DNA from: an uncultured Acetobacteraceae bacterium
GTDB taxonomy: Bacteria > Pseudomonadota > Alphaproteobacteria > Sphingomonadales > Sphingomonadaceae
Direction of reading: 5' to 3'
Assembly: GCA_964658485.1 (NCBI GenBank)
Contig: CAZZYX010000006.1
Location: forward strand, 419 to 64,418
Length of the DNA stretch: 64,000 nt
Below, piece by piece: positions 1-64,000 of this stretch. The position numbers and the translations under genes were made by a program. The notes under the pieces are model-generated. The model saw nothing but the letters and a program-made list of their open reading frames with translations. It made no database searches and was not told the DNA's origin. Each line of letters begins with the position of its first letter. Position 1 is the stretch's first letter.

Positions 1-1448
1 CATATGCGCCGAAACAGGCGCCCCTGCCCCTGCCGCAGCCGGAGAGCGGTTCCGTCAAGAACCTGCTGCCGTGGCTGGTGGCGGTTGCGTTCTTCATGGA
101 ATCGCTCGACACGACGATCCTCAACACGGCGGTGCCGGCGATCTCGCAGGCATTGGGGGTGGCGCCGCTGAGCATGAAGTCGGTGCTGGCGAGCTATACC
201 CTCAGCCTCGCCGTGTTCATTCCGATCAGCGGCTGGATGGCCGATCGCTTTGGCACGCGCCGCGTATTTTCCTTTGCCATTGCCGTGTTCACGCTGGGTT
301 CGCTGCTGTGCGGGATCGCCAGCAATGTGCATGTGCTGGTAATCTGCCGGATCCTCCAGGGCATGGGCGGATCGATGATGGTCCCGGTCGGGCGGCTGAC
401 CATGGTACGCACGTTCCCAAAGTCCGAACTGGTGCGGGCGATGAGCTTCGTTTCGATCCCGTCGCTGACCGCACCGATGCTGGGGCCGCTGCTGGGCGGC
501 CTGATCGTCCATTATCTGCATTGGCGGGTTATCTTTTTCGTCAATATCCCGATCGGTATTGCCGGGCTGTTGTTCGTCTGGCGCCGGCTGCCCGATTATT
601 TCGCGCCCCATCCCGAACCGCTGGACGTAGTCGGGCTGATCCTGTTCGGGTCGGGTATTTCGCTATTGTCCTATGTGCTGGAAATATTCGGCGAAGATTC
701 GCTGAGCACCGGAGAAATGCTGGCGCTGCTGGCGCTGGCGCTCGCGTTGCTGGCGGGATATGGCCTGCATGCGCAGGGGCGGCGCTTTCCGTTGCTCGAT
801 CTGGCACTGTTTCGCGTCCGCACCTTTGCCACCGCCGTGTCGGGCAGTTTCATCACCCGCATCGGCATGGGCGGAGTGCCGTTCCTGCTGCCGCTGCTGT
901 ATCAGGTCGGGTTGGGATTGACGCCGGTGCAATCCGGGCTGCTCATCATGCCGCAGGCGCTGGCCGCGCTCAGCACCAAGTTCGTGCTGCCCCGTGTCCT
1001 GCGCCGACTTGGTTATCGCAACGTCCTGATCGGCAATACCATCGGGGTGGGAGCGATGATCATGCTGTTCGGGGTCATCGGGCCGAACACGCCGATCTGG
1101 CAGATCGTGGCTCAGGCGCTGGTCTATGGCGTGCTGGTGTCGTTGCAGTTCACCAGCATGAACACCCTGGTCTATGCCGATGTCGCGCCGGACCGGGCCA
1201 GCCGGGCAAGCTCGATCGCGAGTACGGCGCAGCAGCTTTCGATCAGCTTCGGGGTGGCGGTTGCCGGGCTGACGACCGTGTTCTTCCTCGACGCCCGCCA
1301 TGGCAATGCGCAGGCGATGGTCGGCGGATTGCACCATGCGTTTCTGACCCTGGGCCTGTTCACGATTGCATCGACCCTGGTGTTCCGCAGATTGACGCGC
1401 GGCGATGGTGCGGAAGAAACCCAGCAGAAAGACATCCACCTGGGCTAG
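1..1448 (+). CDS. MFS transporter, DHA2 (EmrB/QacA-like) family; 5' end probably outside the window
   Basis: ORF 78..1448. The same frame stays open back to base 3 (..KNLLPWLVAVAFFMESLDTTILNTAVPAI, i.e. TM1 plus the LDxTIxNxAxP motif). Hydrophobic multi-TM profile throughout. Confidence 0.85.
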   Translation, partial: YAPKQAPLPLPQPESGSVKNLLPWLVAVAFFMESLDTTILNTAVPAISQALGVAPLSMKSVLASYTLSLAVFIPISGWMADRFGTRRVFSFAIAVFTLGSLLCGIASNVHVLVICRILQGMGGSMMVPVGRLTMVRTFPKSELVRAMSFVSIPSLTAPMLGPLLGGLIVHYLHWRVIFFVNIPIGIAGLLFVWRRLPDYFAPHPEPLDVVGLILFGSGISLLSYVLEIFGEDSLSTGEMLALLALALALLAGYGLHAQGRRFPLLDLALFRVRTFATAVSGSFITRIGMGGVPFLLPLLYQVGLGLTPVQSGLLIMPQALAALSTKFVLPRVLRRLGYRNVLIGNTIGVGAMIMLFGVIGPNTPIWQIVAQALVYGVLVSLQFTSMNTLVYADVAPDRASRASSIASTAQQLSISFGVAVAGLTTVFFLDARHGNAQAMVGGLHHAFLTLGLFTIASTLVFRRLTRGDGAEETQQKDIHLG

Positions 1449-1532
1449 GCATATTCGGGCAAGTTTGGTGTCGAGCAAGTTTGGGGAGCCATTTGGATTG
1501 CGCAGCGTTGGTTGGGGTTGAGGAACACGGCG

Positions 1533-2633
1533 ATGGCAAGCAATCCAGTACCGGCGTTCAAAACGGCGAATCCCAGCTATTTCCACCCCTTTCACTGGCG
1601 CGAAGCAGCGTTGTGCGCGCCGGCCATGCCGTTGCTCATCCTGGTCGGAATCGAGAGCGGGCATCCGATCGAAGGTGCCACCGCTGCCGGGGCGGCGCTC
1701 GCGGTGGGCTTTGGCGCAGCGCGCGAACTCAAGGGTCGACGCTGGGGCGCGATGATCGCGGCCATGGTCGGCATGGCGATTGCCGCCTTTGCCGGATGCC
1801 TGCTGGGGCAAAGCCTGCCGCTGTTCGTTCTGGTCGCAGGCATGGCCGCTGCCATTTGCGCGGCCTTTGCGCTTTACGACGAGGATCTCTGGTGGGTGAT
1901 CCTGCAAATCGTGATCGCCTACCTGATTGCCGGATATTATGCCGGGCCATTGGCGGCGGCAACGGATCGCGGGCTGGTCGTCCTGATCGGCGGAGCGATC
2001 CAGATCGGCATTGTCAGGCTGTTGGCATCGCTATTTCCCGCTGCGGCCGCGCCGACCATTGTCCGCGAGGCCGGCGTCCGCGGGGCTGGCATCCGCCAGG
2101 CTGGCATTCGCTCACCCGTCGCCAAATCGCCGCCCGGCACCAACTCCGGCCTGCGCGGCGCACACATGATCCGTGCCGCGATCTGCGTCATGGCCAGCCT
2201 GCTGGTGACTGACCGGCTGGGCCTGAGCAATAGCTATTGGGCGCCGATGACGGCGCTGATCGTGCTGAAACCACGTCTGCGCGAAACCCATGCCCGCGGT
2301 CTCGCGCGTCTGGTCGGGACATTGGCGGGCTGCACCGTGGCTACCCTTTATGCCCATGTCTGCGGCGGATCGAACTGGTTCCTGGGGTTGGGCATGGCGG
2401 GATCGGCAATGGCTGCCTATGCCTTGCAGAAAGCTCATTATGCCAGCCTGACCGCGGCGATCACCGCGACCGTCGTGCTGTTGCTGAGCCTGGGCCATGT
2501 CGGCGCATTGGCCAATGCCGAACACCGGCTGGTGGCAACGCTGGTCGGCGGCGGGATTGCACTGGCGGTGGCGTGGGTCGTGCCGCGTACCCGACGAATA
2601 AGCCATCCGGGGGTCGATCGGGTCGGCACGTAA
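1533..2633 (+). CDS. FUSC-family (fusaric-acid-resistance / aromatic acid exporter-like) inner membrane protein
   Basis: ORF 1512..2633. ATG at 1533 is preceded by AGGAA at 1521. Multi-TM N-half followed by the ..YWAPMTALIVLKP..TxxRGxxRxxGTxxG segment typical of FUSC/YccS-like proteins. Confidence 0.65.
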   Translation: MASNPVPAFKTANPSYFHPFHWREAALCAPAMPLLILVGIESGHPIEGATAAGAALAVGFGAARELKGRRWGAMIAAMVGMAIAAFAGCLLGQSLPLFVLVAGMAAAICAAFALYDEDLWWVILQIVIAYLIAGYYAGPLAAATDRGLVVLIGGAIQIGIVRLLASLFPAAAAPTIVREAGVRGAGIRQAGIRSPVAKSPPGTNSGLRGAHMIRAAICVMASLLVTDRLGLSNSYWAPMTALIVLKPRLRETHARGLARLVGTLAGCTVATLYAHVCGGSNWFLGLGMAGSAMAAYALQKAHYASLTAAITATVVLLLSLGHVGALANAEHRLVATLVGGGIALAVAWVVPRTRRISHPGVDRVGT

Positions 2634-2769
2634 TCGCGTCAGGGACCGACTTTTCTAGCCTGCCCAGAGGATTTTTAGCCCGGCCAGATCATGGCGCGGC
2701 TTAGCTCAAGGTACCCGGAACGAAGCGCAGATCAATGCGTTAGGTCGAGAATAACCTTGGAGATATGCC

Positions 2770-3255
2770 ATGAAAAACTTGTCACTCATTGCTTTAGCTT
2801 TGTCCGCCGCACCGCTGCTCGCACCGGTTTCGGCATATGCCGCCAGCGACGCCGCTTTCCTGGCGGACGCCATGAAGGGCGACAATAGCGAAGTCTCGAT
2901 CGGCATGCTCGCCGCCAAGCATGGGTCCACCGCAGCGACCCGCAGCTATGGCCAGATGCTGGTTCACGATCATAGCGCGCACCGCATGAAGGTCGCAGCG
3001 CTGGCGCGTCCCATGGGCGTCCATCCGACCACCGCGCTGTCGCCGGATGGCATGCAGATGCGGACGATGCTGATGGGCTTGCATGGCGCGAAGTTCGATG
3101 CCGCCTTCAAGCAGGGCATGATCGACGACCACCAGAAGGACATCGCCAAGTATCAGGACGAGATCAACTCCGGTCAATCGGCCGACGTCAAGCAGTTGGC
3201 TCAGGATACCATGCCGACCCTGAACCAGCATCTCGCCACAGCCCAGTCGCTGTGA
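2770..3255 (+). CDS. DUF4142-family periplasmic protein
   Basis: GGAGA RBS 6 nt before ATG 2770. Signal peptide MKNLSLIALALSAAPLLAPVSAYA. Repeated ...FLxxAxxGxxxEVxxGxLAxxxG... / HDHxxH helical pattern typical of DUF4142. Confidence 0.75.
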   Translation: MKNLSLIALALSAAPLLAPVSAYAASDAAFLADAMKGDNSEVSIGMLAAKHGSTAATRSYGQMLVHDHSAHRMKVAALARPMGVHPTTALSPDGMQMRTMLMGLHGAKFDAAFKQGMIDDHQKDIAKYQDEINSGQSADVKQLAQDTMPTLNQHLATAQSL

Positions 3256-3282
3256 TCCAGTGATCGATCAAGGACAGCAACC

Positions 3283-4296
3283 ATGACCGACGAAGATCGC
3301 CAGGGCTTGACCCGGCGGACAGCTATCGCTGCCGGTGCGGTGGGATTTGCGTCCGCCGGCGCCACTTTTGCCGCGCAACCCACTGCAATGACTCAGGGAG
3401 CGGGCGGTTCAAGCCCGGCGATCGAAAACCCGCTGGATAAATACCCTAAACCACCGTTCCAGCGTCAGTCCCAGCCGTGGCCGGGATTGGCGTCGCAAAT
3501 GACCCCACGGCCAGATCATGGCGAAAACAGCTATCGTGGATCGGGACGCCTGGCGGGGCGCAAGGCGCTGATTACCGGTGGTGATTCCGGCATGGGACGC
3601 TCCGCCGCTATCGCATTTGCACGCGAGGGCGCCGATGTCGCGATCAGCTATTATCCAACCGAGGAGCCGGATGCTCGTGAGGTGGTAGCGCTGATCCAGC
3701 AGGCGGGACGCAAGAGCGCAGCGTTGCCCGGCGATTTGCGCCACGAGGCCTATTGCACCAAGTTGGTGAGCGATGCGATGGCTGCGCTCGGCGGCCTGGA
3801 TATCCTGGTGATGAATGCCGGGCGCCAGCAAACCCGACCGTCGATTCTGGACCTGACGACCGAAGATTTCGACGCGACGATGAAGACCAATTTGTATGCG
3901 CCGTTCTGGATCATCAAGGCGGCGCTGCCGCATTTGCCGCCCGGCGCGGTCATCATCGGCACGACCTCGGAACAGGCTTACGATCCGTCTGCGGACTTGT
4001 ACGACTATGCCCAGACCAAGGCGGCTACGATGAATTACGTGAAGTCGCTGGCAAAGCAGTTGGCGCCGCGCGGGATCAGGGTAAACGGCGTCGCGCCGGG
4101 TCCGATCTGGACTCCGTTGCAGGTAGCAGGCGGTGCGACGATGGCAAAGCTGGAGAAATTCGGCAGCGATACGCCACTGACGCGGCCCGGCCAGCCGGCC
4201 GAACTGGCGCATATCTATGTCCAGCTTGCGGCCAACGACAGCAGCTATTCGACCGGCAATATCTTTGGTGCCGGCGGCGGACACGGGCAGCCCTGA
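3283..4296 (+). CDS. SDR-family oxidoreductase (YghA/general-stress-protein-39-like) with an N-terminal twin-arginine signal-like segment
   Basis: TGGDSGMGRS cofactor motif, NAG, and a Y..xxxK catalytic region (YAQTKAA). The N-terminus LTRRTAIAAGAVGFASAGATFA looks like a Tat leader. Confidence 0.85.
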   Translation: MTDEDRQGLTRRTAIAAGAVGFASAGATFAAQPTAMTQGAGGSSPAIENPLDKYPKPPFQRQSQPWPGLASQMTPRPDHGENSYRGSGRLAGRKALITGGDSGMGRSAAIAFAREGADVAISYYPTEEPDAREVVALIQQAGRKSAALPGDLRHEAYCTKLVSDAMAALGGLDILVMNAGRQQTRPSILDLTTEDFDATMKTNLYAPFWIIKAALPHLPPGAVIIGTTSEQAYDPSADLYDYAQTKAATMNYVKSLAKQLAPRGIRVNGVAPGPIWTPLQVAGGATMAKLEKFGSDTPLTRPGQPAELAHIYVQLAANDSSYSTGNIFGAGGGHGQP

Positions 4297-4392
4297 GCCG
4301 TTATTTCACAAATCGCGCTTGGCTGAGGATAAACTGGTGTTAAGGATGTAAAAAAGACGGTCGCATCATTCAACCCCGTCCGGGAGCCTGAG

Positions 4393-6429
4393 GTGATGAC
4401 CGCGCAACTGCCTTTCAATCGAATACAACTCCGGTTCCTGCACTCGATGGCGGAAGCGCTGTTCGTGGATTTTGCCGAGTTGGCGATCACCGTCGATCAG
4501 GTGGTCGAAAATATGCAGGATCTGGTTGCCATGATCGGCGGCACCAAGGCGCAGGAGATCAGCCTGGCGGCTACTTTGGCCCAATTGGCGATGGCTCCTT
4601 TTTTCGAGGAGCTGTCCGTACACGGTCGCAAGGAGCGCTTGCGTCACCGCATGCAGGAAACCCGCTGCGAGGCCTTGCAGGAACTGGCGCGGCTGAAATC
4701 GATCCTGTATTTCTGTTACTATGGCCATTGGCAGGAACCGGTTGGCGACGGCGATATCCTGGCCATCGGCCAGATTGCCAATGCCGACAATCCGGTGCTC
4801 AAGCAGATCGGCTTTACCTTGCCCCGGTTTCGCGATCGTAGCCCGCCCGGCGATGTTGCGATCACGCGCGTGCCGGGGCGCGAGATCGATCCGCGCCATA
4901 TCGTGCCGATCGAGCATCCTTTCGACGATATCGACGTGATCGTGGTAGGGTCCGGGTCGGGCGGCGCGGTAGCGGCGCTGAACCTGGCCAAATGGGGCCA
5001 CAAGGTGTTGATTATCGAGGCCGGGCCGCATTTTCCGTCGGAAAATATCACCCATGAAGAGCGCCGCATGGCATCGCAGCTGTTCAAGCATGGCGCGTTG
5101 CAGACCACCAGCGACAATGCCATCATCATTTTCCAGGGGCGCAATGTCGGCGGGTCGCCCACCATCAACAACGGCATCTGTATCCGGATGCACGGCGATC
5201 CGCTCAACCATCCCGATGCGCCTAACCCGCTGGAAGAATGGCGCGCGATCGGCGCGGGGCTGGATGAAGCACGCTTTGCTCAAGCCTATGACACGGTGCA
5301 GGCCTATCTGCACATTCGCCCGATTGAGCCACGCAGTTCGCGATCGAACGGGCCGCATTTGCTGCGCGGTTGGGCGGAGTTTGCCCAGGCTCATGCCGAG
5401 CCGTGGGCACAGCGCGCGCCGGCGGGCTGGTTCACCAAGAATTTCGGCCCCGCCGGCAGCGCCACGCCTTGCGCCTACTGCGGTTATTGCAACACCGGCT
5501 GCCCTTATGGGCGCAAGCTGGGGATGGCGCAGACCTATCTGCCCGATGCGACCGCCAACCATGGCGCGCTGATCCTGGCCGGGACGCGGGTGGACCGGAT
5601 CGAGTGGGCGGGCAGCGATGGTTCCCGGCGGCAAGCGGTGGGAGTTACGGTAACCGATGACGAGGGCAACGAACGCGTCATCCGCGCCCGCAAGGGCGTG
5701 GTCGTGGCGGCAGGAACGATTGCGTCATCGCTGCTGCTCGATCGCAGCGGCATTGCGGGCACCGGCTACCAGATTTCGATGAACATCGCCTCGCCGGTGA
5801 TCGCCCTGATGCCCGAAGGAGTGTCGCCGGCATGGGACGAGGATCAGATGGCGACCATGGTCGATTGCGGCGATTTCCTGCTGGAGTCGCATTTTCAGCC
5901 CCCGCTATCGATGGCGTCGCTGATGCCAGGCTGGTTTGGCGACATGGACCGGCGGATGCGGGCTTATGACCGGATATGTTCCGCCGGCATCCTGTTTCCG
6001 GGGGACCGGCGCGGCCAGATCGTCAACGGCAAGCTGACCTTCAAACTGACCCAGGACGACCTGGCGCTGGTGCGCCGCGCCGCGGCAACGCTGACCAAGG
6101 TTCATTTCGCCGGAGGCGCACTGGAGGTCTGGCCGGCACTGCTGCGGGGCCAGACGCTGACCCCCGACATGGACATCGACGCTTTTTACGAAGCGGCCGT
6201 GCGCGAGACCGACGATATCACGGTGTCCTCATCGCACGTCCATGGTGGCAATCCGATCAATGCCGATCCGGCGCTGGGGGTGGTCGATACCAAATGCCGC
6301 GTACATGGCACCGACAATGTGCTGGTCACCGATGCCAGCGTGTTTCCCAGCTGCATTCGGGTGAACGCGCAATTTTCGACGATGGCGATCGCGCAGTATG
6401 CGACCGGATTTGCCGATCCGTTCGCATAG
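4393..6429 (+). CDS. GMC-family FAD-dependent oxidoreductase with ~175-aa N-terminal extension
   Basis: DVIVVGSGSGGAVAALNLAKWGHKVLIIEAG Rossmann motif at about aa 178. C-terminal ..HVHGGNPI..CRVHGTDNVLVTDASVFPS typical of the GMC_oxred_C domain. Start is GTG 4393 or ATG 4396. Confidence 0.85.
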   Translation: MMTAQLPFNRIQLRFLHSMAEALFVDFAELAITVDQVVENMQDLVAMIGGTKAQEISLAATLAQLAMAPFFEELSVHGRKERLRHRMQETRCEALQELARLKSILYFCYYGHWQEPVGDGDILAIGQIANADNPVLKQIGFTLPRFRDRSPPGDVAITRVPGREIDPRHIVPIEHPFDDIDVIVVGSGSGGAVAALNLAKWGHKVLIIEAGPHFPSENITHEERRMASQLFKHGALQTTSDNAIIIFQGRNVGGSPTINNGICIRMHGDPLNHPDAPNPLEEWRAIGAGLDEARFAQAYDTVQAYLHIRPIEPRSSRSNGPHLLRGWAEFAQAHAEPWAQRAPAGWFTKNFGPAGSATPCAYCGYCNTGCPYGRKLGMAQTYLPDATANHGALILAGTRVDRIEWAGSDGSRRQAVGVTVTDDEGNERVIRARKGVVVAAGTIASSLLLDRSGIAGTGYQISMNIASPVIALMPEGVSPAWDEDQMATMVDCGDFLLESHFQPPLSMASLMPGWFGDMDRRMRAYDRICSAGILFPGDRRGQIVNGKLTFKLTQDDLALVRRAAATLTKVHFAGGALEVWPALLRGQTLTPDMDIDAFYEAAVRETDDITVSSSHVHGGNPINADPALGVVDTKCRVHGTDNVLVTDASVFPSCIRVNAQFSTMAIAQYATGFADPFA

Positions 6430-6441
6430 CGAAGCGTTTTA

Positions 6442-7218
6442 CTATGCTGAAGGTTGGGCGGCCCTGGCCTTTGCCGCCATTTCGTTCAACTCCGTCACCA
6501 TTTCGTCGAACTGGCCTTGGGCTTCGGCAACGCGGAAGGGCCGTACGCGTTCGACCAGTAGCTCTGTCGGCGTAGGCCGGGCAGCCATCAGACTCATGAT
6601 CTCGTCGGCGAACTCGGCGAGCGGCTGATAGCCGGGGCGGTTTTCCTGGCCCGGAGTCAACTCGGTCTGCACCCCCGGCGGGGCGAGTTCGATGACTTCG
6701 ACCCGGCCCTTCAACACTTCGCGCAGCGACACCGTGTATGAATGGATAGCCGCCTTGGTCGCGCAGTAGGTAGGTGTCGCGGTCAGCGGGACAAAGGCCA
6801 GCCCGGAGGTGACGTTAATGATGGCCGCGTCGGACCGGGCGGCAAGGTGGTCGATCAGCGCGTCGATCAGGCGGATCGGGCCGAGCAGGTTGATATTGAT
6901 GGTCTGTTCGGCATCGGCCAGATCACGCGAACGATCCACGACTTCGAAGCGCATCACCCCGGCGTTATTGACCAGCACGTTCAGCGCGGGATGTGCAGCA
7001 ATCAGTCGCGCCGCGAAATCGCTGACACCCGCAGCGGTTTCGACGTCAAGTTGCAGCGCGTGCATATTAGGCCGACCGGCGATGGCGCGATCGAGCGCGT
7101 CCTGCCGACGCCCGGCAACGATCACGGTGTTGCCCTGATCGTGCAGGCGATGCGCCAGCGCTTCGCCAATGCCCGAGCCGCCGCCCGTGATGAGAATGGT
7201 GTTGCCGGTGGGGTTCAT
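6442..7218 (-). CDS. SDR-family oxidoreductase (DltE-like)
   Basis: NTILITGGGSGIGEAL, NNAG and YCATKAA motifs. The internal ATG at 7218 has an AAGAGGA RBS 9 nt upstream, so it is preferred over the ORF-track start at 7251. Confidence 0.85.
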   Translation of the reverse strand: MNPTGNTILITGGGSGIGEALAHRLHDQGNTVIVAGRRQDALDRAIAGRPNMHALQLDVETAAGVSDFAARLIAAHPALNVLVNNAGVMRFEVVDRSRDLADAEQTININLLGPIRLIDALIDHLAARSDAAIINVTSGLAFVPLTATPTYCATKAAIHSYTVSLREVLKGRVEVIELAPPGVQTELTPGQENRPGYQPLAEFADEIMSLMAARPTPTELLVERVRPFRVAEAQGQFDEMVTELNEMAAKARAAQPSA

Positions 7219-7329
7219 GCGCTGTTGTCCTCTTGCATTTGATTGGGTCATGTAGGGTGCGTTAGCCGAATGGTAAGCGGCTGCGCGTCAGGTAGTTTCA
7301 ATTTGCGGCCCGCTTCCCATATCCTGCCG

Positions 7330-7731
7330 ATGATCGAAGAAATGGCACAGTCACCCGACGCCGCAACCATCGAGCGCCTGGCGCAGGACGCGGTAACCCG
7401 ATTGCCGGCGCCGTTTCGCGATCATCTGGTGGACGTGGTATTTCGCGTCCAGGATTTCGCGGATAGCGACATGCTGTGCGCGGTCGGGCTGGAAAACCCC
7501 TGGGATCTGATTGGGCTATACCACGGGCGCCCGCTTACCCAGCAGTCGATCTGGTCATCGGGGGATATGCCATGCGTGATCTCGTTGTTCCGACTGCCCT
7601 TGCTGCGAGCCTGGGAGCGGCGGGATGTCACGCTGGAGGAAATGGTCACCCATGTGATCGTCCATGAGGTCGGTCACCATTTCGGCCTGTCCGACAGCGA
7701 CATGCATGCCATCGAGAACGAGCCATCGTGA
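7330..7731 (+). CDS. Zincin-like metallopeptidase family protein (DUF1025-type)
   Basis: HEVGHHFGLSD zinc-binding HExxH motif near the C-terminus. Small acidic protein. The upstream part of ORF 7243.. overlaps the divergent SDR gene, so ATG 7330 was chosen. Confidence 0.65.
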   Translation: MIEEMAQSPDAATIERLAQDAVTRLPAPFRDHLVDVVFRVQDFADSDMLCAVGLENPWDLIGLYHGRPLTQQSIWSSGDMPCVISLFRLPLLRAWERRDVTLEEMVTHVIVHEVGHHFGLSDSDMHAIENEPS

Positions 7732-7759
7732 GTGGGCGGATAAAGATGGGGAGCTTGCG

Positions 7760-8587
7760 ATGAGCGTCGCGGGCACGCGCGCCATTCGCGTCGGAGTTGG
7801 TGGCTGGACTTACCCGCCCTGGCGCGGCAGCTTTTACCCCGCCGGCCTGCCGCAGAAACGCGAGCTGGCATATGCCGGATCACGGCTGACGTCGATCGAG
7901 GTCAACGGCACGTATTACGGGTCGCAAAAGCCGGAAAGCTTTGCGAAATGGCATGACGAAACCCCGGATGATTTTGTCTTTTCGCTCAAGGCACCAAGAT
8001 ATGCGACCAATCGCCGGGTGCTGGCCGAAGCCGGCGCCTCCATCGAGCGGTTCCTGACCGGCGGCTTGCTGGAATTGAAGCACAAGCTCGGCCCGATCAA
8101 TTGGCAGTTTTTGCCGAACAAGATATTCGATGCAGAAGATTTCGAGGCTTTTTTGAAGTTGTTGCCCAGCTCGCACGAGGGTCGCGCGTTGCGGCACGTG
8201 GTCGAGGTACGCAACGACAGCTTTCGCACTCCCGAGTTTACCGGAATGCTGCATGCCCACGGTATTGCGGCGGTAATCGCAGGCGATTCCGAACATCCGC
8301 AGATCGCCGACCTGACCGCACCTTTCGTTTACGCCCGCATGATGGGCACGGTCGCAGCCGAACCGCACGGCTATGGCGATGCGGCACTCGATCTGTGGGC
8401 GGACCGGGCGCGGACCTGGGCGGCCGGCGGATGTCCGGACGGGCTCGACTATGTTGGGCCGGAGACATCCACCGAGCCGCGCGATGTCTATCTCTATGTC
8501 ATCAGTGGCCACAAAGCGCATAATCCGCAGGCGGCGATGGCTTTGCTCGGCAAGTTGGGTGTGCGCGATGGGCGGCAGGATGACTGA
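7760..8587 (+). CDS. DUF72 (YecE-like) family protein
   Basis: N-terminus MSVAGTRAIRVGVGGWTYPPWRGSFYPAGLPQKRELAYA..SIEVNGTYY is the canonical DUF72 opening. ATG at 7760 lies in the frame of ORF 7664..8587. Confidence 0.85.
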   Translation: MSVAGTRAIRVGVGGWTYPPWRGSFYPAGLPQKRELAYAGSRLTSIEVNGTYYGSQKPESFAKWHDETPDDFVFSLKAPRYATNRRVLAEAGASIERFLTGGLLELKHKLGPINWQFLPNKIFDAEDFEAFLKLLPSSHEGRALRHVVEVRNDSFRTPEFTGMLHAHGIAAVIAGDSEHPQIADLTAPFVYARMMGTVAAEPHGYGDAALDLWADRARTWAAGGCPDGLDYVGPETSTEPRDVYLYVISGHKAHNPQAAMALLGKLGVRDGRQDD

Positions 8588-9302
8588 CCTGCGCGCCGTC
8601 GTGTTTGGGGCAACGGGCGGGATAGGGTCGGCGTTATGCAGGCGGATCGACGCATCCGGGCGCTATCCTGATATTTATGCAGGCGGGCGCAGCGCTGCCG
8701 GGAATGCCGCCAGCGGACAATCGGCTTTCACTTTCGACCTGGCCGACGAGGCGTCGATCGCCGCCGCTGCCGCGATGATCGGCGAGGGTGGCCCGCTGGA
8801 CCTTGTCATTATTGCGACGGGAATGTTGCACACTGCGGATCAGCCCATGCCCGAGAAGAGCTGGCGAGCGATCGACGGGCAGGCGATGGCGCGGATGTTT
8901 GCGATCAATACGATTGGGCCGGCGCTGATTGCGAAACATTTCCTGCCGTTGATGCGCCGGGACAGGCGCTCGGTATTTGCCGTGCTGTCGGCGCGGGTTG
9001 GCTCTATTACCGACAATCGCCTGGGCGGATGGCACAGTTATAGGGCGTCGAAAGCGGCTCTGAACATGCTCGTCCGGAACTTTGCGATCGAGTTAGGCAC
9101 CCGAAATCCGCATGGGATCGTGGTTGCCATTCATCCCGGCACGGTCGACACCCCGCTGTCCAAACCGTTTCAGCGTAACACGACCGGGACGCTGTTGCCG
9201 CCGGATCGCAGTGCCGACCATATTCTTGCGGCAATCGATGCATTGACGGCCACGGATTCGGGTGGCTTGTTCGCCTGGGATGGACAGCGCATTCCGTATT
9301 GA
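8580..9302 (+). CDS. SDR-family oxidoreductase (C-factor/CsgA-like short form)
   Basis: MTDLRAVVFGATGGIGSAL Rossmann opening and YRASKAALN catalytic motif. ATG 8580 overlaps the end of the DUF72 gene; an in-frame ATG at 8568 is also possible. Confidence 0.8.
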   Translation: MTDLRAVVFGATGGIGSALCRRIDASGRYPDIYAGGRSAAGNAASGQSAFTFDLADEASIAAAAAMIGEGGPLDLVIIATGMLHTADQPMPEKSWRAIDGQAMARMFAINTIGPALIAKHFLPLMRRDRRSVFAVLSARVGSITDNRLGGWHSYRASKAALNMLVRNFAIELGTRNPHGIVVAIHPGTVDTPLSKPFQRNTTGTLLPPDRSADHILAAIDALTATDSGGLFAWDGQRIPY

Positions 9303-9588
9303 GGTGATGAAATTCGCGCGCGCCGGTCGCGCAAATTGCTGCGATCCGCCCGTCGTCCGCGACTTTACCGGACGGGGCACCGCCGGCGCCTTCGGCTGCC
9401 AGCGCGTCGTGATAAGGGTGCTCGTGCTCGGGTCGATCGCTCTCGACATGGTCGTCACGGCATCAGCCCGGCGGTGCGTGCTTTGGGGCTGCACATGCAA
9501 TCCATGCTTCGCAATCTTGTCATTGATGACGGTTATTTTCTCTTGGCAGATCAGGTCGGTAACCTTGACCGTCCGACCGGGAGGTAAA

Positions 9589-10785
9589 ATGAGCATTTAC
9601 GCGGGTCAGGGAGATCACATTTTCGGGCGCAAGCGCCCGCTGCTCGAACAACCGGGGGTGCACCCGGTGTCGATCGAGCCAAAGCGGGATACCGAATTCC
9701 GGCCCCTTCCCGATCCTACCGGCGCCAGTCCGTTTCACCTTCCGCTCGACAGCGTGCTCGCGCCCGACGACTATGCAGCGATCGTCGCTTCCGGCCAATT
9801 GATGTTCCATTTCAACGGCGACATGGGCGGCATCAAGGATGCCATGCCGCAAGCGCTGGTCGCCAAGGGAATGGAGAAAAGCTTCGATCCGTCGCGCGGT
9901 GTCGGCCAAAACCCCGCTTTTCTCTACATCACCGGCGACTGCGTCTATTTCAACGGCGAAGTAAGCGAGTACTACGCGCAGTTCTACGAACCATACGAGT
10001 TCTATCCCCGCCCGATCTTTGCGGTTCCGGGCAATCACGACGGCGAAAACCTGCCGAACGATCAAACCCTTACCGGTTTCGTTCGCAATTTCTGCGCTCC
10101 CCATCCGGTGAAGATGCCCGAATCACAGGATTCGCATCGCACCGCGATGGTTCAGCCGAATGTCTATTGGACCCTGCTGACACCGTTCGTGAATTTTGTC
10201 GGCCTCTATTCCAACGTCCCCGAGGGCGGCGTCATCAAACCACCGCAGACCGAATGGCTGGCTAACGAATTGCGCACCCAGCCCACCGACGTGCCGCTGA
10301 TCGTAACCCTGCACCATCCCCCGTTTTCAGCCGACGATCATCATTCGGGCAGCGCCTATATGCGCGACGTCATCGACCAGGCCAGCACCGCCGCCGGCCG
10401 CGCGCCGGACATGGTCGTCGCGGGCCATGTCCACAATTACCAGCGCATGTCCCGCACCGACGCCGCCGGCAACGTCCAGCCATTCCTGGTCACCGGCGCC
10501 GGCGGCTATCACAATCTTCATCACGTCCAGAAGGTCGCCGGCAAAGCCATGATCCCGCCGGTCATCCTGGACCGTTCGGGCGGCAAGACGGTAACCCTGG
10601 AAGCCTATCTCGACGACCACCACGGTTTTCTCGAAGTGACGATCGGCAATGGCCGCATTACCGGCGACTATTACCAGGTGCCGCGCCCGCAGGAACCCTA
10701 CAGCAAGGGCAACCAGCTGACCGACCATTGGGAATTCGACTGGAAAGCCAAGCGCTGGCTGACCAATGATCTGACGCCCGGCTGA
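9589..10785 (+). CDS. Metallophosphoesterase (calcineurin-like) family protein
   Basis: GGAGG RBS before ATG 9589. GDxxY..GNHD..LHHP..GHVHNYQR motif series. The first ~110 codons of ORF 9262.. have no coding character. Confidence 0.8.
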   Translation: MSIYAGQGDHIFGRKRPLLEQPGVHPVSIEPKRDTEFRPLPDPTGASPFHLPLDSVLAPDDYAAIVASGQLMFHFNGDMGGIKDAMPQALVAKGMEKSFDPSRGVGQNPAFLYITGDCVYFNGEVSEYYAQFYEPYEFYPRPIFAVPGNHDGENLPNDQTLTGFVRNFCAPHPVKMPESQDSHRTAMVQPNVYWTLLTPFVNFVGLYSNVPEGGVIKPPQTEWLANELRTQPTDVPLIVTLHHPPFSADDHHSGSAYMRDVIDQASTAAGRAPDMVVAGHVHNYQRMSRTDAAGNVQPFLVTGAGGYHNLHHVQKVAGKAMIPPVILDRSGGKTVTLEAYLDDHHGFLEVTIGNGRITGDYYQVPRPQEPYSKGNQLTDHWEFDWKAKRWLTNDLTPG

Positions 10786-11000
10786 ATCACCAGCCGCCAT
10801 GCGATAGGGTACGAGCGGGGTTAGCGAAGCAGCTTGTCTGCGTGCCGGCCATGCGTTGCAGGATATTCCCGACCGGTCCGGGCAATGCTGTCGGCTATAA
10901 TACATGATATCACCCGAAATTTGGCCGGCATAACTGGCCATTACTCATTTTGCCTGTTTAAGCGCCCGAGCGCGGAAATATCCGCGGTCAGGGAGATACC

Positions 11001-11597
11001 ATGAATAATAAAATGATTATTGCCGCCATTGCTGCCGTTTCAATGAGTATACCTGCTTATGCCAGTGGCGCTTCGCCAACTATCTATGGCGGCGTCGAGA
11101 CAGGCTTCGACCATGTTTCAGCTCACGACGTCGCACATGGCAACGGCCTGGTTTATGGCGGCGTGCTGGGCGTGCAGCAAAAAGTGGACAACGATTTCGT
11201 GTTGGGCCTCGAAGCTGAAGCCATGGGTGCGACGACCCGCAAGTCTTATCGGGATAATGTAGGCGATAACCTGGAGATCAAGGCCGGCCGTGACCTGGCG
11301 GTCAGCCTGCGTGCAGGCTATATTGCCAACCCCAGCCTGCTCCTTTATCTAAAAGGCGGCTATACCAATGCCCGTTTCACGGCCGACTATAACGATGGCG
11401 AGGGCGACTCGCTCAGCGGTGGAACGAACCTGAACGGCTACCGACTGGGCACCGGGTTTGAAGCAGGGTCGGGCAAGCTGCGCTTCCGCGCGGAATACCG
11501 CTATTCCAACTATGGAAATTTGCAATTGTTCGGTATTCGTACAGGCGTCACCGTCCGGCGCCAACAAGTTATCGCCGGCATAATTTACGGTTTTTAA
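11001..11597 (+). CDS. Small outer-membrane beta-barrel protein (OmpA-like/porin family 8-strand type)
   Basis: Signal peptide ..MSIPAYA, alternating beta-strand pattern, and C-terminal ..AGIIYGF with terminal Phe (OMP sorting signature). Confidence 0.8.
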   Translation: MNNKMIIAAIAAVSMSIPAYASGASPTIYGGVETGFDHVSAHDVAHGNGLVYGGVLGVQQKVDNDFVLGLEAEAMGATTRKSYRDNVGDNLEIKAGRDLAVSLRAGYIANPSLLLYLKGGYTNARFTADYNDGEGDSLSGGTNLNGYRLGTGFEAGSGKLRFRAEYRYSNYGNLQLFGIRTGVTVRRQQVIAGIIYGF

Positions 11598-11603
11598 TCA
11601 AAT

Positions 11604-11630
11604 CGAGGGAAGGTTTACGACCTTCCCTCG
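11604..11630. terminator. Perfect 10-bp stem hairpin between convergent genes
   Basis: CGAGGGAAGG-tttacga-CCTTCCCTCG, 6 nt after the OMP stop and about 50 nt after the gabD stop. There is no clear U-tract on either strand. Confidence 0.4.
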
Positions 11631-11678
11631 CATTCTGCCTGCCCGGGCGAACCACCCCTCCCCCAAACCGGCGAAAGC

Positions 11679-13133
11679 TTACCCGGCAGGTGCGATTCCC
11701 ATGCACAGATATTTGATTTCCATGTAGTCATCCAGCCCGTGGCGCGACCCTTCGCGGCCCAGCCCCGATTGCTTGACTCCGCCGAACGGCGCGACCTCGG
11801 TCGAAATGAGCCCGGTGTTGATGCCTACCATGCCCGCCTCCAGTGCCTCGCCGACACGCCACACCCGGCTGAGGTCGCGCGCATAGAAATAGCTGGCCAG
11901 GCCGAATTCGCTGTCATTGGCTAACCGGATCGCCTCGGCTTCGTCGGTGAAGCGGATCACCCCGGCCAACGGACCAAAGGTTTCCTCGCGCGCCAGCAGC
12001 ATGTCGGCCTTTACCTCGCTGACCACGGTGGGCATGAAATAATTGCCGCCAAGCGGACTATGCGTACCACCGGCCAGCACCTTGGCGCCGCCCGCCAGGG
12101 CGTCGGCGAGATGCTCGACGACCTTGGCTACCCCCGCCGCATTGATCAACGGCCCGACCATGCTGCCGTCGTCCATGCCATAGCCGACCTTCAGCGCACT
12201 GACCCGCGCGGCCAGCTTGGTGACGAATTCATCATAGACCCCGTCCTGGACGTAAAAGCGGTTGGTACAGACGCAGGTCTGGCCGTTGTTGCGAAATTTC
12301 GAGATCATCGCGCCTTCGATCGCGGCATCGATATCGGCATCGTCGAACACCAGGAACGGCGCATTGCCCCCCAGTTCCATCGACAGCTTCTTGATCGTCG
12401 CGGCGCAGTCGCGCATCAGATCGCGGCCGATTTCGGTCGAACCGGTGAACGTGAGCTTGCGCACCACCGGGTTCGCGGTCAGTTCGCCGCCGATCGCGCG
12501 CGCGCTGCCCGTCACCACGTTGAACACCCCGGCCGGCACCCCCGCCTGCTCGGCCAGCAGCGCCAGCGCCAGCGCCGAAAACGGCGTCGCCGAGGCAGGC
12601 TTCAGCACCATCGTGCAGCCTGCCGCCAGCGCCGGCCCCAGCTTGCGGGTAATCATTGCGCAGGGGAAATTCCACGGCGTTACCGCGGCGACCACGCCAA
12701 CCGGCTGGCGCAGCGTGACGATGCGGCGATCGGCGGCATGGCTGGGGATGACTTCGCCATAGGCGCGCTTGCCCTCTTCGGCGAACCATTCGATGTAACT
12801 GGCGCCGTACACGATTTCGCCCGTCGCCTCGGCCAGCGGCTTGCCCTGCTCGCGTGTCAGCAGCTCGCCCAGTTCGGCTTGATGCGCGATCATCAGCTCG
12901 AACAGCTTGCGCATGATCTTGGCCCGGTCCCCGGCGGTGGTCGCCCGCCAGCCCGGCAGCGCCGCCTGCGCCGCGGCAATGGCGCGCGCGGTTTCGTCCG
13001 CGCCCATGTTCGGCACGGTACCGATGACCTGGCCGGTGCCGGGGTCCTTGACATCCAGCGTCCCGCCGCCATCGGCATCGCACCATTTACCGCCGATGTA
13101 GGCCTGATGCTTAAGGAAATCGGTATAGCTCAT
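11679..13133 (-). CDS. gabD: NAD(P)-dependent succinate-semialdehyde dehydrogenase family aldehyde dehydrogenase
   Basis: MSYTDFLKHQAYIGGKW.., VTPWNFP, GSTEIG, ELGGNAP and catalytic GQTCVC motifs. ATG at 13133 chosen; the ORF-track start at 13199 would add 22 non-conserved residues. Confidence 0.8.
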   Translation of the reverse strand: MSYTDFLKHQAYIGGKWCDADGGGTLDVKDPGTGQVIGTVPNMGADETARAIAAAQAALPGWRATTAGDRAKIMRKLFELMIAHQAELGELLTREQGKPLAEATGEIVYGASYIEWFAEEGKRAYGEVIPSHAADRRIVTLRQPVGVVAAVTPWNFPCAMITRKLGPALAAGCTMVLKPASATPFSALALALLAEQAGVPAGVFNVVTGSARAIGGELTANPVVRKLTFTGSTEIGRDLMRDCAATIKKLSMELGGNAPFLVFDDADIDAAIEGAMISKFRNNGQTCVCTNRFYVQDGVYDEFVTKLAARVSALKVGYGMDDGSMVGPLINAAGVAKVVEHLADALAGGAKVLAGGTHSPLGGNYFMPTVVSEVKADMLLAREETFGPLAGVIRFTDEAEAIRLANDSEFGLASYFYARDLSRVWRVGEALEAGMVGINTGLISTEVAPFGGVKQSGLGREGSRHGLDDYMEIKYLCMGIAPAG

Positions 13134-13269
13134 GGCAGTCCTTTCGAGATCGGTGGCGGTGTTCGTGCGGGACATAGGCAGGGCTTCCCCACCTGACAAC
13201 CGGGCGCCGGAGTGGGTGGGTCAGGTCGCCCGTATCGGCGCCTGTGCCCGCCGGCATCATCCCCCGGTT

Positions 13270-13830
13270 TTATCTGCCGCCGCTGACCGCGACCGCATCG
13301 AGGCGCATCGTCAGTTCCTTATCTAGCCAGCTCCCGACGTGGAAGTGATGTTCGCCAACTACGACGAAGCCCCAGCGCCGGTAAAGCTCCTGCGCGCGGA
13401 TGTTGCCGGACCACACGCCCAGCCAGATCGGACCACCCTGGTCGGCCAGCCAATCCAGCGCATGCCCGAGCAAACGCTTGCCCAAACCGCTGCCCTGCGC
13501 GCTGCGTAGCAAATAAAGCTGATAGATCTCCCAGTCGCCTGGCTCGACTTCGTCGTTCGGCAGTTTGCATGGTCCGACATGGGCATAGGCGACCAGCTCG
13601 CCACCGGCATCTTCAGCCACCCAGGTCCGGTGTGCGGGATCGGCAAGCTCTGCCGCAACGCGCTCCAACCCGTAGCTTTCCACTTCGAATATCGCGAGAT
13701 CGGCGGGCGGATAGGGGATGGCGAAGTCGTCGAGAAACGTCTCGCGGAAAGTCGCCAGCTTAAGCCGGCTCAGCGCGGCGGCGTCACCGGGCACGGCGTC
13801 GCGAATGGTGCCGGGACCGGTCATGACCAT
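13270..13830 (-). CDS. GNAT-family N-acetyltransferase
   Basis: Acetyl-CoA motif LRSAQGSGLGKRLL and ..AQELYRRWGF.. The start (ATG 13830 or 13824) overlaps the astB stop (ATGA at 13821-13824). Confidence 0.8.
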   Translation of the reverse strand: MVMTGPGTIRDAVPGDAAALSRLKLATFRETFLDDFAIPYPPADLAIFEVESYGLERVAAELADPAHRTWVAEDAGGELVAYAHVGPCKLPNDEVEPGDWEIYQLYLLRSAQGSGLGKRLLGHALDWLADQGGPIWLGVWSGNIRAQELYRRWGFVVVGEHHFHVGSWLDKELTMRLDAVAVSGGR

Positions 13831-15104
13831 AGCTCCGCTGTTTGCAGTTCGCCCAGGTCCAGCACCGCCAGCAAGGCACGGCGCGCGGTGCGTACGTCCT
13901 GCCACAACGCCGGCAGCGCCAGATCGGCGGGGGCGACGCGTTCGGGCCAATGGCGCTCGATCGCCTCGCCGATCAGGTCGAGCCGCGCGGCATCGACCAG
14001 GAAGCGCGGATCGACCGTCGCCGGATCGGCGAGCACGCGCAACCGCAGGCAGGCCGGGCCGCCGCCGTTGGCCATGCTTTGTCGCAACGCCACCGGATAC
14101 AGCGCGCGGATCGGGCCGTTAGTGGCCACCAACTGCTCCAGCCAGGCCCACACGCGCGGATTGTCCCGCGCCTCGGTCGGCAGGATCAGCGCCATGCCCC
14201 CGTCCGGCAGGTCAACCAGTTGCGCGTTGAACAGATAGGACGCGATGGCATCGGCCAGGCTGACCGCGCTGGCCGGCACCTCGATGATCGCGACATTCAT
14301 CCGCGCGCGTAATGCCGCATAAAGCTCGCCGGGGTCGGCAAAGGCCTGCTCATGCGCGAACAGCACCGCGCCATTGGCCACCGCCACGACATCGTTGTGA
14401 AACGCCCCGGCAGCGATTGCCGCAACCGATTGCCGAGCCAGGACCACCCGGTCGGGGTCCAGTCCATGCCGCCGCGCAACCGCCGCGCTGGCTTCGCGAT
14501 GCTGGCGAGCGGGGAATGGTCCCTGATGCCCGGCACCGTCCGCGCCATAGACGAACACCTCGATCCCCGGCTCGTCCGCGGCGTCGCAAAGCCGCATATG
14601 GTTCGCCGCGCCCTCGTCCCCAAACGGCACCGGCACCGGCGCATGCACCGCAAAGCCATCGCGGTCGGCAAAGGCCAGCCGCAATTGCGCCAGCGTACCG
14701 GGCCATTCCAGCGCGCGATGCGGCATGGTCATCAGGTTGGCGACGGTCAGGTGGCAGCGGCCATCGCCGCAATCGGGCGCGGGCGAGACGGTGGCGGCGT
14801 TAGCGGCCCACATCGCCGAGGCTGAAAAACCGTTGGCGCGCAGGCTGTCATCCGCCCCGGCCATGGTCGTGCCGAGCCGCTCCAGCCAGCCCTCGGCCGG
14901 CCGGTCATGCGGCAGCAGGATGCCCTGCACCAGCCCCAGGCTCAGGCATAGCCGCATCTTGGCGATCCCCTGCAAGGCCGCTTCGCGCGGAAAGGCTATG
15001 CCCCCGGCACTACGCGTCGCCGCCAGATTGCCGAGGCTGAGCCCGGCAAAATTATGGCTGGGGCCGACAATCCCATCGAAATTGATCTCGCGCAGCCTGC
15101 TCAT
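13821..15104 (-). CDS. astB: N-succinylarginine dihydrolase
   Basis: MSRLREINFDGIVGPSHNFAGLSLGNLAA opening and a length of about 427 aa are characteristic of AstB. Confidence 0.9.
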   Translation of the reverse strand: MSRLREINFDGIVGPSHNFAGLSLGNLAATRSAGGIAFPREAALQGIAKMRLCLSLGLVQGILLPHDRPAEGWLERLGTTMAGADDSLRANGFSASAMWAANAATVSPAPDCGDGRCHLTVANLMTMPHRALEWPGTLAQLRLAFADRDGFAVHAPVPVPFGDEGAANHMRLCDAADEPGIEVFVYGADGAGHQGPFPARQHREASAAVARRHGLDPDRVVLARQSVAAIAAGAFHNDVVAVANGAVLFAHEQAFADPGELYAALRARMNVAIIEVPASAVSLADAIASYLFNAQLVDLPDGGMALILPTEARDNPRVWAWLEQLVATNGPIRALYPVALRQSMANGGGPACLRLRVLADPATVDPRFLVDAARLDLIGEAIERHWPERVAPADLALPALWQDVRTARRALLAVLDLGELQTAELWS

Positions 15105-15106
15105 CG

Positions 15107-16126
15107 TCAGCGCCTTCCGACATAGGTGATGGTGTCGCCCGGTTTCAGGCCAAGCAATTCCGCCACGTCGGCATCGAGCATTACCCCATCTTTGCCGGTG
15201 ACGACCCGACCCAATGCCGCGCGAAAACCGGCGAGATGGCCGGTGGCGATCAGGCAGGACACCCCATCCCCGGCGCCAATACCGATCGCCGTCACCACCG
15301 CATCACGCGCATCGCGGATCGCGGCAATGCGGTCGGTAGCTATGTTCATGGTTGGCCCGCCATCGAAGATATCCAGGTAATTGTCGAAGCGGAAACCCTC
15401 CGCCTCCAGCATCCGCATCGCCGGCCGCCCCGAATCATGCGGCACACCCATCACCGCCAGCGCACTCTCGGCCAGCAGCGCGGTATAGATCGGGTGTTTG
15501 GGCATGAGGTCGGCGATGAACTGGTTGCCGTTGATGGCGTTGAACTCGTCCGCCTCCTGAAAGCTCATGCCGAAAAACCGCCCGGCCAGCCCATTCCAGA
15601 ACGGCGAACTGCCGGTATCGTCGATCACCCCCCGCAATTCGGCGATCGTGCGATCGGCAAAGCGCGCCCGGTGTCGGCGGATGAACAGATAGCGGCTGCG
15701 CGCCAGCAACGCGCCGCAGCCCCCCGACCGCGAGCCCGGCTCGAGATACAGGCCGCCAACCTCGCTCGACCCATCCAGATCGGTGCTCAACGTCAGCATT
15801 TCGGCGCGAAAGGTCGATCCCAGTTCGCGACTGACCTGGCTCATCGCGCCCAACCGGTACGAATAGAACGGATGACCCAGCCCCACTTTGGCGAAAATCT
15901 GGCTGGTGCCGTGTACCCCGCCGTCGCCATCGACCAGCGCGAACACGAAGCGGTCATCGGCGACGCCCTCATCCGATCGCGCCAGCGCGGCGGCAGAGCG
16001 CGCCAGCCGCTCGGCCAGCGCTTCACGCACCGGCGGCAGGTTGGTCAGGCCGCCGCCGGCCCCCTGCGCCATGCGGTAGATCGCATCGACATCACCGGTC
16101 TGGGCCGGGCGCACCAGAAAGCTCAT
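15107..16126 (-). CDS. astA: Arginine N-succinyltransferase
   Basis: MSFLVRPAQTGDVDAIYRMA.. and ..FYSYRLG..FIADLMPKHPIY.. are typical of the AstA/AruF family. The ATG at 16126 overlaps the upstream stop (ATGA). Confidence 0.85.
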   Translation of the reverse strand: MSFLVRPAQTGDVDAIYRMAQGAGGGLTNLPPVREALAERLARSAAALARSDEGVADDRFVFALVDGDGGVHGTSQIFAKVGLGHPFYSYRLGAMSQVSRELGSTFRAEMLTLSTDLDGSSEVGGLYLEPGSRSGGCGALLARSRYLFIRRHRARFADRTIAELRGVIDDTGSSPFWNGLAGRFFGMSFQEADEFNAINGNQFIADLMPKHPIYTALLAESALAVMGVPHDSGRPAMRMLEAEGFRFDNYLDIFDGGPTMNIATDRIAAIRDARDAVVTAIGIGAGDGVSCLIATGHLAGFRAALGRVVTGKDGVMLDADVAELLGLKPGDTITYVGRR

Positions 16127-17325
16127 GCCATCCCGTCGCGGTCGAGCCGGTGTAAGGTGAGCGCGGTCAGCCTGGCGCGCTCGGCCAGCGAGGCGACCTT
16201 GAGAAACTCGTCGGGCGAATGGATGGCGCCACCCTCCGCACCCATCGTATCGACCACCGGCACCCCGCAAGCGGCGATATTGTTGCCATCGCACACTCCC
16301 CCGGTATCGGCACGCGTGCAAGCCTGGCCCAAATCGGCTGCCGCGCGCGTTACCAGCGAGAACAGGCGCTGGGCGGCAGGATCAACCGGTTTCGGTGGAC
16401 GCGAAAAGCCGCCGTGCAATGCAATCGACACCTCGTGCAACGCCGCGACCTGTGCGACCAGTTCGGCGATTGCGGTCTGTGCGGAAGCTGCAGCCGCAGC
16501 GGTGTGCGAGCGGATATTGAAGCGCAGCACCGCCAGATCGGGCACGCGGTTGTTCGGGCCGCCGCCGTCGATGCGGGCCGGGTTGATCGACAGCCCGGGG
16601 CTTTGCGCCGCTGCCAGCCGCAGCGCCAGGTCGGCGGCGGCCAGCACCGCATTGCGACCATCGCGCGGATTGCGCCCGGCGTGAGCCGAGCGCCCGCGCA
16701 CCACGGCCGAGAAATTGCCCGATCCCGGCCGCGCGCCTGCCAGCACTCCCGGCGCCACCGCCGGCTCGTAGGTCAACGCCGCGATCTTGCCCGCCGCGAG
16801 ATCACGGATCAGCGGCGCCGAGGCCAGTGACCCGGTCTCTTCGTCGCTGTTGACCAGCACGTCGTAGCCCAGCGCCGGCCCACTCCGCTCGAACGCCATC
16901 AAGCCCGCCAGCATCAGTGCCAGCCCGGCCTTCATGTCGGCGGTGCCGGGGCCGTGCAGCGTGTCCGTATCGATCCAGTCGCAACTCTGGAACGGGTCAT
17001 CCGCGGCATAGACCGTATCCATATGCCCGGTCAGCAGCACTCGCCGCGCGGCTTCGGGCCGCACCCGCAGCACCAGATGCCGGCCATTGCGCACCGCGAT
17101 CTCGCGCCCGTCCGCTCCGATCGCGGTAACCGGCGCGGGATCGACCAGTTCGACCGACCCCGGCAGCCCGGCAAAGGCCTGCGCCAACCTACCGGCCACG
17201 TCGGCCAGCCCCGCCAGGTTGCCGGTGCCGCTGTTGACCGCTGCCCAATCAAGCACCTGGTCGAGCATCGGCGCCGGCACGATCGGGTCGATCAGGCGCT
17301 GCTCCGCCGGGGTCAGCCTAGTCAT
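16123..17325 (-). CDS. M20-family metallohydrolase (ArgE/DapE/Cpg2-like desuccinylase/deacylase)
   Basis: ..LLTGHMDTVY.., ..NSDEETGS.. and C-terminal ..GAIHSPDEF.. are M20 metal-ligand motifs. It is the first gene of the ast-like operon. Confidence 0.8.
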   Translation of the reverse strand: MTRLTPAEQRLIDPIVPAPMLDQVLDWAAVNSGTGNLAGLADVAGRLAQAFAGLPGSVELVDPAPVTAIGADGREIAVRNGRHLVLRVRPEAARRVLLTGHMDTVYAADDPFQSCDWIDTDTLHGPGTADMKAGLALMLAGLMAFERSGPALGYDVLVNSDEETGSLASAPLIRDLAAGKIAALTYEPAVAPGVLAGARPGSGNFSAVVRGRSAHAGRNPRDGRNAVLAAADLALRLAAAQSPGLSINPARIDGGGPNNRVPDLAVLRFNIRSHTAAAAASAQTAIAELVAQVAALHEVSIALHGGFSRPPKPVDPAAQRLFSLVTRAAADLGQACTRADTGGVCDGNNIAACGVPVVDTMGAEGGAIHSPDEFLKVASLAERARLTALTLHRLDRDGMA

Positions 17326-17530
17326 GCAGCGGAGCGATATGGAGCGACATGGGGATCACGATTTCCTTTTACCAAATGCGATCATACCGGTTTAGGTTCT
17401 GCCGGAAACCCCCCGTGCTTCATCGTCCGTCATCCTTCTCCCTTCCGCAACGCAAGCGGGCGGGGAACGGGAGATGCCAGCCATGCAAATCATCGTGCAT
17501 CGACCTGCGGTTTCCGGCGTTGTGTTGGCG

Positions 17531-19060
17531 ATGACCCCAGTCCGCAATCTCATCCTTGTGCTTGGCGACCAGCTGACGCCGGCACTCTCCAGCCTGTCCG
17601 CAGGCGATCCGGCGCATGATCGCGTGCTCATGGCCGAGCTTCAGGACGAGGCCAGCTATGTCCGGCATCACCAGAAGAAGATCGCCTTCCTGTTCTCGGC
17701 CATGCGCCATTTTGCCGAAGAGTTGCGCCGCGCCGGCTGGACAGTCGATTACGTCACGCTGGATGCGAGCAATAATCGGGGCAGCTTTTCAGCGCAGCTG
17801 GCCCAGGCCGTAACGGATTACCGACCCGAGCGGATCGTCGTCACCGAAGCGGGCGAGTGGCGTATTTCGCAAATGCTGGAAAGCTGGCACACGCGGTATG
17901 CGATCCCGGTCGATATCCTGCCGGATGATCGTTTCCTGTGTTCGTCCGAAACCTTCCTGGCTTGGGCGACAGGCCGCAAACAGTTGCGCATGGAGTATTT
18001 CTATCGCGACATGCGCCGCCGGACGGGGCTGTTGATGGACGGCGATCGACCCGCCGGTGGCAAATGGAACTTCGATACGGAGAACCGCAAGCCGGCAGAC
18101 ATCGACCTGTTCATGCCGCGCCCGCCGGCGGTCGCACCCGATGCCATCACCACCGACGTGCTGGCGCTGGTTGCGGCTCGCTTCGACACTCATTTCGGCG
18201 ACCTGATGCCGTTCCGGTTCGCGGTCACGCGCGCTGACGCCGAAGCGGCCTTTGCGGAATTCGTGAGCAACTCATTGCCGCGCTTTGGCGATTATCAGGA
18301 CGCCATGCTCATTGGCGAGCCGTTCCTTTATCATGCGGTCATCGCCCTGTACCTGAATTGCGGCTTGCTCGATCCCCTGGCGGTCTGCCGACAGGTCGAG
18401 GCGGCGTGGCGCACGGGCGCGGTGCCGCTGAATGCGGCGGAAGGCTTCATCCGCCAGATCATCGGCTGGCGCGAGTATATCCGGGGTATCTACTGGCTGA
18501 AGATGCCCGGCTATGAAAACAGCAATTTTTTCGGCCACACCCGCTCGCTGCCCGATTTCTACTGGACGGCGGATACCGCCATGACCTGCGTCAAGGCCGC
18601 CGTCACGCAGACGAAGGAACACGCCTATGCCCACCACATCCAGCGGCTGATGGTTACCGGCAATTTCGCGATGCTGGCCGGGATCGATCCGCACCAACTG
18701 CATGAATGGTATCTGTGCGTCTATGCCGACGCCTATGAATGGGTGGAATTGCCGAACACGGTGGGAATGAGCCAGTTTGCCGATGGGGGCTTGCTCGCTT
18801 CCAAACCGTACGCGGCCAGCGGCGCTTATATCAACCGCATGTCGAATTATTGCGGCCGCTGCCGCTATGACGTGAAGCTGCGGACCGGGCCGGACGCCTG
18901 CCCCTTCAACGCCCTGTACTGGGACTTTATTGCGCGAAACCGGGCCAGGATCGTCAATAATCCGCGCATGGCGCAAATGGTGCGGACCTATGACAAATTC
19001 GCCAGCGACGAGCAGCAACGTATCGCCGACAGCGCGGCGACCTTCCTGGCCACCCTATGA
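17531..19060 (+). CDS. Cryptochrome/photolyase-family protein, FeS-BCP / (6-4) photolyase type (PhrB/CryB-like, COG3046)
   Basis: MTPVRNLILVLGDQL opening. The C-terminal half has four spaced Cys (..TCVKAAV.., ..NYCGRCRYD.., ..DACPFN..) matching the [4Fe-4S] ligands of this subfamily. Confidence 0.85.
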   Translation: MTPVRNLILVLGDQLTPALSSLSAGDPAHDRVLMAELQDEASYVRHHQKKIAFLFSAMRHFAEELRRAGWTVDYVTLDASNNRGSFSAQLAQAVTDYRPERIVVTEAGEWRISQMLESWHTRYAIPVDILPDDRFLCSSETFLAWATGRKQLRMEYFYRDMRRRTGLLMDGDRPAGGKWNFDTENRKPADIDLFMPRPPAVAPDAITTDVLALVAARFDTHFGDLMPFRFAVTRADAEAAFAEFVSNSLPRFGDYQDAMLIGEPFLYHAVIALYLNCGLLDPLAVCRQVEAAWRTGAVPLNAAEGFIRQIIGWREYIRGIYWLKMPGYENSNFFGHTRSLPDFYWTADTAMTCVKAAVTQTKEHAYAHHIQRLMVTGNFAMLAGIDPHQLHEWYLCVYADAYEWVELPNTVGMSQFADGGLLASKPYAASGAYINRMSNYCGRCRYDVKLRTGPDACPFNALYWDFIARNRARIVNNPRMAQMVRTYDKFASDEQQRIADSAATFLATL

Positions 19061-19227
19061 CCGAGCGATACACCAAGTCCAGTCTGCCCGAGAAAATCTG
19101 CGCCGCCTGCGGCCGGCCGTTCGCGTGGCGCAAGAAGTGGGCGCGCGACTGGGACGATGTAAAAACCTGTTCGGAACGTTGCAAAGGCGATTTGCGCCGA
19201 CGCGGCGGCACGACCAACCGGTCTTGA
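19057..19227 (+). CDS. DUF2256-family small zinc-ribbon protein (56 aa; absent from the ORF track)
   Basis: Hand translation gives MTERYTKSSLPEKICAACGRPFAWRKKWARDWDDVKTCSERCKGDLRRRGGTTNRS*. It has CxxC...CxxxC spacing, and its ATG overlaps the photolyase TGA (ATGA at 19057-19060). Confidence 0.75.
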   Translation: MTERYTKSSLPEKICAACGRPFAWRKKWARDWDDVKTCSERCKGDLRRRGGTTNRS

Positions 19228-19300
19228 CGCTCCGCGCACTATCCTCCGCAAATGCCCGATGCGACTTGCCAATCGAACTCAGATCCGGCATTATATTGCG

Positions 19301-19639
19301 ATGCACAATAATAACTCGCCATCCCCGGACACGCCCATCGCCGGCGAAACTCGCCTTACCCTGATCGAGGCGATCGCGCGCAAGCAGACCGTCGTCGCCC
19401 GCTACAACGGCAGCGACGTCAAGCTGGCGCCCCACTTGCTGTACGAACGACACGGCGACCTGTTCGTAGGGGCGCTGAACCTCACCAAAGCCTGGCGACC
19501 CGGCGACGAACCGCAACTGGGTCAGTATAAACTGGCTGGCCTGGCGGCGGCGAAATTGCTGGAAGAGACTTTTGATACGTTGCCGTCATTTACCGCCGCC
19601 GCACCACGGTCCGATGACACTCTGATCCTGGCGATATAA
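19301..19639 (+). CDS. Hypothetical protein (weakly WYL-domain-like)
   Basis: ORF 19259..19639, with ATG 19301 preferred. The pattern ..VVARYNGSDVKLAPHLLYERHGDLFVGAL..LGQYKLAGL..LLEETF loosely resembles the WYL fold signature. No firm family call. Confidence 0.4.
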   Translation: MHNNNSPSPDTPIAGETRLTLIEAIARKQTVVARYNGSDVKLAPHLLYERHGDLFVGALNLTKAWRPGDEPQLGQYKLAGLAAAKLLEETFDTLPSFTAAAPRSDDTLILAI

Positions 19640-19787
19640 CAATCGCTGGAGCAAATCGAACGGGGTGGCTGGTGTGCGGTATCGGTTGAAGGCCGCATGA
19701 TGGGCGTATGGAGCCGCATGGCCGGCGGCGCTAGCGAACGGATCGGCTTCACCTTGTGCGCCGACGCCTAGCCGGCCGGATACCGAC

Positions 19788-19807
19788 CTGACGCCCGCAA
19801 GCGTCAG
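19788..19807. terminator. 7-bp stem hairpin between convergent small genes
   Basis: CTGACGC-ccgcaa-GCGTCAG immediately 3' of the stop at 19810-19812. No U-tract. Confidence 0.3.
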
Positions 19808-19809
19808 CT

Positions 19810-20121
19810 TCAGCGCAGCAGGTCGCCCTTGTTTTGCGAAGAGGTCAGCTTACCATTGATATTGCTCAGGATAAGAGCAGGAATCGTGACTAGGCGACCT
19901 TCTATGATTAACTGCACCGAACCATCGGTATTGACGCGGTAGACCGGGGCAAGGCGCCTGCCATTGGCGCCATAGATCATCTTGCCTTCGAAAATCTTGA
20001 ACGGAGCCGGACCGTAGGCATGGGCAACACCGGCCCCCAGTTCATCGGCATGGGCGGCGAGTGGCACCAGCGAAAAGGCGGCCAAGCTGGCGAGCACAGC
20101 AAGAGAGGCAAACTTTATCAT
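19810..20121 (-). CDS. Small secreted hypothetical protein
   Basis: GGAGA RBS 6 nt before ATG 20121. Signal peptide MIKFASLAVLASLAAFSLVPLAAHA. Locally lower GC. Confidence 0.5.
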   Translation of the reverse strand: MIKFASLAVLASLAAFSLVPLAAHADELGAGVAHAYGPAPFKIFEGKMIYGANGRRLAPVYRVNTDGSVQLIIEGRLVTIPALILSNINGKLTSSQNKGDLLR

Positions 20122-20358
20122 CTGATGTCTCCAAACCGAAATAGCCAAATTGCACACCTATTATCAACCCGTTAAGCAATGCCTTTGTCCGGCGCAATTG
20201 CTTTTATTGCACATGCGAAGAGATGTTTCGCAACTGCAGCATATAGCGGTGGGATTTTCCGTTGCGATTTAGCTCATGCAGGTCGATCACAAGCTATTGC
20301 GGGCCTGCTTTTGTGCGTATCAGTTGGTACCGAACAGCGATCCTGCGGAAGGCGATAT

Positions 20359-21654
20359 GTGGACAGGTTGGCAGCAGCGCGGACGATCGTTGCCGAAATT
20401 GCCCGGCATCTTCAGGCAGATGCCGCCGTGGAGCTGTGGAATGGCGAGGTGCTCCCGCTCGGCCCCGATGCGCGCGACGATATTCGCATCCGCATTGGCT
20501 CACCCGCAGCAATCGGTCGGCTGATCCGCTCGCCGCGCCTGACAACGCTGGTCGAGGTCTATCTGTCCGGCGATCTCGACATAATCGGCGCCAGCCCGCT
20601 CGATGCGCTACAGCGCTGGGATCATCTGAAAGCCGTGGGGCTCAAACGATCGGTCAACCGCGCCCGGATCTTGCGGGCAGCGATACCCTTTCTGACCGCC
20701 CGCGCCCCGGTTGAGCATATGAGCTTTGCCGCGCGGGTGCGCCGGGTTGCCGGGCACGGTCGCGACGATCGGGGCATGATCCAGTTTCACTATGATGTCT
20801 CGAATGCGTTCTATGCGCTGTTCCTGGGCCGGGAAATGCAATACTCGGCGGCGGTCTTCACGCAATGGGACGGCGATCTCGATGCCGCACAGCATGCCAA
20901 GCTCGATCTCATATGCCGTAAACTGGCACTGGCGCCGGGCAAGCGGTTGCTCGATATCGGCTGCGGCTGGGGCGGGTTGGCCTGCCATGCGGCCCAGCAT
21001 TTCGGGGCGGATGTGCATGGCGTAACGCTCAGCCAGGCCCAGTTCGACGCCGCTACCGCGCTGGTCAGGCGGCGAAGGCTGGCCGATCGCGTGACGCTGG
21101 AACTGCGCGATTACCGGGAACTGGCGGAAACCGCGAGCTATGACGCGGTTTCGCAGATCGGCATGTTCGAGCACGTCGGTATCGACAATCACGACGCATT
21201 TTTCCGCAAGATCGCCACCTTGCTGGCACCGGGCGGACTCTATCTGCATCAGGCGACGACGCGCCGCGCCACTCGGGACCTGACCCGTTTTCGCAAGCGC
21301 ACCGCCTATATGGCGGTGATCAACCGCTGGATTTTCCCCGGCGGCGAACTCGATTATCTGGGCATGACCACTACCAACCTCGAACGCTGGGGCTTTGAGG
21401 TACGCCACATAGAATCAATGCGCGAGCATTATCACCTGACGTTGAAGGCATGGAGCGAACGGCTCTACGCGCGGCGCGAGGAAGCCATCGCCGAAGCCGG
21501 GCTGACCCGTACCCGGCTATGGCTGCTGTATTTTGCCCTGTCCTGTACGGGCTTCTGGCGCGGCGTGCTGTGCGATTTCCAGACGCTGGCCCAGAAAAAA
21601 GTCACCGGCCCATCGGGTTTGCCGCTGCGCCAACAGACCCTTCAGCTACCCTAA
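20359..21654 (+). CDS. Cyclopropane-fatty-acyl-phospholipid synthase family SAM-dependent methyltransferase
   Basis: ..HYDVSNAFYALFLGREMQYSAAVF.., SAM motif LLDIGCGWGGLA and ..MFEHVG.. The start is uncertain: GTG 20359 gives a family-typical length of about 431 aa, while the ORF track opens at 20179. Confidence 0.8.
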   Translation: MDRLAAARTIVAEIARHLQADAAVELWNGEVLPLGPDARDDIRIRIGSPAAIGRLIRSPRLTTLVEVYLSGDLDIIGASPLDALQRWDHLKAVGLKRSVNRARILRAAIPFLTARAPVEHMSFAARVRRVAGHGRDDRGMIQFHYDVSNAFYALFLGREMQYSAAVFTQWDGDLDAAQHAKLDLICRKLALAPGKRLLDIGCGWGGLACHAAQHFGADVHGVTLSQAQFDAATALVRRRRLADRVTLELRDYRELAETASYDAVSQIGMFEHVGIDNHDAFFRKIATLLAPGGLYLHQATTRRATRDLTRFRKRTAYMAVINRWIFPGGELDYLGMTTTNLERWGFEVRHIESMREHYHLTLKAWSERLYARREEAIAEAGLTRTRLWLLYFALSCTGFWRGVLCDFQTLAQKKVTGPSGLPLRQQTLQLP

Positions 21655-21756
21655 ATTCGGTCCCCATGCCCATGCCCGTGACGCAAGATCGCGACAGCCA
21701 CGGCCTGTTCAGGCATGGCCCTGTTCAGTCCCGCAATCCGTAGCTAGGCTTTCTCG

Positions 21757-22437
21757 ATGCCGATCCGTATCCCCGATGTCCTCGATGCTGACGAAATCGC
21801 CCAATGCCGGTCCGCGCTGGCCGGCGCCGGCTGGGTGGATGGCCGGAACACCGCCGGTCATCTGTCTGCCGCCGTCAAGCAGAATGCCCAATTGCACTGG
21901 CAGGACCCGGTAGCGGTGCGGCTGGGCGGCATGATCATCGCCCGGCTGGAGCAAAATCCGACGTTCCTGTCTGCCGCGCTGCCCCATGCGGTTTTGCCGC
22001 CGCTGTTCAATTGCTACACCGGCGGCGGTTTTTACGGGCCACATCTCGATGGCGCGATCCGTCCGGTGGATGGCAGCCCGCGCCGCATCCGCACCGACCT
22101 GTCGCTGACACTGGTGCTCAGCGACCCTGGGGACTATGACGGCGGCGAGCTGGTGATCGCGGATATGCTGGGCGAACGCAGCATCAAGCTGTCCGCCGGA
22201 GACGCTATCCTGTATCCCGCGACCAGCATTCACCACGTCACACCGGTCACCCGCGGGGCGCGGCTGGCCGCGTTCACCTGGGTCCAGAGCATGGTGCGCG
22301 ACAGCGGGGAGCGTCGGCAGCTGTTCGAACTCGACATCGCCATCCAGCAACTGCCGGACAGCGACGACATGGCCGCGAGCCGCCTGCGCCTGTCGAATAT
22401 CTACCACAACCTGCTGCGGCGCTGGGCGGAGTTGTAG
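21757..22437 (+). CDS. Fe(II)/2-oxoglutarate-dependent PKHD-type hydroxylase (PiuC/YbiX family)
   Basis: MPIRIPDVLDADE.. opening, ..GGFYGPHLDGAIR.. (HxD) and ..LYPATSIHHVTPVTRGARLAAFTWVQS.. are typical of PiuC. Confidence 0.85.
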   Translation: MPIRIPDVLDADEIAQCRSALAGAGWVDGRNTAGHLSAAVKQNAQLHWQDPVAVRLGGMIIARLEQNPTFLSAALPHAVLPPLFNCYTGGGFYGPHLDGAIRPVDGSPRRIRTDLSLTLVLSDPGDYDGGELVIADMLGERSIKLSAGDAILYPATSIHHVTPVTRGARLAAFTWVQSMVRDSGERRQLFELDIAIQQLPDSDDMAASRLRLSNIYHNLLRRWAEL

Positions 22438-22445
22438 CGGCTCGT

Positions 22446-24896
22446 TCAGAATTCCAGACGAAGACCCAGGTTGATGCCGTGCGATGAATACCCGGTGCGC
22501 AGCGTCCCCTGATAACCGACGAACAGCGATCCCGCATCCTCGAATACGAAGTTCACGCCGGCGTTGATGTCTTCCTCATGCCGGGCGGCAGGCACGCCGG
22601 TCACAGTGAACGTAGTGTCGGTGTTGCCGTCGAAATACGCCGACACCGTGGTCGCTGCGCTATTGCCGAGCTCCGACCGATACACCGCGCGGACATAGGG
22701 CCGCAGTTTGCCGCTCGAACGCGTCAGCGACAGGCCCGCCAGCACATCGGTGCGGTTGGCGCTGATCGGCAGTACCGTCAGTGCGGCGGCGCCATCGCCG
22801 GTTTCGGTGAAGCCATTGACCTTGCCACGCATGAAATCGATACCGCCGAATGGCTCGAAGGTATAGCCGGCGGCATGCAGCATGAAGCCGGCGGTACCGA
22901 CGGCCTTGAACAGATGCTCGCCGGCTTTACCCGTGGCGGTATCGGTGGCCGCGCCCACGGTCAGGGTCCGGGTCGTGCTCAGATGGCCGAAATTATACGC
23001 CAGCTGCCCGGTCAGATGGATTGGCCCGGCTTTGTAGCCGCCATAGCCGGCAATGGCGAAATCGCGATTCTTGCCTTTGAGCGTGCTATTCAAATTATGA
23101 AGCGAATCGAACGAAACGTTGCCGGCAATGCCGAATACGTGATGCGGCCCGCTCAGGTCATAACCGAGATTGAACCCGAACATTGTCTGCTTGGAAGAAT
23201 CGGTGGTCGCCTTGGACACATCGGCCTGGCCGTTAGCGGACCCCCACCAGCCGTCTTCGGCATGATCGCTGTTCTGGTCGTCCATGCGCAGCCAGATCGC
23301 GCGCTCGAAATTGTTGGCCTCGTCCCGCAGCGCATTGGCATAGCTGAGCAGGCCGGCGGGCGACATCTGGTCGAACAACGTCGTCGCCTGTGCCACCGTC
23401 AACTGGTCGATCTCATTGATCAGTGTCGATTCATTGGTGGTGGAAGTGCTCCCGGCGGCGTCGGCAATTTTCACGATCGGGTTGAGCGCAGTGGCAACCG
23501 CCAGCTGGTTTGGCGTACCCGCACCCGCCGCCTGGATATCCGTGGCATAGGTGCCGACGCGCGACACCGTGAATTCATAGGCCTGCTGAGTGCCGCTGAG
23601 CGTTACCTTAGAACCGTTGCCGAAGGTGATGAATACCAATTTGTCGCCATTGGCGTTGGTGACGTTCACCGTATCGAAACTGCCGGTGATGCCATTATCG
23701 GCCAGGACAAAATCATATTTGGAGCCGACCAGGACAGACGTGCCCGTCTCGACATTGACGTTCAAGGTGCCGGAAATGGTGGCGGTGCCGCCAACCGCAT
23801 CGATCTGGCTGTAGGGCTGGCTCGAGTTGCTGGTGCTCACGGTGGTAGAGCCGTTGGGCACGACAAATACGTTCAGGGTACCTGTGGAGCTTTGCGTGAA
23901 CGAACCGTTGATCGTCACCAGCGCCGGCGCGGAACTGCTGCCAAGCGTCAGATAGCCGTTATTGATGAGACTGCTAGAGGTGGTACCAGCGCTGCCAAGC
24001 TTGGTTCCGTTTCCGAGCGCCATGGCATAGACGACGCTGGCGGCATTTTCACCGGTGGCATCGTTGGTCACCGTGGTGGCGTCGGCGGTCACGATCGTGC
24101 CGCTGAAATTGGCTTTCTTGCCGTTTTCAAATACGACCGTTGAAGCGGCCGACCCGACCGGGTCGAAAGCGCTTTGCGTCAGTGAACCGGTCCAGGCGCC
24201 CTCATTGTCGATAGTGATATTGCCGGAACCAGTGACATTGCCGGTAAGCCCATAGGTCGCTGTCGAGGTGGCCGTGGTGGTGGTATTGAAATCGTTGATG
24301 AAAGTTCCGCGGCTCGTGCCGGAATTGTTGCCGAACTCAATATTACCGGTCACCGCCGTCGGCGCCGTCGCGCCGTTGATGAAGGTGCCGTTGGTGCTGG
24401 CATTGCTGGAGGCGGTGCTGGCAGCAAAGCTCACCGCCGGCGTTGACGACGTGGCCGTCAGCGTGCCGTTGTTGGTGACCGTGCTGTTCATGCCGACCTG
24501 GATCGCTGCCGCGCCGGAGGTGCTGCTGCTCGCGGTAATCGTGCCGTTGTTGACGATTGTCGCGTTATCGCCGTACTGCACCGTGGCAACCGCGTTCGTC
24601 CCCTCGATCTGGCCGCCGCTGGCGACAGTGAGGCTACCGCTCGACCCGATCACCAGCGGTGCCGTGACGACCGCGGTAGAATCGGCGGTTACCTTCAAAC
24701 CGGAATTCGTGTTGCTATAGCTGGCCGAGTCGCCGTCGCAGGTTACCGTGCTGTTGGCAGCCGCGCCCGCCGGCGTGCAATCCGCCCAGGCGGTGACGGG
24801 CAGGATCGCCGCCGATGAGATGATCAGGGCCGCTCGGACAGGGCGCTGGAACGCGCTGCGGCGCAGACGCGATGACTGCGCAAAGACATTACTCAT
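22446..24896 (-). CDS. Autotransporter (type Va) with T/S/G/N-rich repetitive passenger and C-terminal beta-barrel
   Basis: Signal peptide region, long G-T-x-x-N-x-G-T-I/L-T style repeats, and a C-terminal ~270 aa beta-domain ending ..GINLGLRLEF. Confidence 0.85.
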   Translation of the reverse strand: MSNVFAQSSRLRRSAFQRPVRAALIISSAAILPVTAWADCTPAGAAANSTVTCDGDSASYSNTNSGLKVTADSTAVVTAPLVIGSSGSLTVASGGQIEGTNAVATVQYGDNATIVNNGTITASSSTSGAAAIQVGMNSTVTNNGTLTATSSTPAVSFAASTASSNASTNGTFINGATAPTAVTGNIEFGNNSGTSRGTFINDFNTTTTATSTATYGLTGNVTGSGNITIDNEGAWTGSLTQSAFDPVGSAASTVVFENGKKANFSGTIVTADATTVTNDATGENAASVVYAMALGNGTKLGSAGTTSSSLINNGYLTLGSSSAPALVTINGSFTQSSTGTLNVFVVPNGSTTVSTSNSSQPYSQIDAVGGTATISGTLNVNVETGTSVLVGSKYDFVLADNGITGSFDTVNVTNANGDKLVFITFGNGSKVTLSGTQQAYEFTVSRVGTYATDIQAAGAGTPNQLAVATALNPIVKIADAAGSTSTTNESTLINEIDQLTVAQATTLFDQMSPAGLLSYANALRDEANNFERAIWLRMDDQNSDHAEDGWWGSANGQADVSKATTDSSKQTMFGFNLGYDLSGPHHVFGIAGNVSFDSLHNLNSTLKGKNRDFAIAGYGGYKAGPIHLTGQLAYNFGHLSTTRTLTVGAATDTATGKAGEHLFKAVGTAGFMLHAAGYTFEPFGGIDFMRGKVNGFTETGDGAAALTVLPISANRTDVLAGLSLTRSSGKLRPYVRAVYRSELGNSAATTVSAYFDGNTDTTFTVTGVPAARHEEDINAGVNFVFEDAGSLFVGYQGTLRTGYSSHGINLGLRLEF

Positions 24897-25043
24897 GGAC
24901 TAGCCATCCTCAAAAACCGGTCTGTACCCCGGTCGTGCGAGTGACGCCGGGGAGGTGAACGGCAGATGAACAAAGGGCGATTTTGCGACCAACTCCCTGC
25001 TTCGGCGATTTGATATGCACTGCCTGGCTATTGCGCGCTGATC

Positions 25044-25062
25044 GATTTTGACAATCATTTTT
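25044..25062. promoter_or_regulatory. Fur-box-like sequence upstream of dps
   Basis: GATTTTGACAATCATTTTT matches 14 of 19 positions of the classical GATAATGATAATCATTATC box. It lies 73 nt before the dps ATG. Confidence 0.25.
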
Positions 25063-25134
25063 AGCGCTTATTAGCGATAGGCTGATTTGAACCGCGCTCG
25101 TACAAGCGCTGCACGGTATTTAAGGAGCAAACCG

Positions 25135-25587
25135 ATGGGTGACAACAGCAAGGCTGCATTGGTCGACAGCCTGAACGGGCTTTTGGCCGATCTCTTCACG
25201 CTTTACGTGAAGACCAAGAATTTCCACTGGCACGTGGCCGGCCCGCATTTCCACGACCTGCATCTGCTGTTCGACCAGCAGGGCACCGAGATTTTCGCGC
25301 TGACCGATATCGTCGCCGAACGCGTGCGCAAGAACGGCGCTCCCACGCTGACCTCGATCGGCGCGATCGCGGAAAAATCCCGCATCACCGGGGAAGACCG
25401 CACCAACATCGACGCCATGGCGATGGTGCGCGAATTGAAGAAAGACAACGCCACGCTGGTCGAATCGATCCGCGAAGCCAAGGCCGCGGCCACGCAAGCC
25501 GGCGACAACGCCACCGAAGGCATGGCGGATGACTGGACCGATCAGGCCGAACGCCGTGTCTGGTTCCTGGGCCAGGTCTCGAAATAG
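25135..25587 (+). CDS. dps: Dps-family DNA starvation/stationary-phase protection protein
   Basis: AAGGAG RBS before ATG 25135. ..LLADLFTLYVKTKNFHWHVAGPHFHDLHLLFDQQ.. is the Dps ferroxidase-centre signature. Confidence 0.9.
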   Translation: MGDNSKAALVDSLNGLLADLFTLYVKTKNFHWHVAGPHFHDLHLLFDQQGTEIFALTDIVAERVRKNGAPTLTSIGAIAEKSRITGEDRTNIDAMAMVRELKKDNATLVESIREAKAAATQAGDNATEGMADDWTDQAERRVWFLGQVSK

Positions 25588-25601
25588 GCGGTATAGGCAC
25601 G

Positions 25602-26222
25602 ATGGCGGCTGTAAATCTCATCGCCGATGCGAGTGACAGCGCCATCGCCCGGTGGCTGCATAGCCGGCTGGGCGGCGCGCTGGACCGCACCCCGGGTACT
25701 ATCGCCATCACGATCCCCGGCGGTTCGACGCCGTTCCCGATCCTGGCCGAACTGGCGCACACCAATCTCGACTTCTCCCGGATCGTGGTATGGCCCGGCG
25801 ACGACCGCATCGTTGCCGAAGACCATCCCGCCAGCAATGTCGGGCGGATCCGCAGCCTGCTGGAACCTGTGGGCGCGCAGATCGTGCCACTGCGCGAAGG
25901 AGCGGTTCCGCCGCATTTCGTGTTGGCGTGGCTGGGCATGGGCGGCGACGGCCACATCGCCTCGCTGTTTCCGAATACCGATCCGCGCGCCGACGATCCC
26001 CTGCCGATGCGCCGCCTGACCCCCGACCCGCTCCCGCCCGAGGCGCCATTCGACCGCATTTCGCTGACCATCCCGGCGCTGGTCGACAGCGATGAGTTGC
26101 TGTTCGTGATCCGCGGCGACGAAAAGCGGGCGATTTTCGAAGCCGCCGCACAACGCGCCAACGACCTGCCCATCGCCCGGCTGCTCGATGCCGCGCGGTC
26201 GCCGGTGACATGCTTCAGCTGA
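25602..26222 (+). CDS. pgl: 6-phosphogluconolactonase
   Basis: ..IPGGSTPF.., ..DDRIV..HPASN.. and ..LGMGGDGHIASLFP.. motifs of the Pgl/DevB family. Confidence 0.8.
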   Translation: MAAVNLIADASDSAIARWLHSRLGGALDRTPGTIAITIPGGSTPFPILAELAHTNLDFSRIVVWPGDDRIVAEDHPASNVGRIRSLLEPVGAQIVPLREGAVPPHFVLAWLGMGGDGHIASLFPNTDPRADDPLPMRRLTPDPLPPEAPFDRISLTIPALVDSDELLFVIRGDEKRAIFEAAAQRANDLPIARLLDAARSPVTCFS

Positions 26223-26698
26223 TCGCGAGCCGTCTACCCGCGCCGCTGCATCGCCTGGTCCTGCGTCTGGCGCACTACATCCGCATGCGCTGGTGGCGGT
26301 ATCGCCGGCTGCCCGTGGTCGGTTGCCGGGTGGTCGCGGTCAATTCCCTGGGCGAAGTGCTGCTGGTCCGCCATTCCTATGGTTCGCGGCACTGGATGTT
26401 GCCCGGCGGCGGCGTGGCGCCAGGTGAAATGCCGATCGCGGCGGCTATACGCGAACTGGCGGAGGAAACGGCCTGCACGCTCATCGGCCCGATCGAGGTG
26501 TCGGTCATCCGCCATGACTGGCAGGGGGTCAGCAACGTCGTTCACGTCATCGCCGGGCGGACCGGCGATACACCGCGACCCGATGGCCGCGAAATCGTCG
26601 CCACGCGGTGCTTTGCGCTTACCGCCCTGCCGGTGGATATCGGGGAAAGCCTGGCGGAAAACCTGTCCGCATGGGTGAGCCTGGTCGGCTCAGAATAG
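26210..26698 (+). CDS. NUDIX hydrolase
   Basis: Nudix box GGGVAPGEMPIAAAIRELAEETA. Overlaps the pgl 3' end by 13 nt. Confidence 0.75.
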   Translation: MLQLIASRLPAPLHRLVLRLAHYIRMRWWRYRRLPVVGCRVVAVNSLGEVLLVRHSYGSRHWMLPGGGVAPGEMPIAAAIRELAEETACTLIGPIEVSVIRHDWQGVSNVVHVIAGRTGDTPRPDGREIVATRCFALTALPVDIGESLAENLSAWVSLVGSE

Positions 26699-27811
26699 CG
26701 CCAGTTGCCCGGTGGCCTCGCCAGCGGCAGGCAGCGGCTCATCCGCCAGTGCCGATAAGGTCAGGCCCATCAGCCGCACCGGCAGCGGCAAGGGCAGGAC
26801 ATCTGCCAGGATAGCATGTGCCACGCCTGAAAACTCATCGCGATCGGCTACCGGCTCAGCCAGCGACCGCGCCCTGGTATGCAGCGTAAAGTCGGAAAAG
26901 CGCAGCTTCAGCGTGACCGTGCGCCCTCTGGTGCCGGCGGCTTCGATCCGCGTCCAGACGATCTCGATGATATTTTCCAGCGCCTCGCGCAGCCCCGTCC
27001 CCGTGGCAATGTCGCGATCGAAGGTCCGTTCGCCGCCCAGCGACTTGCGTGCGCGATCGGCAGACACCGGACGCAGGTCGATGCCGCGCACCGCCCGGTA
27101 GAGATAATCCGCCTGCGCCCCGAAATGCAGGCGCAGAAAAGCGATGTCCTTCTCGCGCAGGTCGGCACCGGTGGCGATCCCCAGCCTGGCCATCTTGTCG
27201 GCGCCGCGCGGTCCGACGCCATGAAATCGCCGCACCGGCAACGCCGCGACGAAAGCGGTGCCCTCGCCCGGACGGATGATGCAGATGCCATCGGGCTTGT
27301 TCTGGTCGCTGGCGAGCTTGGCCAGAAACTTGTTGTAGGACACCCCGGCGCTGGCGGTCAGCCCGGTTTCGGCCCGGATGCGGGCACGGATCAGTTCGGC
27401 GATATGCGTTGCCGACCCGATCCCGCGCAAATCCTGCGATACGTCGAGATAGGCCTCATCCAGTGACAGCGGCTCGACGGCATCGGTGAATTCATGGAAA
27501 ATGGCGCGGATCTGGCTCGAAACCTCGCGATAGGCGGCGAAACGCGGTGGCCGGAACACCAGTTGCGGGCACAGCCGCGCCGCCTGGACCGAAGGCATCG
27601 CCGACCGCACGCCAAACCGCCGCGCCTCGTAACTGGCCGCCGCCACCACGCCGCGTTCCTTCGACCCGCCCACCGCCAGCGGCAACCCGCGCAGCGCCGG
27701 ATCGTCGCGTTGCTCCACGCTGGCATAGAACGCGTCCATGTCGATATGGATGATCTTGCGCAGCCCCGTGGGCACGTCGTCGGGATCGCTGGATGGTCGG
27801 ATATCGGTCAT
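26690..27811 (-). CDS. dinB: DNA polymerase IV (Y-family)
   Basis: ..KIIHIDMDAFYASVEQRDDPALRG.PLAVGG.. and ..SIDEAYLDV.. canonical DinB motifs. Confidence 0.9.
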   Translation of the reverse strand: MTDIRPSSDPDDVPTGLRKIIHIDMDAFYASVEQRDDPALRGLPLAVGGSKERGVVAAASYEARRFGVRSAMPSVQAARLCPQLVFRPPRFAAYREVSSQIRAIFHEFTDAVEPLSLDEAYLDVSQDLRGIGSATHIAELIRARIRAETGLTASAGVSYNKFLAKLASDQNKPDGICIIRPGEGTAFVAALPVRRFHGVGPRGADKMARLGIATGADLREKDIAFLRLHFGAQADYLYRAVRGIDLRPVSADRARKSLGGERTFDRDIATGTGLREALENIIEIVWTRIEAAGTRGRTVTLKLRFSDFTLHTRARSLAEPVADRDEFSGVAHAILADVLPLPLPVRLMGLTLSALADEPLPAAGEATGQLALF

Positions 27812-27886
27812 GAGGACTTGGCTTGATCTACTCCACCCGCCAGAAATAGTGACATGATCCTCTGGCCTTTGCCACCCACATTGGCC

Positions 27887-29176
27887 ATGAGCGTGGCAAT
27901 GACTTTCCTCTCCTCTTCTCCGCTAGCCGAATCCTCCGCTCCACCGCAGAGCCGGACTATCGGACCGCGCGAATTCGTCGGGCTGATGGCAATGTTGCAG
28001 GCGTTGCAGGCGCTGGCAATCGACGCAATGCTGCCGGCGCTCGCGCGGATATCGCATGACCTGGGTGCGACCTCCGACAATCAGCGGCAGCTTGTGGTGG
28101 GATTGTTCCTGGTCTTTGCCGGGGCCGGTTCGCTGGTGCCGGGCTCGCTGGCGGATCGCTTCGGGCGGCGACCGGTGGTGATCGGCTGCGTTGCCGGCTA
28201 TATCGTGCTGACCATCGCCTCGGCGCTGGTCACGTCGTTCAATGCGCTGCTGGTGACGCGGGCGCTGCTTGGGCTGGCTTCCGCCGGGTTGGCGGTGCTG
28301 CCGCCCGCGATCATTCGCGACCGCTATGAGGGCGACCGCATGGCGCGGCTGCAATCTTCGATCCTGATGGTATTCATGATCGTGCCGATGATCGCGCCAA
28401 CGCTGGGCCAGGCGGTATTCCTGATTGCCGGCTGGCGCTGGATTTTCGGGATGATGGCCGCATTGGGCCTGATCGTACTGGTCTGGACGTGGCTGCGATT
28501 GCCGGAAACGCTCCACCCCGGTCACCGCCAGCTGGTTCATTCCGCCGCGATCATAAGCACCATGCGGCGGATCGTAACCACCCGCAGCGCCATCGGCTAT
28601 GTGCTGGGCATGGCGGTCGTCCAGGGCGGGCTGTTCGGCTATGTCAACTGCGCGCAGCAGCTGGTGGCAGAGCATTTCGGCGCCGGAACTCGTTTTCCCG
28701 CGATCTTCGGAGGCATGGCGCTGATGATGGCCACCACCGCCTTCATCAATTCCCGCATCGTCGAGCGGTTCGGCGCGCGGCGGGTGTCGCATGCGGCATT
28801 GATCGCCTACCTCTGCGCCAGCATGGCCCAGTTGCTGCTCGCCAGCAGCGGCAGTGAAACGCTGTGGAGCTTTATCCCGCTGATGACCGTGAACTTGTGC
28901 CTGATGGGTTTCATCGGCGCCAATTTCGGCTCGATCGCGATGCAGCCGTTTGCCAGGACGGCGGGTGCGGCCGCATCGACGCAGGCGTTCATCCGAACGG
29001 TGCTGGCTGCTGTCCTGGGATCGTTGATCGGGCAGGCTTATGATGGCACCGCTCGTCCGCTGGCGGTCGCGTTGCTGGGTGCGGGCACGGTCGCGCTGAT
29101 CGTGGTATTGTTCAGTGAGCGGGGACGATTGTTTCGGCGGCTGCATCCGCCGGGCGCCGCCACGGCGGGGGATTGA
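27887..29176 (+). CDS. MFS transporter, Bcr/CflA drug-resistance subfamily
   Basis: 12-TM profile with ..LAIDAMLPALARI.. and ..GSLADRFGRRPV.. motifs. Start could be ATG 27887 or 27899; the ORF track opens at 27854. Confidence 0.8.
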   Translation: MSVAMTFLSSSPLAESSAPPQSRTIGPREFVGLMAMLQALQALAIDAMLPALARISHDLGATSDNQRQLVVGLFLVFAGAGSLVPGSLADRFGRRPVVIGCVAGYIVLTIASALVTSFNALLVTRALLGLASAGLAVLPPAIIRDRYEGDRMARLQSSILMVFMIVPMIAPTLGQAVFLIAGWRWIFGMMAALGLIVLVWTWLRLPETLHPGHRQLVHSAAIISTMRRIVTTRSAIGYVLGMAVVQGGLFGYVNCAQQLVAEHFGAGTRFPAIFGGMALMMATTAFINSRIVERFGARRVSHAALIAYLCASMAQLLLASSGSETLWSFIPLMTVNLCLMGFIGANFGSIAMQPFARTAGAAASTQAFIRTVLAAVLGSLIGQAYDGTARPLAVALLGAGTVALIVVLFSERGRLFRRLHPPGAATAGD

Positions 29177-29227
29177 CCATCCGCTCCGGCGGCCGCGGGT
29201 ATCGGCACCTCGGCATCGTCAGGTGGG

Positions 29228-29830
29228 TCACAAATCTCCTGCGGCCATGCTGATGATCGGCGTGGCCGGGACATGCTGGGCCATCCGCGCCAGCAACGGG
29301 TCCAACCCGGCTTCGGCGATAATGAGATCGCGATGCGCCGGACGAACGAAGCCAACCTCGCCCATCTCCCGGAAAAAGCCGAGCAGCGCGTCGTAATAGC
29401 CGAATGCATTGAGCAGGCCGACGGGCTTGGCGTGATACCCCAGCTGCGCCCAGCTGACTGCCTCCCACAACTCATCCATCGTCCCGACCCCGCCGGGCAA
29501 TGTCAGGAAACCGTCGGACAGATCGGTGAAGGCCTGCTTGCGCTCATGCATGCCGCGCACCACCCGTAGCTCGGTGCAGGCATTATTGGCGATTTCGGCA
29601 GACGCCAGCGCCTGCGGGATCACCCCGATCACCTCGCCCCCGGCGGCCAGCGCCGCACTCGCGACCGCACCCATCAGGCCCAGCCGGCCGCCGCCATAGA
29701 CAACGCCGATGCCGCGCCGGGCCAGCCCGTCGCCAACCTGCTGCGCCAGATCGATATAACGCGGATCGGCGGGCGTGGCGGCGCCGCAATACACTGCCAA
29801 GCGCTTGAATTCGCCCGATAGCGGCTTCAC
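29228..29830 (-). CDS. LOG-family (TIGR00730) nucleotide 5'-monophosphate phosphoribohydrolase
   Basis: ..LAVYCGA.., ..VVYGGGRLGLMGAVA.. and ..PGGVGTMDELWE.. motifs. GTG 29830 gives 200 aa and overlaps the upstream stop (GTGA). The ORF-track N-terminal 77 aa are antisense-like junk. Confidence 0.85.
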   Translation of the reverse strand: MKPLSGEFKRLAVYCGAATPADPRYIDLAQQVGDGLARRGIGVVYGGGRLGLMGAVASAALAAGGEVIGVIPQALASAEIANNACTELRVVRGMHERKQAFTDLSDGFLTLPGGVGTMDELWEAVSWAQLGYHAKPVGLLNAFGYYDALLGFFREMGEVGFVRPAHRDLIIAEAGLDPLLARMAQHVPATPIISMAAGDL

Positions 29831-31308
29831 TTCGCCAAATCCGCCAACATCAGTTTCGCCACCCCCTGCGCTCCGCTTATCGCCGAGGACACCCCTGCAC
29901 CGGGATGCGTACCAGCGCCTACCAGATAGAAATTGCCGATCACCGCATCGCGCTGGCGGGGGCGAAGCCATGCGCTTTGGCTGGGCAAGGGCTGCAGGCT
30001 GAAGGCGCTGCCCAGCCAGGCGTTGAGGTGGTGCGCGTGATCGCGCGGCGTGGAATGCCAACTGGTGATGATGCGATCGTGGATATCGGGAATGAAACGC
30101 AAGCCCACTTCGTCGAGAATACGGCGTTCGAGCCGGGGGCCGACCTCGCTCCAGTCGATCGGCAGCTTGCCCAAATTGGCTACCGGCATCACTGCCCGAA
30201 ACAGGCTTTTGCCCGGCGGCGCCACTGACGGATCGGTCACGCTAGGATGCGACAGCCAAATCATGCCATCGCGCGGCAGCACCCCGTAATCGTATATATC
30301 CGCCAGCAGCCCGGCATAACGCGGTCCCAGCAGCAGCGTCTGGTGAGCGATACCCGGCCACGCGCCATCCATGGAGAAATGCACAACGAACAACGCGGGC
30401 GACCAGCGTTTCCGCGCCAGTGTCCGCGCCAGCGCCGGCCCGCGCGTGCTGCCGCGCAGCAGATCGCCATAGCTATGCATCACATCGCCATTGCTGACCA
30501 CCGCATCGAAATGCTCATGCCAGCCGCTGGCGCATTCCACCCCGCTCGCCCGGTTGCCCAGCGTATGCACCTGCACCGCCGCATCGCCCAGGCGCAGCGT
30601 ACCGCCCAGGCGTTGGAACAAGGCGGCCATTGCCGCCGCCAGTTGGCCATTGCCCCCCCTCGCGTACCACACGCCAGCGTCTTTCTCGCGCTTGTGCATG
30701 ACCGCATGGGTCGCGCTGACCGTCATCGGATTGCCGCCCGTCATCAACGACGAACTCGACAGCACGGCACGCAGCTTGTCGGATTTCACCAGCCCCGCAA
30801 CGTATCCATATAACGACCGCCAGCATTGCAATCGTAGCAAGGCGGGTAAAGCCCGCAACATGTTCGACAGGCGCAGATAGCTTTCGGGCGCGCGGTGGCG
30901 GAAGCCTTCGGCCTGCACCTGGGCCGCATAATCGCAAAATTCCTCGTACCCGGCAAGATCACCCGGCGCGAGACGGGCGACCTGCGTGCGCAGCGCCGCC
31001 TCGTCACCGACGAGATCGAAATGCGTGCCATCCGGCCAGCTGAACCGGGCCAGCGGCGACACCCGCAGCAGTTCGACATCGCTGGCCATGTCCTGCCCCG
31101 ACAACAGCCACAGATCCTGCAGTCCGGCCGGATCGGTGATCGCCGCGGGCCCGGTATCGAAGCTGTAGCCATCCTGCCGCCAGCCGCGAGCGCAGCCGCC
31201 CGGTGCGTCGAGCGCCTCGACCAGGGTTGTCGCCACCCCCGCCGATTGCAGGCGGATCGCCAGCGGCAGCCCGCCCAGCCCGGCGCCGATCACGCAGACG
31301 CGGCTCAC
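29827..31308 (-). CDS. Phytoene desaturase (CrtI) family FAD-dependent oxidoreductase
   Basis: VSRVCVIGAGLGGLPLAIRLQSAGVATTLVEALDAPGG.. dinucleotide fold and C-terminal ..NFYLVGAGTHPGAGVSSAISGA.. CrtI signature. GTG 31308 chosen. The remaining ~210 N-terminal residues of ORF 29827..31944 overlap the DoxX gene in another frame. Confidence 0.8.
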   Translation of the reverse strand: MSRVCVIGAGLGGLPLAIRLQSAGVATTLVEALDAPGGCARGWRQDGYSFDTGPAAITDPAGLQDLWLLSGQDMASDVELLRVSPLARFSWPDGTHFDLVGDEAALRTQVARLAPGDLAGYEEFCDYAAQVQAEGFRHRAPESYLRLSNMLRALPALLRLQCWRSLYGYVAGLVKSDKLRAVLSSSSLMTGGNPMTVSATHAVMHKREKDAGVWYARGGNGQLAAAMAALFQRLGGTLRLGDAAVQVHTLGNRASGVECASGWHEHFDAVVSNGDVMHSYGDLLRGSTRGPALARTLARKRWSPALFVVHFSMDGAWPGIAHQTLLLGPRYAGLLADIYDYGVLPRDGMIWLSHPSVTDPSVAPPGKSLFRAVMPVANLGKLPIDWSEVGPRLERRILDEVGLRFIPDIHDRIITSWHSTPRDHAHHLNAWLGSAFSLQPLPSQSAWLRPRQRDAVIGNFYLVGAGTHPGAGVSSAISGAQGVAKLMLADLAK

Positions 31309-31448
31309 GCGGTCGCACGCATCGGCGTTGCACCGGTGCCTTCCGGGATGGTGATGTCCGCAGCGGGCATGTTCGGCATGTACGGTCTGTGCAGCGACAC
31401 TGCAACCGGCTCGATCAAGCGTCGCCGGCGCGAGTTTGCAGAACGAGC

Positions 31449-31874
31449 CTATCGGGTCGCCACTGCCCTGCGCGCGAACGGCCAGTCGATCACGTCGCCC
31501 GCCCACAGCGCCCACCATACCAGCACCGGCTGGAACAGCAGGCGCGGGCCATGATACCACCAGCCGAAATGCTCGCCGCCCAGCGGGATATCGTAGATCG
31601 CCTGGTTGATGTTCGCAGGAAATACACAGATCGCATACAGCGCAAGGCCGATGCCCGCCGCCCTGCGCAATCCTGGCACCAGCAGCAGCGCCACCGCGCC
31701 GGCAATCTCGGCGATTCCGGTCAGCGCGATCACCAGCGGAATATCGGGTACCCAGTGCGGGGTGATCGCGATGAACCCCCTGGGCGAACGCAGATGGATG
31801 ATCCCCGCTGCCAGATAAGCCAGCCCCAGCACCCAGCGCAGGATCAGACGAACGCGAGAGGTTTTCTGTGTCAT
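31449..31874 (-). CDS. DoxX-family membrane protein
   Basis: Four TM helices with ..IAEIAGAVALLL.. and ..LALYAICVFPANI.. typical of the DoxX/DoxD-like family. ATG at 31874. Confidence 0.7.
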   Translation of the reverse strand: MTQKTSRVRLILRWVLGLAYLAAGIIHLRSPRGFIAITPHWVPDIPLVIALTGIAEIAGAVALLLVPGLRRAAGIGLALYAICVFPANINQAIYDIPLGGEHFGWWYHGPRLLFQPVLVWWALWAGDVIDWPFARRAVATR

Positions 31875-32079
31875 CTGCACTAGGTCGCGCTTCGCCGGGG
31901 CCACCGCAACCCCTATCGGCGATATCGCGCAATAGCCATCGCACCAGCTGTTAAATGACCCGACGTGGTTTTGGCCTGCGGATATGCCATCCCGTCGCCG
32001 ATCTGGTTATTCGCCAGAAACAAAGCTGGACAGCGGCGGCGATTTGCTTTCCATCCGTGCCAAACTGCGAGAGATAGCC

Positions 32080-32460
32080 ATGCTCACTGAACGCCTATTT
32101 CGACCTCTGTTCTTGTTGGCGGTTGCCTTCACCCTGTTCATGGCCCTGCTCCCCAAGCCACCCGCGCTGCCGATCGACCGGTTCGGGGACAAGTTCGAGC
32201 ATATGCTGGCGTTCGGCGTGCTGACGCTGCTGGCGCGCTTCAGCTTTCGGCGGATGCCATGGTGGCAGATGCTCGAACATATGTCGTTCTTCGGTGCCAT
32301 GATCGAGGTCTGCCAGGCGATTCCCCGCCTGCATCGCGATTGCGATCCGCGCGACTGGGTCGCCGACACGGTCGCGGTGAGCCTGGCCCTGATGGTCGCG
32401 TATCTGCTGGCTCCAACCCTTGGCCGGGGCAAAATGTCGGCTGCCGTCCAACATGGCTGA
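32080..32460 (+). CDS. VanZ-like family membrane protein
   Basis: ..DKFEHMLAFGVL.. and ..EVCQ..R..D..DWVAD.. spacing on a four-TM scaffold. ATG at 32080. Confidence 0.55.
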   Translation: MLTERLFRPLFLLAVAFTLFMALLPKPPALPIDRFGDKFEHMLAFGVLTLLARFSFRRMPWWQMLEHMSFFGAMIEVCQAIPRLHRDCDPRDWVADTVAVSLALMVAYLLAPTLGRGKMSAAVQHG

Positions 32461-33679
32461 CCCTGCTGCCCGCGCCGACCCGACGGCCCAAGCGCCGCTG
32501 ACCCGTTCGCAATGGATGGTGATCGCCGCAACCTATCTTGGCTGGACGCTGGACGCCTTCGACTTCTTCCTGATGGTGTTCCTGCAAAAAGCGATCAGCG
32601 AGGCATTCGGCACCTCGATCAGCGCGGTCGCCGAAGCGCTGTTCCTGACCCTGGCGATGCGCCCGCTGGGGGCGCTGGCGTTTGGCTGGCTGGCGGATCG
32701 CGTCGGCCGGCGCCCGGTGCTGATGGCGGTGGTGCTGATGTTCTCCGTGCTTTCGGCGCTCTCCGGCCTGGCGAGGTCGCTGGGCGAGCTGCTGCTGATC
32801 CGGGCAGCTTTCGGCTTTGCCATGGGCGGCGAATGGGGCATCGGCGCCAGCCTGGTCATGGAAAGCATCCCGGCGCGGCTGCGCGGGCGCGTCTCCGGGC
32901 TGCTACAGGCGGGCTATCCGTGCGGCTACCTGCTGGCGAGCCTGGCGTTCTATCTGTTCTTCGACCGGATCGGCTGGCGCGGGATGTTCTTTCTAGGGTT
33001 GGCGCCGGCGTTGCTGGTGCTGTTGATCCGCCTGCATGTCGATGAAAGCCCCAGCTTCACCGCTGCCGAAAAAGGCCCCCGGCAGGGAACGCTGGCGGCA
33101 CTGGCCGAACACTGGAAACTGGCGCTGTACCTGATCGCGCTGATGACCATGTTCAACTTCTTCAGCCATGGCACGCAGGATCAATATCCCACTTTCCTGC
33201 AAAAACAGCATGCCTATGGCACGCACCTGACCGGCCTCATCACGGTGATCATGAACGTCGGCGCGATCATCGGCGCCTTCGTCGTCGGCAGCCTGTCGGA
33301 ACGGATCGGGCGCCGCCGCGCGATGGCCATCGCCAGCCTGTGCGCGTTGCCGATCATCCCGCTATGGGCCTATGCCAGCACGCCGCTGCTGCTGGCGCTG
33401 GGGGCCTTCCTGATGCAGGCGGCGGTGCAGGGCGCGTGGGCGGTGGTGCCGGCCTATCTGAGCGAACTTTCCCCCGGTAATTTGCGCGCGATGTTTCCGG
33501 GTTTCGTCTATCAACTGGGCAATTTGATCGCCTCGCGCAATGCCGTGATCCAGGCGCACGTCGCAGAAAGCCATCATGGCAATTATAGCCTGGCGCTGGC
33601 CGGCGTCGCCGGGATCACCGCCGTGGTGCTGGCCATCTGGACCAGCCTGGGACCGGAACGGCGCGGCGCGGAACTATAA
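32453..33679 (+). CDS. MFS transporter (metabolite/anion:H+ symporter-like)
   Basis: ..YLGWTLDAFDFFLMVF.. and ..GWLADRVGRRPVL.. with 12 TM helices. ATG 32453 overlaps the VanZ-like 3' end. Confidence 0.8.
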   Translation: MADPAARADPTAQAPLTRSQWMVIAATYLGWTLDAFDFFLMVFLQKAISEAFGTSISAVAEALFLTLAMRPLGALAFGWLADRVGRRPVLMAVVLMFSVLSALSGLARSLGELLLIRAAFGFAMGGEWGIGASLVMESIPARLRGRVSGLLQAGYPCGYLLASLAFYLFFDRIGWRGMFFLGLAPALLVLLIRLHVDESPSFTAAEKGPRQGTLAALAEHWKLALYLIALMTMFNFFSHGTQDQYPTFLQKQHAYGTHLTGLITVIMNVGAIIGAFVVGSLSERIGRRRAMAIASLCALPIIPLWAYASTPLLLALGAFLMQAAVQGAWAVVPAYLSELSPGNLRAMFPGFVYQLGNLIASRNAVIQAHVAESHHGNYSLALAGVAGITAVVLAIWTSLGPERRGAEL

Positions 33680-33703
33680 CTCCGGTCCAGTATTGGACAG
33701 GAG

Positions 33704-33730
33704 TGATCCGCAGCGGAGCCTGGCCCGTAA
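33704..33730 (+). promoter_or_regulatory. Candidate autoregulated ECF (RpoE/ChrR-group) promoter
   Basis: TGATCC (33704-33709), a 16-nt spacer, then CGTAA (33726-33730), about 110 nt upstream of the sigma-factor start. This matches the TGATCC-N16-18-CGTA type consensus known for ChrR-partnered sigma factors. Confidence 0.5.
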
Positions 33731-33842
33731 CGATAATATGCACCCAGCCCAAGCGCCCTGCCGGTCTGTTCCATCAGCCATCCGGATGACCCGTCCATGG
33801 GATCACGGATGGTCGATCGGCTCACGGTCAGACGGAAAGCGC

Positions 33843-34415
33843 ATGCCTATGGCAACCCCGAGCGATAATGGCGCTGCACAATTACGGGATCTGCTGGCGC
33901 GTGTCGCGTTACGCGACCGAGAGGCATTCGCCGAGTTGTTCCAACTGGCGGCGCCACGGGTCAAGGCCTATCTGGTGCGGCTCGGATCGGCCACCGCTGC
34001 GGCCGAGGAATTGACGCAGGATGTTTTTCTGACCGTCTGGCGCAACGCGGATCGTTTCGATCCCGCAAAAGCCGGGGTGATGACATGGATCTTCGTAATT
34101 GCGCGAAACCGGCGCATCGATGGCCTTCGCCGGGAAGCGAGTACGGTCACATACGGCACGACCCCGCCCGAGGCGGTCGATGACGACACACCCTCGGCGC
34201 ATGACGCGATCGCGGCCGGCCAGCATGAACTGCGCCTGCGCTGCGCCATCGCCCAACTGCCGCCCGACCAGCAGGATGTGATCAAACGCTCCTATTGGGA
34301 CGAAGAAGCGCATGCGGCGATTGCCGCCGCGCTCGGTATTCCCCTTGGCACCGTAAAATCCCGCCTGCGACTGGCGTTGACGCGGCTGCGCGCCGCGATC
34401 GAGGATTTGAAATGA
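33843..34415 (+). CDS. ECF-family RNA polymerase sigma factor (ChrR-partnered group)
   Basis: Region 2 (..ELTQDVFLTVWRNADRFDP..WIFVIARNRRIDGLR) and region 4 (..VIKRSYWDEEAHAAIAAALGIPLGTVKSRLRLAL). ATG at 33843 or 33849. Confidence 0.85.
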   Translation: MPMATPSDNGAAQLRDLLARVALRDREAFAELFQLAAPRVKAYLVRLGSATAAAEELTQDVFLTVWRNADRFDPAKAGVMTWIFVIARNRRIDGLRREASTVTYGTTPPEAVDDDTPSAHDAIAAGQHELRLRCAIAQLPPDQQDVIKRSYWDEEAHAAIAAALGIPLGTVKSRLRLALTRLRAAIEDLK

Positions 34416-35050
34416 ATAAATTCCTGGCTGACAAATTGCCATCGCCGCCCGCTCATCATCCGGGGATCGAGACGCTCGCCGAATACGCGGCCGGCCAGAT
34501 GCGAGCCGGCTTCGATCTCGTCGTGGCGGCGCACCTGCATGGCTGTGCGCGCTGCCGGGATGACGTCGCGCAATTAGAGGCGCTTGGCGGCGACCTGCTC
34601 GATGCCATCGAACCCGCCGGCCTGGACGATAGCGCGCTGGCAAACACGTTGGCCCGGCTCGATGAACCGGCGCCGCCACCTTCGTCGCGTAGCCTGGATC
34701 GGTTGCTGGCAACCGCGCGGCGGCGCTGGGTAGCCCCCGGCATCTGGATTGCACAAATCGATACCCCGCACGATCGCGACGACCGGGTATTTTTACTGCG
34801 AGTCGGCGTTGGCTCGGCGGCGGCGCATCACGATCATAGCGGCGCCGAATTGACGCAAGTGCTGGTCGGTGCGCTGAACGATGACGGGGTGATCTACCGC
34901 GCGGGCGACATCGTGGAGCACGAGCAAAGCCAGGCTCATTACCCGCAAGTGTCCGGTAACGAGCCTTGCATCTGCCTGTTCGCCACGCAGGGCCGGCTTA
35001 AGCCCACGACATGGCTGGGACGGATCGCCTTCACGCTGGCCGGAATCTGA
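34412..35050 (+). CDS. ChrR-family anti-sigma factor (zinc-binding ASD plus C-terminal cupin)
   Basis: Its ATG overlaps the sigma stop (ATGA). HxxxCxxC motif HLHGCARCR. C-terminal ..HHDHSGAELTQVLVGAL..YRAGD.. cupin. Confidence 0.8.
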   Translation: MNKFLADKLPSPPAHHPGIETLAEYAAGQMRAGFDLVVAAHLHGCARCRDDVAQLEALGGDLLDAIEPAGLDDSALANTLARLDEPAPPPSSRSLDRLLATARRRWVAPGIWIAQIDTPHDRDDRVFLLRVGVGSAAAHHDHSGAELTQVLVGALNDDGVIYRAGDIVEHEQSQAHYPQVSGNEPCICLFATQGRLKPTTWLGRIAFTLAGI

Positions 35051-35096
35051 CGCGATCCGGCCGTAGGGTACAGCGGACATAAGCGCGCCACCTGGA

Positions 35097-35987
35097 TTAT
35101 TGCGTATATCGCCGGGCGAAACTCACCATGTCGTCCAGCACCGGGGAATGTGACCGAAACGGCTCCGCAATTGCAGTGACTAAACTGACATGGCCGACGC
35201 GCGGATAGCGCCGCCGCTCGACCGGCGCGCCGACCGCCTGCAGCCGCGCCGCCAGTTCGTCGCTGTTGCGCGGGGCGACGACATTGTCCTTGTCTCCGGT
35301 GGCCAGCAGAGCCGGCACGGCCCCCGGGCCGACATGGTCGATCGGCTGCTTGTCGGCGGGATCGGCGGCATCGCCGAATGCGGCGATCACCGACGGCAAC
35401 TGCGAGGGCAGGAAATCATATGGCCCGGCCAGCCCGATCATGGCGCGCACCGCCGCCCGGTCTGCACTCAGCCAGCGCGGATCATAGGCCAGCATCGCCG
35501 CGTCATAAGCGCCCGCCGAATGGCCGGCGAGCACCAGACGCTGCGGATCGCCGTGATATTGCGCGGCATTCGCGATTACCCAGCGCACCGCCGCCGCGTT
35601 GTCCTCCAGAAAGGCGGGATAGCGGACGCCGGGCGCCAGCCGGTAATCGGGGATTGCCACCATGAACCCGCGCGCTGCCAGTGCCCGGCCGACAAAGCCA
35701 TAGCCCTCGCGCATGCCCGAATTCCACGACCCGCCGTAAATGAACACGATCACCGGCCATGGCCGGGGAGATGGCGTGGTCGGCGCATAAAGGTCCAGCC
35801 GCTGCCGGGGATCCGCTCCGAATGCGGCGCCGCGCAGTACCAGACGCGAGCCGCCGTCCTTGGGCATGATTTCGTTGAATACGCGCAAGGGCGAGCACCC
35901 GGCAGCGGCCAGCGCGGACAGCAGCGCGGTAAAAAGCCAGGGCAAGGCGGCTTTCGCCCGGCCCGGCGGATCGCGCCGAAAGATCAA
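35097..35987 (-). CDS. Alpha/beta-hydrolase esterase/lipase, probable lipoprotein
   Basis: Lipobox ..LSALAAAGC, ..VFIYGGSW.. oxyanion region and GHSAGA nucleophile elbow. The TTG start overlaps the upstream stop (TTGA). Confidence 0.8.
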   Translation of the reverse strand: MIFRRDPPGRAKAALPWLFTALLSALAAAGCSPLRVFNEIMPKDGGSRLVLRGAAFGADPRQRLDLYAPTTPSPRPWPVIVFIYGGSWNSGMREGYGFVGRALAARGFMVAIPDYRLAPGVRYPAFLEDNAAAVRWVIANAAQYHGDPQRLVLAGHSAGAYDAAMLAYDPRWLSADRAAVRAMIGLAGPYDFLPSQLPSVIAAFGDAADPADKQPIDHVGPGAVPALLATGDKDNVVAPRNSDELAARLQAVGAPVERRRYPRVGHVSLVTAIAEPFRSHSPVLDDMVSFARRYTQ

Positions 35988-37198
35988 CTGCCGTTGTCGC
36001 CGTGCAAATAAGACCGCATGATCGGGGGTTCTATCTGCCCTCCTGCTGCGGCGCTCGCCAAGCTCGCGTTCTGTTGTCGCAACAGGCGGATTTCACGAGC
36101 GGCAACACTTCCTGGCGCGGTGAACTGCGCCGCCAGCCGGCTGGCGATGGGCGATCCCAGGCCGGTGCAGGGATCGATGCCGGTCGTCGCGCGAAAGGCG
36201 CCGTTGTCGCCCTGGGTTATATCGTTGAAATCGGCCGGGTGCAGATAGAGTTCGGGCGTCACAAAGCCCAGTTTGCGGCCGAAAGATGCGAACAACCCGG
36301 CATACAACGGTGCCACCGCGCTGGTCCCGCCGACAACCTCGGTTGCGCCGTTCAGCACGATTTCGTAGCCGGTTTCGGGATCGGCGTTGGCCGCGACATC
36401 GGGCACCAGCCGACCCGGTCCATGCGGCGCGCCCGCTTGCCAGCTCGGCATGGGAAACAGCGTCGAATAGCCGCCGCCGGTACCCTCGCCATTGGTCTTG
36501 CCGGGGTTGTCGTTCCAGACGACCTCGGCCCCCGGAGTCTTGTTCGTGCCGCCGCAGCCGACGACGTGCGGGCATGAGGCGGGCAGGTCGACATTGGCCG
36601 CACCGGTGCCGCCGTCGCCGGAATCATTATCACCCGATGCCGCGAAGATAATCATGCCGCCCTGCGCCGCCGCGGCTGCGACGGCTTCCATCTGCTGGGC
36701 AGCGGTGGCGCCCCATTCCGCCTCGTCCGCGCCCCATGAGATCGAACAGACATCGCAACCGTCGCTGGCGGCCTTGGCTACGGCAGTGGCGATGTCCTTC
36801 GACCAATAGACGCGGATCGTCGCGGCTTTGCCGGTGGCAATCGCATAGGCCCCGCCGGCAAGTTGCAGATCGAGCGCAACTTCGCCATTCGCGTCCGGGC
36901 TGCCGGTGAAATTGTTATTGGTGCCATCCACCGAGACGTCGGTGATCTGCGGCAGCGGCAGGCCAAGACCGTTGAAGAAACTGGCGATGTCGCTCTCGAT
37001 CCAGCCGCCACCCAGCTCGACGATGCCGATCACCCCGCCCCCGGCCAGATCTTTGGGCCAGTCATAAGCCGCGCACAAACTGGTGAGCCGCCATGACGCC
37101 GGCGCTGCCGTGCGCGGGCGCTTGATGTTGCTATCGAGCGTGCCCATCCTGCGCATCCGCGGGCCCGGAAGATGGGATTGGACTGGTTCGTCAGTCAT
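35984..37198 (-). CDS. S53 (sedolisin/kumamolisin-like) serine-carboxyl peptidase, short form without obvious prodomain
   Basis: ..IGIVELGGGW.., ..SISWG.., ..AASGDNDSGDG.. and catalytic ..GGTSAVAPLYAGL.. motifs. Confidence 0.8.
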   Translation of the reverse strand: MTDEPVQSHLPGPRMRRMGTLDSNIKRPRTAAPASWRLTSLCAAYDWPKDLAGGGVIGIVELGGGWIESDIASFFNGLGLPLPQITDVSVDGTNNNFTGSPDANGEVALDLQLAGGAYAIATGKAATIRVYWSKDIATAVAKAASDGCDVCSISWGADEAEWGATAAQQMEAVAAAAAQGGMIIFAASGDNDSGDGGTGAANVDLPASCPHVVGCGGTNKTPGAEVVWNDNPGKTNGEGTGGGYSTLFPMPSWQAGAPHGPGRLVPDVAANADPETGYEIVLNGATEVVGGTSAVAPLYAGLFASFGRKLGFVTPELYLHPADFNDITQGDNGAFRATTGIDPCTGLGSPIASRLAAQFTAPGSVAAREIRLLRQQNASLASAAAGGQIEPPIMRSYLHGDNGS

Positions 37199-37323
37199 GA
37201 CATGTCTCCGTGCTGGTGAACAATCGGAACATAAACGGACGAGAGGGGGATTCGCACCACGCCTGCCTGCTTGTACATCCGAAAAACCAGATCGGCATTC
37301 ATACCCTGCCGCATGACGGGTCT

Positions 37324-38505
37324 TCAGCCGGTCACATCCGCCACCGCCGCCAGAAACACATCGATATTCCCCAGGGTCAGCCCGGCAATGTTGATCCGAC
37401 CCGACCCTGCAAAATAAATGCCGTGGCGTTCGCGCATCGCTCGCACCTGATCGGGCGTAAAGGGCACGATCGAGAACAACCCGTTCTGCTTGCCGATCGC
37501 GGTCAAATCCACTCCGCCGACCTTGCCCGCCGCCGCCAGTTCCTCGCGCACCTGGCGCATGCGCACGCGCATGGTATCGAGTTCATCCTGCCAACGCCGG
37601 ACCAGGCCCGCATCCGCCAGCACCAGGCGGACGGCGGCTGCGCCGTGATCGGGCGGCTGCGACCAGCTGGCGCGGGCCAGGCCGTGGCCGTTCGACATGG
37701 CGGCTGGCAGTTGGTTGCCATCTGCCATCATGACATAGACAGCACCAACGCGGTCGCGGTACAGGCCAAAATTCTTGTCGCAACTATAAGCCACCACTGC
37801 TTCGGGCACGGCATCCAGCACGCGGCGGATACCATAGGCATCCTCTTCCCAGCCTGTCCCCAGGCCCTGGTAGGCGAGATCGAGGATCGGCAACAGCCCG
37901 CGCGCGGCGACCAGCGCAGCGATCTCGTCCCATTGCTCAGGGGAATAATCGATGCCGGTCGGATTATGGCAGCAGCCATGCAGCAGGATCGCATCGCCCG
38001 GCTCCGCAGCGGCGATGGCGGCGCGCAAGGCGGCCATATCGACGACGCCGGCAGCGGTGTCATGGGTGAAGGTCTTCACGCCACAGCCCAGGTCCCGGAA
38101 AATCTGGACATGGTTCGGCCAGCTCGGCGTGCCCATCCAGAAACACTTGACCCCCGCGCGCTTGGCCATGGCAAACGCCAGCCACAGCGCGCCGGTACCC
38201 CCGGGCGCCTGCATGCCGTCGATACGGCTAGCAGCGATGGGCCGCGAATGCGACCCGAAAATATATGGCTTGAGCGCCTCGACAAAGGCCATATCGCCTT
38301 CGGGACCAAGGTAGGCCTTTGAATCCTGCGTTTCGACCAGGATTTTTTCGGCCGCCTTGATCGCGCTGAACACTGGCGTATCGCCCTGTCCGGTACGATA
38401 GACGCCCACTCCAAGGTCGATCTTGAACGGCCGTGGATCATCCTTGTAAAGCTTGATCAGCGCGAGCAGCGCATCGGCGGGCTGTTGTGGCAGGTTTGTA
38501 AGCAT
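37324..38505 (-). CDS. Class-I aromatic/aspartate amino-acid aminotransferase (AspC/TyrB family)
   Basis: ..FKIDLGVGVY.., ..GTGALWL.. and ..CCHNPTGID.. with ..YSCDKNFGLYRDRVG.. (the PLP-Lys region has D where the family normally has S in SKNF). Confidence 0.9.
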   Translation of the reverse strand: MLTNLPQQPADALLALIKLYKDDPRPFKIDLGVGVYRTGQGDTPVFSAIKAAEKILVETQDSKAYLGPEGDMAFVEALKPYIFGSHSRPIAASRIDGMQAPGGTGALWLAFAMAKRAGVKCFWMGTPSWPNHVQIFRDLGCGVKTFTHDTAAGVVDMAALRAAIAAAEPGDAILLHGCCHNPTGIDYSPEQWDEIAALVAARGLLPILDLAYQGLGTGWEEDAYGIRRVLDAVPEAVVAYSCDKNFGLYRDRVGAVYVMMADGNQLPAAMSNGHGLARASWSQPPDHGAAAVRLVLADAGLVRRWQDELDTMRVRMRQVREELAAAGKVGGVDLTAIGKQNGLFSIVPFTPDQVRAMRERHGIYFAGSGRINIAGLTLGNIDVFLAAVADVTG

Positions 38506-38555
38506 GGCGGCGGTCGCTTAGCCCCGCGATCGCCGGGGGGCAAGCCGCGCGTACG

Positions 38556-39359
38556 TCAGAATGGCAACCAGTTCTGATGACGCGAGATTTTCATGTAGCC
38601 GCCATTGATCCCCAGCCGCAGCCCGACGCCCAGCCGCACTGGGATCAGCACGACATTGCCGCGCCGCAGATAGCTGACATTGAAGCCGCCGACGAAATAG
38701 GCCTGCCCCTCGCCCGCGCCAAAGCGGCGAAACAGATCGTTGGGGTTGTTGAGATTATAGACCAGCACGAAGGTCTTGGCAGCATTGGCGCCGACATCGA
38801 AACCAATCGATGGCCCGGTCCAATAGACGGGAAGCGGTTCGTGCATCTTCTGGCACAGCGTGCCCGAGCCATATCGCAACCCGACCGCAAAAGCCCCACC
38901 GGCTTCACGCCCTGAGATATAACCGTCGGGCGCGCCCTGCTTATGCAGGATGTCGCGAATGAGCGACGCCAATCCGCGCGATCCCTTGCCGAACACGCCT
39001 TCGGCGGCGCCGATCAGGTCGTCGGGCTGATACCCGGCGCTGCGCGGATCCCGATAGCCACACGTCGCGGCGGCAGGGTCGCTGACCAGGGGATGCCCGC
39101 CGGAATACTGCGCTGCCGGCGCGGCGTAAGGCGCTTGTGCGGGAGCATTGTCAGACGGCTGCGGGGGCGGCGGCGGAGGTGTCATGGGCGGCGGCGGCGG
39201 CGTGGTATCGCCATCCGGTCGCGCCAGATCGCCATCGATGCTCCCCGACGGCGACGTCGATTGCGCAGCCACGGGCGTAGCGGCCACCAGCAACGCCAGG
39301 CTGGCGGTGAGCAGCATCTTGTAGCAGGCAATATTTGCGCGGCGCGCGACCGTGGCCAT
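38556..39359 (-). CDS. DUF1134 (EipA-like) periplasmic protein with Pro-rich linker
   Basis: Signal peptide, a PPPPPMTPPPPPPQP tract, then ..GYISGREAGGAFAVGLRYGSGTL..GPSIGFDVGANA..FVGGFNVSY.. typical of DUF1134. Confidence 0.75.
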   Translation of the reverse strand: MATVARRANIACYKMLLTASLALLVAATPVAAQSTSPSGSIDGDLARPDGDTTPPPPPMTPPPPPPQPSDNAPAQAPYAAPAAQYSGGHPLVSDPAAATCGYRDPRSAGYQPDDLIGAAEGVFGKGSRGLASLIRDILHKQGAPDGYISGREAGGAFAVGLRYGSGTLCQKMHEPLPVYWTGPSIGFDVGANAAKTFVLVYNLNNPNDLFRRFGAGEGQAYFVGGFNVSYLRRGNVVLIPVRLGVGLRLGINGGYMKISRHQNWLPF

Positions 39360-39602
39360 TATTCGTCCCTTTTCGTCGCTGGCCACCCGGCCATGCTGTC
39401 CGGCTCATAGGGTCTCGCAGCGAAAAGAGAAATCATTCAAACGCAGCCTAGCAATGGCCAGGCGACGAGCAGAGTCGCTTTTACGACCAAGCGATAGCAG
39501 AGCGGTCGAAGCAGCCCGACCCGACGCCCCGAGATAAAGTCCCCCAGCCCACTTGCCGCCCCCGCCACCCCCGGCTATAGCCCGCGCTCGCTGCCGCGAG
39601 CT

Positions 39603-39694
39603 GGAGACGTGGGTGAGTGGCTGAAACCAACGGTTTGCTAAACCGTCGTGCTGTGAATACGGCACCGAGAGTTCGAATCTCTCCGTCTCCGCCA
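39603..39694 (+). tRNA. tRNA-Ser (anticodon GCT), CCA encoded
   Basis: Acceptor stem GGAGACG/CGTCTCC. Anticodon stem ACGGT/ACCGT with loop TTGCTAA. Long variable arm, GTTCGAATC T-loop, and discriminator G followed by CCA. Confidence 0.9.
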
Positions 39695-39894
39695 GAACCG
39701 GGTCCGCAGCGTTCCTTCGCGAACCGCTGGGACCCTCGATTACCGCGGAATTATCGGCATTTTTGGCAGTTTGCAGCTGATATCAGTTCGCGTTCGATCG
39801 CCACAATTCGCGTAAGACCGCTGCCAAGGTTATGACCAATTTTATGACTTGAGATAGCCAGCATGCCCGTTTATGCCTCGATCAGAGGTTACGC

Positions 39895-40608
39895 ATGCAC
39901 GTCAGAAATAAGCTTAATGTGAAACAGCTCGGCTCGTTAACGACCCCCGGGATCTACTCAGACGGCGGCGGATTGTATTTACGAGTCAGACCGACAGGAA
40001 CCAGGTCCTGGCTCTTCATATGCATGCTGGCCGGAAAACGCCGTGAAATGGGGCTAGGATCGGTGCTTGACGTGCCCTTAGCAAAGGCCTGCGAAAAGGC
40101 TGCGTCAGCGCGCGCTGTGCATCTGGAAGGGCGCGATCCGATCATGGCGCATAAGGCCATCGTTCGCGTCGAGGAACTACCAGCGACAAAATTCGGAACC
40201 TTCGCTATGAAATGGCTGGATGAGGTCGAATAAGGCTTTCGTAATCCGAAGCACCGGCAACAGTGGCGCAACACCTTGAACACCTACGCCGCCCCGTTGT
40301 TCGAACTGCAGATTGGCGAAATCACCACCGAGCAGGTGCTGGGGGTTCTACAGCCAATTTGGCTGAGCAAGCCCGAGACCGCCTCCCGAGTCGGGGGCCG
40401 GATCGAACGCGTGTTCGATGCGGCCAAGGTAAAAGGCTTGCGGCAAGGCGAGAACCCAGCCCGTGGCCGTGGCCATCTGGACCTGTTGCTGCCCAAGCGC
40501 GGCAAGGGTGAGGTAAAGCACCATGCTGCATTGCCGTTCCAGCAGGTCGCCGCCTTCATGATTGACTTGCGGAAGCGGCCAGGCACTGCGGCAAGGGCAT
40601 TGGAGTTC
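39895..40608 (+). pseudogene. Tyrosine integrase remnant (P4-like, DUF4102 arm domain plus SAM-like domain only)
   Basis: ..LTTPGIYSDGGGLYLRVRPTGTRSWLF.. N-terminal domain. An in-frame TAA at 40231-40233 is followed, in the same frame, by GFRNPKHRQQWRNTLNTYAAPLF... Homology stops at ..ARALEF (40608), and the catalytic R..HxxR..Y domain is absent. Confidence 0.75.
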
Positions 40609-41405
40609 AGCAACGCACCCCACGAGCGGGTATCGCCTTGCGTTGCGCGATCGGCAGGTATGGCTTTGTTTTCGGTAAGCTGCATCAGGCGAACATTGCG
40701 TCTGCCGACGAGATGAGGACGCAGCTTCTGGAGATTGGCAATCTCGAAGCTCTGCACGATCACCGGGGCATGGTTGAGATAGCTATCAGTGTTCAATACC
40801 GCCAGAAAACGGTCTTCCATCGGCAGACCGATCGAAGCGAAATAGGTCGAGTGCTTGATCTCCGGGATCATGCCCACGACACGCCCCCGCGCCGCCGCCT
40901 CTGCAGCGACGAAATCGATCATTTCCTCGAAGCCGACAATCTGGAACTCGCCGTCATAGGACTGGCTCTCGGGGGGAAATGCGTCCAGGCGCTCTTTCGC
41001 GCGCAGTGTCTTCAATTCGGCGAAGGTGAAATCCTCGGTGAACCAGCCGGTGACAGCGGCGCCGTCTATCGTCTTGGTGGCTTTGCGGTTGGCAAATTCT
41101 GGATGGGCGGCGACATCCGTCGTTTCGGCGATATTATTCTCGTGCCGGGCGACGAGTACGCCGTCGCGGGTAGGCACCAGATCGGGCTCGATGAAGTCCG
41201 CGCCATCGGCAATCGCCTTGGCATACGAGCCCAGCGTGTGTTCCGGGCGATGCGCGCAGGCGCCGCGATGCCCAAGCACCAGCGGGCGGGGACGTGCTAC
41301 TGCATTCACGCCCCGTGCCGCAGCCAGTCCAGGCATGCCCGCCGTTATCGCCGCGAGTCCGGCGGCGGCGGCCAGCGTGTCGCGCCGCGATAACCGGGCG
41401 CTCAT
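40609..41405 (-). pseudogene. 3'-truncated glycerophosphodiester phosphodiesterase (Tat-signal, GlpQ-like)
   Basis: RRDTLAAAAGLAA leader, then ..LGHRGA..PEHTL.SY..A...GADFIEPDLV.T.DG..VARHE.. The family signal is lost near 40.60-40.64 kb. The remaining ~110 codons of ORF 40284..41405 are the antisense of the integrase remnant (Arg/Ser/Cys-rich junk). Confidence 0.7.
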
Positions 41406-41407
41406 GC

Positions 41408-43906
41408 TCAGAAATTCACCGACAGCGTGCCGAAATATTCACGCGGTGCGATCGGATAGGCCGAGTAGCTGTTGGTCGCGGATCCGATCGAAACAGTCGA
41501 CCAGCCCTTCGTATTGCCGAGGTTGGTGACGTTCAGGCTGATCTCCGCCTTGCTCGCCCGGATCATCGAGGCGGGCAGTTGCGCGGCCAGGCGCAGCGAC
41601 GCCATGAAGTAGGAAGGCACGCTGGCATCGTTGACAAAGGTCGCATAGCGCTGACCCACGTAATCGCCAATCACCTGAGCTTCCAGCGGCCCGATGGCGA
41701 GCGTGGCGACGGTCTTGTTCATCCATTTGGGGCTGCCCGGCACCTGCTTGCCGCAGGTCGGCACGACGCCGGCCTGCACTGTCATGCCGCCGATGCAGGT
41801 TCCGGTGGCCGCCCCGATGCCCGATGCGGTGGAGGTATAGTCGCTCTTGTACGTCGAGCTGTTGTAGGAGGTGGCGTTGTAGATCGAGAATGCGTGGCCG
41901 AAATGTGCGGTAAAGGCGGCATCGACGCCGTCGGTATGTACGCTGCCGACGTTGACCAGCGTCGCCGTGCCACCGGTGATGCCGCTGCCGGCAATACCGC
42001 CGGGGTTGCTGTTGATCGCGAGCTGGCGATTGTTGAACACCACATGATAGTAGTTCACCTGAGCCTCGATCGCGCTCACAGAGCCACCTGAATAGCTGCG
42101 ATGTGTGCGCAGGCCGGCCTCATAGGTCCAGCTCGTCTCGGGCTTGCCGGTTTGGGCAAATGCGTTGAACGCGGCTTGGCTACCGGTGAACCACGGCGAC
42201 AGCGAAGCGCCGCCTTCATAGGTCATATATTGCCGCAGGTTCTTCTGCACGTTGAGATAGAATTCCTCACGATCGGTAAGCTCATAGCGCGCGCCGAAAG
42301 CGGGCAGGAACCAGCGTGCGGTGTTGAGCCGGCCCTGCGGCAGGCCGCCGGTGAGACCCGACAACGAACCGGCGACGGGCTGCACCGGATAGTAGCCGTT
42401 GGCCCATTGCGCGCTGGTCTTGAAGCCGGCCTCGATCTTCAGGCGTTTGGTCGCCTGCCAGTCGTCCTGCAGATGCAACTGCAGTTCCTTGACGCGCGAT
42501 TCACCCTGATACTGCGTAAACAGCGGGTTCGAAGGGCGAATGTATGGAGTGGAACCGGACGGATTGCTGGCATCCACGCCATACCAGCGGCGCCATTGCG
42601 TGGCGCTGTTGTGCTCGAACCAGCCGCCCAGTTCGATGCTATGCGCGCCCAGCTCGACATTCAGGTGAGAGATTACGCCCTGCCGGTCGATGCGGTACTC
42701 GGTGGTGCGCGTCACCAGCCCCGATCCGCCGGTTGCCGCGACCAGCGCCGCCGAGTTGTTGGCATTGCCTTTGAGGTGCGTGTCGGTGGCGTAGTTGGGA
42801 TCCAGGTAGGCTTGAATTACCGTGATCGACTGGCCAAGCGGGCCGGCAACCACGCCGACGGCATCGTCATGGTGGGCATAGGCGGTATTCGACCAGGTGA
42901 CATGATCGGACAGATGCGCGTCATATTTGGCATAGCCGAGATAGTCGGTGCGCTGCGCGTCTGAATAATAGTTCTGGTAATTGCTGCCGAGCGCCGCCGG
43001 GGTATTGCCGAAGGGGGCGACATAAGCGCGCATGGCTGGGAATTTTGGATAAAGGTAGGGGCGCGTGTAGGGCGTGTAGAGCTGGGCGGCGGTGGCGGTC
43101 TTGCCTGGCGAGGGGACGAAGAACGAAGTTGCGTCCTCATTCGGCTCGGTCTTGTTGGCATAGTCGAAATACAGCGTCAGCTTGCCGGCCGACGTATCGC
43201 GCACCAGCTTGGCGTTGACCTGATAGCCGCCCTGAATGCCGTCGAAATCCCACGACCGCGCACGCTGGCGGACGACCGAGATATAGGCGGACGTGTTCTG
43301 CGCATCCCCAATCAGCCCGGTGTCCAGCCGCGCATAGGTACGCGATGCGCCATAGCTGCCGCTGGTCTGATCGACCTGAAGGCCAAGATGTGCTGCCGGG
43401 TTGGCAGAGAAAGTCTCGACCGCGCCGCCCAGATTGCTCGTCGAAGGCGTTCCGAGATCACCGGCGCCAGTCGATACCACCACCCGCCCGACGTTCTCGG
43501 AGATTACCGCCCGCTGTGGCGAAAGGCCATTGTAATTGCCATAGTTCTGATCGCCCAGCGGCACCCCGTCCATGGTGTAGCCAAGCTGCTGGAAGTTGAA
43601 GCCGTGTATGAAGATCTGTGCGTTCTGCTCGTTGTTGCCCCATGGGTCGGCCGAGATGTACAGCACGCCGGGCAAGGTTTCGATGGCCTTCAGCGGTGAT
43701 ATGCCCGGCAGGATCTTCTGGATCTCCGCCTGGGTGATAGCAGTTGCCGAGCGAGTCGCCTTGGCCGTCACGACGATGGCTTCGGCGCTGTCAGTCGGCG
43801 CTGGATCGGACGGCCGTTCCTGCGCAAGCGCGGGGCAAGCACCCTGAAGCGCAACGATGGTAACTCTCAACGACAGCGATTTGCGCAGAGCACGGATACC
43901 GGTCAT
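41408..43906 (-). CDS. TonB-dependent receptor
   Basis: Signal peptide, TonB-box-like AIVVTA, plug (..LPGV.., ..IHGF..), a long beta-barrel and a C-terminal ..GTLSVNF. Confidence 0.9.
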   Translation of the reverse strand: MTGIRALRKSLSLRVTIVALQGACPALAQERPSDPAPTDSAEAIVVTAKATRSATAITQAEIQKILPGISPLKAIETLPGVLYISADPWGNNEQNAQIFIHGFNFQQLGYTMDGVPLGDQNYGNYNGLSPQRAVISENVGRVVVSTGAGDLGTPSTSNLGGAVETFSANPAAHLGLQVDQTSGSYGASRTYARLDTGLIGDAQNTSAYISVVRQRARSWDFDGIQGGYQVNAKLVRDTSAGKLTLYFDYANKTEPNEDATSFFVPSPGKTATAAQLYTPYTRPYLYPKFPAMRAYVAPFGNTPAALGSNYQNYYSDAQRTDYLGYAKYDAHLSDHVTWSNTAYAHHDDAVGVVAGPLGQSITVIQAYLDPNYATDTHLKGNANNSAALVAATGGSGLVTRTTEYRIDRQGVISHLNVELGAHSIELGGWFEHNSATQWRRWYGVDASNPSGSTPYIRPSNPLFTQYQGESRVKELQLHLQDDWQATKRLKIEAGFKTSAQWANGYYPVQPVAGSLSGLTGGLPQGRLNTARWFLPAFGARYELTDREEFYLNVQKNLRQYMTYEGGASLSPWFTGSQAAFNAFAQTGKPETSWTYEAGLRTHRSYSGGSVSAIEAQVNYYHVVFNNRQLAINSNPGGIAGSGITGGTATLVNVGSVHTDGVDAAFTAHFGHAFSIYNATSYNSSTYKSDYTSTASGIGAATGTCIGGMTVQAGVVPTCGKQVPGSPKWMNKTVATLAIGPLEAQVIGDYVGQRYATFVNDASVPSYFMASLRLAAQLPASMIRASKAEISLNVTNLGNTKGWSTVSIGSATNSYSAYPIAPREYFGTLSVNF

Positions 43907-44117
43907 AAGGCCCCCTTGTTCGTTTTCGCATGTTGCGAATATGCCCGGCGGGTAGGGCGGTTTTGTTTCGCCACTGTGAAGTTATTGCGACGAAGCTATG
44001 ACAACGGCGCGAGAATGGCGCTCCTGGTGGACGGCAGCTGGCGTGGAATGCGGCCGACTTAGGTATGTGAAACCAGGCTGGCACCAATCAACCAAATGGA
44101 CGGTTGTCACATTTTCG

Positions 44118-45338
44118 TCATGCGCCGCCGGACTCGCGGACCCATAGCGCCGCCGTCGCCACCGCGCCAATTGTCGCGAGCACTCCGAACATCCATAGCA
44201 TCGGCTCATAGCCTTCGGGATGCGCCGCGCCCGCGTGGTTCAAATCGTTTAGCCAACCCGCCGCCAGATTGCACGCGGCCAGCCCCAGGCTTTGCAGCAC
44301 GTTGATCAGCCCGTAGGCGGTCCCCAACCGCTTCGGCGAGACCAGCATTGCGGTCGCCGGCCAAATTACCGCGGGCACGACCGAGAAGCTGAGCCCCATC
44401 ATGGCGGTGGAGATCCAGAGGCTCCAATGCGTTGCATCGAGCATCACAAAGGTCAGCGGCATCAGCGCGGCGCCCAGCGTCAGCAGCATCGCACGCCGGC
44501 CGAAGCGATCCGCGATCAGCCCGAAGATCGGTGTTGCGAAGATCGCGGTGAAGAACACCCAGCTGTTCACGAGACCAGCTTCGGCCAGCGAAAGCCCCTT
44601 GGCGTCCTGGAAATAGACTATGGCGAAGGTGCTGCGGAATGGAAAGAACACCGAGGCGAACAGCACGTTCAGCGTCAGGATATACCAGAACGACCGGTCG
44701 AAACCGCGAAAATCGAACATGCCGTGCCACGATTGACTGCCCCCCGCTGCCTCTCGCCGACGCCGCATGTCGAGGACCCAGTACGCCATTGCGCCAATCA
44801 GGCTTATCCCGGTCAACCCGGCCGCCAGCCATAGCGGCGGCTGCCATGCGCCCGCATAGATCCCGGGCGCCCAACTCGGCGAGATGTCCGCCATATACGA
44901 GCCGACTCGCGCCAGGCTGAACAGCAGCGACATAGCCAGCGCCGCGCGCGCGGCATGGAACCACTGTGCAATCCCGGCCAGCAGCGCGATCAGCAGCGTC
45001 TCCTGCCCGATCCCGAACAGCAGCCGCCCGAATACCATCACCCCGAACGGCTGGCCTATTGCGGTGAGTACAGCGCCGACAAAGCAGAAACCTGCCATCA
45101 CCACGGCTATGCGCGACGCGCCGAACCGGTCGATCGGCAGGCCTCCGAGCAGCGACAACGGGATATTGGGCAGCCCGATCATCGAATTGAGCAAGCCGAA
45201 GTCGACCATGCCGAGACCGCGCTGCTTGCGCAGCAAGTCGGCTACCGGAGCGATGGCGTCGAAGGCGTAGTAATTGCCGGCGATGGCAACGCTGCACAAC
45301 GCGAGTACCAGCCACTTCAATCGCCCGTCCTGATGCAC
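44118..45338 (-). CDS. MFS transporter
   Basis: 12-TM profile with ..GGLPIDRFGASR.. and ..GLIADRFGRRAML.. loops. GTG start at 45338. Confidence 0.85.
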   Translation of the reverse strand: MHQDGRLKWLVLALCSVAIAGNYYAFDAIAPVADLLRKQRGLGMVDFGLLNSMIGLPNIPLSLLGGLPIDRFGASRIAVVMAGFCFVGAVLTAIGQPFGVMVFGRLLFGIGQETLLIALLAGIAQWFHAARAALAMSLLFSLARVGSYMADISPSWAPGIYAGAWQPPLWLAAGLTGISLIGAMAYWVLDMRRRREAAGGSQSWHGMFDFRGFDRSFWYILTLNVLFASVFFPFRSTFAIVYFQDAKGLSLAEAGLVNSWVFFTAIFATPIFGLIADRFGRRAMLLTLGAALMPLTFVMLDATHWSLWISTAMMGLSFSVVPAVIWPATAMLVSPKRLGTAYGLINVLQSLGLAACNLAAGWLNDLNHAGAAHPEGYEPMLWMFGVLATIGAVATAALWVRESGGA

Positions 45339-45391
45339 CCCGGTTTCCTTCAGCCGCGTCGTGACGCGAAAGTATCAGCCCCCGGAGGAGC

Positions 45392-46756
45392 TTAGTGAAT
45401 CCGCGCCCCCTGTCGTCGCAATTCCGCCTGCACCAATCCCACGTCCACGCGGTCCGGTGCCACTCCGGTCTTTAGCGAAATCGCCGCCGCCACCCCAGCG
45501 CCCTGCCCGGCAACCGCGCAGCACATCATGTTCCGTACCGCTGCGTGCGACACCTTGTCACCGCCGATCGCGCGACCGGCGACGAGCAGATTTTCCACCC
45601 CCTGCGGTAGCATCGCGCGATAGGGAACGTGGAAATACCGCCCGGTGGTGGGCAGGATCAGGATCCCGTAACCTTCGATGAATTCGGGAAATATGCCGAT
45701 GCTGTCGCCAAAGCGCGCCTGCTCGCGGACGTCGGTTTCGGTCAGATTATAGATCGCGTCGATCTTGCGGGTGTCGCGCACGCCCAGCGTCATCCCGAAA
45801 TTGCGCAGTTTTGCAGTTTCACAGCCCGGCATGAACGCCTTGAGTGCTTCGACTGCCTGCACCGCCCGCCAGCGCCCCTCCATCTCGCCGCGCGTGAGGT
45901 CGTCAGGATCGGTGCCGTCGCAATCGGCGATGTGGACGAGGTTCAGGTAGGTGAGATCGCCGTGGTCGCTGACTGTGCCCCAGGTGCCGGCAATGGTCGC
46001 CAGGTTGGCGGGGATCAGCCCGGCCTCCAGCGCCATCCTGAACGGCTTGCGCAGAAACGGGGAGAACATCGCATCCTCCTTGCCATCGGTTTCGATGTCC
46101 CATTCGCCGTTGCCGCCCCAGTCCGCATAGGTCTGCGGATCGGCCTTTACGTGGTCGATGAAACGCGCCTTGTTGACGCCGCTCATCGAGAACATCACCG
46201 AAACCGACATCATTTCCTCGCGCGGGGTCTTGCGCACTGCGGCGCCGCAGCGTGCGGCGATGTCGGCGTCTCCCGTGGCGTCGATCACGCGCTTGGCCAG
46301 GATCGCCTCGCGCCCGGCCTTGCTCTCGACGATGACGCCACGGATCGCATCGCCTTCCATGATCGGCGCGACGAATTGCCGGTGCAGCATCGGATGGATG
46401 CCCGCTTCGGTGACGAGCACATCGGCGACAACCTTGAACAACTCGGCATCGAGCGCATGGCTGGTCGATTGCGGCTCGGGCATCGCCGCGCCCATCGCGA
46501 TCGCCCGGCTCTCGAACTCGGGGCCGATGCCTTCGCTGTCGATCGTGGTCGGGTGGCGATACCAGGCAAGCCCCTCGACCCCGACCTGGGTCATGTTGCC
46601 GCCGAAGCAACCATAGCGCTCGAGCAATGTCGTTTCGACGCCAGCCCGCGCCGAGGCGAGCGCGGCGGCAAGGCCGCCGGGGCCGCTGCCGACCACTAGC
46701 ACATCGGTCTCGCGAACGACGTCGATTTCGCGGCTCGGTTCGGTGATGCGCTTCAT
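45392..46756 (-). CDS. FAD-dependent oxidoreductase (PF12831-like)
   Basis: ..DVLVVGSGPGGLAAALASARAGVETTLLERYGCFGGNMT.. dinucleotide-binding opening. About 454 aa, soluble. Confidence 0.75.
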   Translation of the reverse strand: MKRITEPSREIDVVRETDVLVVGSGPGGLAAALASARAGVETTLLERYGCFGGNMTQVGVEGLAWYRHPTTIDSEGIGPEFESRAIAMGAAMPEPQSTSHALDAELFKVVADVLVTEAGIHPMLHRQFVAPIMEGDAIRGVIVESKAGREAILAKRVIDATGDADIAARCGAAVRKTPREEMMSVSVMFSMSGVNKARFIDHVKADPQTYADWGGNGEWDIETDGKEDAMFSPFLRKPFRMALEAGLIPANLATIAGTWGTVSDHGDLTYLNLVHIADCDGTDPDDLTRGEMEGRWRAVQAVEALKAFMPGCETAKLRNFGMTLGVRDTRKIDAIYNLTETDVREQARFGDSIGIFPEFIEGYGILILPTTGRYFHVPYRAMLPQGVENLLVAGRAIGGDKVSHAAVRNMMCCAVAGQGAGVAAAISLKTGVAPDRVDVGLVQAELRRQGARIH

Positions 46757-47039
46757 CGGACGCGGGCCTTTGGTTTCTGGTACGCTAATTAATCTGCAGT
46801 GCCGATCAGCTCAGCGAACCAGCTCCACCAGCGGCAGCATCTGTACAGAATACGTCTCCATTTCCCAAATGGCCGTCGTTTTCCGGCACAACTGCCCGGC
46901 TCGAACGAAATCCGTCTTTCACTGGTCATCCGATGTCGGCTCCCGCGCTGCAATAAAATTGTTATCTTTGCAGGGCAGGGAGGCCGCGCTAGCGAAGTAC
47001 AACCGTGCCCGCGCAGATCTTCATGGGGACAATAACGAC

Positions 47040-49382
47040 ATGGTTTCTTCAAGATCCACAGCGCTGCTGCTGGCCGGTATCGCGACTCTCGCAACCCTGC
47101 CGACGGTTGCTCTGGCGCAGCAACAAGTCCAGTTGGCCGACGCGTCAGCCAGTGCCGATGTGGCTGACTATACCGGCGCGATCGTCGTCACTGCGCAGCG
47201 GCGTACGGAAGATGCCATGAAAGTGCCGGTAGCGGTCTCGGTGCTCAAGACCGAAGCCCTGCATGATTATGCGGCAGCCGGTGGCGACACCCTGCTCTCG
47301 CTCTCGGGCCGGGTTCCAAGCCTCTACATCGAATCCACCACGGGGCGGATTTTCCCGCGCTTTTATATTCGTGGCCTGGGCAATATCGATTTCTATCTTG
47401 GCGCCTCGCAGCCGGTGTCGGTCATCCAGGACGATGTCGTCGAGGAGCATGTGATCCTCAAGTCCAACCCCGCTTTTGACATCGCCCAGGTCGAAGTTCT
47501 CAAGGGTCCGCAAGGCTCGCTGTTTGGCCGCAACACCACGGCGGGCATCGTCAAGTTCGACAGCGCACAGCCGACCGAAAGCTGGCAGGGCCAGGGCTCG
47601 GTCAGCTATGGCCGCTTTAACAGCGTCAACGCCGATGTCGGCGTGGGTGGCCCGTTGACGAAGGACGGCAGCGTCAGCTTCAGGCTGTCCGGGCTGTACC
47701 AGCACCGCGATAACTGGATCAGCAACGTCTACGCCGGCCCATCAGACGACGGCACCAAGCCCGGCCACGATGTCATGGGGGGCTTCAACGAACGTGATGT
47801 GCGGCTGCAACTGCTGTTCAAACCGTACAGCGCGTTGAGCGTGAGGCTGGCCGGCCATTACCGCGACTATGACGGCACCGCCTCGATCTTCTATCGCGGC
47901 TCGATCCCCCAAGGCCGTGACACCGTGCCGGCGAACATCGCTCGCTCGGTGGTCGCCTATGACGAGGGCCAGAACAACCCGCAGGCCTACAAGGCGCATG
48001 GCGTCTCGTTGAAGGCGGATTATGACCTGGGCGGACCGGCGCTGACGTCGATCACCGCCTGGGAACATGCCGCTGGCTACAGCCGCGGCGATACCGACGG
48101 CGGCGCGGCGGCTAATTTCGGCGGCGTAACGCCCAATATCTGCTCGGTAGGCTGCGGCGAGTCGCAGGGCCAACTGCGCGGTCTCGACCAGTGGACTGAG
48201 GAACTGCGTCTCGCCAGCCCCAACACCGGACGCTTCAAGTGGCAGGTCGGCGGCATCTACTTCGATTCGCGCGACCACACTGAGTTCGACCAGCGCAGCT
48301 ATTTCCTGACCAGCAACGTGCTGGGATCGACGCCCAACCCGGGCAACTGGGTGCTGTTGCATGACGTCAACACCTCGTGGGCCGGGTTTGGCCAAGCCAG
48401 CTATCGATTGACCGACCGGCTGACCGTGACCGCCGGCGCCCGCGAAACCAATGACGTCAAGCACACCACGCTGCTCAAACAGTCGACGGCAGCGCCGGTC
48501 AAAGGGCCGACCGACGTAAGGCTGTCCGACACCAAGCCAAGCTGGGATAGCAGCCTACTCTACCGCGCATCGCAGGAACTCAGCCTGTATGCCCGCGTCG
48601 CTCGCGGCTTCCGTGGCCCCACAATCCAGGGCCGGTCAGCGGTGTTCGGTTCGTCGTTCGGCGCGGGGACGTTGGCGACATCGGAAACCAATACAAGCTG
48701 GGAGGCCGGGCTGAAAAGCGCGCTCCTCAACAACACGGTGCATTTCAACCTGACCGGCTTTTACTACACGGTCGACCACATCCAGCTCAACGGTAATGAC
48801 AGCAACGGCGCAAGCGTGCTGTTCAACGCGGCCAGGGCCAAGGGCTATGGCATGGAAGCGGAACTGGAGGCACGGCCAGTCACCAATCTGCGCTTCAACG
48901 TCGGCCTAAGCCTGTTGCATACGCGGATCGAGGATAACAAGATCTACACCCAGGTCGGCGCCGCCGGCGGCGTACTGGCCGAAACTGTGCTCAATCCGAC
49001 CATTCGCATCGGCAACAATTATTTCGCCCAGATCAACGGCAATCCGCTGCCTAACGCGCCAACCTTCAACTTGAATGTCAGCGGACGCTATGATCTGCCG
49101 ATCGGCGGCAACAACCAGCGCCTGTTCCTGTCCGCAGACTTCGACATGCAGGGCCAGACCAATTACGTCCTCTATCGCAGCGTCGAATATACATCGAACG
49201 GCAATCTGGAACTCGGCATGAAGGCTGGCTATGCGGTCGGCCGATATGAACTGGCGGCGTTCGTGCGTAACATCACCAACAGCAAGAACCTGATCGACGT
49301 GATCGACACCTCCAACTACCGCGCCGGCATCTATAACGACCCACGGGTTTTTGGAGTCATGCTCAGCGGTTCGTTCCGCTGA
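47040..49382 (+). CDS. TonB-dependent receptor
   Basis: ATG at 47040 gives signal peptide ..TLPTVALAQQ. TonB box AIVVTAQR, plug motifs and a C-terminal ..VMLSGSFR. The first 99 codons of ORF 46743.. are non-coding-like. Confidence 0.9.
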   Translation: MVSSRSTALLLAGIATLATLPTVALAQQQVQLADASASADVADYTGAIVVTAQRRTEDAMKVPVAVSVLKTEALHDYAAAGGDTLLSLSGRVPSLYIESTTGRIFPRFYIRGLGNIDFYLGASQPVSVIQDDVVEEHVILKSNPAFDIAQVEVLKGPQGSLFGRNTTAGIVKFDSAQPTESWQGQGSVSYGRFNSVNADVGVGGPLTKDGSVSFRLSGLYQHRDNWISNVYAGPSDDGTKPGHDVMGGFNERDVRLQLLFKPYSALSVRLAGHYRDYDGTASIFYRGSIPQGRDTVPANIARSVVAYDEGQNNPQAYKAHGVSLKADYDLGGPALTSITAWEHAAGYSRGDTDGGAAANFGGVTPNICSVGCGESQGQLRGLDQWTEELRLASPNTGRFKWQVGGIYFDSRDHTEFDQRSYFLTSNVLGSTPNPGNWVLLHDVNTSWAGFGQASYRLTDRLTVTAGARETNDVKHTTLLKQSTAAPVKGPTDVRLSDTKPSWDSSLLYRASQELSLYARVARGFRGPTIQGRSAVFGSSFGAGTLATSETNTSWEAGLKSALLNNTVHFNLTGFYYTVDHIQLNGNDSNGASVLFNAARAKGYGMEAELEARPVTNLRFNVGLSLLHTRIEDNKIYTQVGAAGGVLAETVLNPTIRIGNNYFAQINGNPLPNAPTFNLNVSGRYDLPIGGNNQRLFLSADFDMQGQTNYVLYRSVEYTSNGNLELGMKAGYAVGRYELAAFVRNITNSKNLIDVIDTSNYRAGIYNDPRVFGVMLSGSFR

Positions 49383-49417
49383 GGGTGCGGCTGGGGACGA
49401 CAGGAACCGTCAAGAGG

Positions 49418-49885
49418 TCAGCTTGCCCGGGATCGTAACCGCAATCCCTGGCGTTTGCTGAATGAGCGAATTAGTTTCTTCAATCCAACCTCATCTACAG
49501 CGGCTGCAGCATCGTCGGGGTTGAACCAGCGCTGCTCGCGCTCGTCCTGCTCCGGCCACTCGTTTGCCAGCGCGGTCACGGCCATGGGGAAGACATCGAC
49601 CTGGGCTATTCGAGATTTTCCGTCCCTGCCACGTTTGCCATAGGTGAGCGCGCCAAGCGACCTGGCATCCATCGTTCCGCTTGCACCAGCTTCCTCGAAG
49701 GCTTCCTGCGCCGCTGCCTCATGCTGCAGCAGGCCAACCATCGGGTTTCCTTTCGGGATGATCCATCGGCCTGTCGCGCGTGACGTGATGAGCAGGATGC
49801 GGAGCGATCCGTCGAGTTCCTTGCGGTAAGCGAGGGCGCCGATCATGAGCCAACGCTCGAGTTGTTGCGAAAGGCGCGAAAGCAT
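49418..49885 (-). CDS. NUDIX hydrolase
   Basis: ..WIIPKGNPMVGLLQHEAAAQEAFEEAGASG.. Nudix box. ATG at 49885; 49846 is also possible. Confidence 0.75.
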   Translation of the reverse strand: MLSRLSQQLERWLMIGALAYRKELDGSLRILLITSRATGRWIIPKGNPMVGLLQHEAAAQEAFEEAGASGTMDARSLGALTYGKRGRDGKSRIAQVDVFPMAVTALANEWPEQDEREQRWFNPDDAAAAVDEVGLKKLIRSFSKRQGLRLRSRAS

Positions 49886-49894
49886 CGCTTCGAT

Positions 49895-50407
49895 ATGGCG
49901 ACGACGACATTGAACTCCGATGCCGTGCATCGTCTCATGCTCGACTTTGTCGAATGGCTTTCAATCGGAGAGTGGCGCACGCGCGACGAAACCCGGGAGC
50001 TGCGCGAGGTACTGGCGCTGGTGACAGCCGTGCAGATGCTCGATCGCCTGCGCCGAAAGATCAAGCGTGGCGGCAAAAACCTCGCCGAGCTAGACGAGCA
50101 TGAGCGGCATGGCCTGAGGATTGTCGGCAAAAAGCTGCGCTACACGGCCGAGTTTTTCGCGGATCTCTACCGCGACAAGAAAGCCGTTCAACATCGCGAA
50201 GCCTTTCTCGAGGCGATGGAAAACCTGCAAACGGAGCTTGGCCATCTCAACGATCTGGCGAGCGGGCGGGTGGTGCTCGAGAAACTCGGTATCGCAAACG
50301 CGGATGCAATCCTTGCCTCTGGCAAGGAAGGCGATCCGGAGCGCCTGCTCGCCGACGCCGAAAAAGCGTATGCCAGGCTGGTAGCGACGAAGCGCTTCTG
50401 GCGATGA
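49895..50407 (+). pseudogene. CHAD-domain fragment (C-terminal part only)
   Basis: ..ERHGLRIVGKKLRYTAEFFADLY.. is the HxLRIxxKKLRYxxEFF CHAD repeat. Only about 170 aa are present, with no CYTH domain and no first CHAD half. The 5' end abuts or overlaps the divergent Nudix gene. Confidence 0.55.
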
Positions 50408-50454
50408 TAGAAGGATAAACTCCGGACCTATATTGGCCTAACTGATTACTCAGT

Positions 50455-50466
50455 TGGATTATACCA
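50455..50466. promoter_or_regulatory. HutC/GntR-type operator-like palindrome, copy 1 (TGGATTATACCA)
   Basis: One of four copies of TGGnnTATACCA. This one overlaps the stop codon of the GntR gene. Confidence 0.4.
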
Positions 50467-51193
50467 CGTTGAGATCGACGCGCACGCGGATGGCGTCATG
50501 CCGCCAATATTCCTGGTCGTATTCAACTACGCGCCCGGCGGAGTCGAAGCTGGTGCGCACCACCAACAGGCCGGGCGTGCCCGACTTGACGCCTAGCGCC
50601 TCGGCCTCTTCCCTAACTAGCGCGCAGGGGCGCATGTCGACGCTGTTGCGGGCGACGGTAATGCCATAATGGGTCGTCAGGATGTGCGTCAGCGAGCCAT
50701 CGAGCGAGTGGGACAGCAGGTCGGGCGCCAGCGCGGGATCGACGACGATCCGTTCGACCAGCACCGGGCGACCATCGATCAGGCGGCGGCGCCGGATGGT
50801 GTGCAGCATGGCGCCGGGTGCAACCCCGAAGATGGCTTCCACGGACGCTATTACCGACGCGCTTGCCTTCGACAGCGTTTCGGTCCCCGGTGTCCGTCCC
50901 TGCTCGGTGACATAGGCCATGAAACCGGCCCAGCGTGTTGGATCATAGGTGACGGCAGGCGGCGAGACATACCAGCCGCTGCGGTCGCGGCGGTAGATCA
51001 GCCCCTCCGCTTCCAGCTGGAACAATGCCTCGCGAATGGTGCCGCGTGCGGCGCCGGTCTCGGCCTGCAATTGCCGTTCCGACGGCAGCTTGGCGCCCGG
51101 CGGCTGTTTGCCGTTTTTAATATTGCGCGCGATCTGGTCGCGCAGAACGAGATATTGTGGGCCGACAGGCGCCGTTCCGGGTGTGCGGGTCAG
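50459..51193 (-). CDS. GntR-family transcriptional regulator, HutC/PhnF subfamily (wHTH + UTRA)
   Basis: UTRA domain in ORF 50459..51070. The conserved wHTH N-terminus (PQYLVLRDQIARNIKNGKQPPGAKLPSERQLQAETGAARGTIREAL) extends upstream of the ORF-track TTG. The only possible start in the open frame is CTG 51193, which overlaps the upstream TGA. Confidence 0.75.
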   Translation of the reverse strand: MTRTPGTAPVGPQYLVLRDQIARNIKNGKQPPGAKLPSERQLQAETGAARGTIREALFQLEAEGLIYRRDRSGWYVSPPAVTYDPTRWAGFMAYVTEQGRTPGTETLSKASASVIASVEAIFGVAPGAMLHTIRRRRLIDGRPVLVERIVVDPALAPDLLSHSLDGSLTHILTTHYGITVARNSVDMRPCALVREEAEALGVKSGTPGLLVVRTSFDSAGRVVEYDQEYWRHDAIRVRVDLNVV

Positions 51194-51774
51194 GACAGGG
51201 GCTCGGTCTCGATGTGCATCCGATCACTCTGCCGCAAAACCAGCGATTCCAGCAATGGCCGGTAGCTTTCGAGATCCGGCACCTGCCAGTCCCGACGCTT
51301 GCCAAGATCGTCGTAACGGCGCAGCCGAAGCGCATCCTCCGCCCCGGGATTTGCGATGAAATGCGCCATTTCCTGCGAGCTATGTGGGCCGCCTTGAAGC
51401 GACAGGCTAAGCTCCGACGCGGGGCTGAGCGCTGCGTGATAATCCGGCTTGGCTGCGCATAGATAGCGCTTGGCTTCGACGTGCAACCGCACCGGTTCGG
51501 TCACTGCGGGCGGGAAATAAAGCGCGAGATAGGCGGCGCCGGACGCTTCGTGCCCGGCGTCGATACCCTGCTCGGCAGCATCCCCGGCGTCGTCGAAAAA
51601 ATGTCCTAGGTCATGCAGCAGGGCAGCGGCGATCAGCGCTTCGGGCGCTTCATCAAGCATGGCGAGATGCGCCGACTGCAGGATGTGCTGCATCTGGGTG
51701 ACTTCTTCGCCATAGTGAACGAGGCCGAATGCATTGAGAGTAGAGAAGATTCTATCAACTGTAGTAGACTTCAT
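51190..51774 (-). CDS. PhnZ-like HD-domain (mixed-valent diiron) oxygenase family protein
   Basis: ATG at 51774 gives 194 aa. ..YGEEVTQMQHILQSAHLA.., ..AALLHDLGH.., ..HEASGAAYL.., ..HVEAKRYL.. and ..SLQGGP.. align by eye with the PhnZ/TmpB-type phosphonate-cleaving HD oxygenases. Confidence 0.7.
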   Translation of the reverse strand: MKSTTVDRIFSTLNAFGLVHYGEEVTQMQHILQSAHLAMLDEAPEALIAAALLHDLGHFFDDAGDAAEQGIDAGHEASGAAYLALYFPPAVTEPVRLHVEAKRYLCAAKPDYHAALSPASELSLSLQGGPHSSQEMAHFIANPGAEDALRLRRYDDLGKRRDWQVPDLESYRPLLESLVLRQSDRMHIETEPLS

Positions 51775-51875
51775 GACTGTATTGTCGCCCCGCGTGGATG
51801 CTCCTGGGGCCGAAACGGATAGCTGCAAAGCGCCGCAGTCCGACCTGCTAGGATGTCGCCAATCTGTATTCAAGG

Positions 51876-51887
51876 TGGACTATACCA
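51876..51887. promoter_or_regulatory. HutC/GntR-type operator-like palindrome, copy 2 (TGGACTATACCA)
   Basis: Lies in the 174-bp divergent region between the PhnZ-like/GntR operon and the first PLC gene. Confidence 0.5.
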
Positions 51888-51948
51888 GTATGATGACTAA
51901 CGCACGACATGAAATGCCTTGGCGCTTGCCAAACGTGACGCCGATGAA

Positions 51949-54057
51949 ATGAACGGTGACCGACGGGATTTCCTGCGGCTGGCCGGCGTGGGATCGGCGA
52001 TGGCCATGTCCGGTCTCATCGATCGTGCGCTGGCGATCCCTGCCGCCCGCACGACCGGCTCGATCATGGATGTCGAGCACATCGTTATTCACATGCAGGA
52101 AAATCGGTCGTTCGACCATTATTTCGGCATGCTCAACGGCGTCCGTGGCTTTGGCGATCCTCGACCGTTGCGGCTGCCGGGCGGGCGAACGGTGTGGTCG
52201 CAGCCCTCGCAGCAGCATCCGGACGGCTATGTCATGCCCTACCACGGCGACGCGAAAACGACGCGATCGTTCCTCGTCGATGGCGCCGACCAGTCGCATG
52301 TCGAGAATATGGAAATCTTTAATCACGGGCGCTTCGATCGCTGGGGCCATAAGCCGGAGCTGCACAACCGGATGCTGCATTATGGCGCGGGCGACCTGCC
52401 CTTCTACTACGCGCTCGCCGACGCTTTTACCGTTTGTGACGCCTATCATTGCTCGACGATGACGCAGACTTATCCCAACCGGATGCACCTGTTTACCGGC
52501 TGCAACGGCGGCGGCACGGTCGGCGGCGACCCGCAGATGCAGAACTACGGCGAAGACGAGACGCCCAGCGCGGACATGGCGACGGACAAGCCGATCGATC
52601 CCGGCGCTTACGGTTGGACGACCTATGCCGAGCGGCTGCAGGCGGCGGGGATCGACTGGAAGGTCTACCAGGAATACGACAATTTCGGTGATAATCTGTT
52701 GTCGGTATTCCCGCCGTTCCGGCCTTGCGCAAAGGACAGCGAGCTTTATCGCCGGGGCCGATCCTGGGTCAGCGAGCATGCGCAGGGCCAAGACCGCGCC
52801 CGATCGGATGGCGAGCAACTCGTCGCAGCCTTCCGCCACGACATCGAGCGCGGACAACTGCCGCAGGTCAGCTGGATCGTGACCGCTGCGGACTTGTCGG
52901 AGCATCCGCAGGCCGAACCCGCCAAGGGCGAGCATGTGACGGCCAAGCTGATCGAGGCGTTGATCGACAATCCCGAGGTATTCGCGAAGACGGTCTTCAT
53001 CCTCAACTATGACGAAGCCGGCGGCTTTTACGATCATATGCCGCCGCCGGTGCCGCCGGTCGGCCGATACCACGGCCGCAGCACCGTTCCGCTTGATGGC
53101 GAAACCAAGGATTATCGCGGCTCGGGCAAAGCTGGCAACGAGCAGCACCCGATCGGTCTGGGGATGCGGACGCCAACGGTAATCGTATCGCCGTGGAGCC
53201 GTGGGGGTTATGTCTGCTCGGAGGTGTTCGACCATACCTCGGTGCTGCAATTCGTGGAGAAGCGCTTTGGCGTGCGTGAACCGAACATCAGCCCATGGCG
53301 GCGCTCAGTATGCGGCGACTTGACGTCCGTGTTCGATTTCACTGACGGACAGCCGATGATCGCACGGTCGCTGCCCGGCACCGACGACTTTGCCGAGCGG
53401 GTGGCGCAGTCGACTGCCGGAACCGCTAACGCCATTCCCGCGCAGCAGTCGCCGACGACGCAGATGTCCGGCCAGCGCGCGCACCGACCGCTGCCTTATC
53501 GGATTATCGCCGATAGCCATGTCGACACGGATGGGCGCCTGGTCATTGCCATGTCCATCAAGGGTGAGGCGGGCGTGGTGCTGACCGTGCATGACAATCA
53601 CGATCGGATCGAGCCGCGCCATTACACCATTGGCGCTGGCGACCGGATCGAAGATGCCTGGGACGCGGATGGCGACAGGTTCGATCTCACTTTGCGCGGC
53701 CCTAACGGCTTCTGGCGGCGGTTCGCCTACGGCGCGGGAGCAGACCGCGAGGTGCGACTGATCGATCGTCCGGATATCGACGCCATCGAGCTTCGGCTTG
53801 AAAATCGCAGCCCCGCGCCGCTGACCTTCACCATCGTGCTGGACGATGCCTATCCCGCCCTTGCGCGAAGGCGCGAAGTGACGGTGGCGCCCGGCAGGAC
53901 CGGGTCCGATCTGTGGCGATTGTCGGCAAGCGACAACTGGTACGACCTGACGATTACCGCCGGATCGCAAGACGAAGCATCGTGGCAATATGCCGGCAAG
54001 CTGGAGAATGGCCGGCCCGGTCGGACCGATCCTGCTATCGGAACGATGCGGGTCTAG
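51949..54057 (+). CDS. Phosphocholine-specific (non-haemolytic type) phospholipase C / acid phosphatase family, Tat-exported
   Basis: Tat leader MNGDRRDFLRLAGVGSAMAMSG. ..IHMQENRSFDHYFGMLNGVRGFGD.. phosphoesterase motif. About 700 aa with a duplicated C-terminal domain. Confidence 0.9.
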   Translation: MNGDRRDFLRLAGVGSAMAMSGLIDRALAIPAARTTGSIMDVEHIVIHMQENRSFDHYFGMLNGVRGFGDPRPLRLPGGRTVWSQPSQQHPDGYVMPYHGDAKTTRSFLVDGADQSHVENMEIFNHGRFDRWGHKPELHNRMLHYGAGDLPFYYALADAFTVCDAYHCSTMTQTYPNRMHLFTGCNGGGTVGGDPQMQNYGEDETPSADMATDKPIDPGAYGWTTYAERLQAAGIDWKVYQEYDNFGDNLLSVFPPFRPCAKDSELYRRGRSWVSEHAQGQDRARSDGEQLVAAFRHDIERGQLPQVSWIVTAADLSEHPQAEPAKGEHVTAKLIEALIDNPEVFAKTVFILNYDEAGGFYDHMPPPVPPVGRYHGRSTVPLDGETKDYRGSGKAGNEQHPIGLGMRTPTVIVSPWSRGGYVCSEVFDHTSVLQFVEKRFGVREPNISPWRRSVCGDLTSVFDFTDGQPMIARSLPGTDDFAERVAQSTAGTANAIPAQQSPTTQMSGQRAHRPLPYRIIADSHVDTDGRLVIAMSIKGEAGVVLTVHDNHDRIEPRHYTIGAGDRIEDAWDADGDRFDLTLRGPNGFWRRFAYGAGADREVRLIDRPDIDAIELRLENRSPAPLTFTIVLDDAYPALARRREVTVAPGRTGSDLWRLSASDNWYDLTITAGSQDEASWQYAGKLENGRPGRTDPAIGTMRV

Positions 54058-56135
54058 AGCATCGCGTCCAGCCGGAGTGGGCCCGGTCCGCCAGCGGCGG
54101 GATCGGAATAGGATGGCTCGCCATTTTCGACATGGCCTGCCATTCGCCAGCCCTGGCCTCCGGCCATGAACTGCCGGTCATACCAGCCGTGGCTATCCGT
54201 CAGGTTCAGGGCGATGCCGCGCGCTTCTCCGCCTGCCAGCACGATCACATCGGGAGCGGCGCCGTAGGCCCGGTCGGTCATGGCGATGGACTGGCGGGTC
54301 GCGGTGAGATTCTCGACGCGCAACGAGGAATGGCCGTCCGCGATGGAAACCGAGAAGATATCGCTTCTCCCAGTCAGGCGCCGATGGAAGCCGTTGGGGC
54401 CATGGACGAAAATGTCCGTGGCCCCAACGGAGACAGGCAGCGGGTGAGCAAGTTGTTTTCCTGCCGCTACCGTATACCGCGCCGATACTTCGTCGAGGCG
54501 ATTGACGTCGTAGACAAGGAAGACCGCCGCTCGCTCAGCCGAATGGTTGGCAAACCACAAAGCGTGGTTGGTGCCCGCAACCCGCAACCGGGCGTCCAGT
54601 TTATAAGGCGTGGCCCGCCGGCGTCGCAGGCCGGTTTCCTGCACCGGGGCGATACCCTGATCCGGGAGGGGTGGCTGGATTTCCACGAGCTTGGCCGCAT
54701 GCTTGGAGAGGGCAGCGGTGGCCGGCAGTGCGGCCAGGAAATCGAGCGTATCGGGCGCACTGAAATCGAAACAGGATGTCAGATCACCGCATACGGCTCG
54801 TCGCCAGGCGCTGATATTCGGCTCATGGACGCCGAAGCGGGCTTCGAGGAAGCGCAGGATGCTGGTGTGGTCGAACACCTCGGACGCGACATGCCCGCCC
54901 CTGCTCCAGGGCGATATCACATACATCGGCACCCGCATGCCAAGCCCGTAGGGCCGGTCCAGATACACCGCGTCTGCGGCCGATTGGGAATGGACGTGAT
55001 ACTCGTCGTCGGCTGGAATGCTGGTCGCGCCGACCATGCGTCCCGCCACGCGTGCCGGCGGAGCGGGCGGTGGCACATGGTCGAACAACCCGTCGTTCTC
55101 GTCGAAATTGACCAGCAGTACTGCGCGCGCCCACACCTCCGGATTAGCGGTGAGCGCATCGAGCACTCGCGCCACATAGTCCGCGCCCTGCAGCGGGCTG
55201 GAGGCACTAGGATGCTCCGATTGGGCGGCAGGGGCGATGATCCATGACACCTCTGGCAGTCGCCTGGCCGTCACGTCCTGCCGCAGATCGTCGAGCGAGC
55301 GGGTCGTCATCGTACGGCGCGAAAGCGGTGTCGCTGCCTCCGACTGGCGATAGCGCTGGAACCCGACCAGCGGATTGTCGGTGAAGTTGTCCGCCATGTC
55401 CTGATAGATCTGAAAACCGACGCCGGCGGTCATCAGGCGTTCCGGGTAGGTCGTCCAGCGATAGCCGCCATGGTGCCGTGGATCGGCGGCCTGGCTGTCG
55501 TAGCCGTTGTCGATGGCGGGGCCGTTGCCCTTTGCCTGCGGATCATGCGTGCCAGTCCAGATGTAGAGCCGGTTGGGATTGGTGCACAGGTGCATCGCGC
55601 TGTGATAGGCGTCGCACAGGGTAAACGCCTCGGCGAGGCCATACTGGAACGGCAGATCCTCGCGGGTGAAATGCGCCATCGCGTGATTGTGCTTGGCTCG
55701 CGGCCATGCGCCCATCCGTCCGTTGTCCCAAGCCGCCTGGCTGTCGACGAAGCCATGGGGCGTGCCGAGCGGGCGATAGAGGCGGAAGTCCACGGAGGTA
55801 TCGAGCCGGAACGGGGTAATCAACGCCGGCTCAGCTCCCGGATGCTCGTTCGGCTGGACTAGCACGGTGCGATCCAGCGCGTTCGGTAGCGGCGGGGCGG
55901 GGATGGCGAAGCGGTCGCCATAGCCCCTCACCCCGCGCATCGTGCCGAAGTAATGGTCGAACGAGCGGTTCTCCTGAGTGAGGATGACGACATGGCCGAC
56001 ATCCTGCAACGTGCCCGTCCGACGATCGGCGGCAATCTCCAGCGCGCGGGCAATGGCGGGTGTAAACGTGCCCGCCACGCCCCCCGTCGCCATCAAGGCA
56101 CGGATGAAGCTGCGACGATCCTGCATCATCACCAT
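54054..56135 (-). CDS. Phosphocholine-specific phospholipase C paralogue, Tat-exported
   Basis: Tat leader MQDRRSFIRALMATGG and ..ILTQENRSFDHYFGTMRGVRGYGD.. Same architecture as the convergent neighbour. Confidence 0.9.
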   Translation of the reverse strand: MVMMQDRRSFIRALMATGGVAGTFTPAIARALEIAADRRTGTLQDVGHVVILTQENRSFDHYFGTMRGVRGYGDRFAIPAPPLPNALDRTVLVQPNEHPGAEPALITPFRLDTSVDFRLYRPLGTPHGFVDSQAAWDNGRMGAWPRAKHNHAMAHFTREDLPFQYGLAEAFTLCDAYHSAMHLCTNPNRLYIWTGTHDPQAKGNGPAIDNGYDSQAADPRHHGGYRWTTYPERLMTAGVGFQIYQDMADNFTDNPLVGFQRYRQSEAATPLSRRTMTTRSLDDLRQDVTARRLPEVSWIIAPAAQSEHPSASSPLQGADYVARVLDALTANPEVWARAVLLVNFDENDGLFDHVPPPAPPARVAGRMVGATSIPADDEYHVHSQSAADAVYLDRPYGLGMRVPMYVISPWSRGGHVASEVFDHTSILRFLEARFGVHEPNISAWRRAVCGDLTSCFDFSAPDTLDFLAALPATAALSKHAAKLVEIQPPLPDQGIAPVQETGLRRRRATPYKLDARLRVAGTNHALWFANHSAERAAVFLVYDVNRLDEVSARYTVAAGKQLAHPLPVSVGATDIFVHGPNGFHRRLTGRSDIFSVSIADGHSSLRVENLTATRQSIAMTDRAYGAAPDVIVLAGGEARGIALNLTDSHGWYDRQFMAGGQGWRMAGHVENGEPSYSDPAAGGPGPLRLDAML

Positions 56136-56204
56136 GCTCGTTCCTCAGTTGGTCGATATCGGACGCGGGTCGGTAAACTCTTCCGCAACCGCGCCGTAAC
56201 GGAT

Positions 56205-56216
56205 TGGTCTATACCA
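56205..56216. promoter_or_regulatory. HutC/GntR-type operator-like palindrome, copy 3 (TGGTCTATACCA)
   Basis: Lies in the 245-bp divergent region between PLC-2 and the TonB-dependent receptor. 10 of 12 positions are self-complementary. Confidence 0.5.
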
Positions 56217-56350
56217 TTGATATGACAATCAGGGGACGCTGAAGGTGCAACTTTCTAATCCGTTTTTGAATGTCGCAGAGAGTGATCAAAATCGTCGCGG
56301 GTTGGCTCAGCCTGTCACAAAGATGTAGCCGCCCCCTGCTTAGAGCCAAC

Positions 56351-56362
56351 TGGTTCATACCA
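56351..56362. promoter_or_regulatory. HutC/GntR-type operator-like palindrome, copy 4 (TGGTTCATACCA)
   Basis: Lies 19 nt upstream of the TonB-receptor ATG at 56381. Confidence 0.4.
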
Positions 56363-56380
56363 ATTGGCTGGGGGTCAATC

Positions 56381-59212
56381 ATGACATTACAATATTCTGT
56401 TCGGACCATCTGCCCGAACGTCAGGAGCTTCTTGCTGGCCACGGTCGCGGCGATCGTCGGCGTCAATCCCGGCGTTGCGTTCGCGCAGCCAGCAACCGGC
56501 GAGGACGTTACCGCAGAGCGGTATTCGGGCGATAAGCCCGCGCCGAGTAGCTCGGACGGGGCGATCGTCGTGACCGGCTACCGAATGTCGCTGGGTAAAG
56601 CGCGCGCCATCAAGAAGGACTCGGTTATCGAGAAAGACGTGATCGTCGCTGAAGATATCGCGAAATTCCCTGAACTGAACCTCGCCGAATCGCTGCAGCG
56701 CCTGCCGGGCATACAGATCACTCGCGAAGCAGGCGAAGGCCGGCGTATTTCGTTGCGTGGTCTCGGCCCGGATTTCTCCCGCGTGCAGCTCAACGGCATG
56801 GAAGTGCTCGGCAATGTCGACTCGGCGGAAGACAGCCGGGGCCAGCGCACCCGTGACCGCGCGTTCGACTTCAACATCTTCGCCTCGGAACTGTTTTCCA
56901 AAGTGGAGGTGGAAAAGACCTTCGAGGCGGCCCAGAACGAGGGCGGCATGGCCGGCACGGTCGGCCTGTTCACCGGCAAACCGTTCGATTACAAAACCGG
57001 TACAACCGGCGCGATCTCGGGCAAGCTGGGCAGCAACCAGTATACCAAGGATGCGCAACCGCGCGTCGCCGCACAGTTCAGCCAGAATTGGGGCAATAAT
57101 TTTGGCGTGCTGGTCTCGGTCGCATATAGCAAGCGCAAGACTACCGAGCAGGGTCACGATACGTACAACTATGACCAGTTGAGCCAGTCAGATGCGAAGT
57201 CACTGGTCGACAGCGGCCTGAACATTTCCCATCTGACCGCCGCCCAGCAAGCCAAGTTCCTGTCCGGCGACCTTTTGTTCGCCGACGGCAACCGCATCTC
57301 CTCGTTCAATTCGACACAGGAGCGCCTGGGCATAACCGGCGCGGTGCAGTGGAAACCGGCGAACAATCTGCTGCTGACGCTCGACCTGTTGCATGGCCAG
57401 TACACCACCCATCGCGAAGAGTATCATCTGGCTACCCGACCAATCGCGAGCGGCACGAATTCCTTCGCATTCGACGGCCCGGCGGGGACTCCATGGCCGG
57501 CTGCCTTCCAGACCGCATCCACCATCAATGACCTGCGGTGGGACGCCAACAATTACGTCACCAAAACCGACGTGACCGGGACGACTTTCGGTAGTGAAAA
57601 TCGCCGGTCGCTGAACAAGAACAACTTCAACCAAGCGGCGCTGACGGCCAAATGGGATATGACGGACAAGCTCTCGATCGACGGCCATGGCGGCTATGAA
57701 AAGTCGACGTACAAGACGCCTTACGACGACAAGTTCTACATGCGCGCCAAGGGCAACCAGATCGCCGATTACGGCACGGACGGCAAGTCGGCCAATTTCT
57801 CGTATCCGGGCTTCAATGCCACCGACCCGACCAATTACACGATGGACGATTTCTACTACCGCGCCTTCAATAATCAGTCACAGTTGCAGGAAGGTGTGCT
57901 GAACGCCCACTACAAGCTGTCCGACGCGCTGACACTGCGCGCCGGAGGAGCCTATCACCGCTTTTCTCAAGCCGGCGAGGACCTGTTCTATGACGGCGGC
58001 GTCAATGGCACTAACGGAGAGGCGCGAGGCACTTCGGTCACCGGCATCACCGACGTATTCAGCAACAGCTTCGGTTCGTGGCTGGTCGGCGATTACCCCG
58101 CAGGCTTTGCGAAATACCATGAATACCACCGGCTCGGGCCAAAGTCCGACGGAACGGGCGGCGCGATCCAGGATATCGAGAACGTCTACAACACCACGGA
58201 ACGGACTTTTTCCGAATACGTCCAGGTGGATTGGGACAGCCACCTGTTCGGCTTGCGCTTTCGCGGCAATGTCGGCGCGCGCGGCTATCAGACCAAAACC
58301 CATAGTAGCGGGTGGATCCAGGGCGACAGCTATGCCTATCTCGGCACGACCAATGTCGAAGGCAGCTATTCGGGCGTGCTGCCGGCGCTGAATACCGTGC
58401 TGGAAGTAACGCCGGATCTGCTGGTGCGCTTCGCCGCCTCGCAGAATCTCAACCGCCCAAGCCTGGATTCGATCGCAGCCAAGGGTTCGGCGACCCAGGA
58501 CGATTCCGGCGCGATCAGCGTGTCTCGCGGCAATCCGGCGCTCAAGCCGTTCAAGGATACCACGCTGGATTTTGCGGTGGAGTATTATTTCGGCAAGATC
58601 GGCCTGCTTTCGGGCAGCGTGTTCCACAAATGGATCAAGGATTTTATCGGTTCGGAGAGCCTGGAAAACGTTCCGTTCAGCCAGACGGGCGTCCCGTTCC
58701 AGACCATTCCTGGCGCAACGGCCAATACCATCGTCAAGGAGTTCGACCAGCCGATCAACGTCGCGGGCACCAAGCCGTTGACCGGTGTCGAAATAGCGGC
58801 GCAGGCGCAGTTCTCGTTCCTGCCGAAGCCGTTCAACAATCTGGGCATGACGACGAACTTCACGTATGTGGATGCCGACGCGACGCTGACCGGGTTCTCC
58901 AAGACCAGCTATAATGCGACACTCTATTACGAAACGAAACGTTGGGGTATGCGGGGTTCGTTGAGCCACCGCTCCAGCTACTATACCGAGCGTAGCACCG
59001 ATCCGATCAGCGCCGGCACGCGCGGGTTCGAGGGGTCCACCTATGTCGACGCCGCAGCCTTCATCAACGTCTCTGACAAATTCCAGCTAACAGCCAATGC
59101 GATCAATCTGACCAATCAGAAGGACACGCAATTCTGGTCTCAGTATCATTACCTCTACAACCAGACGCAAAGCGGCACGACCTACTCCGCCGGGTTCAGT
59201 TACAAGTTCTGA
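56381..59212 (+). CDS. TonB-dependent receptor
   Basis: ATG at 56381 gives signal peptide ..VNPGVAFAQ. TonB box AIVVTGYR, plug motifs (..LPGIQI.., ..RGLG..), and a C-terminal ..YSAGFSYKF. Confidence 0.9.
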   Translation: MTLQYSVRTICPNVRSFLLATVAAIVGVNPGVAFAQPATGEDVTAERYSGDKPAPSSSDGAIVVTGYRMSLGKARAIKKDSVIEKDVIVAEDIAKFPELNLAESLQRLPGIQITREAGEGRRISLRGLGPDFSRVQLNGMEVLGNVDSAEDSRGQRTRDRAFDFNIFASELFSKVEVEKTFEAAQNEGGMAGTVGLFTGKPFDYKTGTTGAISGKLGSNQYTKDAQPRVAAQFSQNWGNNFGVLVSVAYSKRKTTEQGHDTYNYDQLSQSDAKSLVDSGLNISHLTAAQQAKFLSGDLLFADGNRISSFNSTQERLGITGAVQWKPANNLLLTLDLLHGQYTTHREEYHLATRPIASGTNSFAFDGPAGTPWPAAFQTASTINDLRWDANNYVTKTDVTGTTFGSENRRSLNKNNFNQAALTAKWDMTDKLSIDGHGGYEKSTYKTPYDDKFYMRAKGNQIADYGTDGKSANFSYPGFNATDPTNYTMDDFYYRAFNNQSQLQEGVLNAHYKLSDALTLRAGGAYHRFSQAGEDLFYDGGVNGTNGEARGTSVTGITDVFSNSFGSWLVGDYPAGFAKYHEYHRLGPKSDGTGGAIQDIENVYNTTERTFSEYVQVDWDSHLFGLRFRGNVGARGYQTKTHSSGWIQGDSYAYLGTTNVEGSYSGVLPALNTVLEVTPDLLVRFAASQNLNRPSLDSIAAKGSATQDDSGAISVSRGNPALKPFKDTTLDFAVEYYFGKIGLLSGSVFHKWIKDFIGSESLENVPFSQTGVPFQTIPGATANTIVKEFDQPINVAGTKPLTGVEIAAQAQFSFLPKPFNNLGMTTNFTYVDADATLTGFSKTSYNATLYYETKRWGMRGSLSHRSSYYTERSTDPISAGTRGFEGSTYVDAAAFINVSDKFQLTANAINLTNQKDTQFWSQYHYLYNQTQSGTTYSAGFSYKF

Positions 59213-59232
59213 GCGGACTCCCGTGGCAAATC

Positions 59233-59270
59233 GGGCACCTTCTCTTCGGAGCGGGTGCTCTCTTTCGGTT
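59233..59270 (+). terminator. Candidate intrinsic terminator after the TonB-receptor gene
   Basis: GGGCACC-tt-CTC TTCG GAG-cg-GGTGCTC (TTCG tetraloop with a 2-nt internal mismatch), followed by TCTTTCGGTT. Confidence 0.4.
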
Positions 59271-59280
59271 ATGTTGAATA

Positions 59281-59919
59281 ATGATCGTTTCCCATCGCCA
59301 CCGTTTCATTTTCGCCGCAGTGCCCAAGACGGGCACCCATTCCATGCGGCAGGCGCTGCGCGAGCAATTGGGCGACGAGGACATCGAGCAGGTCGGGCTG
59401 TTCGTGAACAAGCGCTTTCCGTGGGCCGATCTGGCGGCGATCCAGCACGGGCACCTGTCACTGCGGCAGGTGCGTCCGTATCTCGGCGAGGACGCCTTCA
59501 ACGGCTATTTCAAATTTGCCTTTGTGCGTAATCCGTTCGACCGGTTCGTCTCGTACTGCGCCTTCATGCTGCGCGGCGGCATGGATTTCCAGCAGCGGCC
59601 CCAGGACATGATGCGCCACTTTCTGTTCGAGGCGCCGCCCGAACACCATATCCTGTTCCAGCCGCAGGCATCCCTGCTGGTGGGCGACGATGGCCAAACC
59701 CTGCTGGTCGATGGCATAGGCCATGTCGAGGATATGCAGGGCTCGTACGATGCGCTCTGCGAGCGGATCGGCATCCCCTCGCGCTCGCTTAACCAAATCA
59801 ACGGCAGCAGTCATGGCGATTATCGACGGTATTATGACCAAGTTCTGATCGACGGCGTCGCCGAGCGCTACGCTCAGGATCTAAAGCTGTTCGGCTATGA
59901 TTTCGAAGGTATGAGATGA
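59281..59919 (+). CDS. Sulfotransferase family protein (family-2-like, PAPS-dependent)
   Basis: 5'-PSB-like FAAVPKTGTHSMRQAL at the N-terminus and 3'-PB-like FVRNPFDRFVSY. Confidence 0.8.
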   Translation: MIVSHRHRFIFAAVPKTGTHSMRQALREQLGDEDIEQVGLFVNKRFPWADLAAIQHGHLSLRQVRPYLGEDAFNGYFKFAFVRNPFDRFVSYCAFMLRGGMDFQQRPQDMMRHFLFEAPPEHHILFQPQASLLVGDDGQTLLVDGIGHVEDMQGSYDALCERIGIPSRSLNQINGSSHGDYRRYYDQVLIDGVAERYAQDLKLFGYDFEGMR

Positions 59920-60545
59920 CCCTCGCCATGGTCCGCCCCGCAGCTAACCCGCGCAAGACCACTTCGGTACGCAAGCTCGGCACAGTCGATATCGCCTTGC
60001 TGAAGGTAGCCGTGAGGGCTGTTCCCGATAGCGTGTGGGACGCGGAGAATGCCGCCAAGCCGAACCGGTTCGCGGTGCTGGATGAGACATGCCACATCGT
60101 TTTGCGCTTTATCGACAGCCCGCGTGACTGGCGCCATTCGCATGATCGCGCAGCCTGGCCGCAATGGCGCGGTGTGCTGGAGCCGGTGCTGGCGCAGGCG
60201 GTTCGCGGCTATGGCTATGCGCGCGGCCTGTTTCCGAGAGTGATGCTGGCGAAATTGCCTCCCGGTGGCGTGATCCACCCGCACATTGATGCTAATCCGG
60301 CGGCGAAGTGGCCGCACAAGATTCATGTGCCGGTGACGACTAACGGCGGGGTAATATCCTGCTTCGGCGGCGGCGAACATCATTTCCCGCCCGGCGAGGC
60401 AGTGGAGGTCGACAACCTCGGCCCGCACTGGGTGCGCAACAGCGGCGAGACCGACCGTATCCATTTGATCTTCGAATATTATGATGCCGATCAGCCGGAC
60501 CCGAGCTGGCTGGAGCCGTTCCTGCTTGCCGGGGCAACGCGGTGA
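59916..60545 (+). CDS. Aspartyl/asparaginyl beta-hydroxylase-domain (cupin, Fe/2OG) protein
   Basis: ..GGVIHPHIDAN..WPHKIHVPV.. and ..AVEVDNLGPHWVRNSGETDRIHLIFEY give HxD...H ligands. Its ATG overlaps the upstream stop (ATGA). Confidence 0.8.
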   Translation: MTLAMVRPAANPRKTTSVRKLGTVDIALLKVAVRAVPDSVWDAENAAKPNRFAVLDETCHIVLRFIDSPRDWRHSHDRAAWPQWRGVLEPVLAQAVRGYGYARGLFPRVMLAKLPPGGVIHPHIDANPAAKWPHKIHVPVTTNGGVISCFGGGEHHFPPGEAVEVDNLGPHWVRNSGETDRIHLIFEYYDADQPDPSWLEPFLLAGATR

Positions 60546-62464
60546 ACGTCTCCGCCGTTACGCATGATGCGCGCGACGCGCTGTTGCGGGAAGCAATATC
60601 CCTGCGCTCCCGCCGGCGCGTCTCGGAAGCGTTGGCGACACTGGCGCGGCTGGAGGCGCTGCATCCCCGGTTCAGTCGGCTGTTTCAGGAGCGCGGACAC
60701 TGCCATGTCCAGCTTGGGAATGCGCCGGCTGCGATCGACGCGTTGCGAGAGGCGGTCGCTCTCAACCCGACGCTGCCGGCAAGCTGGGATATGCTGGAAC
60801 AGCTTTACCGGATGCAGGGCGATACGGCCCTTGCGGCTACGGCGGCTGAGCATCTGGCAACGCTGGGACAGCTTCCACGGGAAATCGTCGTAGCGAACAG
60901 CCTGTTCGTCGACGGCGACCTGTCACCGGCGGAAGATGTCATCCGGGACTACCTGAAGGTGGATGCCGGAAATGTTGGCGCGCTGCGCCTGTTGGCACGG
61001 ATTTGCCAGGAGCGCGACGCACTCGGCGAGGCAGAGGCGTTGCTGGCATCTGTACTTGAGCGCGCGCCCGACTACGATGCGGCGCGCTTCGATTATGCTG
61101 CGGTATTGTTGTTGCAGCAAAGGCACCTGCAGGCGCGGCAGCAGGCGGCGCATTTGCTGCAATGCGATCCTGAAAATCGCGCATACCTGAAGCAATATTG
61201 CGCTGCATGTATCGGCCTGGGCGACCATGAACCGGTAATCGCCCTGTGCGACAAGCTGCTGGCGGCCCAATCCCAAACGGGGCCGGAAGTGGCCGACTTG
61301 CGGCTGTGGCGAGCGAATGCGCTGAAGATCACGGGCAGGCCGCAGGAAGCTATTGTCGATTACCGCGCGTCACTGAGAGCGCGCCCTGAATATGGCGTGG
61401 CTTGGTTCAGCCTGGCGAACCTCAAGACCTATCGCTTCGCCGATGACGAGATCGCGCGCATGCGTGTCGCAGAACGTGACCCTGCCGCTCAAGACATGGG
61501 CCGCAGCTACCTGTGTTTCGCACTGGGCAAGGCGCTGGAGGATCATGGCGATTACGCATCCTCGTGGCAATATTACGAGCGCGGCAATGCGGTTCGGCGT
61601 CTGGCCAGCCGCTATCGCCCTGAAGTCGCAGAAGCCTGCGTGCGTCGCTTAAAGCAGGTTTTTACCGCCAAATTCTTCGCCACCCGCAGCGGCTGGGGCG
61701 TGGACGATCCAGCACCGATCTTCATCCTGGGGTTGCCCCGGTCAGGCTCGACTTTGATCGAGCAGATATTGGCGTCGCATTCTTGCGTGGAGGGTACGCA
61801 GGAACTTACCGAAATTACCCGCTGTGCAGCCGCGCTTTGCGGAGCCGATCCGGATTGCGGCTTGCCGCTGCACCCTGAGGCGTTGCAGAACCTGACTGCA
61901 GCGCAAGCACGGACGCTCGGGACGCGCTTTTTAGCCGAGACCACTACCTATCGCCGGCTGGGCAGGCGGTTCTTCATCGACAAGATGCCGAACAATTTCT
62001 GGCATATCGGGCTGATCCAGCTGATACTACCCCGCTCGATCATCATCGATGTCCGACGCGAACCACTCGCCTGCTGCTTCAGCAACTTCAAGCAATTGTT
62101 CGGCACCAACAACCAGGAATTCACGTATGGCATTGACGACATTGGCCGCCACTACCGCGCCTACCTCGATCTTATGCGCCATTGGGACGACGTGTTGCCG
62201 AGGCGGGTGCTGAGGGTACATTACGAGGACGTGGTGGAGGATCTGGAAGGCAGCGTGCGGCGTCTGCTGGAGCATTGCGGCCTGCCCTTCGAGCCTGCCT
62301 GCCTGACCTTTCACGAGACCCGGCGTAGCGTGCGTACACCCAGTTCCGAGCAGGTGCGCAAGCCCATCGGCCGGGATGGTCTCGCGCAATGGCGGCACTA
62401 TGCGCCATGGTTGGCGCCATTGCGCGACGCGCTAGGCGATGCAATGACCCGCTACAGGACCTGA
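60542..62464 (+). CDS. TPR-repeat-containing sulfotransferase family protein
   Basis: About 350 aa of TPR-like repeats, then IFILGLPRSGSTLIEQILASH (5'-PSB, TPST-like PRSG[ST]T) and IIIDVRREPLACCFSNF (3'-PB). Its GTG overlaps the upstream stop (GTGA). Confidence 0.85.
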   Translation: MNVSAVTHDARDALLREAISLRSRRRVSEALATLARLEALHPRFSRLFQERGHCHVQLGNAPAAIDALREAVALNPTLPASWDMLEQLYRMQGDTALAATAAEHLATLGQLPREIVVANSLFVDGDLSPAEDVIRDYLKVDAGNVGALRLLARICQERDALGEAEALLASVLERAPDYDAARFDYAAVLLLQQRHLQARQQAAHLLQCDPENRAYLKQYCAACIGLGDHEPVIALCDKLLAAQSQTGPEVADLRLWRANALKITGRPQEAIVDYRASLRARPEYGVAWFSLANLKTYRFADDEIARMRVAERDPAAQDMGRSYLCFALGKALEDHGDYASSWQYYERGNAVRRLASRYRPEVAEACVRRLKQVFTAKFFATRSGWGVDDPAPIFILGLPRSGSTLIEQILASHSCVEGTQELTEITRCAAALCGADPDCGLPLHPEALQNLTAAQARTLGTRFLAETTTYRRLGRRFFIDKMPNNFWHIGLIQLILPRSIIIDVRREPLACCFSNFKQLFGTNNQEFTYGIDDIGRHYRAYLDLMRHWDDVLPRRVLRVHYEDVVEDLEGSVRRLLEHCGLPFEPACLTFHETRRSVRTPSSEQVRKPIGRDGLAQWRHYAPWLAPLRDALGDAMTRYRT

Positions 62465-62467
62465 CCC

Positions 62468-63415
62468 ATGCGGCTGACGCAACCGTTTTTTCAACTCCCC
62501 GTGTTCTTCGATGTGGCGCACCTGGAGGCTGAGGTTGCAGCGTTGCCGGGCAGGGCATGGGTGCCGCACCCGGACAGCGTCCCCGGCAACAGTGCAACTC
62601 GGTTGATCAGCGCCGGGGGCGGCGAGACCGATAGCAACCATGGGCAGATGCTGCAGACGCCCTGGCTCGCGACGATGCCCTACCTGCGCCAGGTCCTCGC
62701 CGGCTTTGGCGTGGTGTGGAGCCGCTCGCGGCTGATGGGCCTTGCGCCGGGAGCGCGCGTTCCCGAACATGCGGATATCAATTACCACTGGCATTCGCGA
62801 GTGCGGTTGCATATTCCGATCGTCACCTCGCCGGAAGTCCGGTTCCACTGCGACGGACAATCCGTACACATGGCTGCGGGTGAAGCCTGGATCTTCGACA
62901 ACTGGCGCCGGCACCATGTGGATAACAACGGTAGCGCAACGCGCATCCATCTGGTTGCGGACACCTCCGGTACGGCGGCCTTCTGGCAGTTCGCTTGCGG
63001 GCAGGCGCCGCCTCGGCGTGAATGGCGGACGGTATCCTGGAGCCCCCAGAGCAGTCCGCAACTCCTCACCGAGAACGACCAGCGCTCGCCGGTAATGCCA
63101 GCCGCTGAAGTGCAGTTGCTGGTTGACGATTTGCGCGCGGAACTGGTGGTTGCCAGCGATACCGCTGAGGTCAGGACGCGCGCTGCACGGTTTGGCACGC
63201 TGCTGCAAAGCTTTGTGCACGATTGGCGCCAGCTCTGCGCGCTGCATGGCGTCAGTGGGCATGCTCGATCTGACTTCCTGCGCCTCGCCAGCGCCTTGCG
63301 CGAAGGCGCAGAGCCGCTTGCAGACGGGCTGGTAATGCGTACCAACGCTGTCGGCGCGTTGTTGGTGCTCGAAAAGCGCGTGCTTCAGCATCTGGTGGCA
63401 AACGGATTAAGCTAG
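62468..63415 (+). CDS. Aspartyl/asparaginyl beta-hydroxylase-like cupin protein with ~130-aa C-terminal extension
   Basis: ..RVPEHADINYHWHSRVRLHIPIVT.. and ..GEAWIFDNWRRHHVDNNGSATRIHLVAD give HxD...H ligands. It starts 3 nt after the preceding stop. Confidence 0.7.
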   Translation: MRLTQPFFQLPVFFDVAHLEAEVAALPGRAWVPHPDSVPGNSATRLISAGGGETDSNHGQMLQTPWLATMPYLRQVLAGFGVVWSRSRLMGLAPGARVPEHADINYHWHSRVRLHIPIVTSPEVRFHCDGQSVHMAAGEAWIFDNWRRHHVDNNGSATRIHLVADTSGTAAFWQFACGQAPPRREWRTVSWSPQSSPQLLTENDQRSPVMPAAEVQLLVDDLRAELVVASDTAEVRTRAARFGTLLQSFVHDWRQLCALHGVSGHARSDFLRLASALREGAEPLADGLVMRTNAVGALLVLEKRVLQHLVANGLS

Positions 63416-63469
63416 ACTAGCCTGATGGAAGCAAGCCGATAGAGTGCGAGAGTACCTGCGAGAATTGTC

Positions 63470-63943
63470 GATGTTTTCGCGGCAGACCGGCTCGATACCC
63501 AGTTCATCGCGGTGGGCGTCGATGAACGCCATTACCATTCGCCTTGGCGGTCCAGCGCCGCCTGCGCAAATTCGGCCCGAGCGCCACTGGTCCGAGCGGA
63601 AAGGATCGAACGATCCCTTGCGCAGGATCTCGTTGTCCGAAGCTCTTTCACCTCGCGCTCCAGCACCTTCAGCCTATCCTTGTCGCTGGCGGTTTGCGCC
63701 GCTGGCCCGATCGTCGGCTCGCCTCCTCGCGGCACCAGCGGCGCAACGTCTCGGCCGTGCAGCCGATCTTCCCCGCGATGGAGGTCATCGCTGCCCATTC
63801 CGAACCATAATCAGCCCGGTGCTCACTACCATCCGAACCACACGTTCGCGGACCTCAGGCGAGAACTTGTTCGTCGCCTTGCTCATGGTGGCTCCTTCTT
63901 CTCACCGATAGGGGCCTCCAGAAAAGCCGGGACGCTTCAGTCA
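63470..63943 (-). mobile_element. IS3-family insertion sequence remnant (frameshifted orfA, orfB cut after ~20 codons)
   Basis: Minus strand reads TGACTGAAGCGTCCCGG.. (IR-like end at 63943) and AGGAGccaccATG at 63888. [20 protein letters not shown].. is followed, in other frames, by ..[31 protein letters not shown].., ..[16 protein letters not shown].., ..NEILRK.. and ..MAFIDAHRDELGIEPVCR. Homology is lost near 63.47 kb. Confidence 0.7.
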
Positions 63944-64000
63944 ATAGAACGGCAAGGCGCTTGCCTTGCGCTGTGACCGGATCGATGCGCCGTTCGTCTT

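What the first reader, a model, noticed from the sequence alone, without database searches (positions are those of the whole stretch)
59281..63415. Tightly coupled sulfotransferase / beta-hydroxylase / TPR-sulfotransferase / beta-hydroxylase operon behind a TonB receptor: candidate uncharacterised sulfation-plus-hydroxylation system
**Seen in sequence.** Four same-strand genes are joined by ATGA (59916-59919), by GTGA (60542-60545) and by a 3-nt gap (62465-62467), which indicates co-translation. Both sulfotransferases keep PAPS-binding motifs: PKTGTHS with RNPFDRFVS, and PRSGSTL with RREPLACCFS. The second one resembles the PRSGTT loop of protein-tyrosine sulfotransferases and carries about 350 aa of TPR repeats, a protein or peptide recognition scaffold. 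Both cupins keep an HxD...H iron triad of the Asp/Asn beta-hydroxylase (AspH/LpxO/OlsC) family. None of the four has a signal peptide. No PAPS-synthesis gene and no obvious precursor peptide are adjacent.

**Inference.** Pairing two sulfuryl-transfer enzymes with two Fe/2OG hydroxylases is the enzymology of eukaryote-like Tyr sulfation and Asp/Asn hydroxylation. Alternatively it could produce hydroxylated or sulfated phosphorus-free lipids, since LpxO/OlsC-type hydroxylases act on lipid acyl chains. I know of no characterised bacterial pathway with this four-gene composition. Its position immediately after a TonB receptor, next to phospholipases C, suggests a link to envelope remodelling or to modification of an imported or exported ligand.
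Basis: partly seen in the sequence, partly recalled or inferred. Interest (0 to 1): 0.7.

Follow-up and report, generated by a model that had tools for sequence, protein, structure and literature searches.

The report
Receptor-linked hydroxylation and sulfation gene cassette
An outer-membrane import receptor gene is followed by two sulfotransferases and two iron hydroxylases in a five-gene cassette kept intact in over 60 bacterial species, apparently switched on by phosphorus shortage; nobody has studied it, and it may be a new way of chemically decorating a surface protein or a scavenged nutrient.

Summary
Four coupled ORFs sit at the stated coordinates, and the ATGA overlap, GTGA overlap and 3-nt gap are verified. 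Pfam assigns Sulfotransfer_2, Asp_Arg_Hydrox, TPR+Sulfotransfer_3 and Asp_Arg_Hydrox, and the cofactor motifs are invariant in orthologues.

The TonB-dependent receptor (TBDR) is part of the unit: TBDR-A-B-C-D is collinear in 65 of 72 evaluable species loci, spanning Caulobacterales, Sphingomonadales, Rhizomicrobium-like bacteria and, rearranged, Steroidobacteraceae.

Upstream of the receptor lie a conserved Pho-box-like repeat and a GntR-type operator. Operator-like copies also flank the phospholipase C genes and a PhnZ-family HD oxygenase/PhnR-like pair. I therefore predict control by phosphorus starvation and a phosphonate-type inducer.

In seven loci, hydroxylase D is fused to a third sulfotransferase domain, which argues that hydroxylation and sulfation act on one acceptor. 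Distant TPR-sulfotransferase relatives again sit beside TBDRs plus small AspH-like genes, or beside autotransporter, porin, flagellin and other exported-protein genes.

Best reading: a cytoplasmic hydroxylate-then-O-sulfate module tied to the receptor. The favoured acceptor, at about 0.4, is an exported protein such as the receptor precursor. A small organophosphonate/amine or a phosphorus-free lipid remain rivals. I found no literature on it. Function is unproven.

The parts
50459..51070 (-). PhnR-like GntR/UTRA regulator, candidate repressor of the regulon
   Evidence: NCBIfam TIGR03337 phnR, 214.6 bits, E 1.5e-63, below the 296.75 cut-off. The same family (GntR+UTRA) is found in 31 related loci.
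51190..51873 (-). PhnZ/TmpB-family HD-domain oxygenase (oxidative C-P bond cleavage type)
   Evidence: TIGR03276 Phn-HD, 204.3 bits (cut-off 214.6); TmpB 168 bits; PhnZ1 162 bits. The family is present in 24 related loci and lies directly between C and the receptor in Steroidobacteraceae locus L072.
51876..51887 (.). Operator-like site TGGACTATACCA (one mismatch) between the HD gene and PLC1
   Evidence: position confirmed.
51919..54057 (+). Phosphocholine-type phospholipase C with a twin-arginine (RRDFLRL) leader
   Evidence: TIGR03396 PC_PLC, 731 bits, above the cut-off; Pfam Phosphoesterase + PLipase_C_C.
54054..56135 (-). Second phospholipase C, divergent from the receptor gene
   Evidence: TIGR03396, 772 bits. 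A PLC gene lies within the fetched flanks in 49 of 82 related loci.
56205..56216 (.). GntR-type operator-like palindrome TGGTCTATACCA
   Evidence: Pattern TGGTNYANACCA: 3 matches in the window against 0.09 expected.
56312..56329 (+). Pho-box-like direct repeat CTGTCAC-AAAG-ATGTAGC, about 68 nt before the receptor ATG
   Evidence: Unique in the window (expected 0.03). TGTCAC-N5-TGT(C/A)(G/T)(C/T) is found at about the same position in 42 of 73 loci.
56351..56362 (.). GntR-type operator TGGTTCATACCA, 30 nt before the receptor ATG
   Evidence: Strict TGGT-N4-ACCA pattern at this position in 52 of 73 loci. Most of the rest carry degenerate copies at the same position.
56381..59212 (+). TonB-dependent receptor, first gene of the cassette (the ORF as listed opens at 56270)
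   Evidence: TIGR01782, 574 bits; Plug + barrel. Orthologue found in 75 of the 82 loci (54-75% identity); it is upstream of C and on the same strand in 71 of the 72 evaluable ones. The signal peptide and TonB box align from M38.
59233..59260 (+). Stem-loop followed by a U-rich tract between the receptor gene and A; possible partial terminator
   Evidence: dG -27.9 kcal/mol, z -1.9. Weak evidence; conservation not tested.
59281..59919 (+). A: small soluble sulfotransferase (Sulfotransfer_2 type)
   Evidence: Pfam 55.1 bits. K16, R83, R88 and S91 are invariant. 70-84% identity in 78 loci.
59916..60545 (+). B: small AspH-family Fe(II)/2-oxoglutarate hydroxylase
   Evidence: Pfam 33.0 bits. Its cupin core is 33% identical to D. 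Absent in 5 loci.
60542..62464 (+). C: TPR superhelix (aa 1-380) plus Sulfotransfer_3 domain (aa 390-640)
   Evidence: Pfam. AlphaFold model pLDDT 80.5; the best structural matches are the OGT and SPINDLY TPR domains. The catalytic domain aligns with TPST1/2 and the CurM/OLS sulfotransferases. At least 7992 homologues.
62468..63415 (+). D: AspH-family hydroxylase with a conserved helical C-terminal region; fused to a third sulfotransferase in some lineages
   Evidence: Pfam 55.0 bits. Best solved relative is L-proline cis-4-hydroxylase, E 1.5e-5. D::Sulfotransfer_3 fusions of 593-618 aa in six loci, plus one cut short by the contig end (L072, 466 aa).

Best explanation
The unit is a five-gene operon: TonB-dependent receptor, then A, B, C and D. 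It belongs to a phosphorus-scavenging regulon.

**Predicted regulation.** PhoB would activate it through the Pho-box-like repeat. A PhnR-like GntR regulator would repress it at the TGGT-N4-ACCA operator. It would therefore be expressed when phosphate is scarce and a phosphonate- or headgroup-type inducer is present.

**Predicted chemistry.** The four enzymes are soluble and cytoplasmic.
- B and D use Fe(II), 2-oxoglutarate and O2 to install hydroxyl groups.
- A and C (plus a third sulfotransferase fused to D in some lineages) transfer sulfate from PAPS, probably onto those hydroxyls.
- The product would be a multiply hydroxylated, O-sulfated acceptor.

**What is shown.** Gene content, catalytic residues, co-inheritance, the hydroxylase-sulfotransferase fusion and the conserved regulatory motifs.

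**What is inferred.** The order of the reactions, the regulators and the acceptor.

**My committed guess for the acceptor.** It is a polypeptide, most likely the co-encoded receptor precursor (or another exported protein of the regulon). C's OGT-like TPR superhelix would capture it before export. I give the general hydroxylate-then-sulfate, receptor-coupled module about 0.75. I give the protein acceptor about 0.4.
For: **The cassette is one conserved unit**
- TBDR-A-B-C-D is collinear in 65 of 72 evaluable loci from four orders.
- Enzyme identities are 58-84% across orders.

**The enzymes look active**
- Catalytic and cofactor residues are invariant.
- R400/E421/K481/S601 of C are invariant even among 15 paralogues at 22-40% identity. 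They align with the TPST catalytic positions.

**Hydroxylation and sulfation are coupled**
- D is fused to a Sulfotransfer_3 domain in seven loci (L030, L032, L046, L049, L072, L075, L080). The same domain is a separate adjacent gene in L086, and a 41%-identical fusion occurs in Diaphorobacter.

**Regulation**
- The Pho-box-like repeat is present in 42 of 73 loci and the operator in 52 of 73.
- In the window both elements are far above chance.
- Operator-like copies lie at the HD/PLC1 and PLC2/receptor intergenic regions.

**The receptor is the constant partner across unrelated contexts**
- A second, roughly 670-aa TPR-sulfotransferase subfamily has a TBDR within 1-3 genes in 8 of 8 sampled loci, and a 185-200-aa AspH-like gene in 6 of 8.
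- Other paralogues sit beside TBDRs in Novosphingobium, Pseudoalteromonas, L042 and L085.
- Partnered receptors belong to at least three unrelated TBDR lineages.

**Pointers to a protein acceptor**
- Paralogues lie next to autotransporter genes, a porin (71), a flagellin (74) and a T1SS with a Ca-binding protein (73). A D::sulfotransferase fusion, which has no TPR domain, lies next to an IPTL-CTERM protein (97).
- One paralogue carries a SEC-C motif.
- The TPR superhelix resembles those of OGT and SPINDLY.
- The cassette has no scaffold-building enzyme, exporter, inner-membrane transporter or precursor peptide.
Against: - No experiment exists, and no sulfated bacterial outer-membrane protein is known to me.
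- Receptors cross the inner membrane unfolded via Sec, so cytoplasmic modification would need recognition of an unfolded precursor.
- The receptor's N-terminal linker is not conserved and carries no conserved acidic-Tyr motif.
- In the four B-less loci that could be aligned, no receptor column that is at least 95% conserved elsewhere has changed.
- D's nearest solved relative hydroxylates free proline, and C's catalytic domain scores slightly better against the small-molecule CurM/OLS sulfotransferases than against TPST.
- The second subfamily sits in loci that otherwise look like small-molecule uptake and catabolism: ABC importer, Rieske oxygenase, glutamine-synthetase-like genes.
- The regulators are inferred from motifs only.
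- No PAPS-synthesis gene was seen in the flanks.
- The sampled contexts are few and partly related by descent.
Confidence: 0.42

Rival explanations
1. **Small-molecule processing.** The receptor imports an organophosphonate or amino-alkyl compound, for example a headgroup released by the secreted phospholipases C. B and/or D hydroxylate it in the cytoplasm. They could act as stand-ins for PhnY*/TmpA to feed the PhnZ-family HD oxygenase. The sulfotransferases then sulfate the hydroxylated compound or a by-product, to activate, trap or detoxify it.
For: - The HD oxygenase and a PhnR-like regulator share the operator-like motif with the receptor promoter.
- No PhyH/TauD-type partner hydroxylase lies near the HD gene in the window or among the conserved neighbour families.
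- In Steroidobacteraceae locus L072 the HD gene lies between C and the receptor.
- Neighbours include PhnX, a TIGR03364 oxidase and DUF5690.
- D's best solved relative is a free-amino-acid hydroxylase.
- The second subfamily is embedded in ABC-importer / Rieske-oxygenase loci.
- L112 lies beside a protein with HAD-hydrolase and Aminotran_5 domains, which I read as a PhnX/PhnW-like fusion.
Against: - No known phosphonate or amine catabolic route uses sulfation.
- A 380-aa TPR superhelix is unusual for a small-molecule enzyme.
- The same TPR-sulfotransferase/receptor pairing occurs in an alpha-glucosidase/LacI locus and beside autotransporters, a porin and a flagellin, where no common small substrate is plausible.
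- The HD gene is within the flanks in only 24 loci.
Confidence: 0.25
2. **Phosphorus sparing.** Under phosphate starvation the enzymes build a phosphorus-free anionic envelope component, such as a hydroxylated, sulfated aminolipid, sphingolipid or surface glycan, to replace phosphate-bearing molecules. The receptor gene would merely be co-regulated.
For: - A Pho-box-like element lies upstream.
- AspH-family members LpxO and OlsC hydroxylate lipid acyl chains (established knowledge).
- Some TPR-sulfotransferase paralogues are translationally coupled to membrane FA_hydroxylase genes.
- The host taxa are sphingolipid producers (my own knowledge).
Against: - A-D have no membrane segment.
- D scores 19.3 bits against the 500-bit LpxO cut-off.
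- A substrate-type GntR operator, in addition to the Pho box, is typical of uptake or catabolic operons.
- The near-universal physical linkage to the receptor gene is left unexplained.
- No acyltransferase, glycosyltransferase or flippase is in the cassette.
Confidence: 0.13
3. **Ribosomal peptide tailoring.** The enzymes tailor a ribosomally made peptide (RiPP or RaxX-like signal) encoded elsewhere, and the receptor takes it up.
For: - Similarity to protein-tyrosine sulfotransferases.
- A table of co-occurring gene clusters in Pontixanthobacter lists sulfotransferase and aspartyl beta-hydroxylase entries at consecutive cluster numbers with lasso-peptide genes (PMC10040529).
Against: - There is no precursor gene, protease, cyclase or exporter in or next to the cassette in any of the 82 loci.
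- Intergenic gaps are 0-68 nt.
Confidence: 0.04

Closest known systems
Protein-tyrosine sulfotransferases (human TPST1/2; Xanthomonas RaxST acting on RaxX)
   Same: C's catalytic domain aligns over its whole length with TPST1/2. It keeps the PRSG(S/T)T loop. R400/E421/K481/S601 sit at the positions of TPST2 R78/E99/K158/S285 (residue roles recalled from the published structure).
   Different: - E-values are only 9e-4 to 3e-3, and the CurM/OLS polyketide sulfotransferases score slightly better.
- TPSTs and RaxST have no TPR domain.
- No peptide substrate is encoded nearby.
- A belongs to a different sulfotransferase family (Sulfotransfer_2).
TPR-transferase protein modifiers (OGT, SPINDLY; Caulobacter FlmG acting on flagellin)
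   Same: An N-terminal TPR superhelix is followed by a C-terminal group-transfer domain. The best structural matches of the C model are the OGT and SPY TPR domains.
   Different: The catalytic domain is a sulfotransferase, not a glycosyltransferase. A protein substrate is not shown. The FlmG parallel is from memory.
Hydroxylase/sulfotransferase tailoring pairs of natural-product pathways (CyrI/CyrJ of cylindrospermopsin; SxtDIOX/SxtSUL of saxitoxin)
   Same: An Fe/2OG hydroxylase creates the hydroxyl that a PAPS sulfotransferase then sulfates. Here that coupling is backed by D::sulfotransferase fusions.
   Different: Those pairs sit inside large biosynthetic clusters that build the scaffold. 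This cassette has no scaffold enzymes and is tied to an import receptor. The comparison is from memory.
Oxidative phosphonate catabolism: PhnY*/PhnZ and TmpA/TmpB
   Same: A PhnZ/TmpB-family HD oxygenase and a PhnR-like regulator are in the same predicted regulon. Fe/2OG hydroxylases are present.
   Different: B and D are AspH-family enzymes, not PhyH/TauD-family. They are not adjacent to the HD gene. Sulfotransferases have no role in the known pathways.
AspH / LpxO / OlsC beta-hydroxylases
   Same: Both B and D score above the Pfam PF05118 threshold and keep the HxD...H plus Arg residues.
   Different: - They have no membrane segments.
- The LpxO equivalog score is far below its cut-off.
- There is no EGF-type substrate.
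- D carries an extra conserved helical C-terminal region.
Cytoplasmic modification of outer-membrane autotransporters (TibC/AAH heptosyltransferases)
   Same: A cytoplasmic transferase gene lies next to the gene of the outer-membrane protein it modifies before export. Some TPR-sulfotransferase paralogues sit with GT8/GT9 genes beside autotransporter genes.
   Different: That modification is glycosylation, not sulfation or hydroxylation. It has been shown for autotransporters only. The comparison is from memory.

Membership tests
PAPS-dependent sulfotransferase superfamily (A: Sulfotransfer_2; C: Sulfotransfer_3) | Profile score above the curated threshold | tested here: met
   A scores 55.1 bits against a 22-bit threshold, but only aa 1-92 align. 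C scores 160.2 bits against 27 over the full profile.
PAPS-dependent sulfotransferase superfamily (A: Sulfotransfer_2; C: Sulfotransfer_3) | 5'-phosphosulfate loop (P-K/R-x-G-x-T) and 3'-phosphate motif (R...R..S) | tested here: met
   - A: PKTGTHS and RNPFDRFVS, with K16, R83, R88 and S91 invariant in 23 sequences.
- C: PRSGSTL and RREP..., with R400, G402, T404 and R506 invariant even among 15 distant paralogues.
PAPS-dependent sulfotransferase superfamily (A: Sulfotransfer_2; C: Sulfotransfer_3) | PAPS-dependent sulfuryl transfer | not testable with these tools
   Needs an enzyme assay. No PAPS-synthesis gene was recognised among the conserved neighbour families. A P-loop pattern scan found nothing but may have been too strict.
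Protein-tyrosine sulfotransferase (TPST/RaxST) | Catalytic Arg/Glu/Lys/Ser positions | tested here: met
   R400/E421/K481/S601 align with the TPST positions and are invariant in alignment A5. The residue roles are recalled from the TPST2 structure.
Protein-tyrosine sulfotransferase (TPST/RaxST) | Closest relatives are TPSTs rather than other sulfotransferases | tested here: inconclusive
   TPST1/2 give E 9e-4 to 3e-3. The CurM and OLS sulfotransferases give 3.7e-5 and 6.3e-5.
Protein-tyrosine sulfotransferase (TPST/RaxST) | A Tyr-containing acidic peptide or protein substrate | tested here: inconclusive
   No precursor ORF is in the cassette. The receptor's N-terminal linker carries no conserved motif. 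The rest of the receptor was not examined for sites.
Asp/Asn beta-hydroxylase family (PF05118) | Profile score above threshold, plus the HxD...H iron triad and the 2-oxoglutarate-binding Arg | tested here: met
   - B: 33.0 bits; D: 55.0 bits; threshold 22.6.
- B: H123/D125/H171/R181. D: H101/D103/H149/R159.
LpxO / OlsC lipid hydroxylases | Equivalog-level similarity and membrane anchoring | tested here: not met
   D scores 19.3 bits against a 500-bit cut-off and B gives no hit. Neither has a hydrophobic segment.
PhnY*/PhnZ-type oxidative phosphonate pathway | HD-domain oxygenase of the PhnZ/TmpB family | tested here: inconclusive
   ORF 51190-51873 scores 204.3 bits, just under the 214.6-bit cut-off of TIGR03276. 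The TmpB and PhnZ1 models score well below their cut-offs.
PhnY*/PhnZ-type oxidative phosphonate pathway | An adjacent PhyH/TauD-type Fe/2OG hydroxylase partner | tested here: not met
   None was found next to the HD gene or among the conserved neighbour families. B and D belong to another family and lie 8-10 kb away.
TonB-dependent uptake locus (receptor + regulator + processing enzymes) | A TBDR with plug and barrel, a linked regulator and a shared promoter region | tested here: met
   There is no inner-membrane transporter inside the cassette, although DUF5690 or MFS genes occur nearby in some loci.
TPR-transferase protein modifiers (OGT/SPY/FlmG type) | A TPR superhelix N-terminal to the catalytic domain | tested here: met
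   The model shows about 22 helices over aa 3-381 (read from the secondary-structure listing), and OGT and SPINDLY are the top structural matches.
TPR-transferase protein modifiers (OGT/SPY/FlmG type) | A protein substrate bound by the TPR domain | not testable with these tools
   Only indirect evidence exists: gene neighbourhoods rich in exported-protein genes.

The most novel reading that the evidence does not exclude
TPR-sulfotransferases, with their AspH-like hydroxylase partners, are a widespread and unrecognised bacterial machinery. It would hydroxylate and O-sulfate outer-membrane or secreted proteins in the cytoplasm before export. Targets would include TonB-dependent receptors, autotransporters, porins and flagellins. 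In this window it would decorate a phosphorus-starvation receptor, perhaps to shape its ligand-binding surface. That would make protein sulfation a common bacterial envelope modification rather than a single-case curiosity (RaxX).
Probability: 0.3. Interest if true: 0.92.

Novelty: new variant of a known kind. Interest (0 to 1): 0.74.

Why it matters
- **Scale of the unknown.** The enzyme families are familiar, but this receptor-coupled combination has no studied member.
- **If the acceptor is the receptor or another exported protein.** This would reveal a new class of bacterial protein modification. Sulfate is easily mistaken for phosphate in mass spectrometry. It would also change how TonB-dependent uptake is understood.
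- **If the acceptor is a small molecule.** It would add a sulfation step to phosphonate or phospholipid-headgroup scavenging in oligotrophic soil and freshwater bacteria.
- **Testability.** Either way the predicted Pho/PhnR control gives a simple condition under which to look: low phosphate plus a phosphonate.

Tried and rejected
- **Literature.** Nine full-text searches found nothing on this gene combination. The C. crescentus PhoB regulon supplement lists no sulfotransferase, which suggests, but does not show, that the model strain lacks the cassette.
- **Solved structures.**
  - Single-sequence and profile searches of A against solved structures gave no meaningful hit, and a single-sequence search of B gave none.
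  - The AlphaFold model of D failed (pLDDT 35), so D's C-terminal region stays unassigned.
- **Receptor as the target of B.** I looked for receptor alignment columns conserved in B-containing loci but changed in B-less loci. There were none.
- **Acidic Tyr motif.** I looked for a conserved one in the receptor's N-terminal linker. There is none.
- **D replacement in L019/L020.** The 249-aa protein that replaces D is unrelated to D and has no Pfam family.
- **LpxO/OlsC membership.** Rejected.
- **RiPP idea.** Set aside, because no locus has a precursor or maturation gene.
- **APS-kinase scan.** A P-loop motif scan of the window and all loci found nothing. It also missed an annotated cysC in L094, so I do not count it as evidence.
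- **Foldseek on C.** TPR proteins dominated the results, so they say little about the catalytic domain.

Full report
**1. Observation**

The ATGA overlap, the GTGA overlap and the 3-nt gap were read directly.

Pfam assignments:
- A: Sulfotransfer_2, N-terminal 92 residues only.
- B: Asp_Arg_Hydrox.
- C: TPR repeats plus Sulfotransfer_3.
- D: Asp_Arg_Hydrox, plus about 150 unassigned residues.

NCBIfam offers no specific name, and the LpxO model scores 19 bits against a cut-off of 500. All quoted motifs exist and are invariant in orthologue alignments. None of the four proteins has a hydrophobic segment. B and D share a paralogous cupin core (33% identity). A and C's catalytic domain are not detectably related.

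**2. The unit includes the receptor and is widely conserved**

C has at least 7992 homologues. The best are 75-81% identical and come from Caulobacter, Phenylobacterium, Sphingomonas, Sphingobium, Novosphingobium and Rhizomicrobium.

A scan of one genome per species returned 80 loci. Together with three loci from direct look-ups, the tally is:

| Arrangement | Loci (of 72 evaluable) |
|---|---|
| TBDR-A-B-C-D, collinear, same strand | 65 |
| Lacks B | 3 |
| Lacks B and D | 2 |
| Rearranged (Steroidobacteraceae) | 1 |
| C relative only | 1 |

- Identities across orders are 58-84% for the enzymes and 54-75% for the receptor.
- RefSeq annotation of an Asticcacaulis plasmid copy gives only generic names.
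- The gap between the receptor gene and A is 68 nt. It holds a stem-loop with a U-rich tail that could act as a partial terminator.

**3. Neighbourhood and predicted regulation**

Recurrent neighbours across the loci:
- Tat-signal phospholipases C
- a PhnZ/TmpB-family HD oxygenase
- a PhnR-like GntR regulator
- phosphonoacetaldehyde hydrolase PhnX
- a TIGR03364 FAD oxidase
- DUF5690
- PAP2, alkaline-phosphatase and histidine-phosphatase proteins

In the window:
- The HD oxygenase (51190-51873, 204 bits against a cut-off of 214.6) and the PhnR-like gene (50459-51070) lie just upstream of the PLC pair.
- Further upstream are a receptor/glycerophosphodiesterase pair and another receptor.

The PLC2-receptor intergenic region holds three conserved elements:
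- **Two operator-like sites**, matching the pattern TGGTNYANACCA, at 56205 and 56351. The pattern gives 3 matches in the window (one palindromic site counted on both strands) against 0.09 expected by chance.
- **One-mismatch copies** at 51876, between the HD gene and PLC1, and at 50455.
- **A Pho-box-like repeat**, CTGTCAC-N4-ATGTAGC, at 56312. It is unique in the window, with 0.03 expected.

Across loci:
- The operator lies about 30 nt before the receptor ATG in 52 of 73 loci, and most of the rest carry degenerate copies at the same position.
- The Pho-box-like repeat lies at about -68 in 42 of 73 loci.

I infer activation by PhoB and repression by the PhnR-like protein. Neither is shown.

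**4. Evidence that hydroxylation and sulfation are one process**

- In seven loci, D is fused to an additional Sulfotransfer_3 domain (593-618 aa; the L072 copy is cut by the contig end). These come from three Asticcacaulis genomes, one Caulobacter MAG, one MAG labelled 'uncultured Rhizobium sp.' and two Steroidobacteraceae genomes.
- The same domain is a separate gene after D's position in an Asticcacaulis plasmid.
- A 41%-identical D::sulfotransferase fusion occurs in Diaphorobacter.
- Other TPR-sulfotransferase paralogues are coupled to a different hydroxylase family, FA_hydroxylase.

These fusions argue that the hydroxylase and the sulfotransferase act on the same acceptor. The simplest chemistry is C-H hydroxylation followed by O-sulfation.

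**5. What the wider family says about the acceptor**

Sampled contexts of distant TPR-sulfotransferases (22-42% identical to C):

| Neighbouring gene | Organism or locus |
|---|---|
| TBDR on both sides, in an alpha-glucosidase/LacI locus | Novosphingobium |
| TBDR immediately upstream | two Pseudoalteromonas |
| TBDR adjacent | L042, L085 |
| Autotransporter, with GT8 or GT9 | Enterobacter, Azospirillum |
| Autotransporter | Thalassospira |
| Porin | Cereibacter |
| Flagellin | Paroceanicella |
| Type I secretion plus a Ca-binding protein | Sulfitobacter |
| No exported-protein gene adjacent | five contexts |

Separately, the Diaphorobacter D::sulfotransferase fusion, which has no TPR domain, lies divergent from an IPTL-CTERM exported-protein gene.

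A profile search reached a second subfamily of about 670 aa.
- All eight sampled loci carry a TBDR within 1-3 genes.
- Six of the eight carry a 185-200-aa AspH-like gene.
- They usually also carry a Pot/PhnS-type ABC importer and a Rieske oxygenase.
- One locus (L112) has three tandem TPR-rich genes after the TBDR, two of which have recorded sulfotransferase-domain hits, and one of these carries a SEC-C motif. Next to them lie DUF5690 and a protein with HAD-hydrolase and Aminotran_5 domains, which I read as a PhnX/PhnW-like fusion.

The partnered receptors fall into at least three unrelated TBDR lineages. So the constant partner is a receptor, or more broadly an exported protein, while the substrate context varies.

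Structural and sequence evidence on C:
- C's model (pLDDT 80.5) is a long TPR superhelix most like those of OGT and SPINDLY.
- Its catalytic domain aligns end to end with TPST1/2. R400/E421/K481/S601 sit at the TPST catalytic positions and are invariant among distant paralogues.
- The same domain scores slightly better against the small-molecule CurM and OLS sulfotransferases.

**6. Weighing the explanations**

The general claim is well supported, at about 0.75: a receptor-coupled, phosphorus-regulated module that hydroxylates and then sulfates.

For the acceptor I favour a protein, most likely the receptor precursor, at about 0.4.
- **For it:** the neighbourhood pattern, the TPR architecture, the TPST-like active site, and the absence of any scaffold, transporter or precursor gene.
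- **Against it:** there is no precedent. The B-loss test was negative. The receptor linker has no conserved motif. D's nearest solved relative is a free-proline hydroxylase. The second subfamily sits in loci that look catabolic.

Rival readings:
- The small-molecule reading gets about 0.25. It best explains the HD oxygenase, which lacks a canonical partner hydroxylase, but gives the sulfotransferases no known role.
- The phosphorus-sparing lipid or glycan reading gets about 0.13. It fits the Pho box, but not the soluble enzymes or the strict receptor linkage.
- A RiPP reading gets about 0.04.

**7. Comparison with the known, and novelty**

- The proteins are members of the sulfotransferase and AspH superfamilies. 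Those membership tests were met.
- They are not LpxO/OlsC (tested, not met).
- They are not demonstrably TPST (inconclusive).
- They are not a canonical PhnY*/PhnZ pair (partner test not met).

The system works most like hydroxylase/sulfotransferase tailoring pairs, joined to an OGT-style substrate-capture domain and a TonB-dependent uptake locus. I found no description of such a combination. I class it as a new variant of known kinds. There is a substantial chance, about 0.3, that it represents a new class of envelope-protein modification.

**8. Limits**

- All functional statements rest on sequence, synteny and motifs.
- The context samples are small and partly related by descent.
- PLSDB annotation is incomplete.
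- Regulator assignments are inferred.
- Models of A, B and D could not be obtained.

Noticed in passing
window 63450-63577 (-), and ORFs to 64000: An ALIL pseudoknot (Rfam RF01497, 51.7 bits) lies 35 nt after D's stop. I recall ALIL as the IS3-family frameshift element, so an insertion sequence probably bounds the cassette in this genome.
   Followed up: partly
window 40284-43906 (-): A TonB-dependent receptor gene (41408-43906) is followed by a glycerophosphodiester phosphodiesterase gene (40284-41405). With a further receptor at 46743-49382, an MFS gene at 44118-45338 and an FAD oxidoreductase at 45392-46756, the last 24 kb of the window looks like one phosphorus-scavenging island.
   Followed up: partly
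window 56270-56380: The mechanically listed receptor ORF starts at 56270. Orthologue alignment, a GGGGG Shine-Dalgarno-like run and the signal peptide all point to ATG 56381. The first 37 codons overlap the promoter elements.
   Followed up: yes
L112 1238-10915: A metagenome-assembled locus has a TBDR followed by three tandem TPR-rich genes, two with recorded sulfotransferase-domain hits. One of those carries a SEC-C motif. Next to them lie a DUF5690 fragment and a protein with HAD-hydrolase and Aminotran_5 domains, read here as a PhnX/PhnW-like fusion.
   Followed up: no
L019 9915-10664 and L020 9987-10736: In two related alphaproteobacterial MAGs, B is absent and D is replaced by an unrelated 249-aa Cys-containing protein with no Pfam family.
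   Followed up: partly
L105, L108, L109, L111 (second TPR-sulfotransferase subfamily): In L108, L109 and L111 an AstE/AspA-like deacylase gene ends a few bases before the TPR-sulfotransferase gene; L105 has an amidohydrolase gene there instead. In all four, the sulfotransferase converges on an operon of ABC importer, Rieske oxygenase, TBDR and a small AspH-like gene. In some of these loci extra Sulfotransfer_3, Lactamase_B and FA_hydroxylase genes lie nearby.
   Followed up: no
Asticcacaulis loci L030, L032, L039, L049, L068, L077, L079, upstream of the receptor gene: These loci have a DeoR-type regulator instead of the GntR type and lack the TGGT-N4-ACCA operator. They carry tandem TCTCACA-type direct repeats plus CTGTCACAAA, a different Pho-box-like promoter layout.
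   Followed up: partly
L094 (Ralstonia solanacearum megaplasmid) 8085-8639: A cysC (adenylyl-sulfate kinase) gene lies about 2 kb from a TPR-sulfotransferase paralogue.
   Followed up: no
window 39603-39691 (+) and 38556-39386 (-): A tRNA gene (58 bits) and an EipA (envelope integrity protein A) gene lie just upstream of the scavenging island. The tRNA could mark an island boundary.
   Followed up: no
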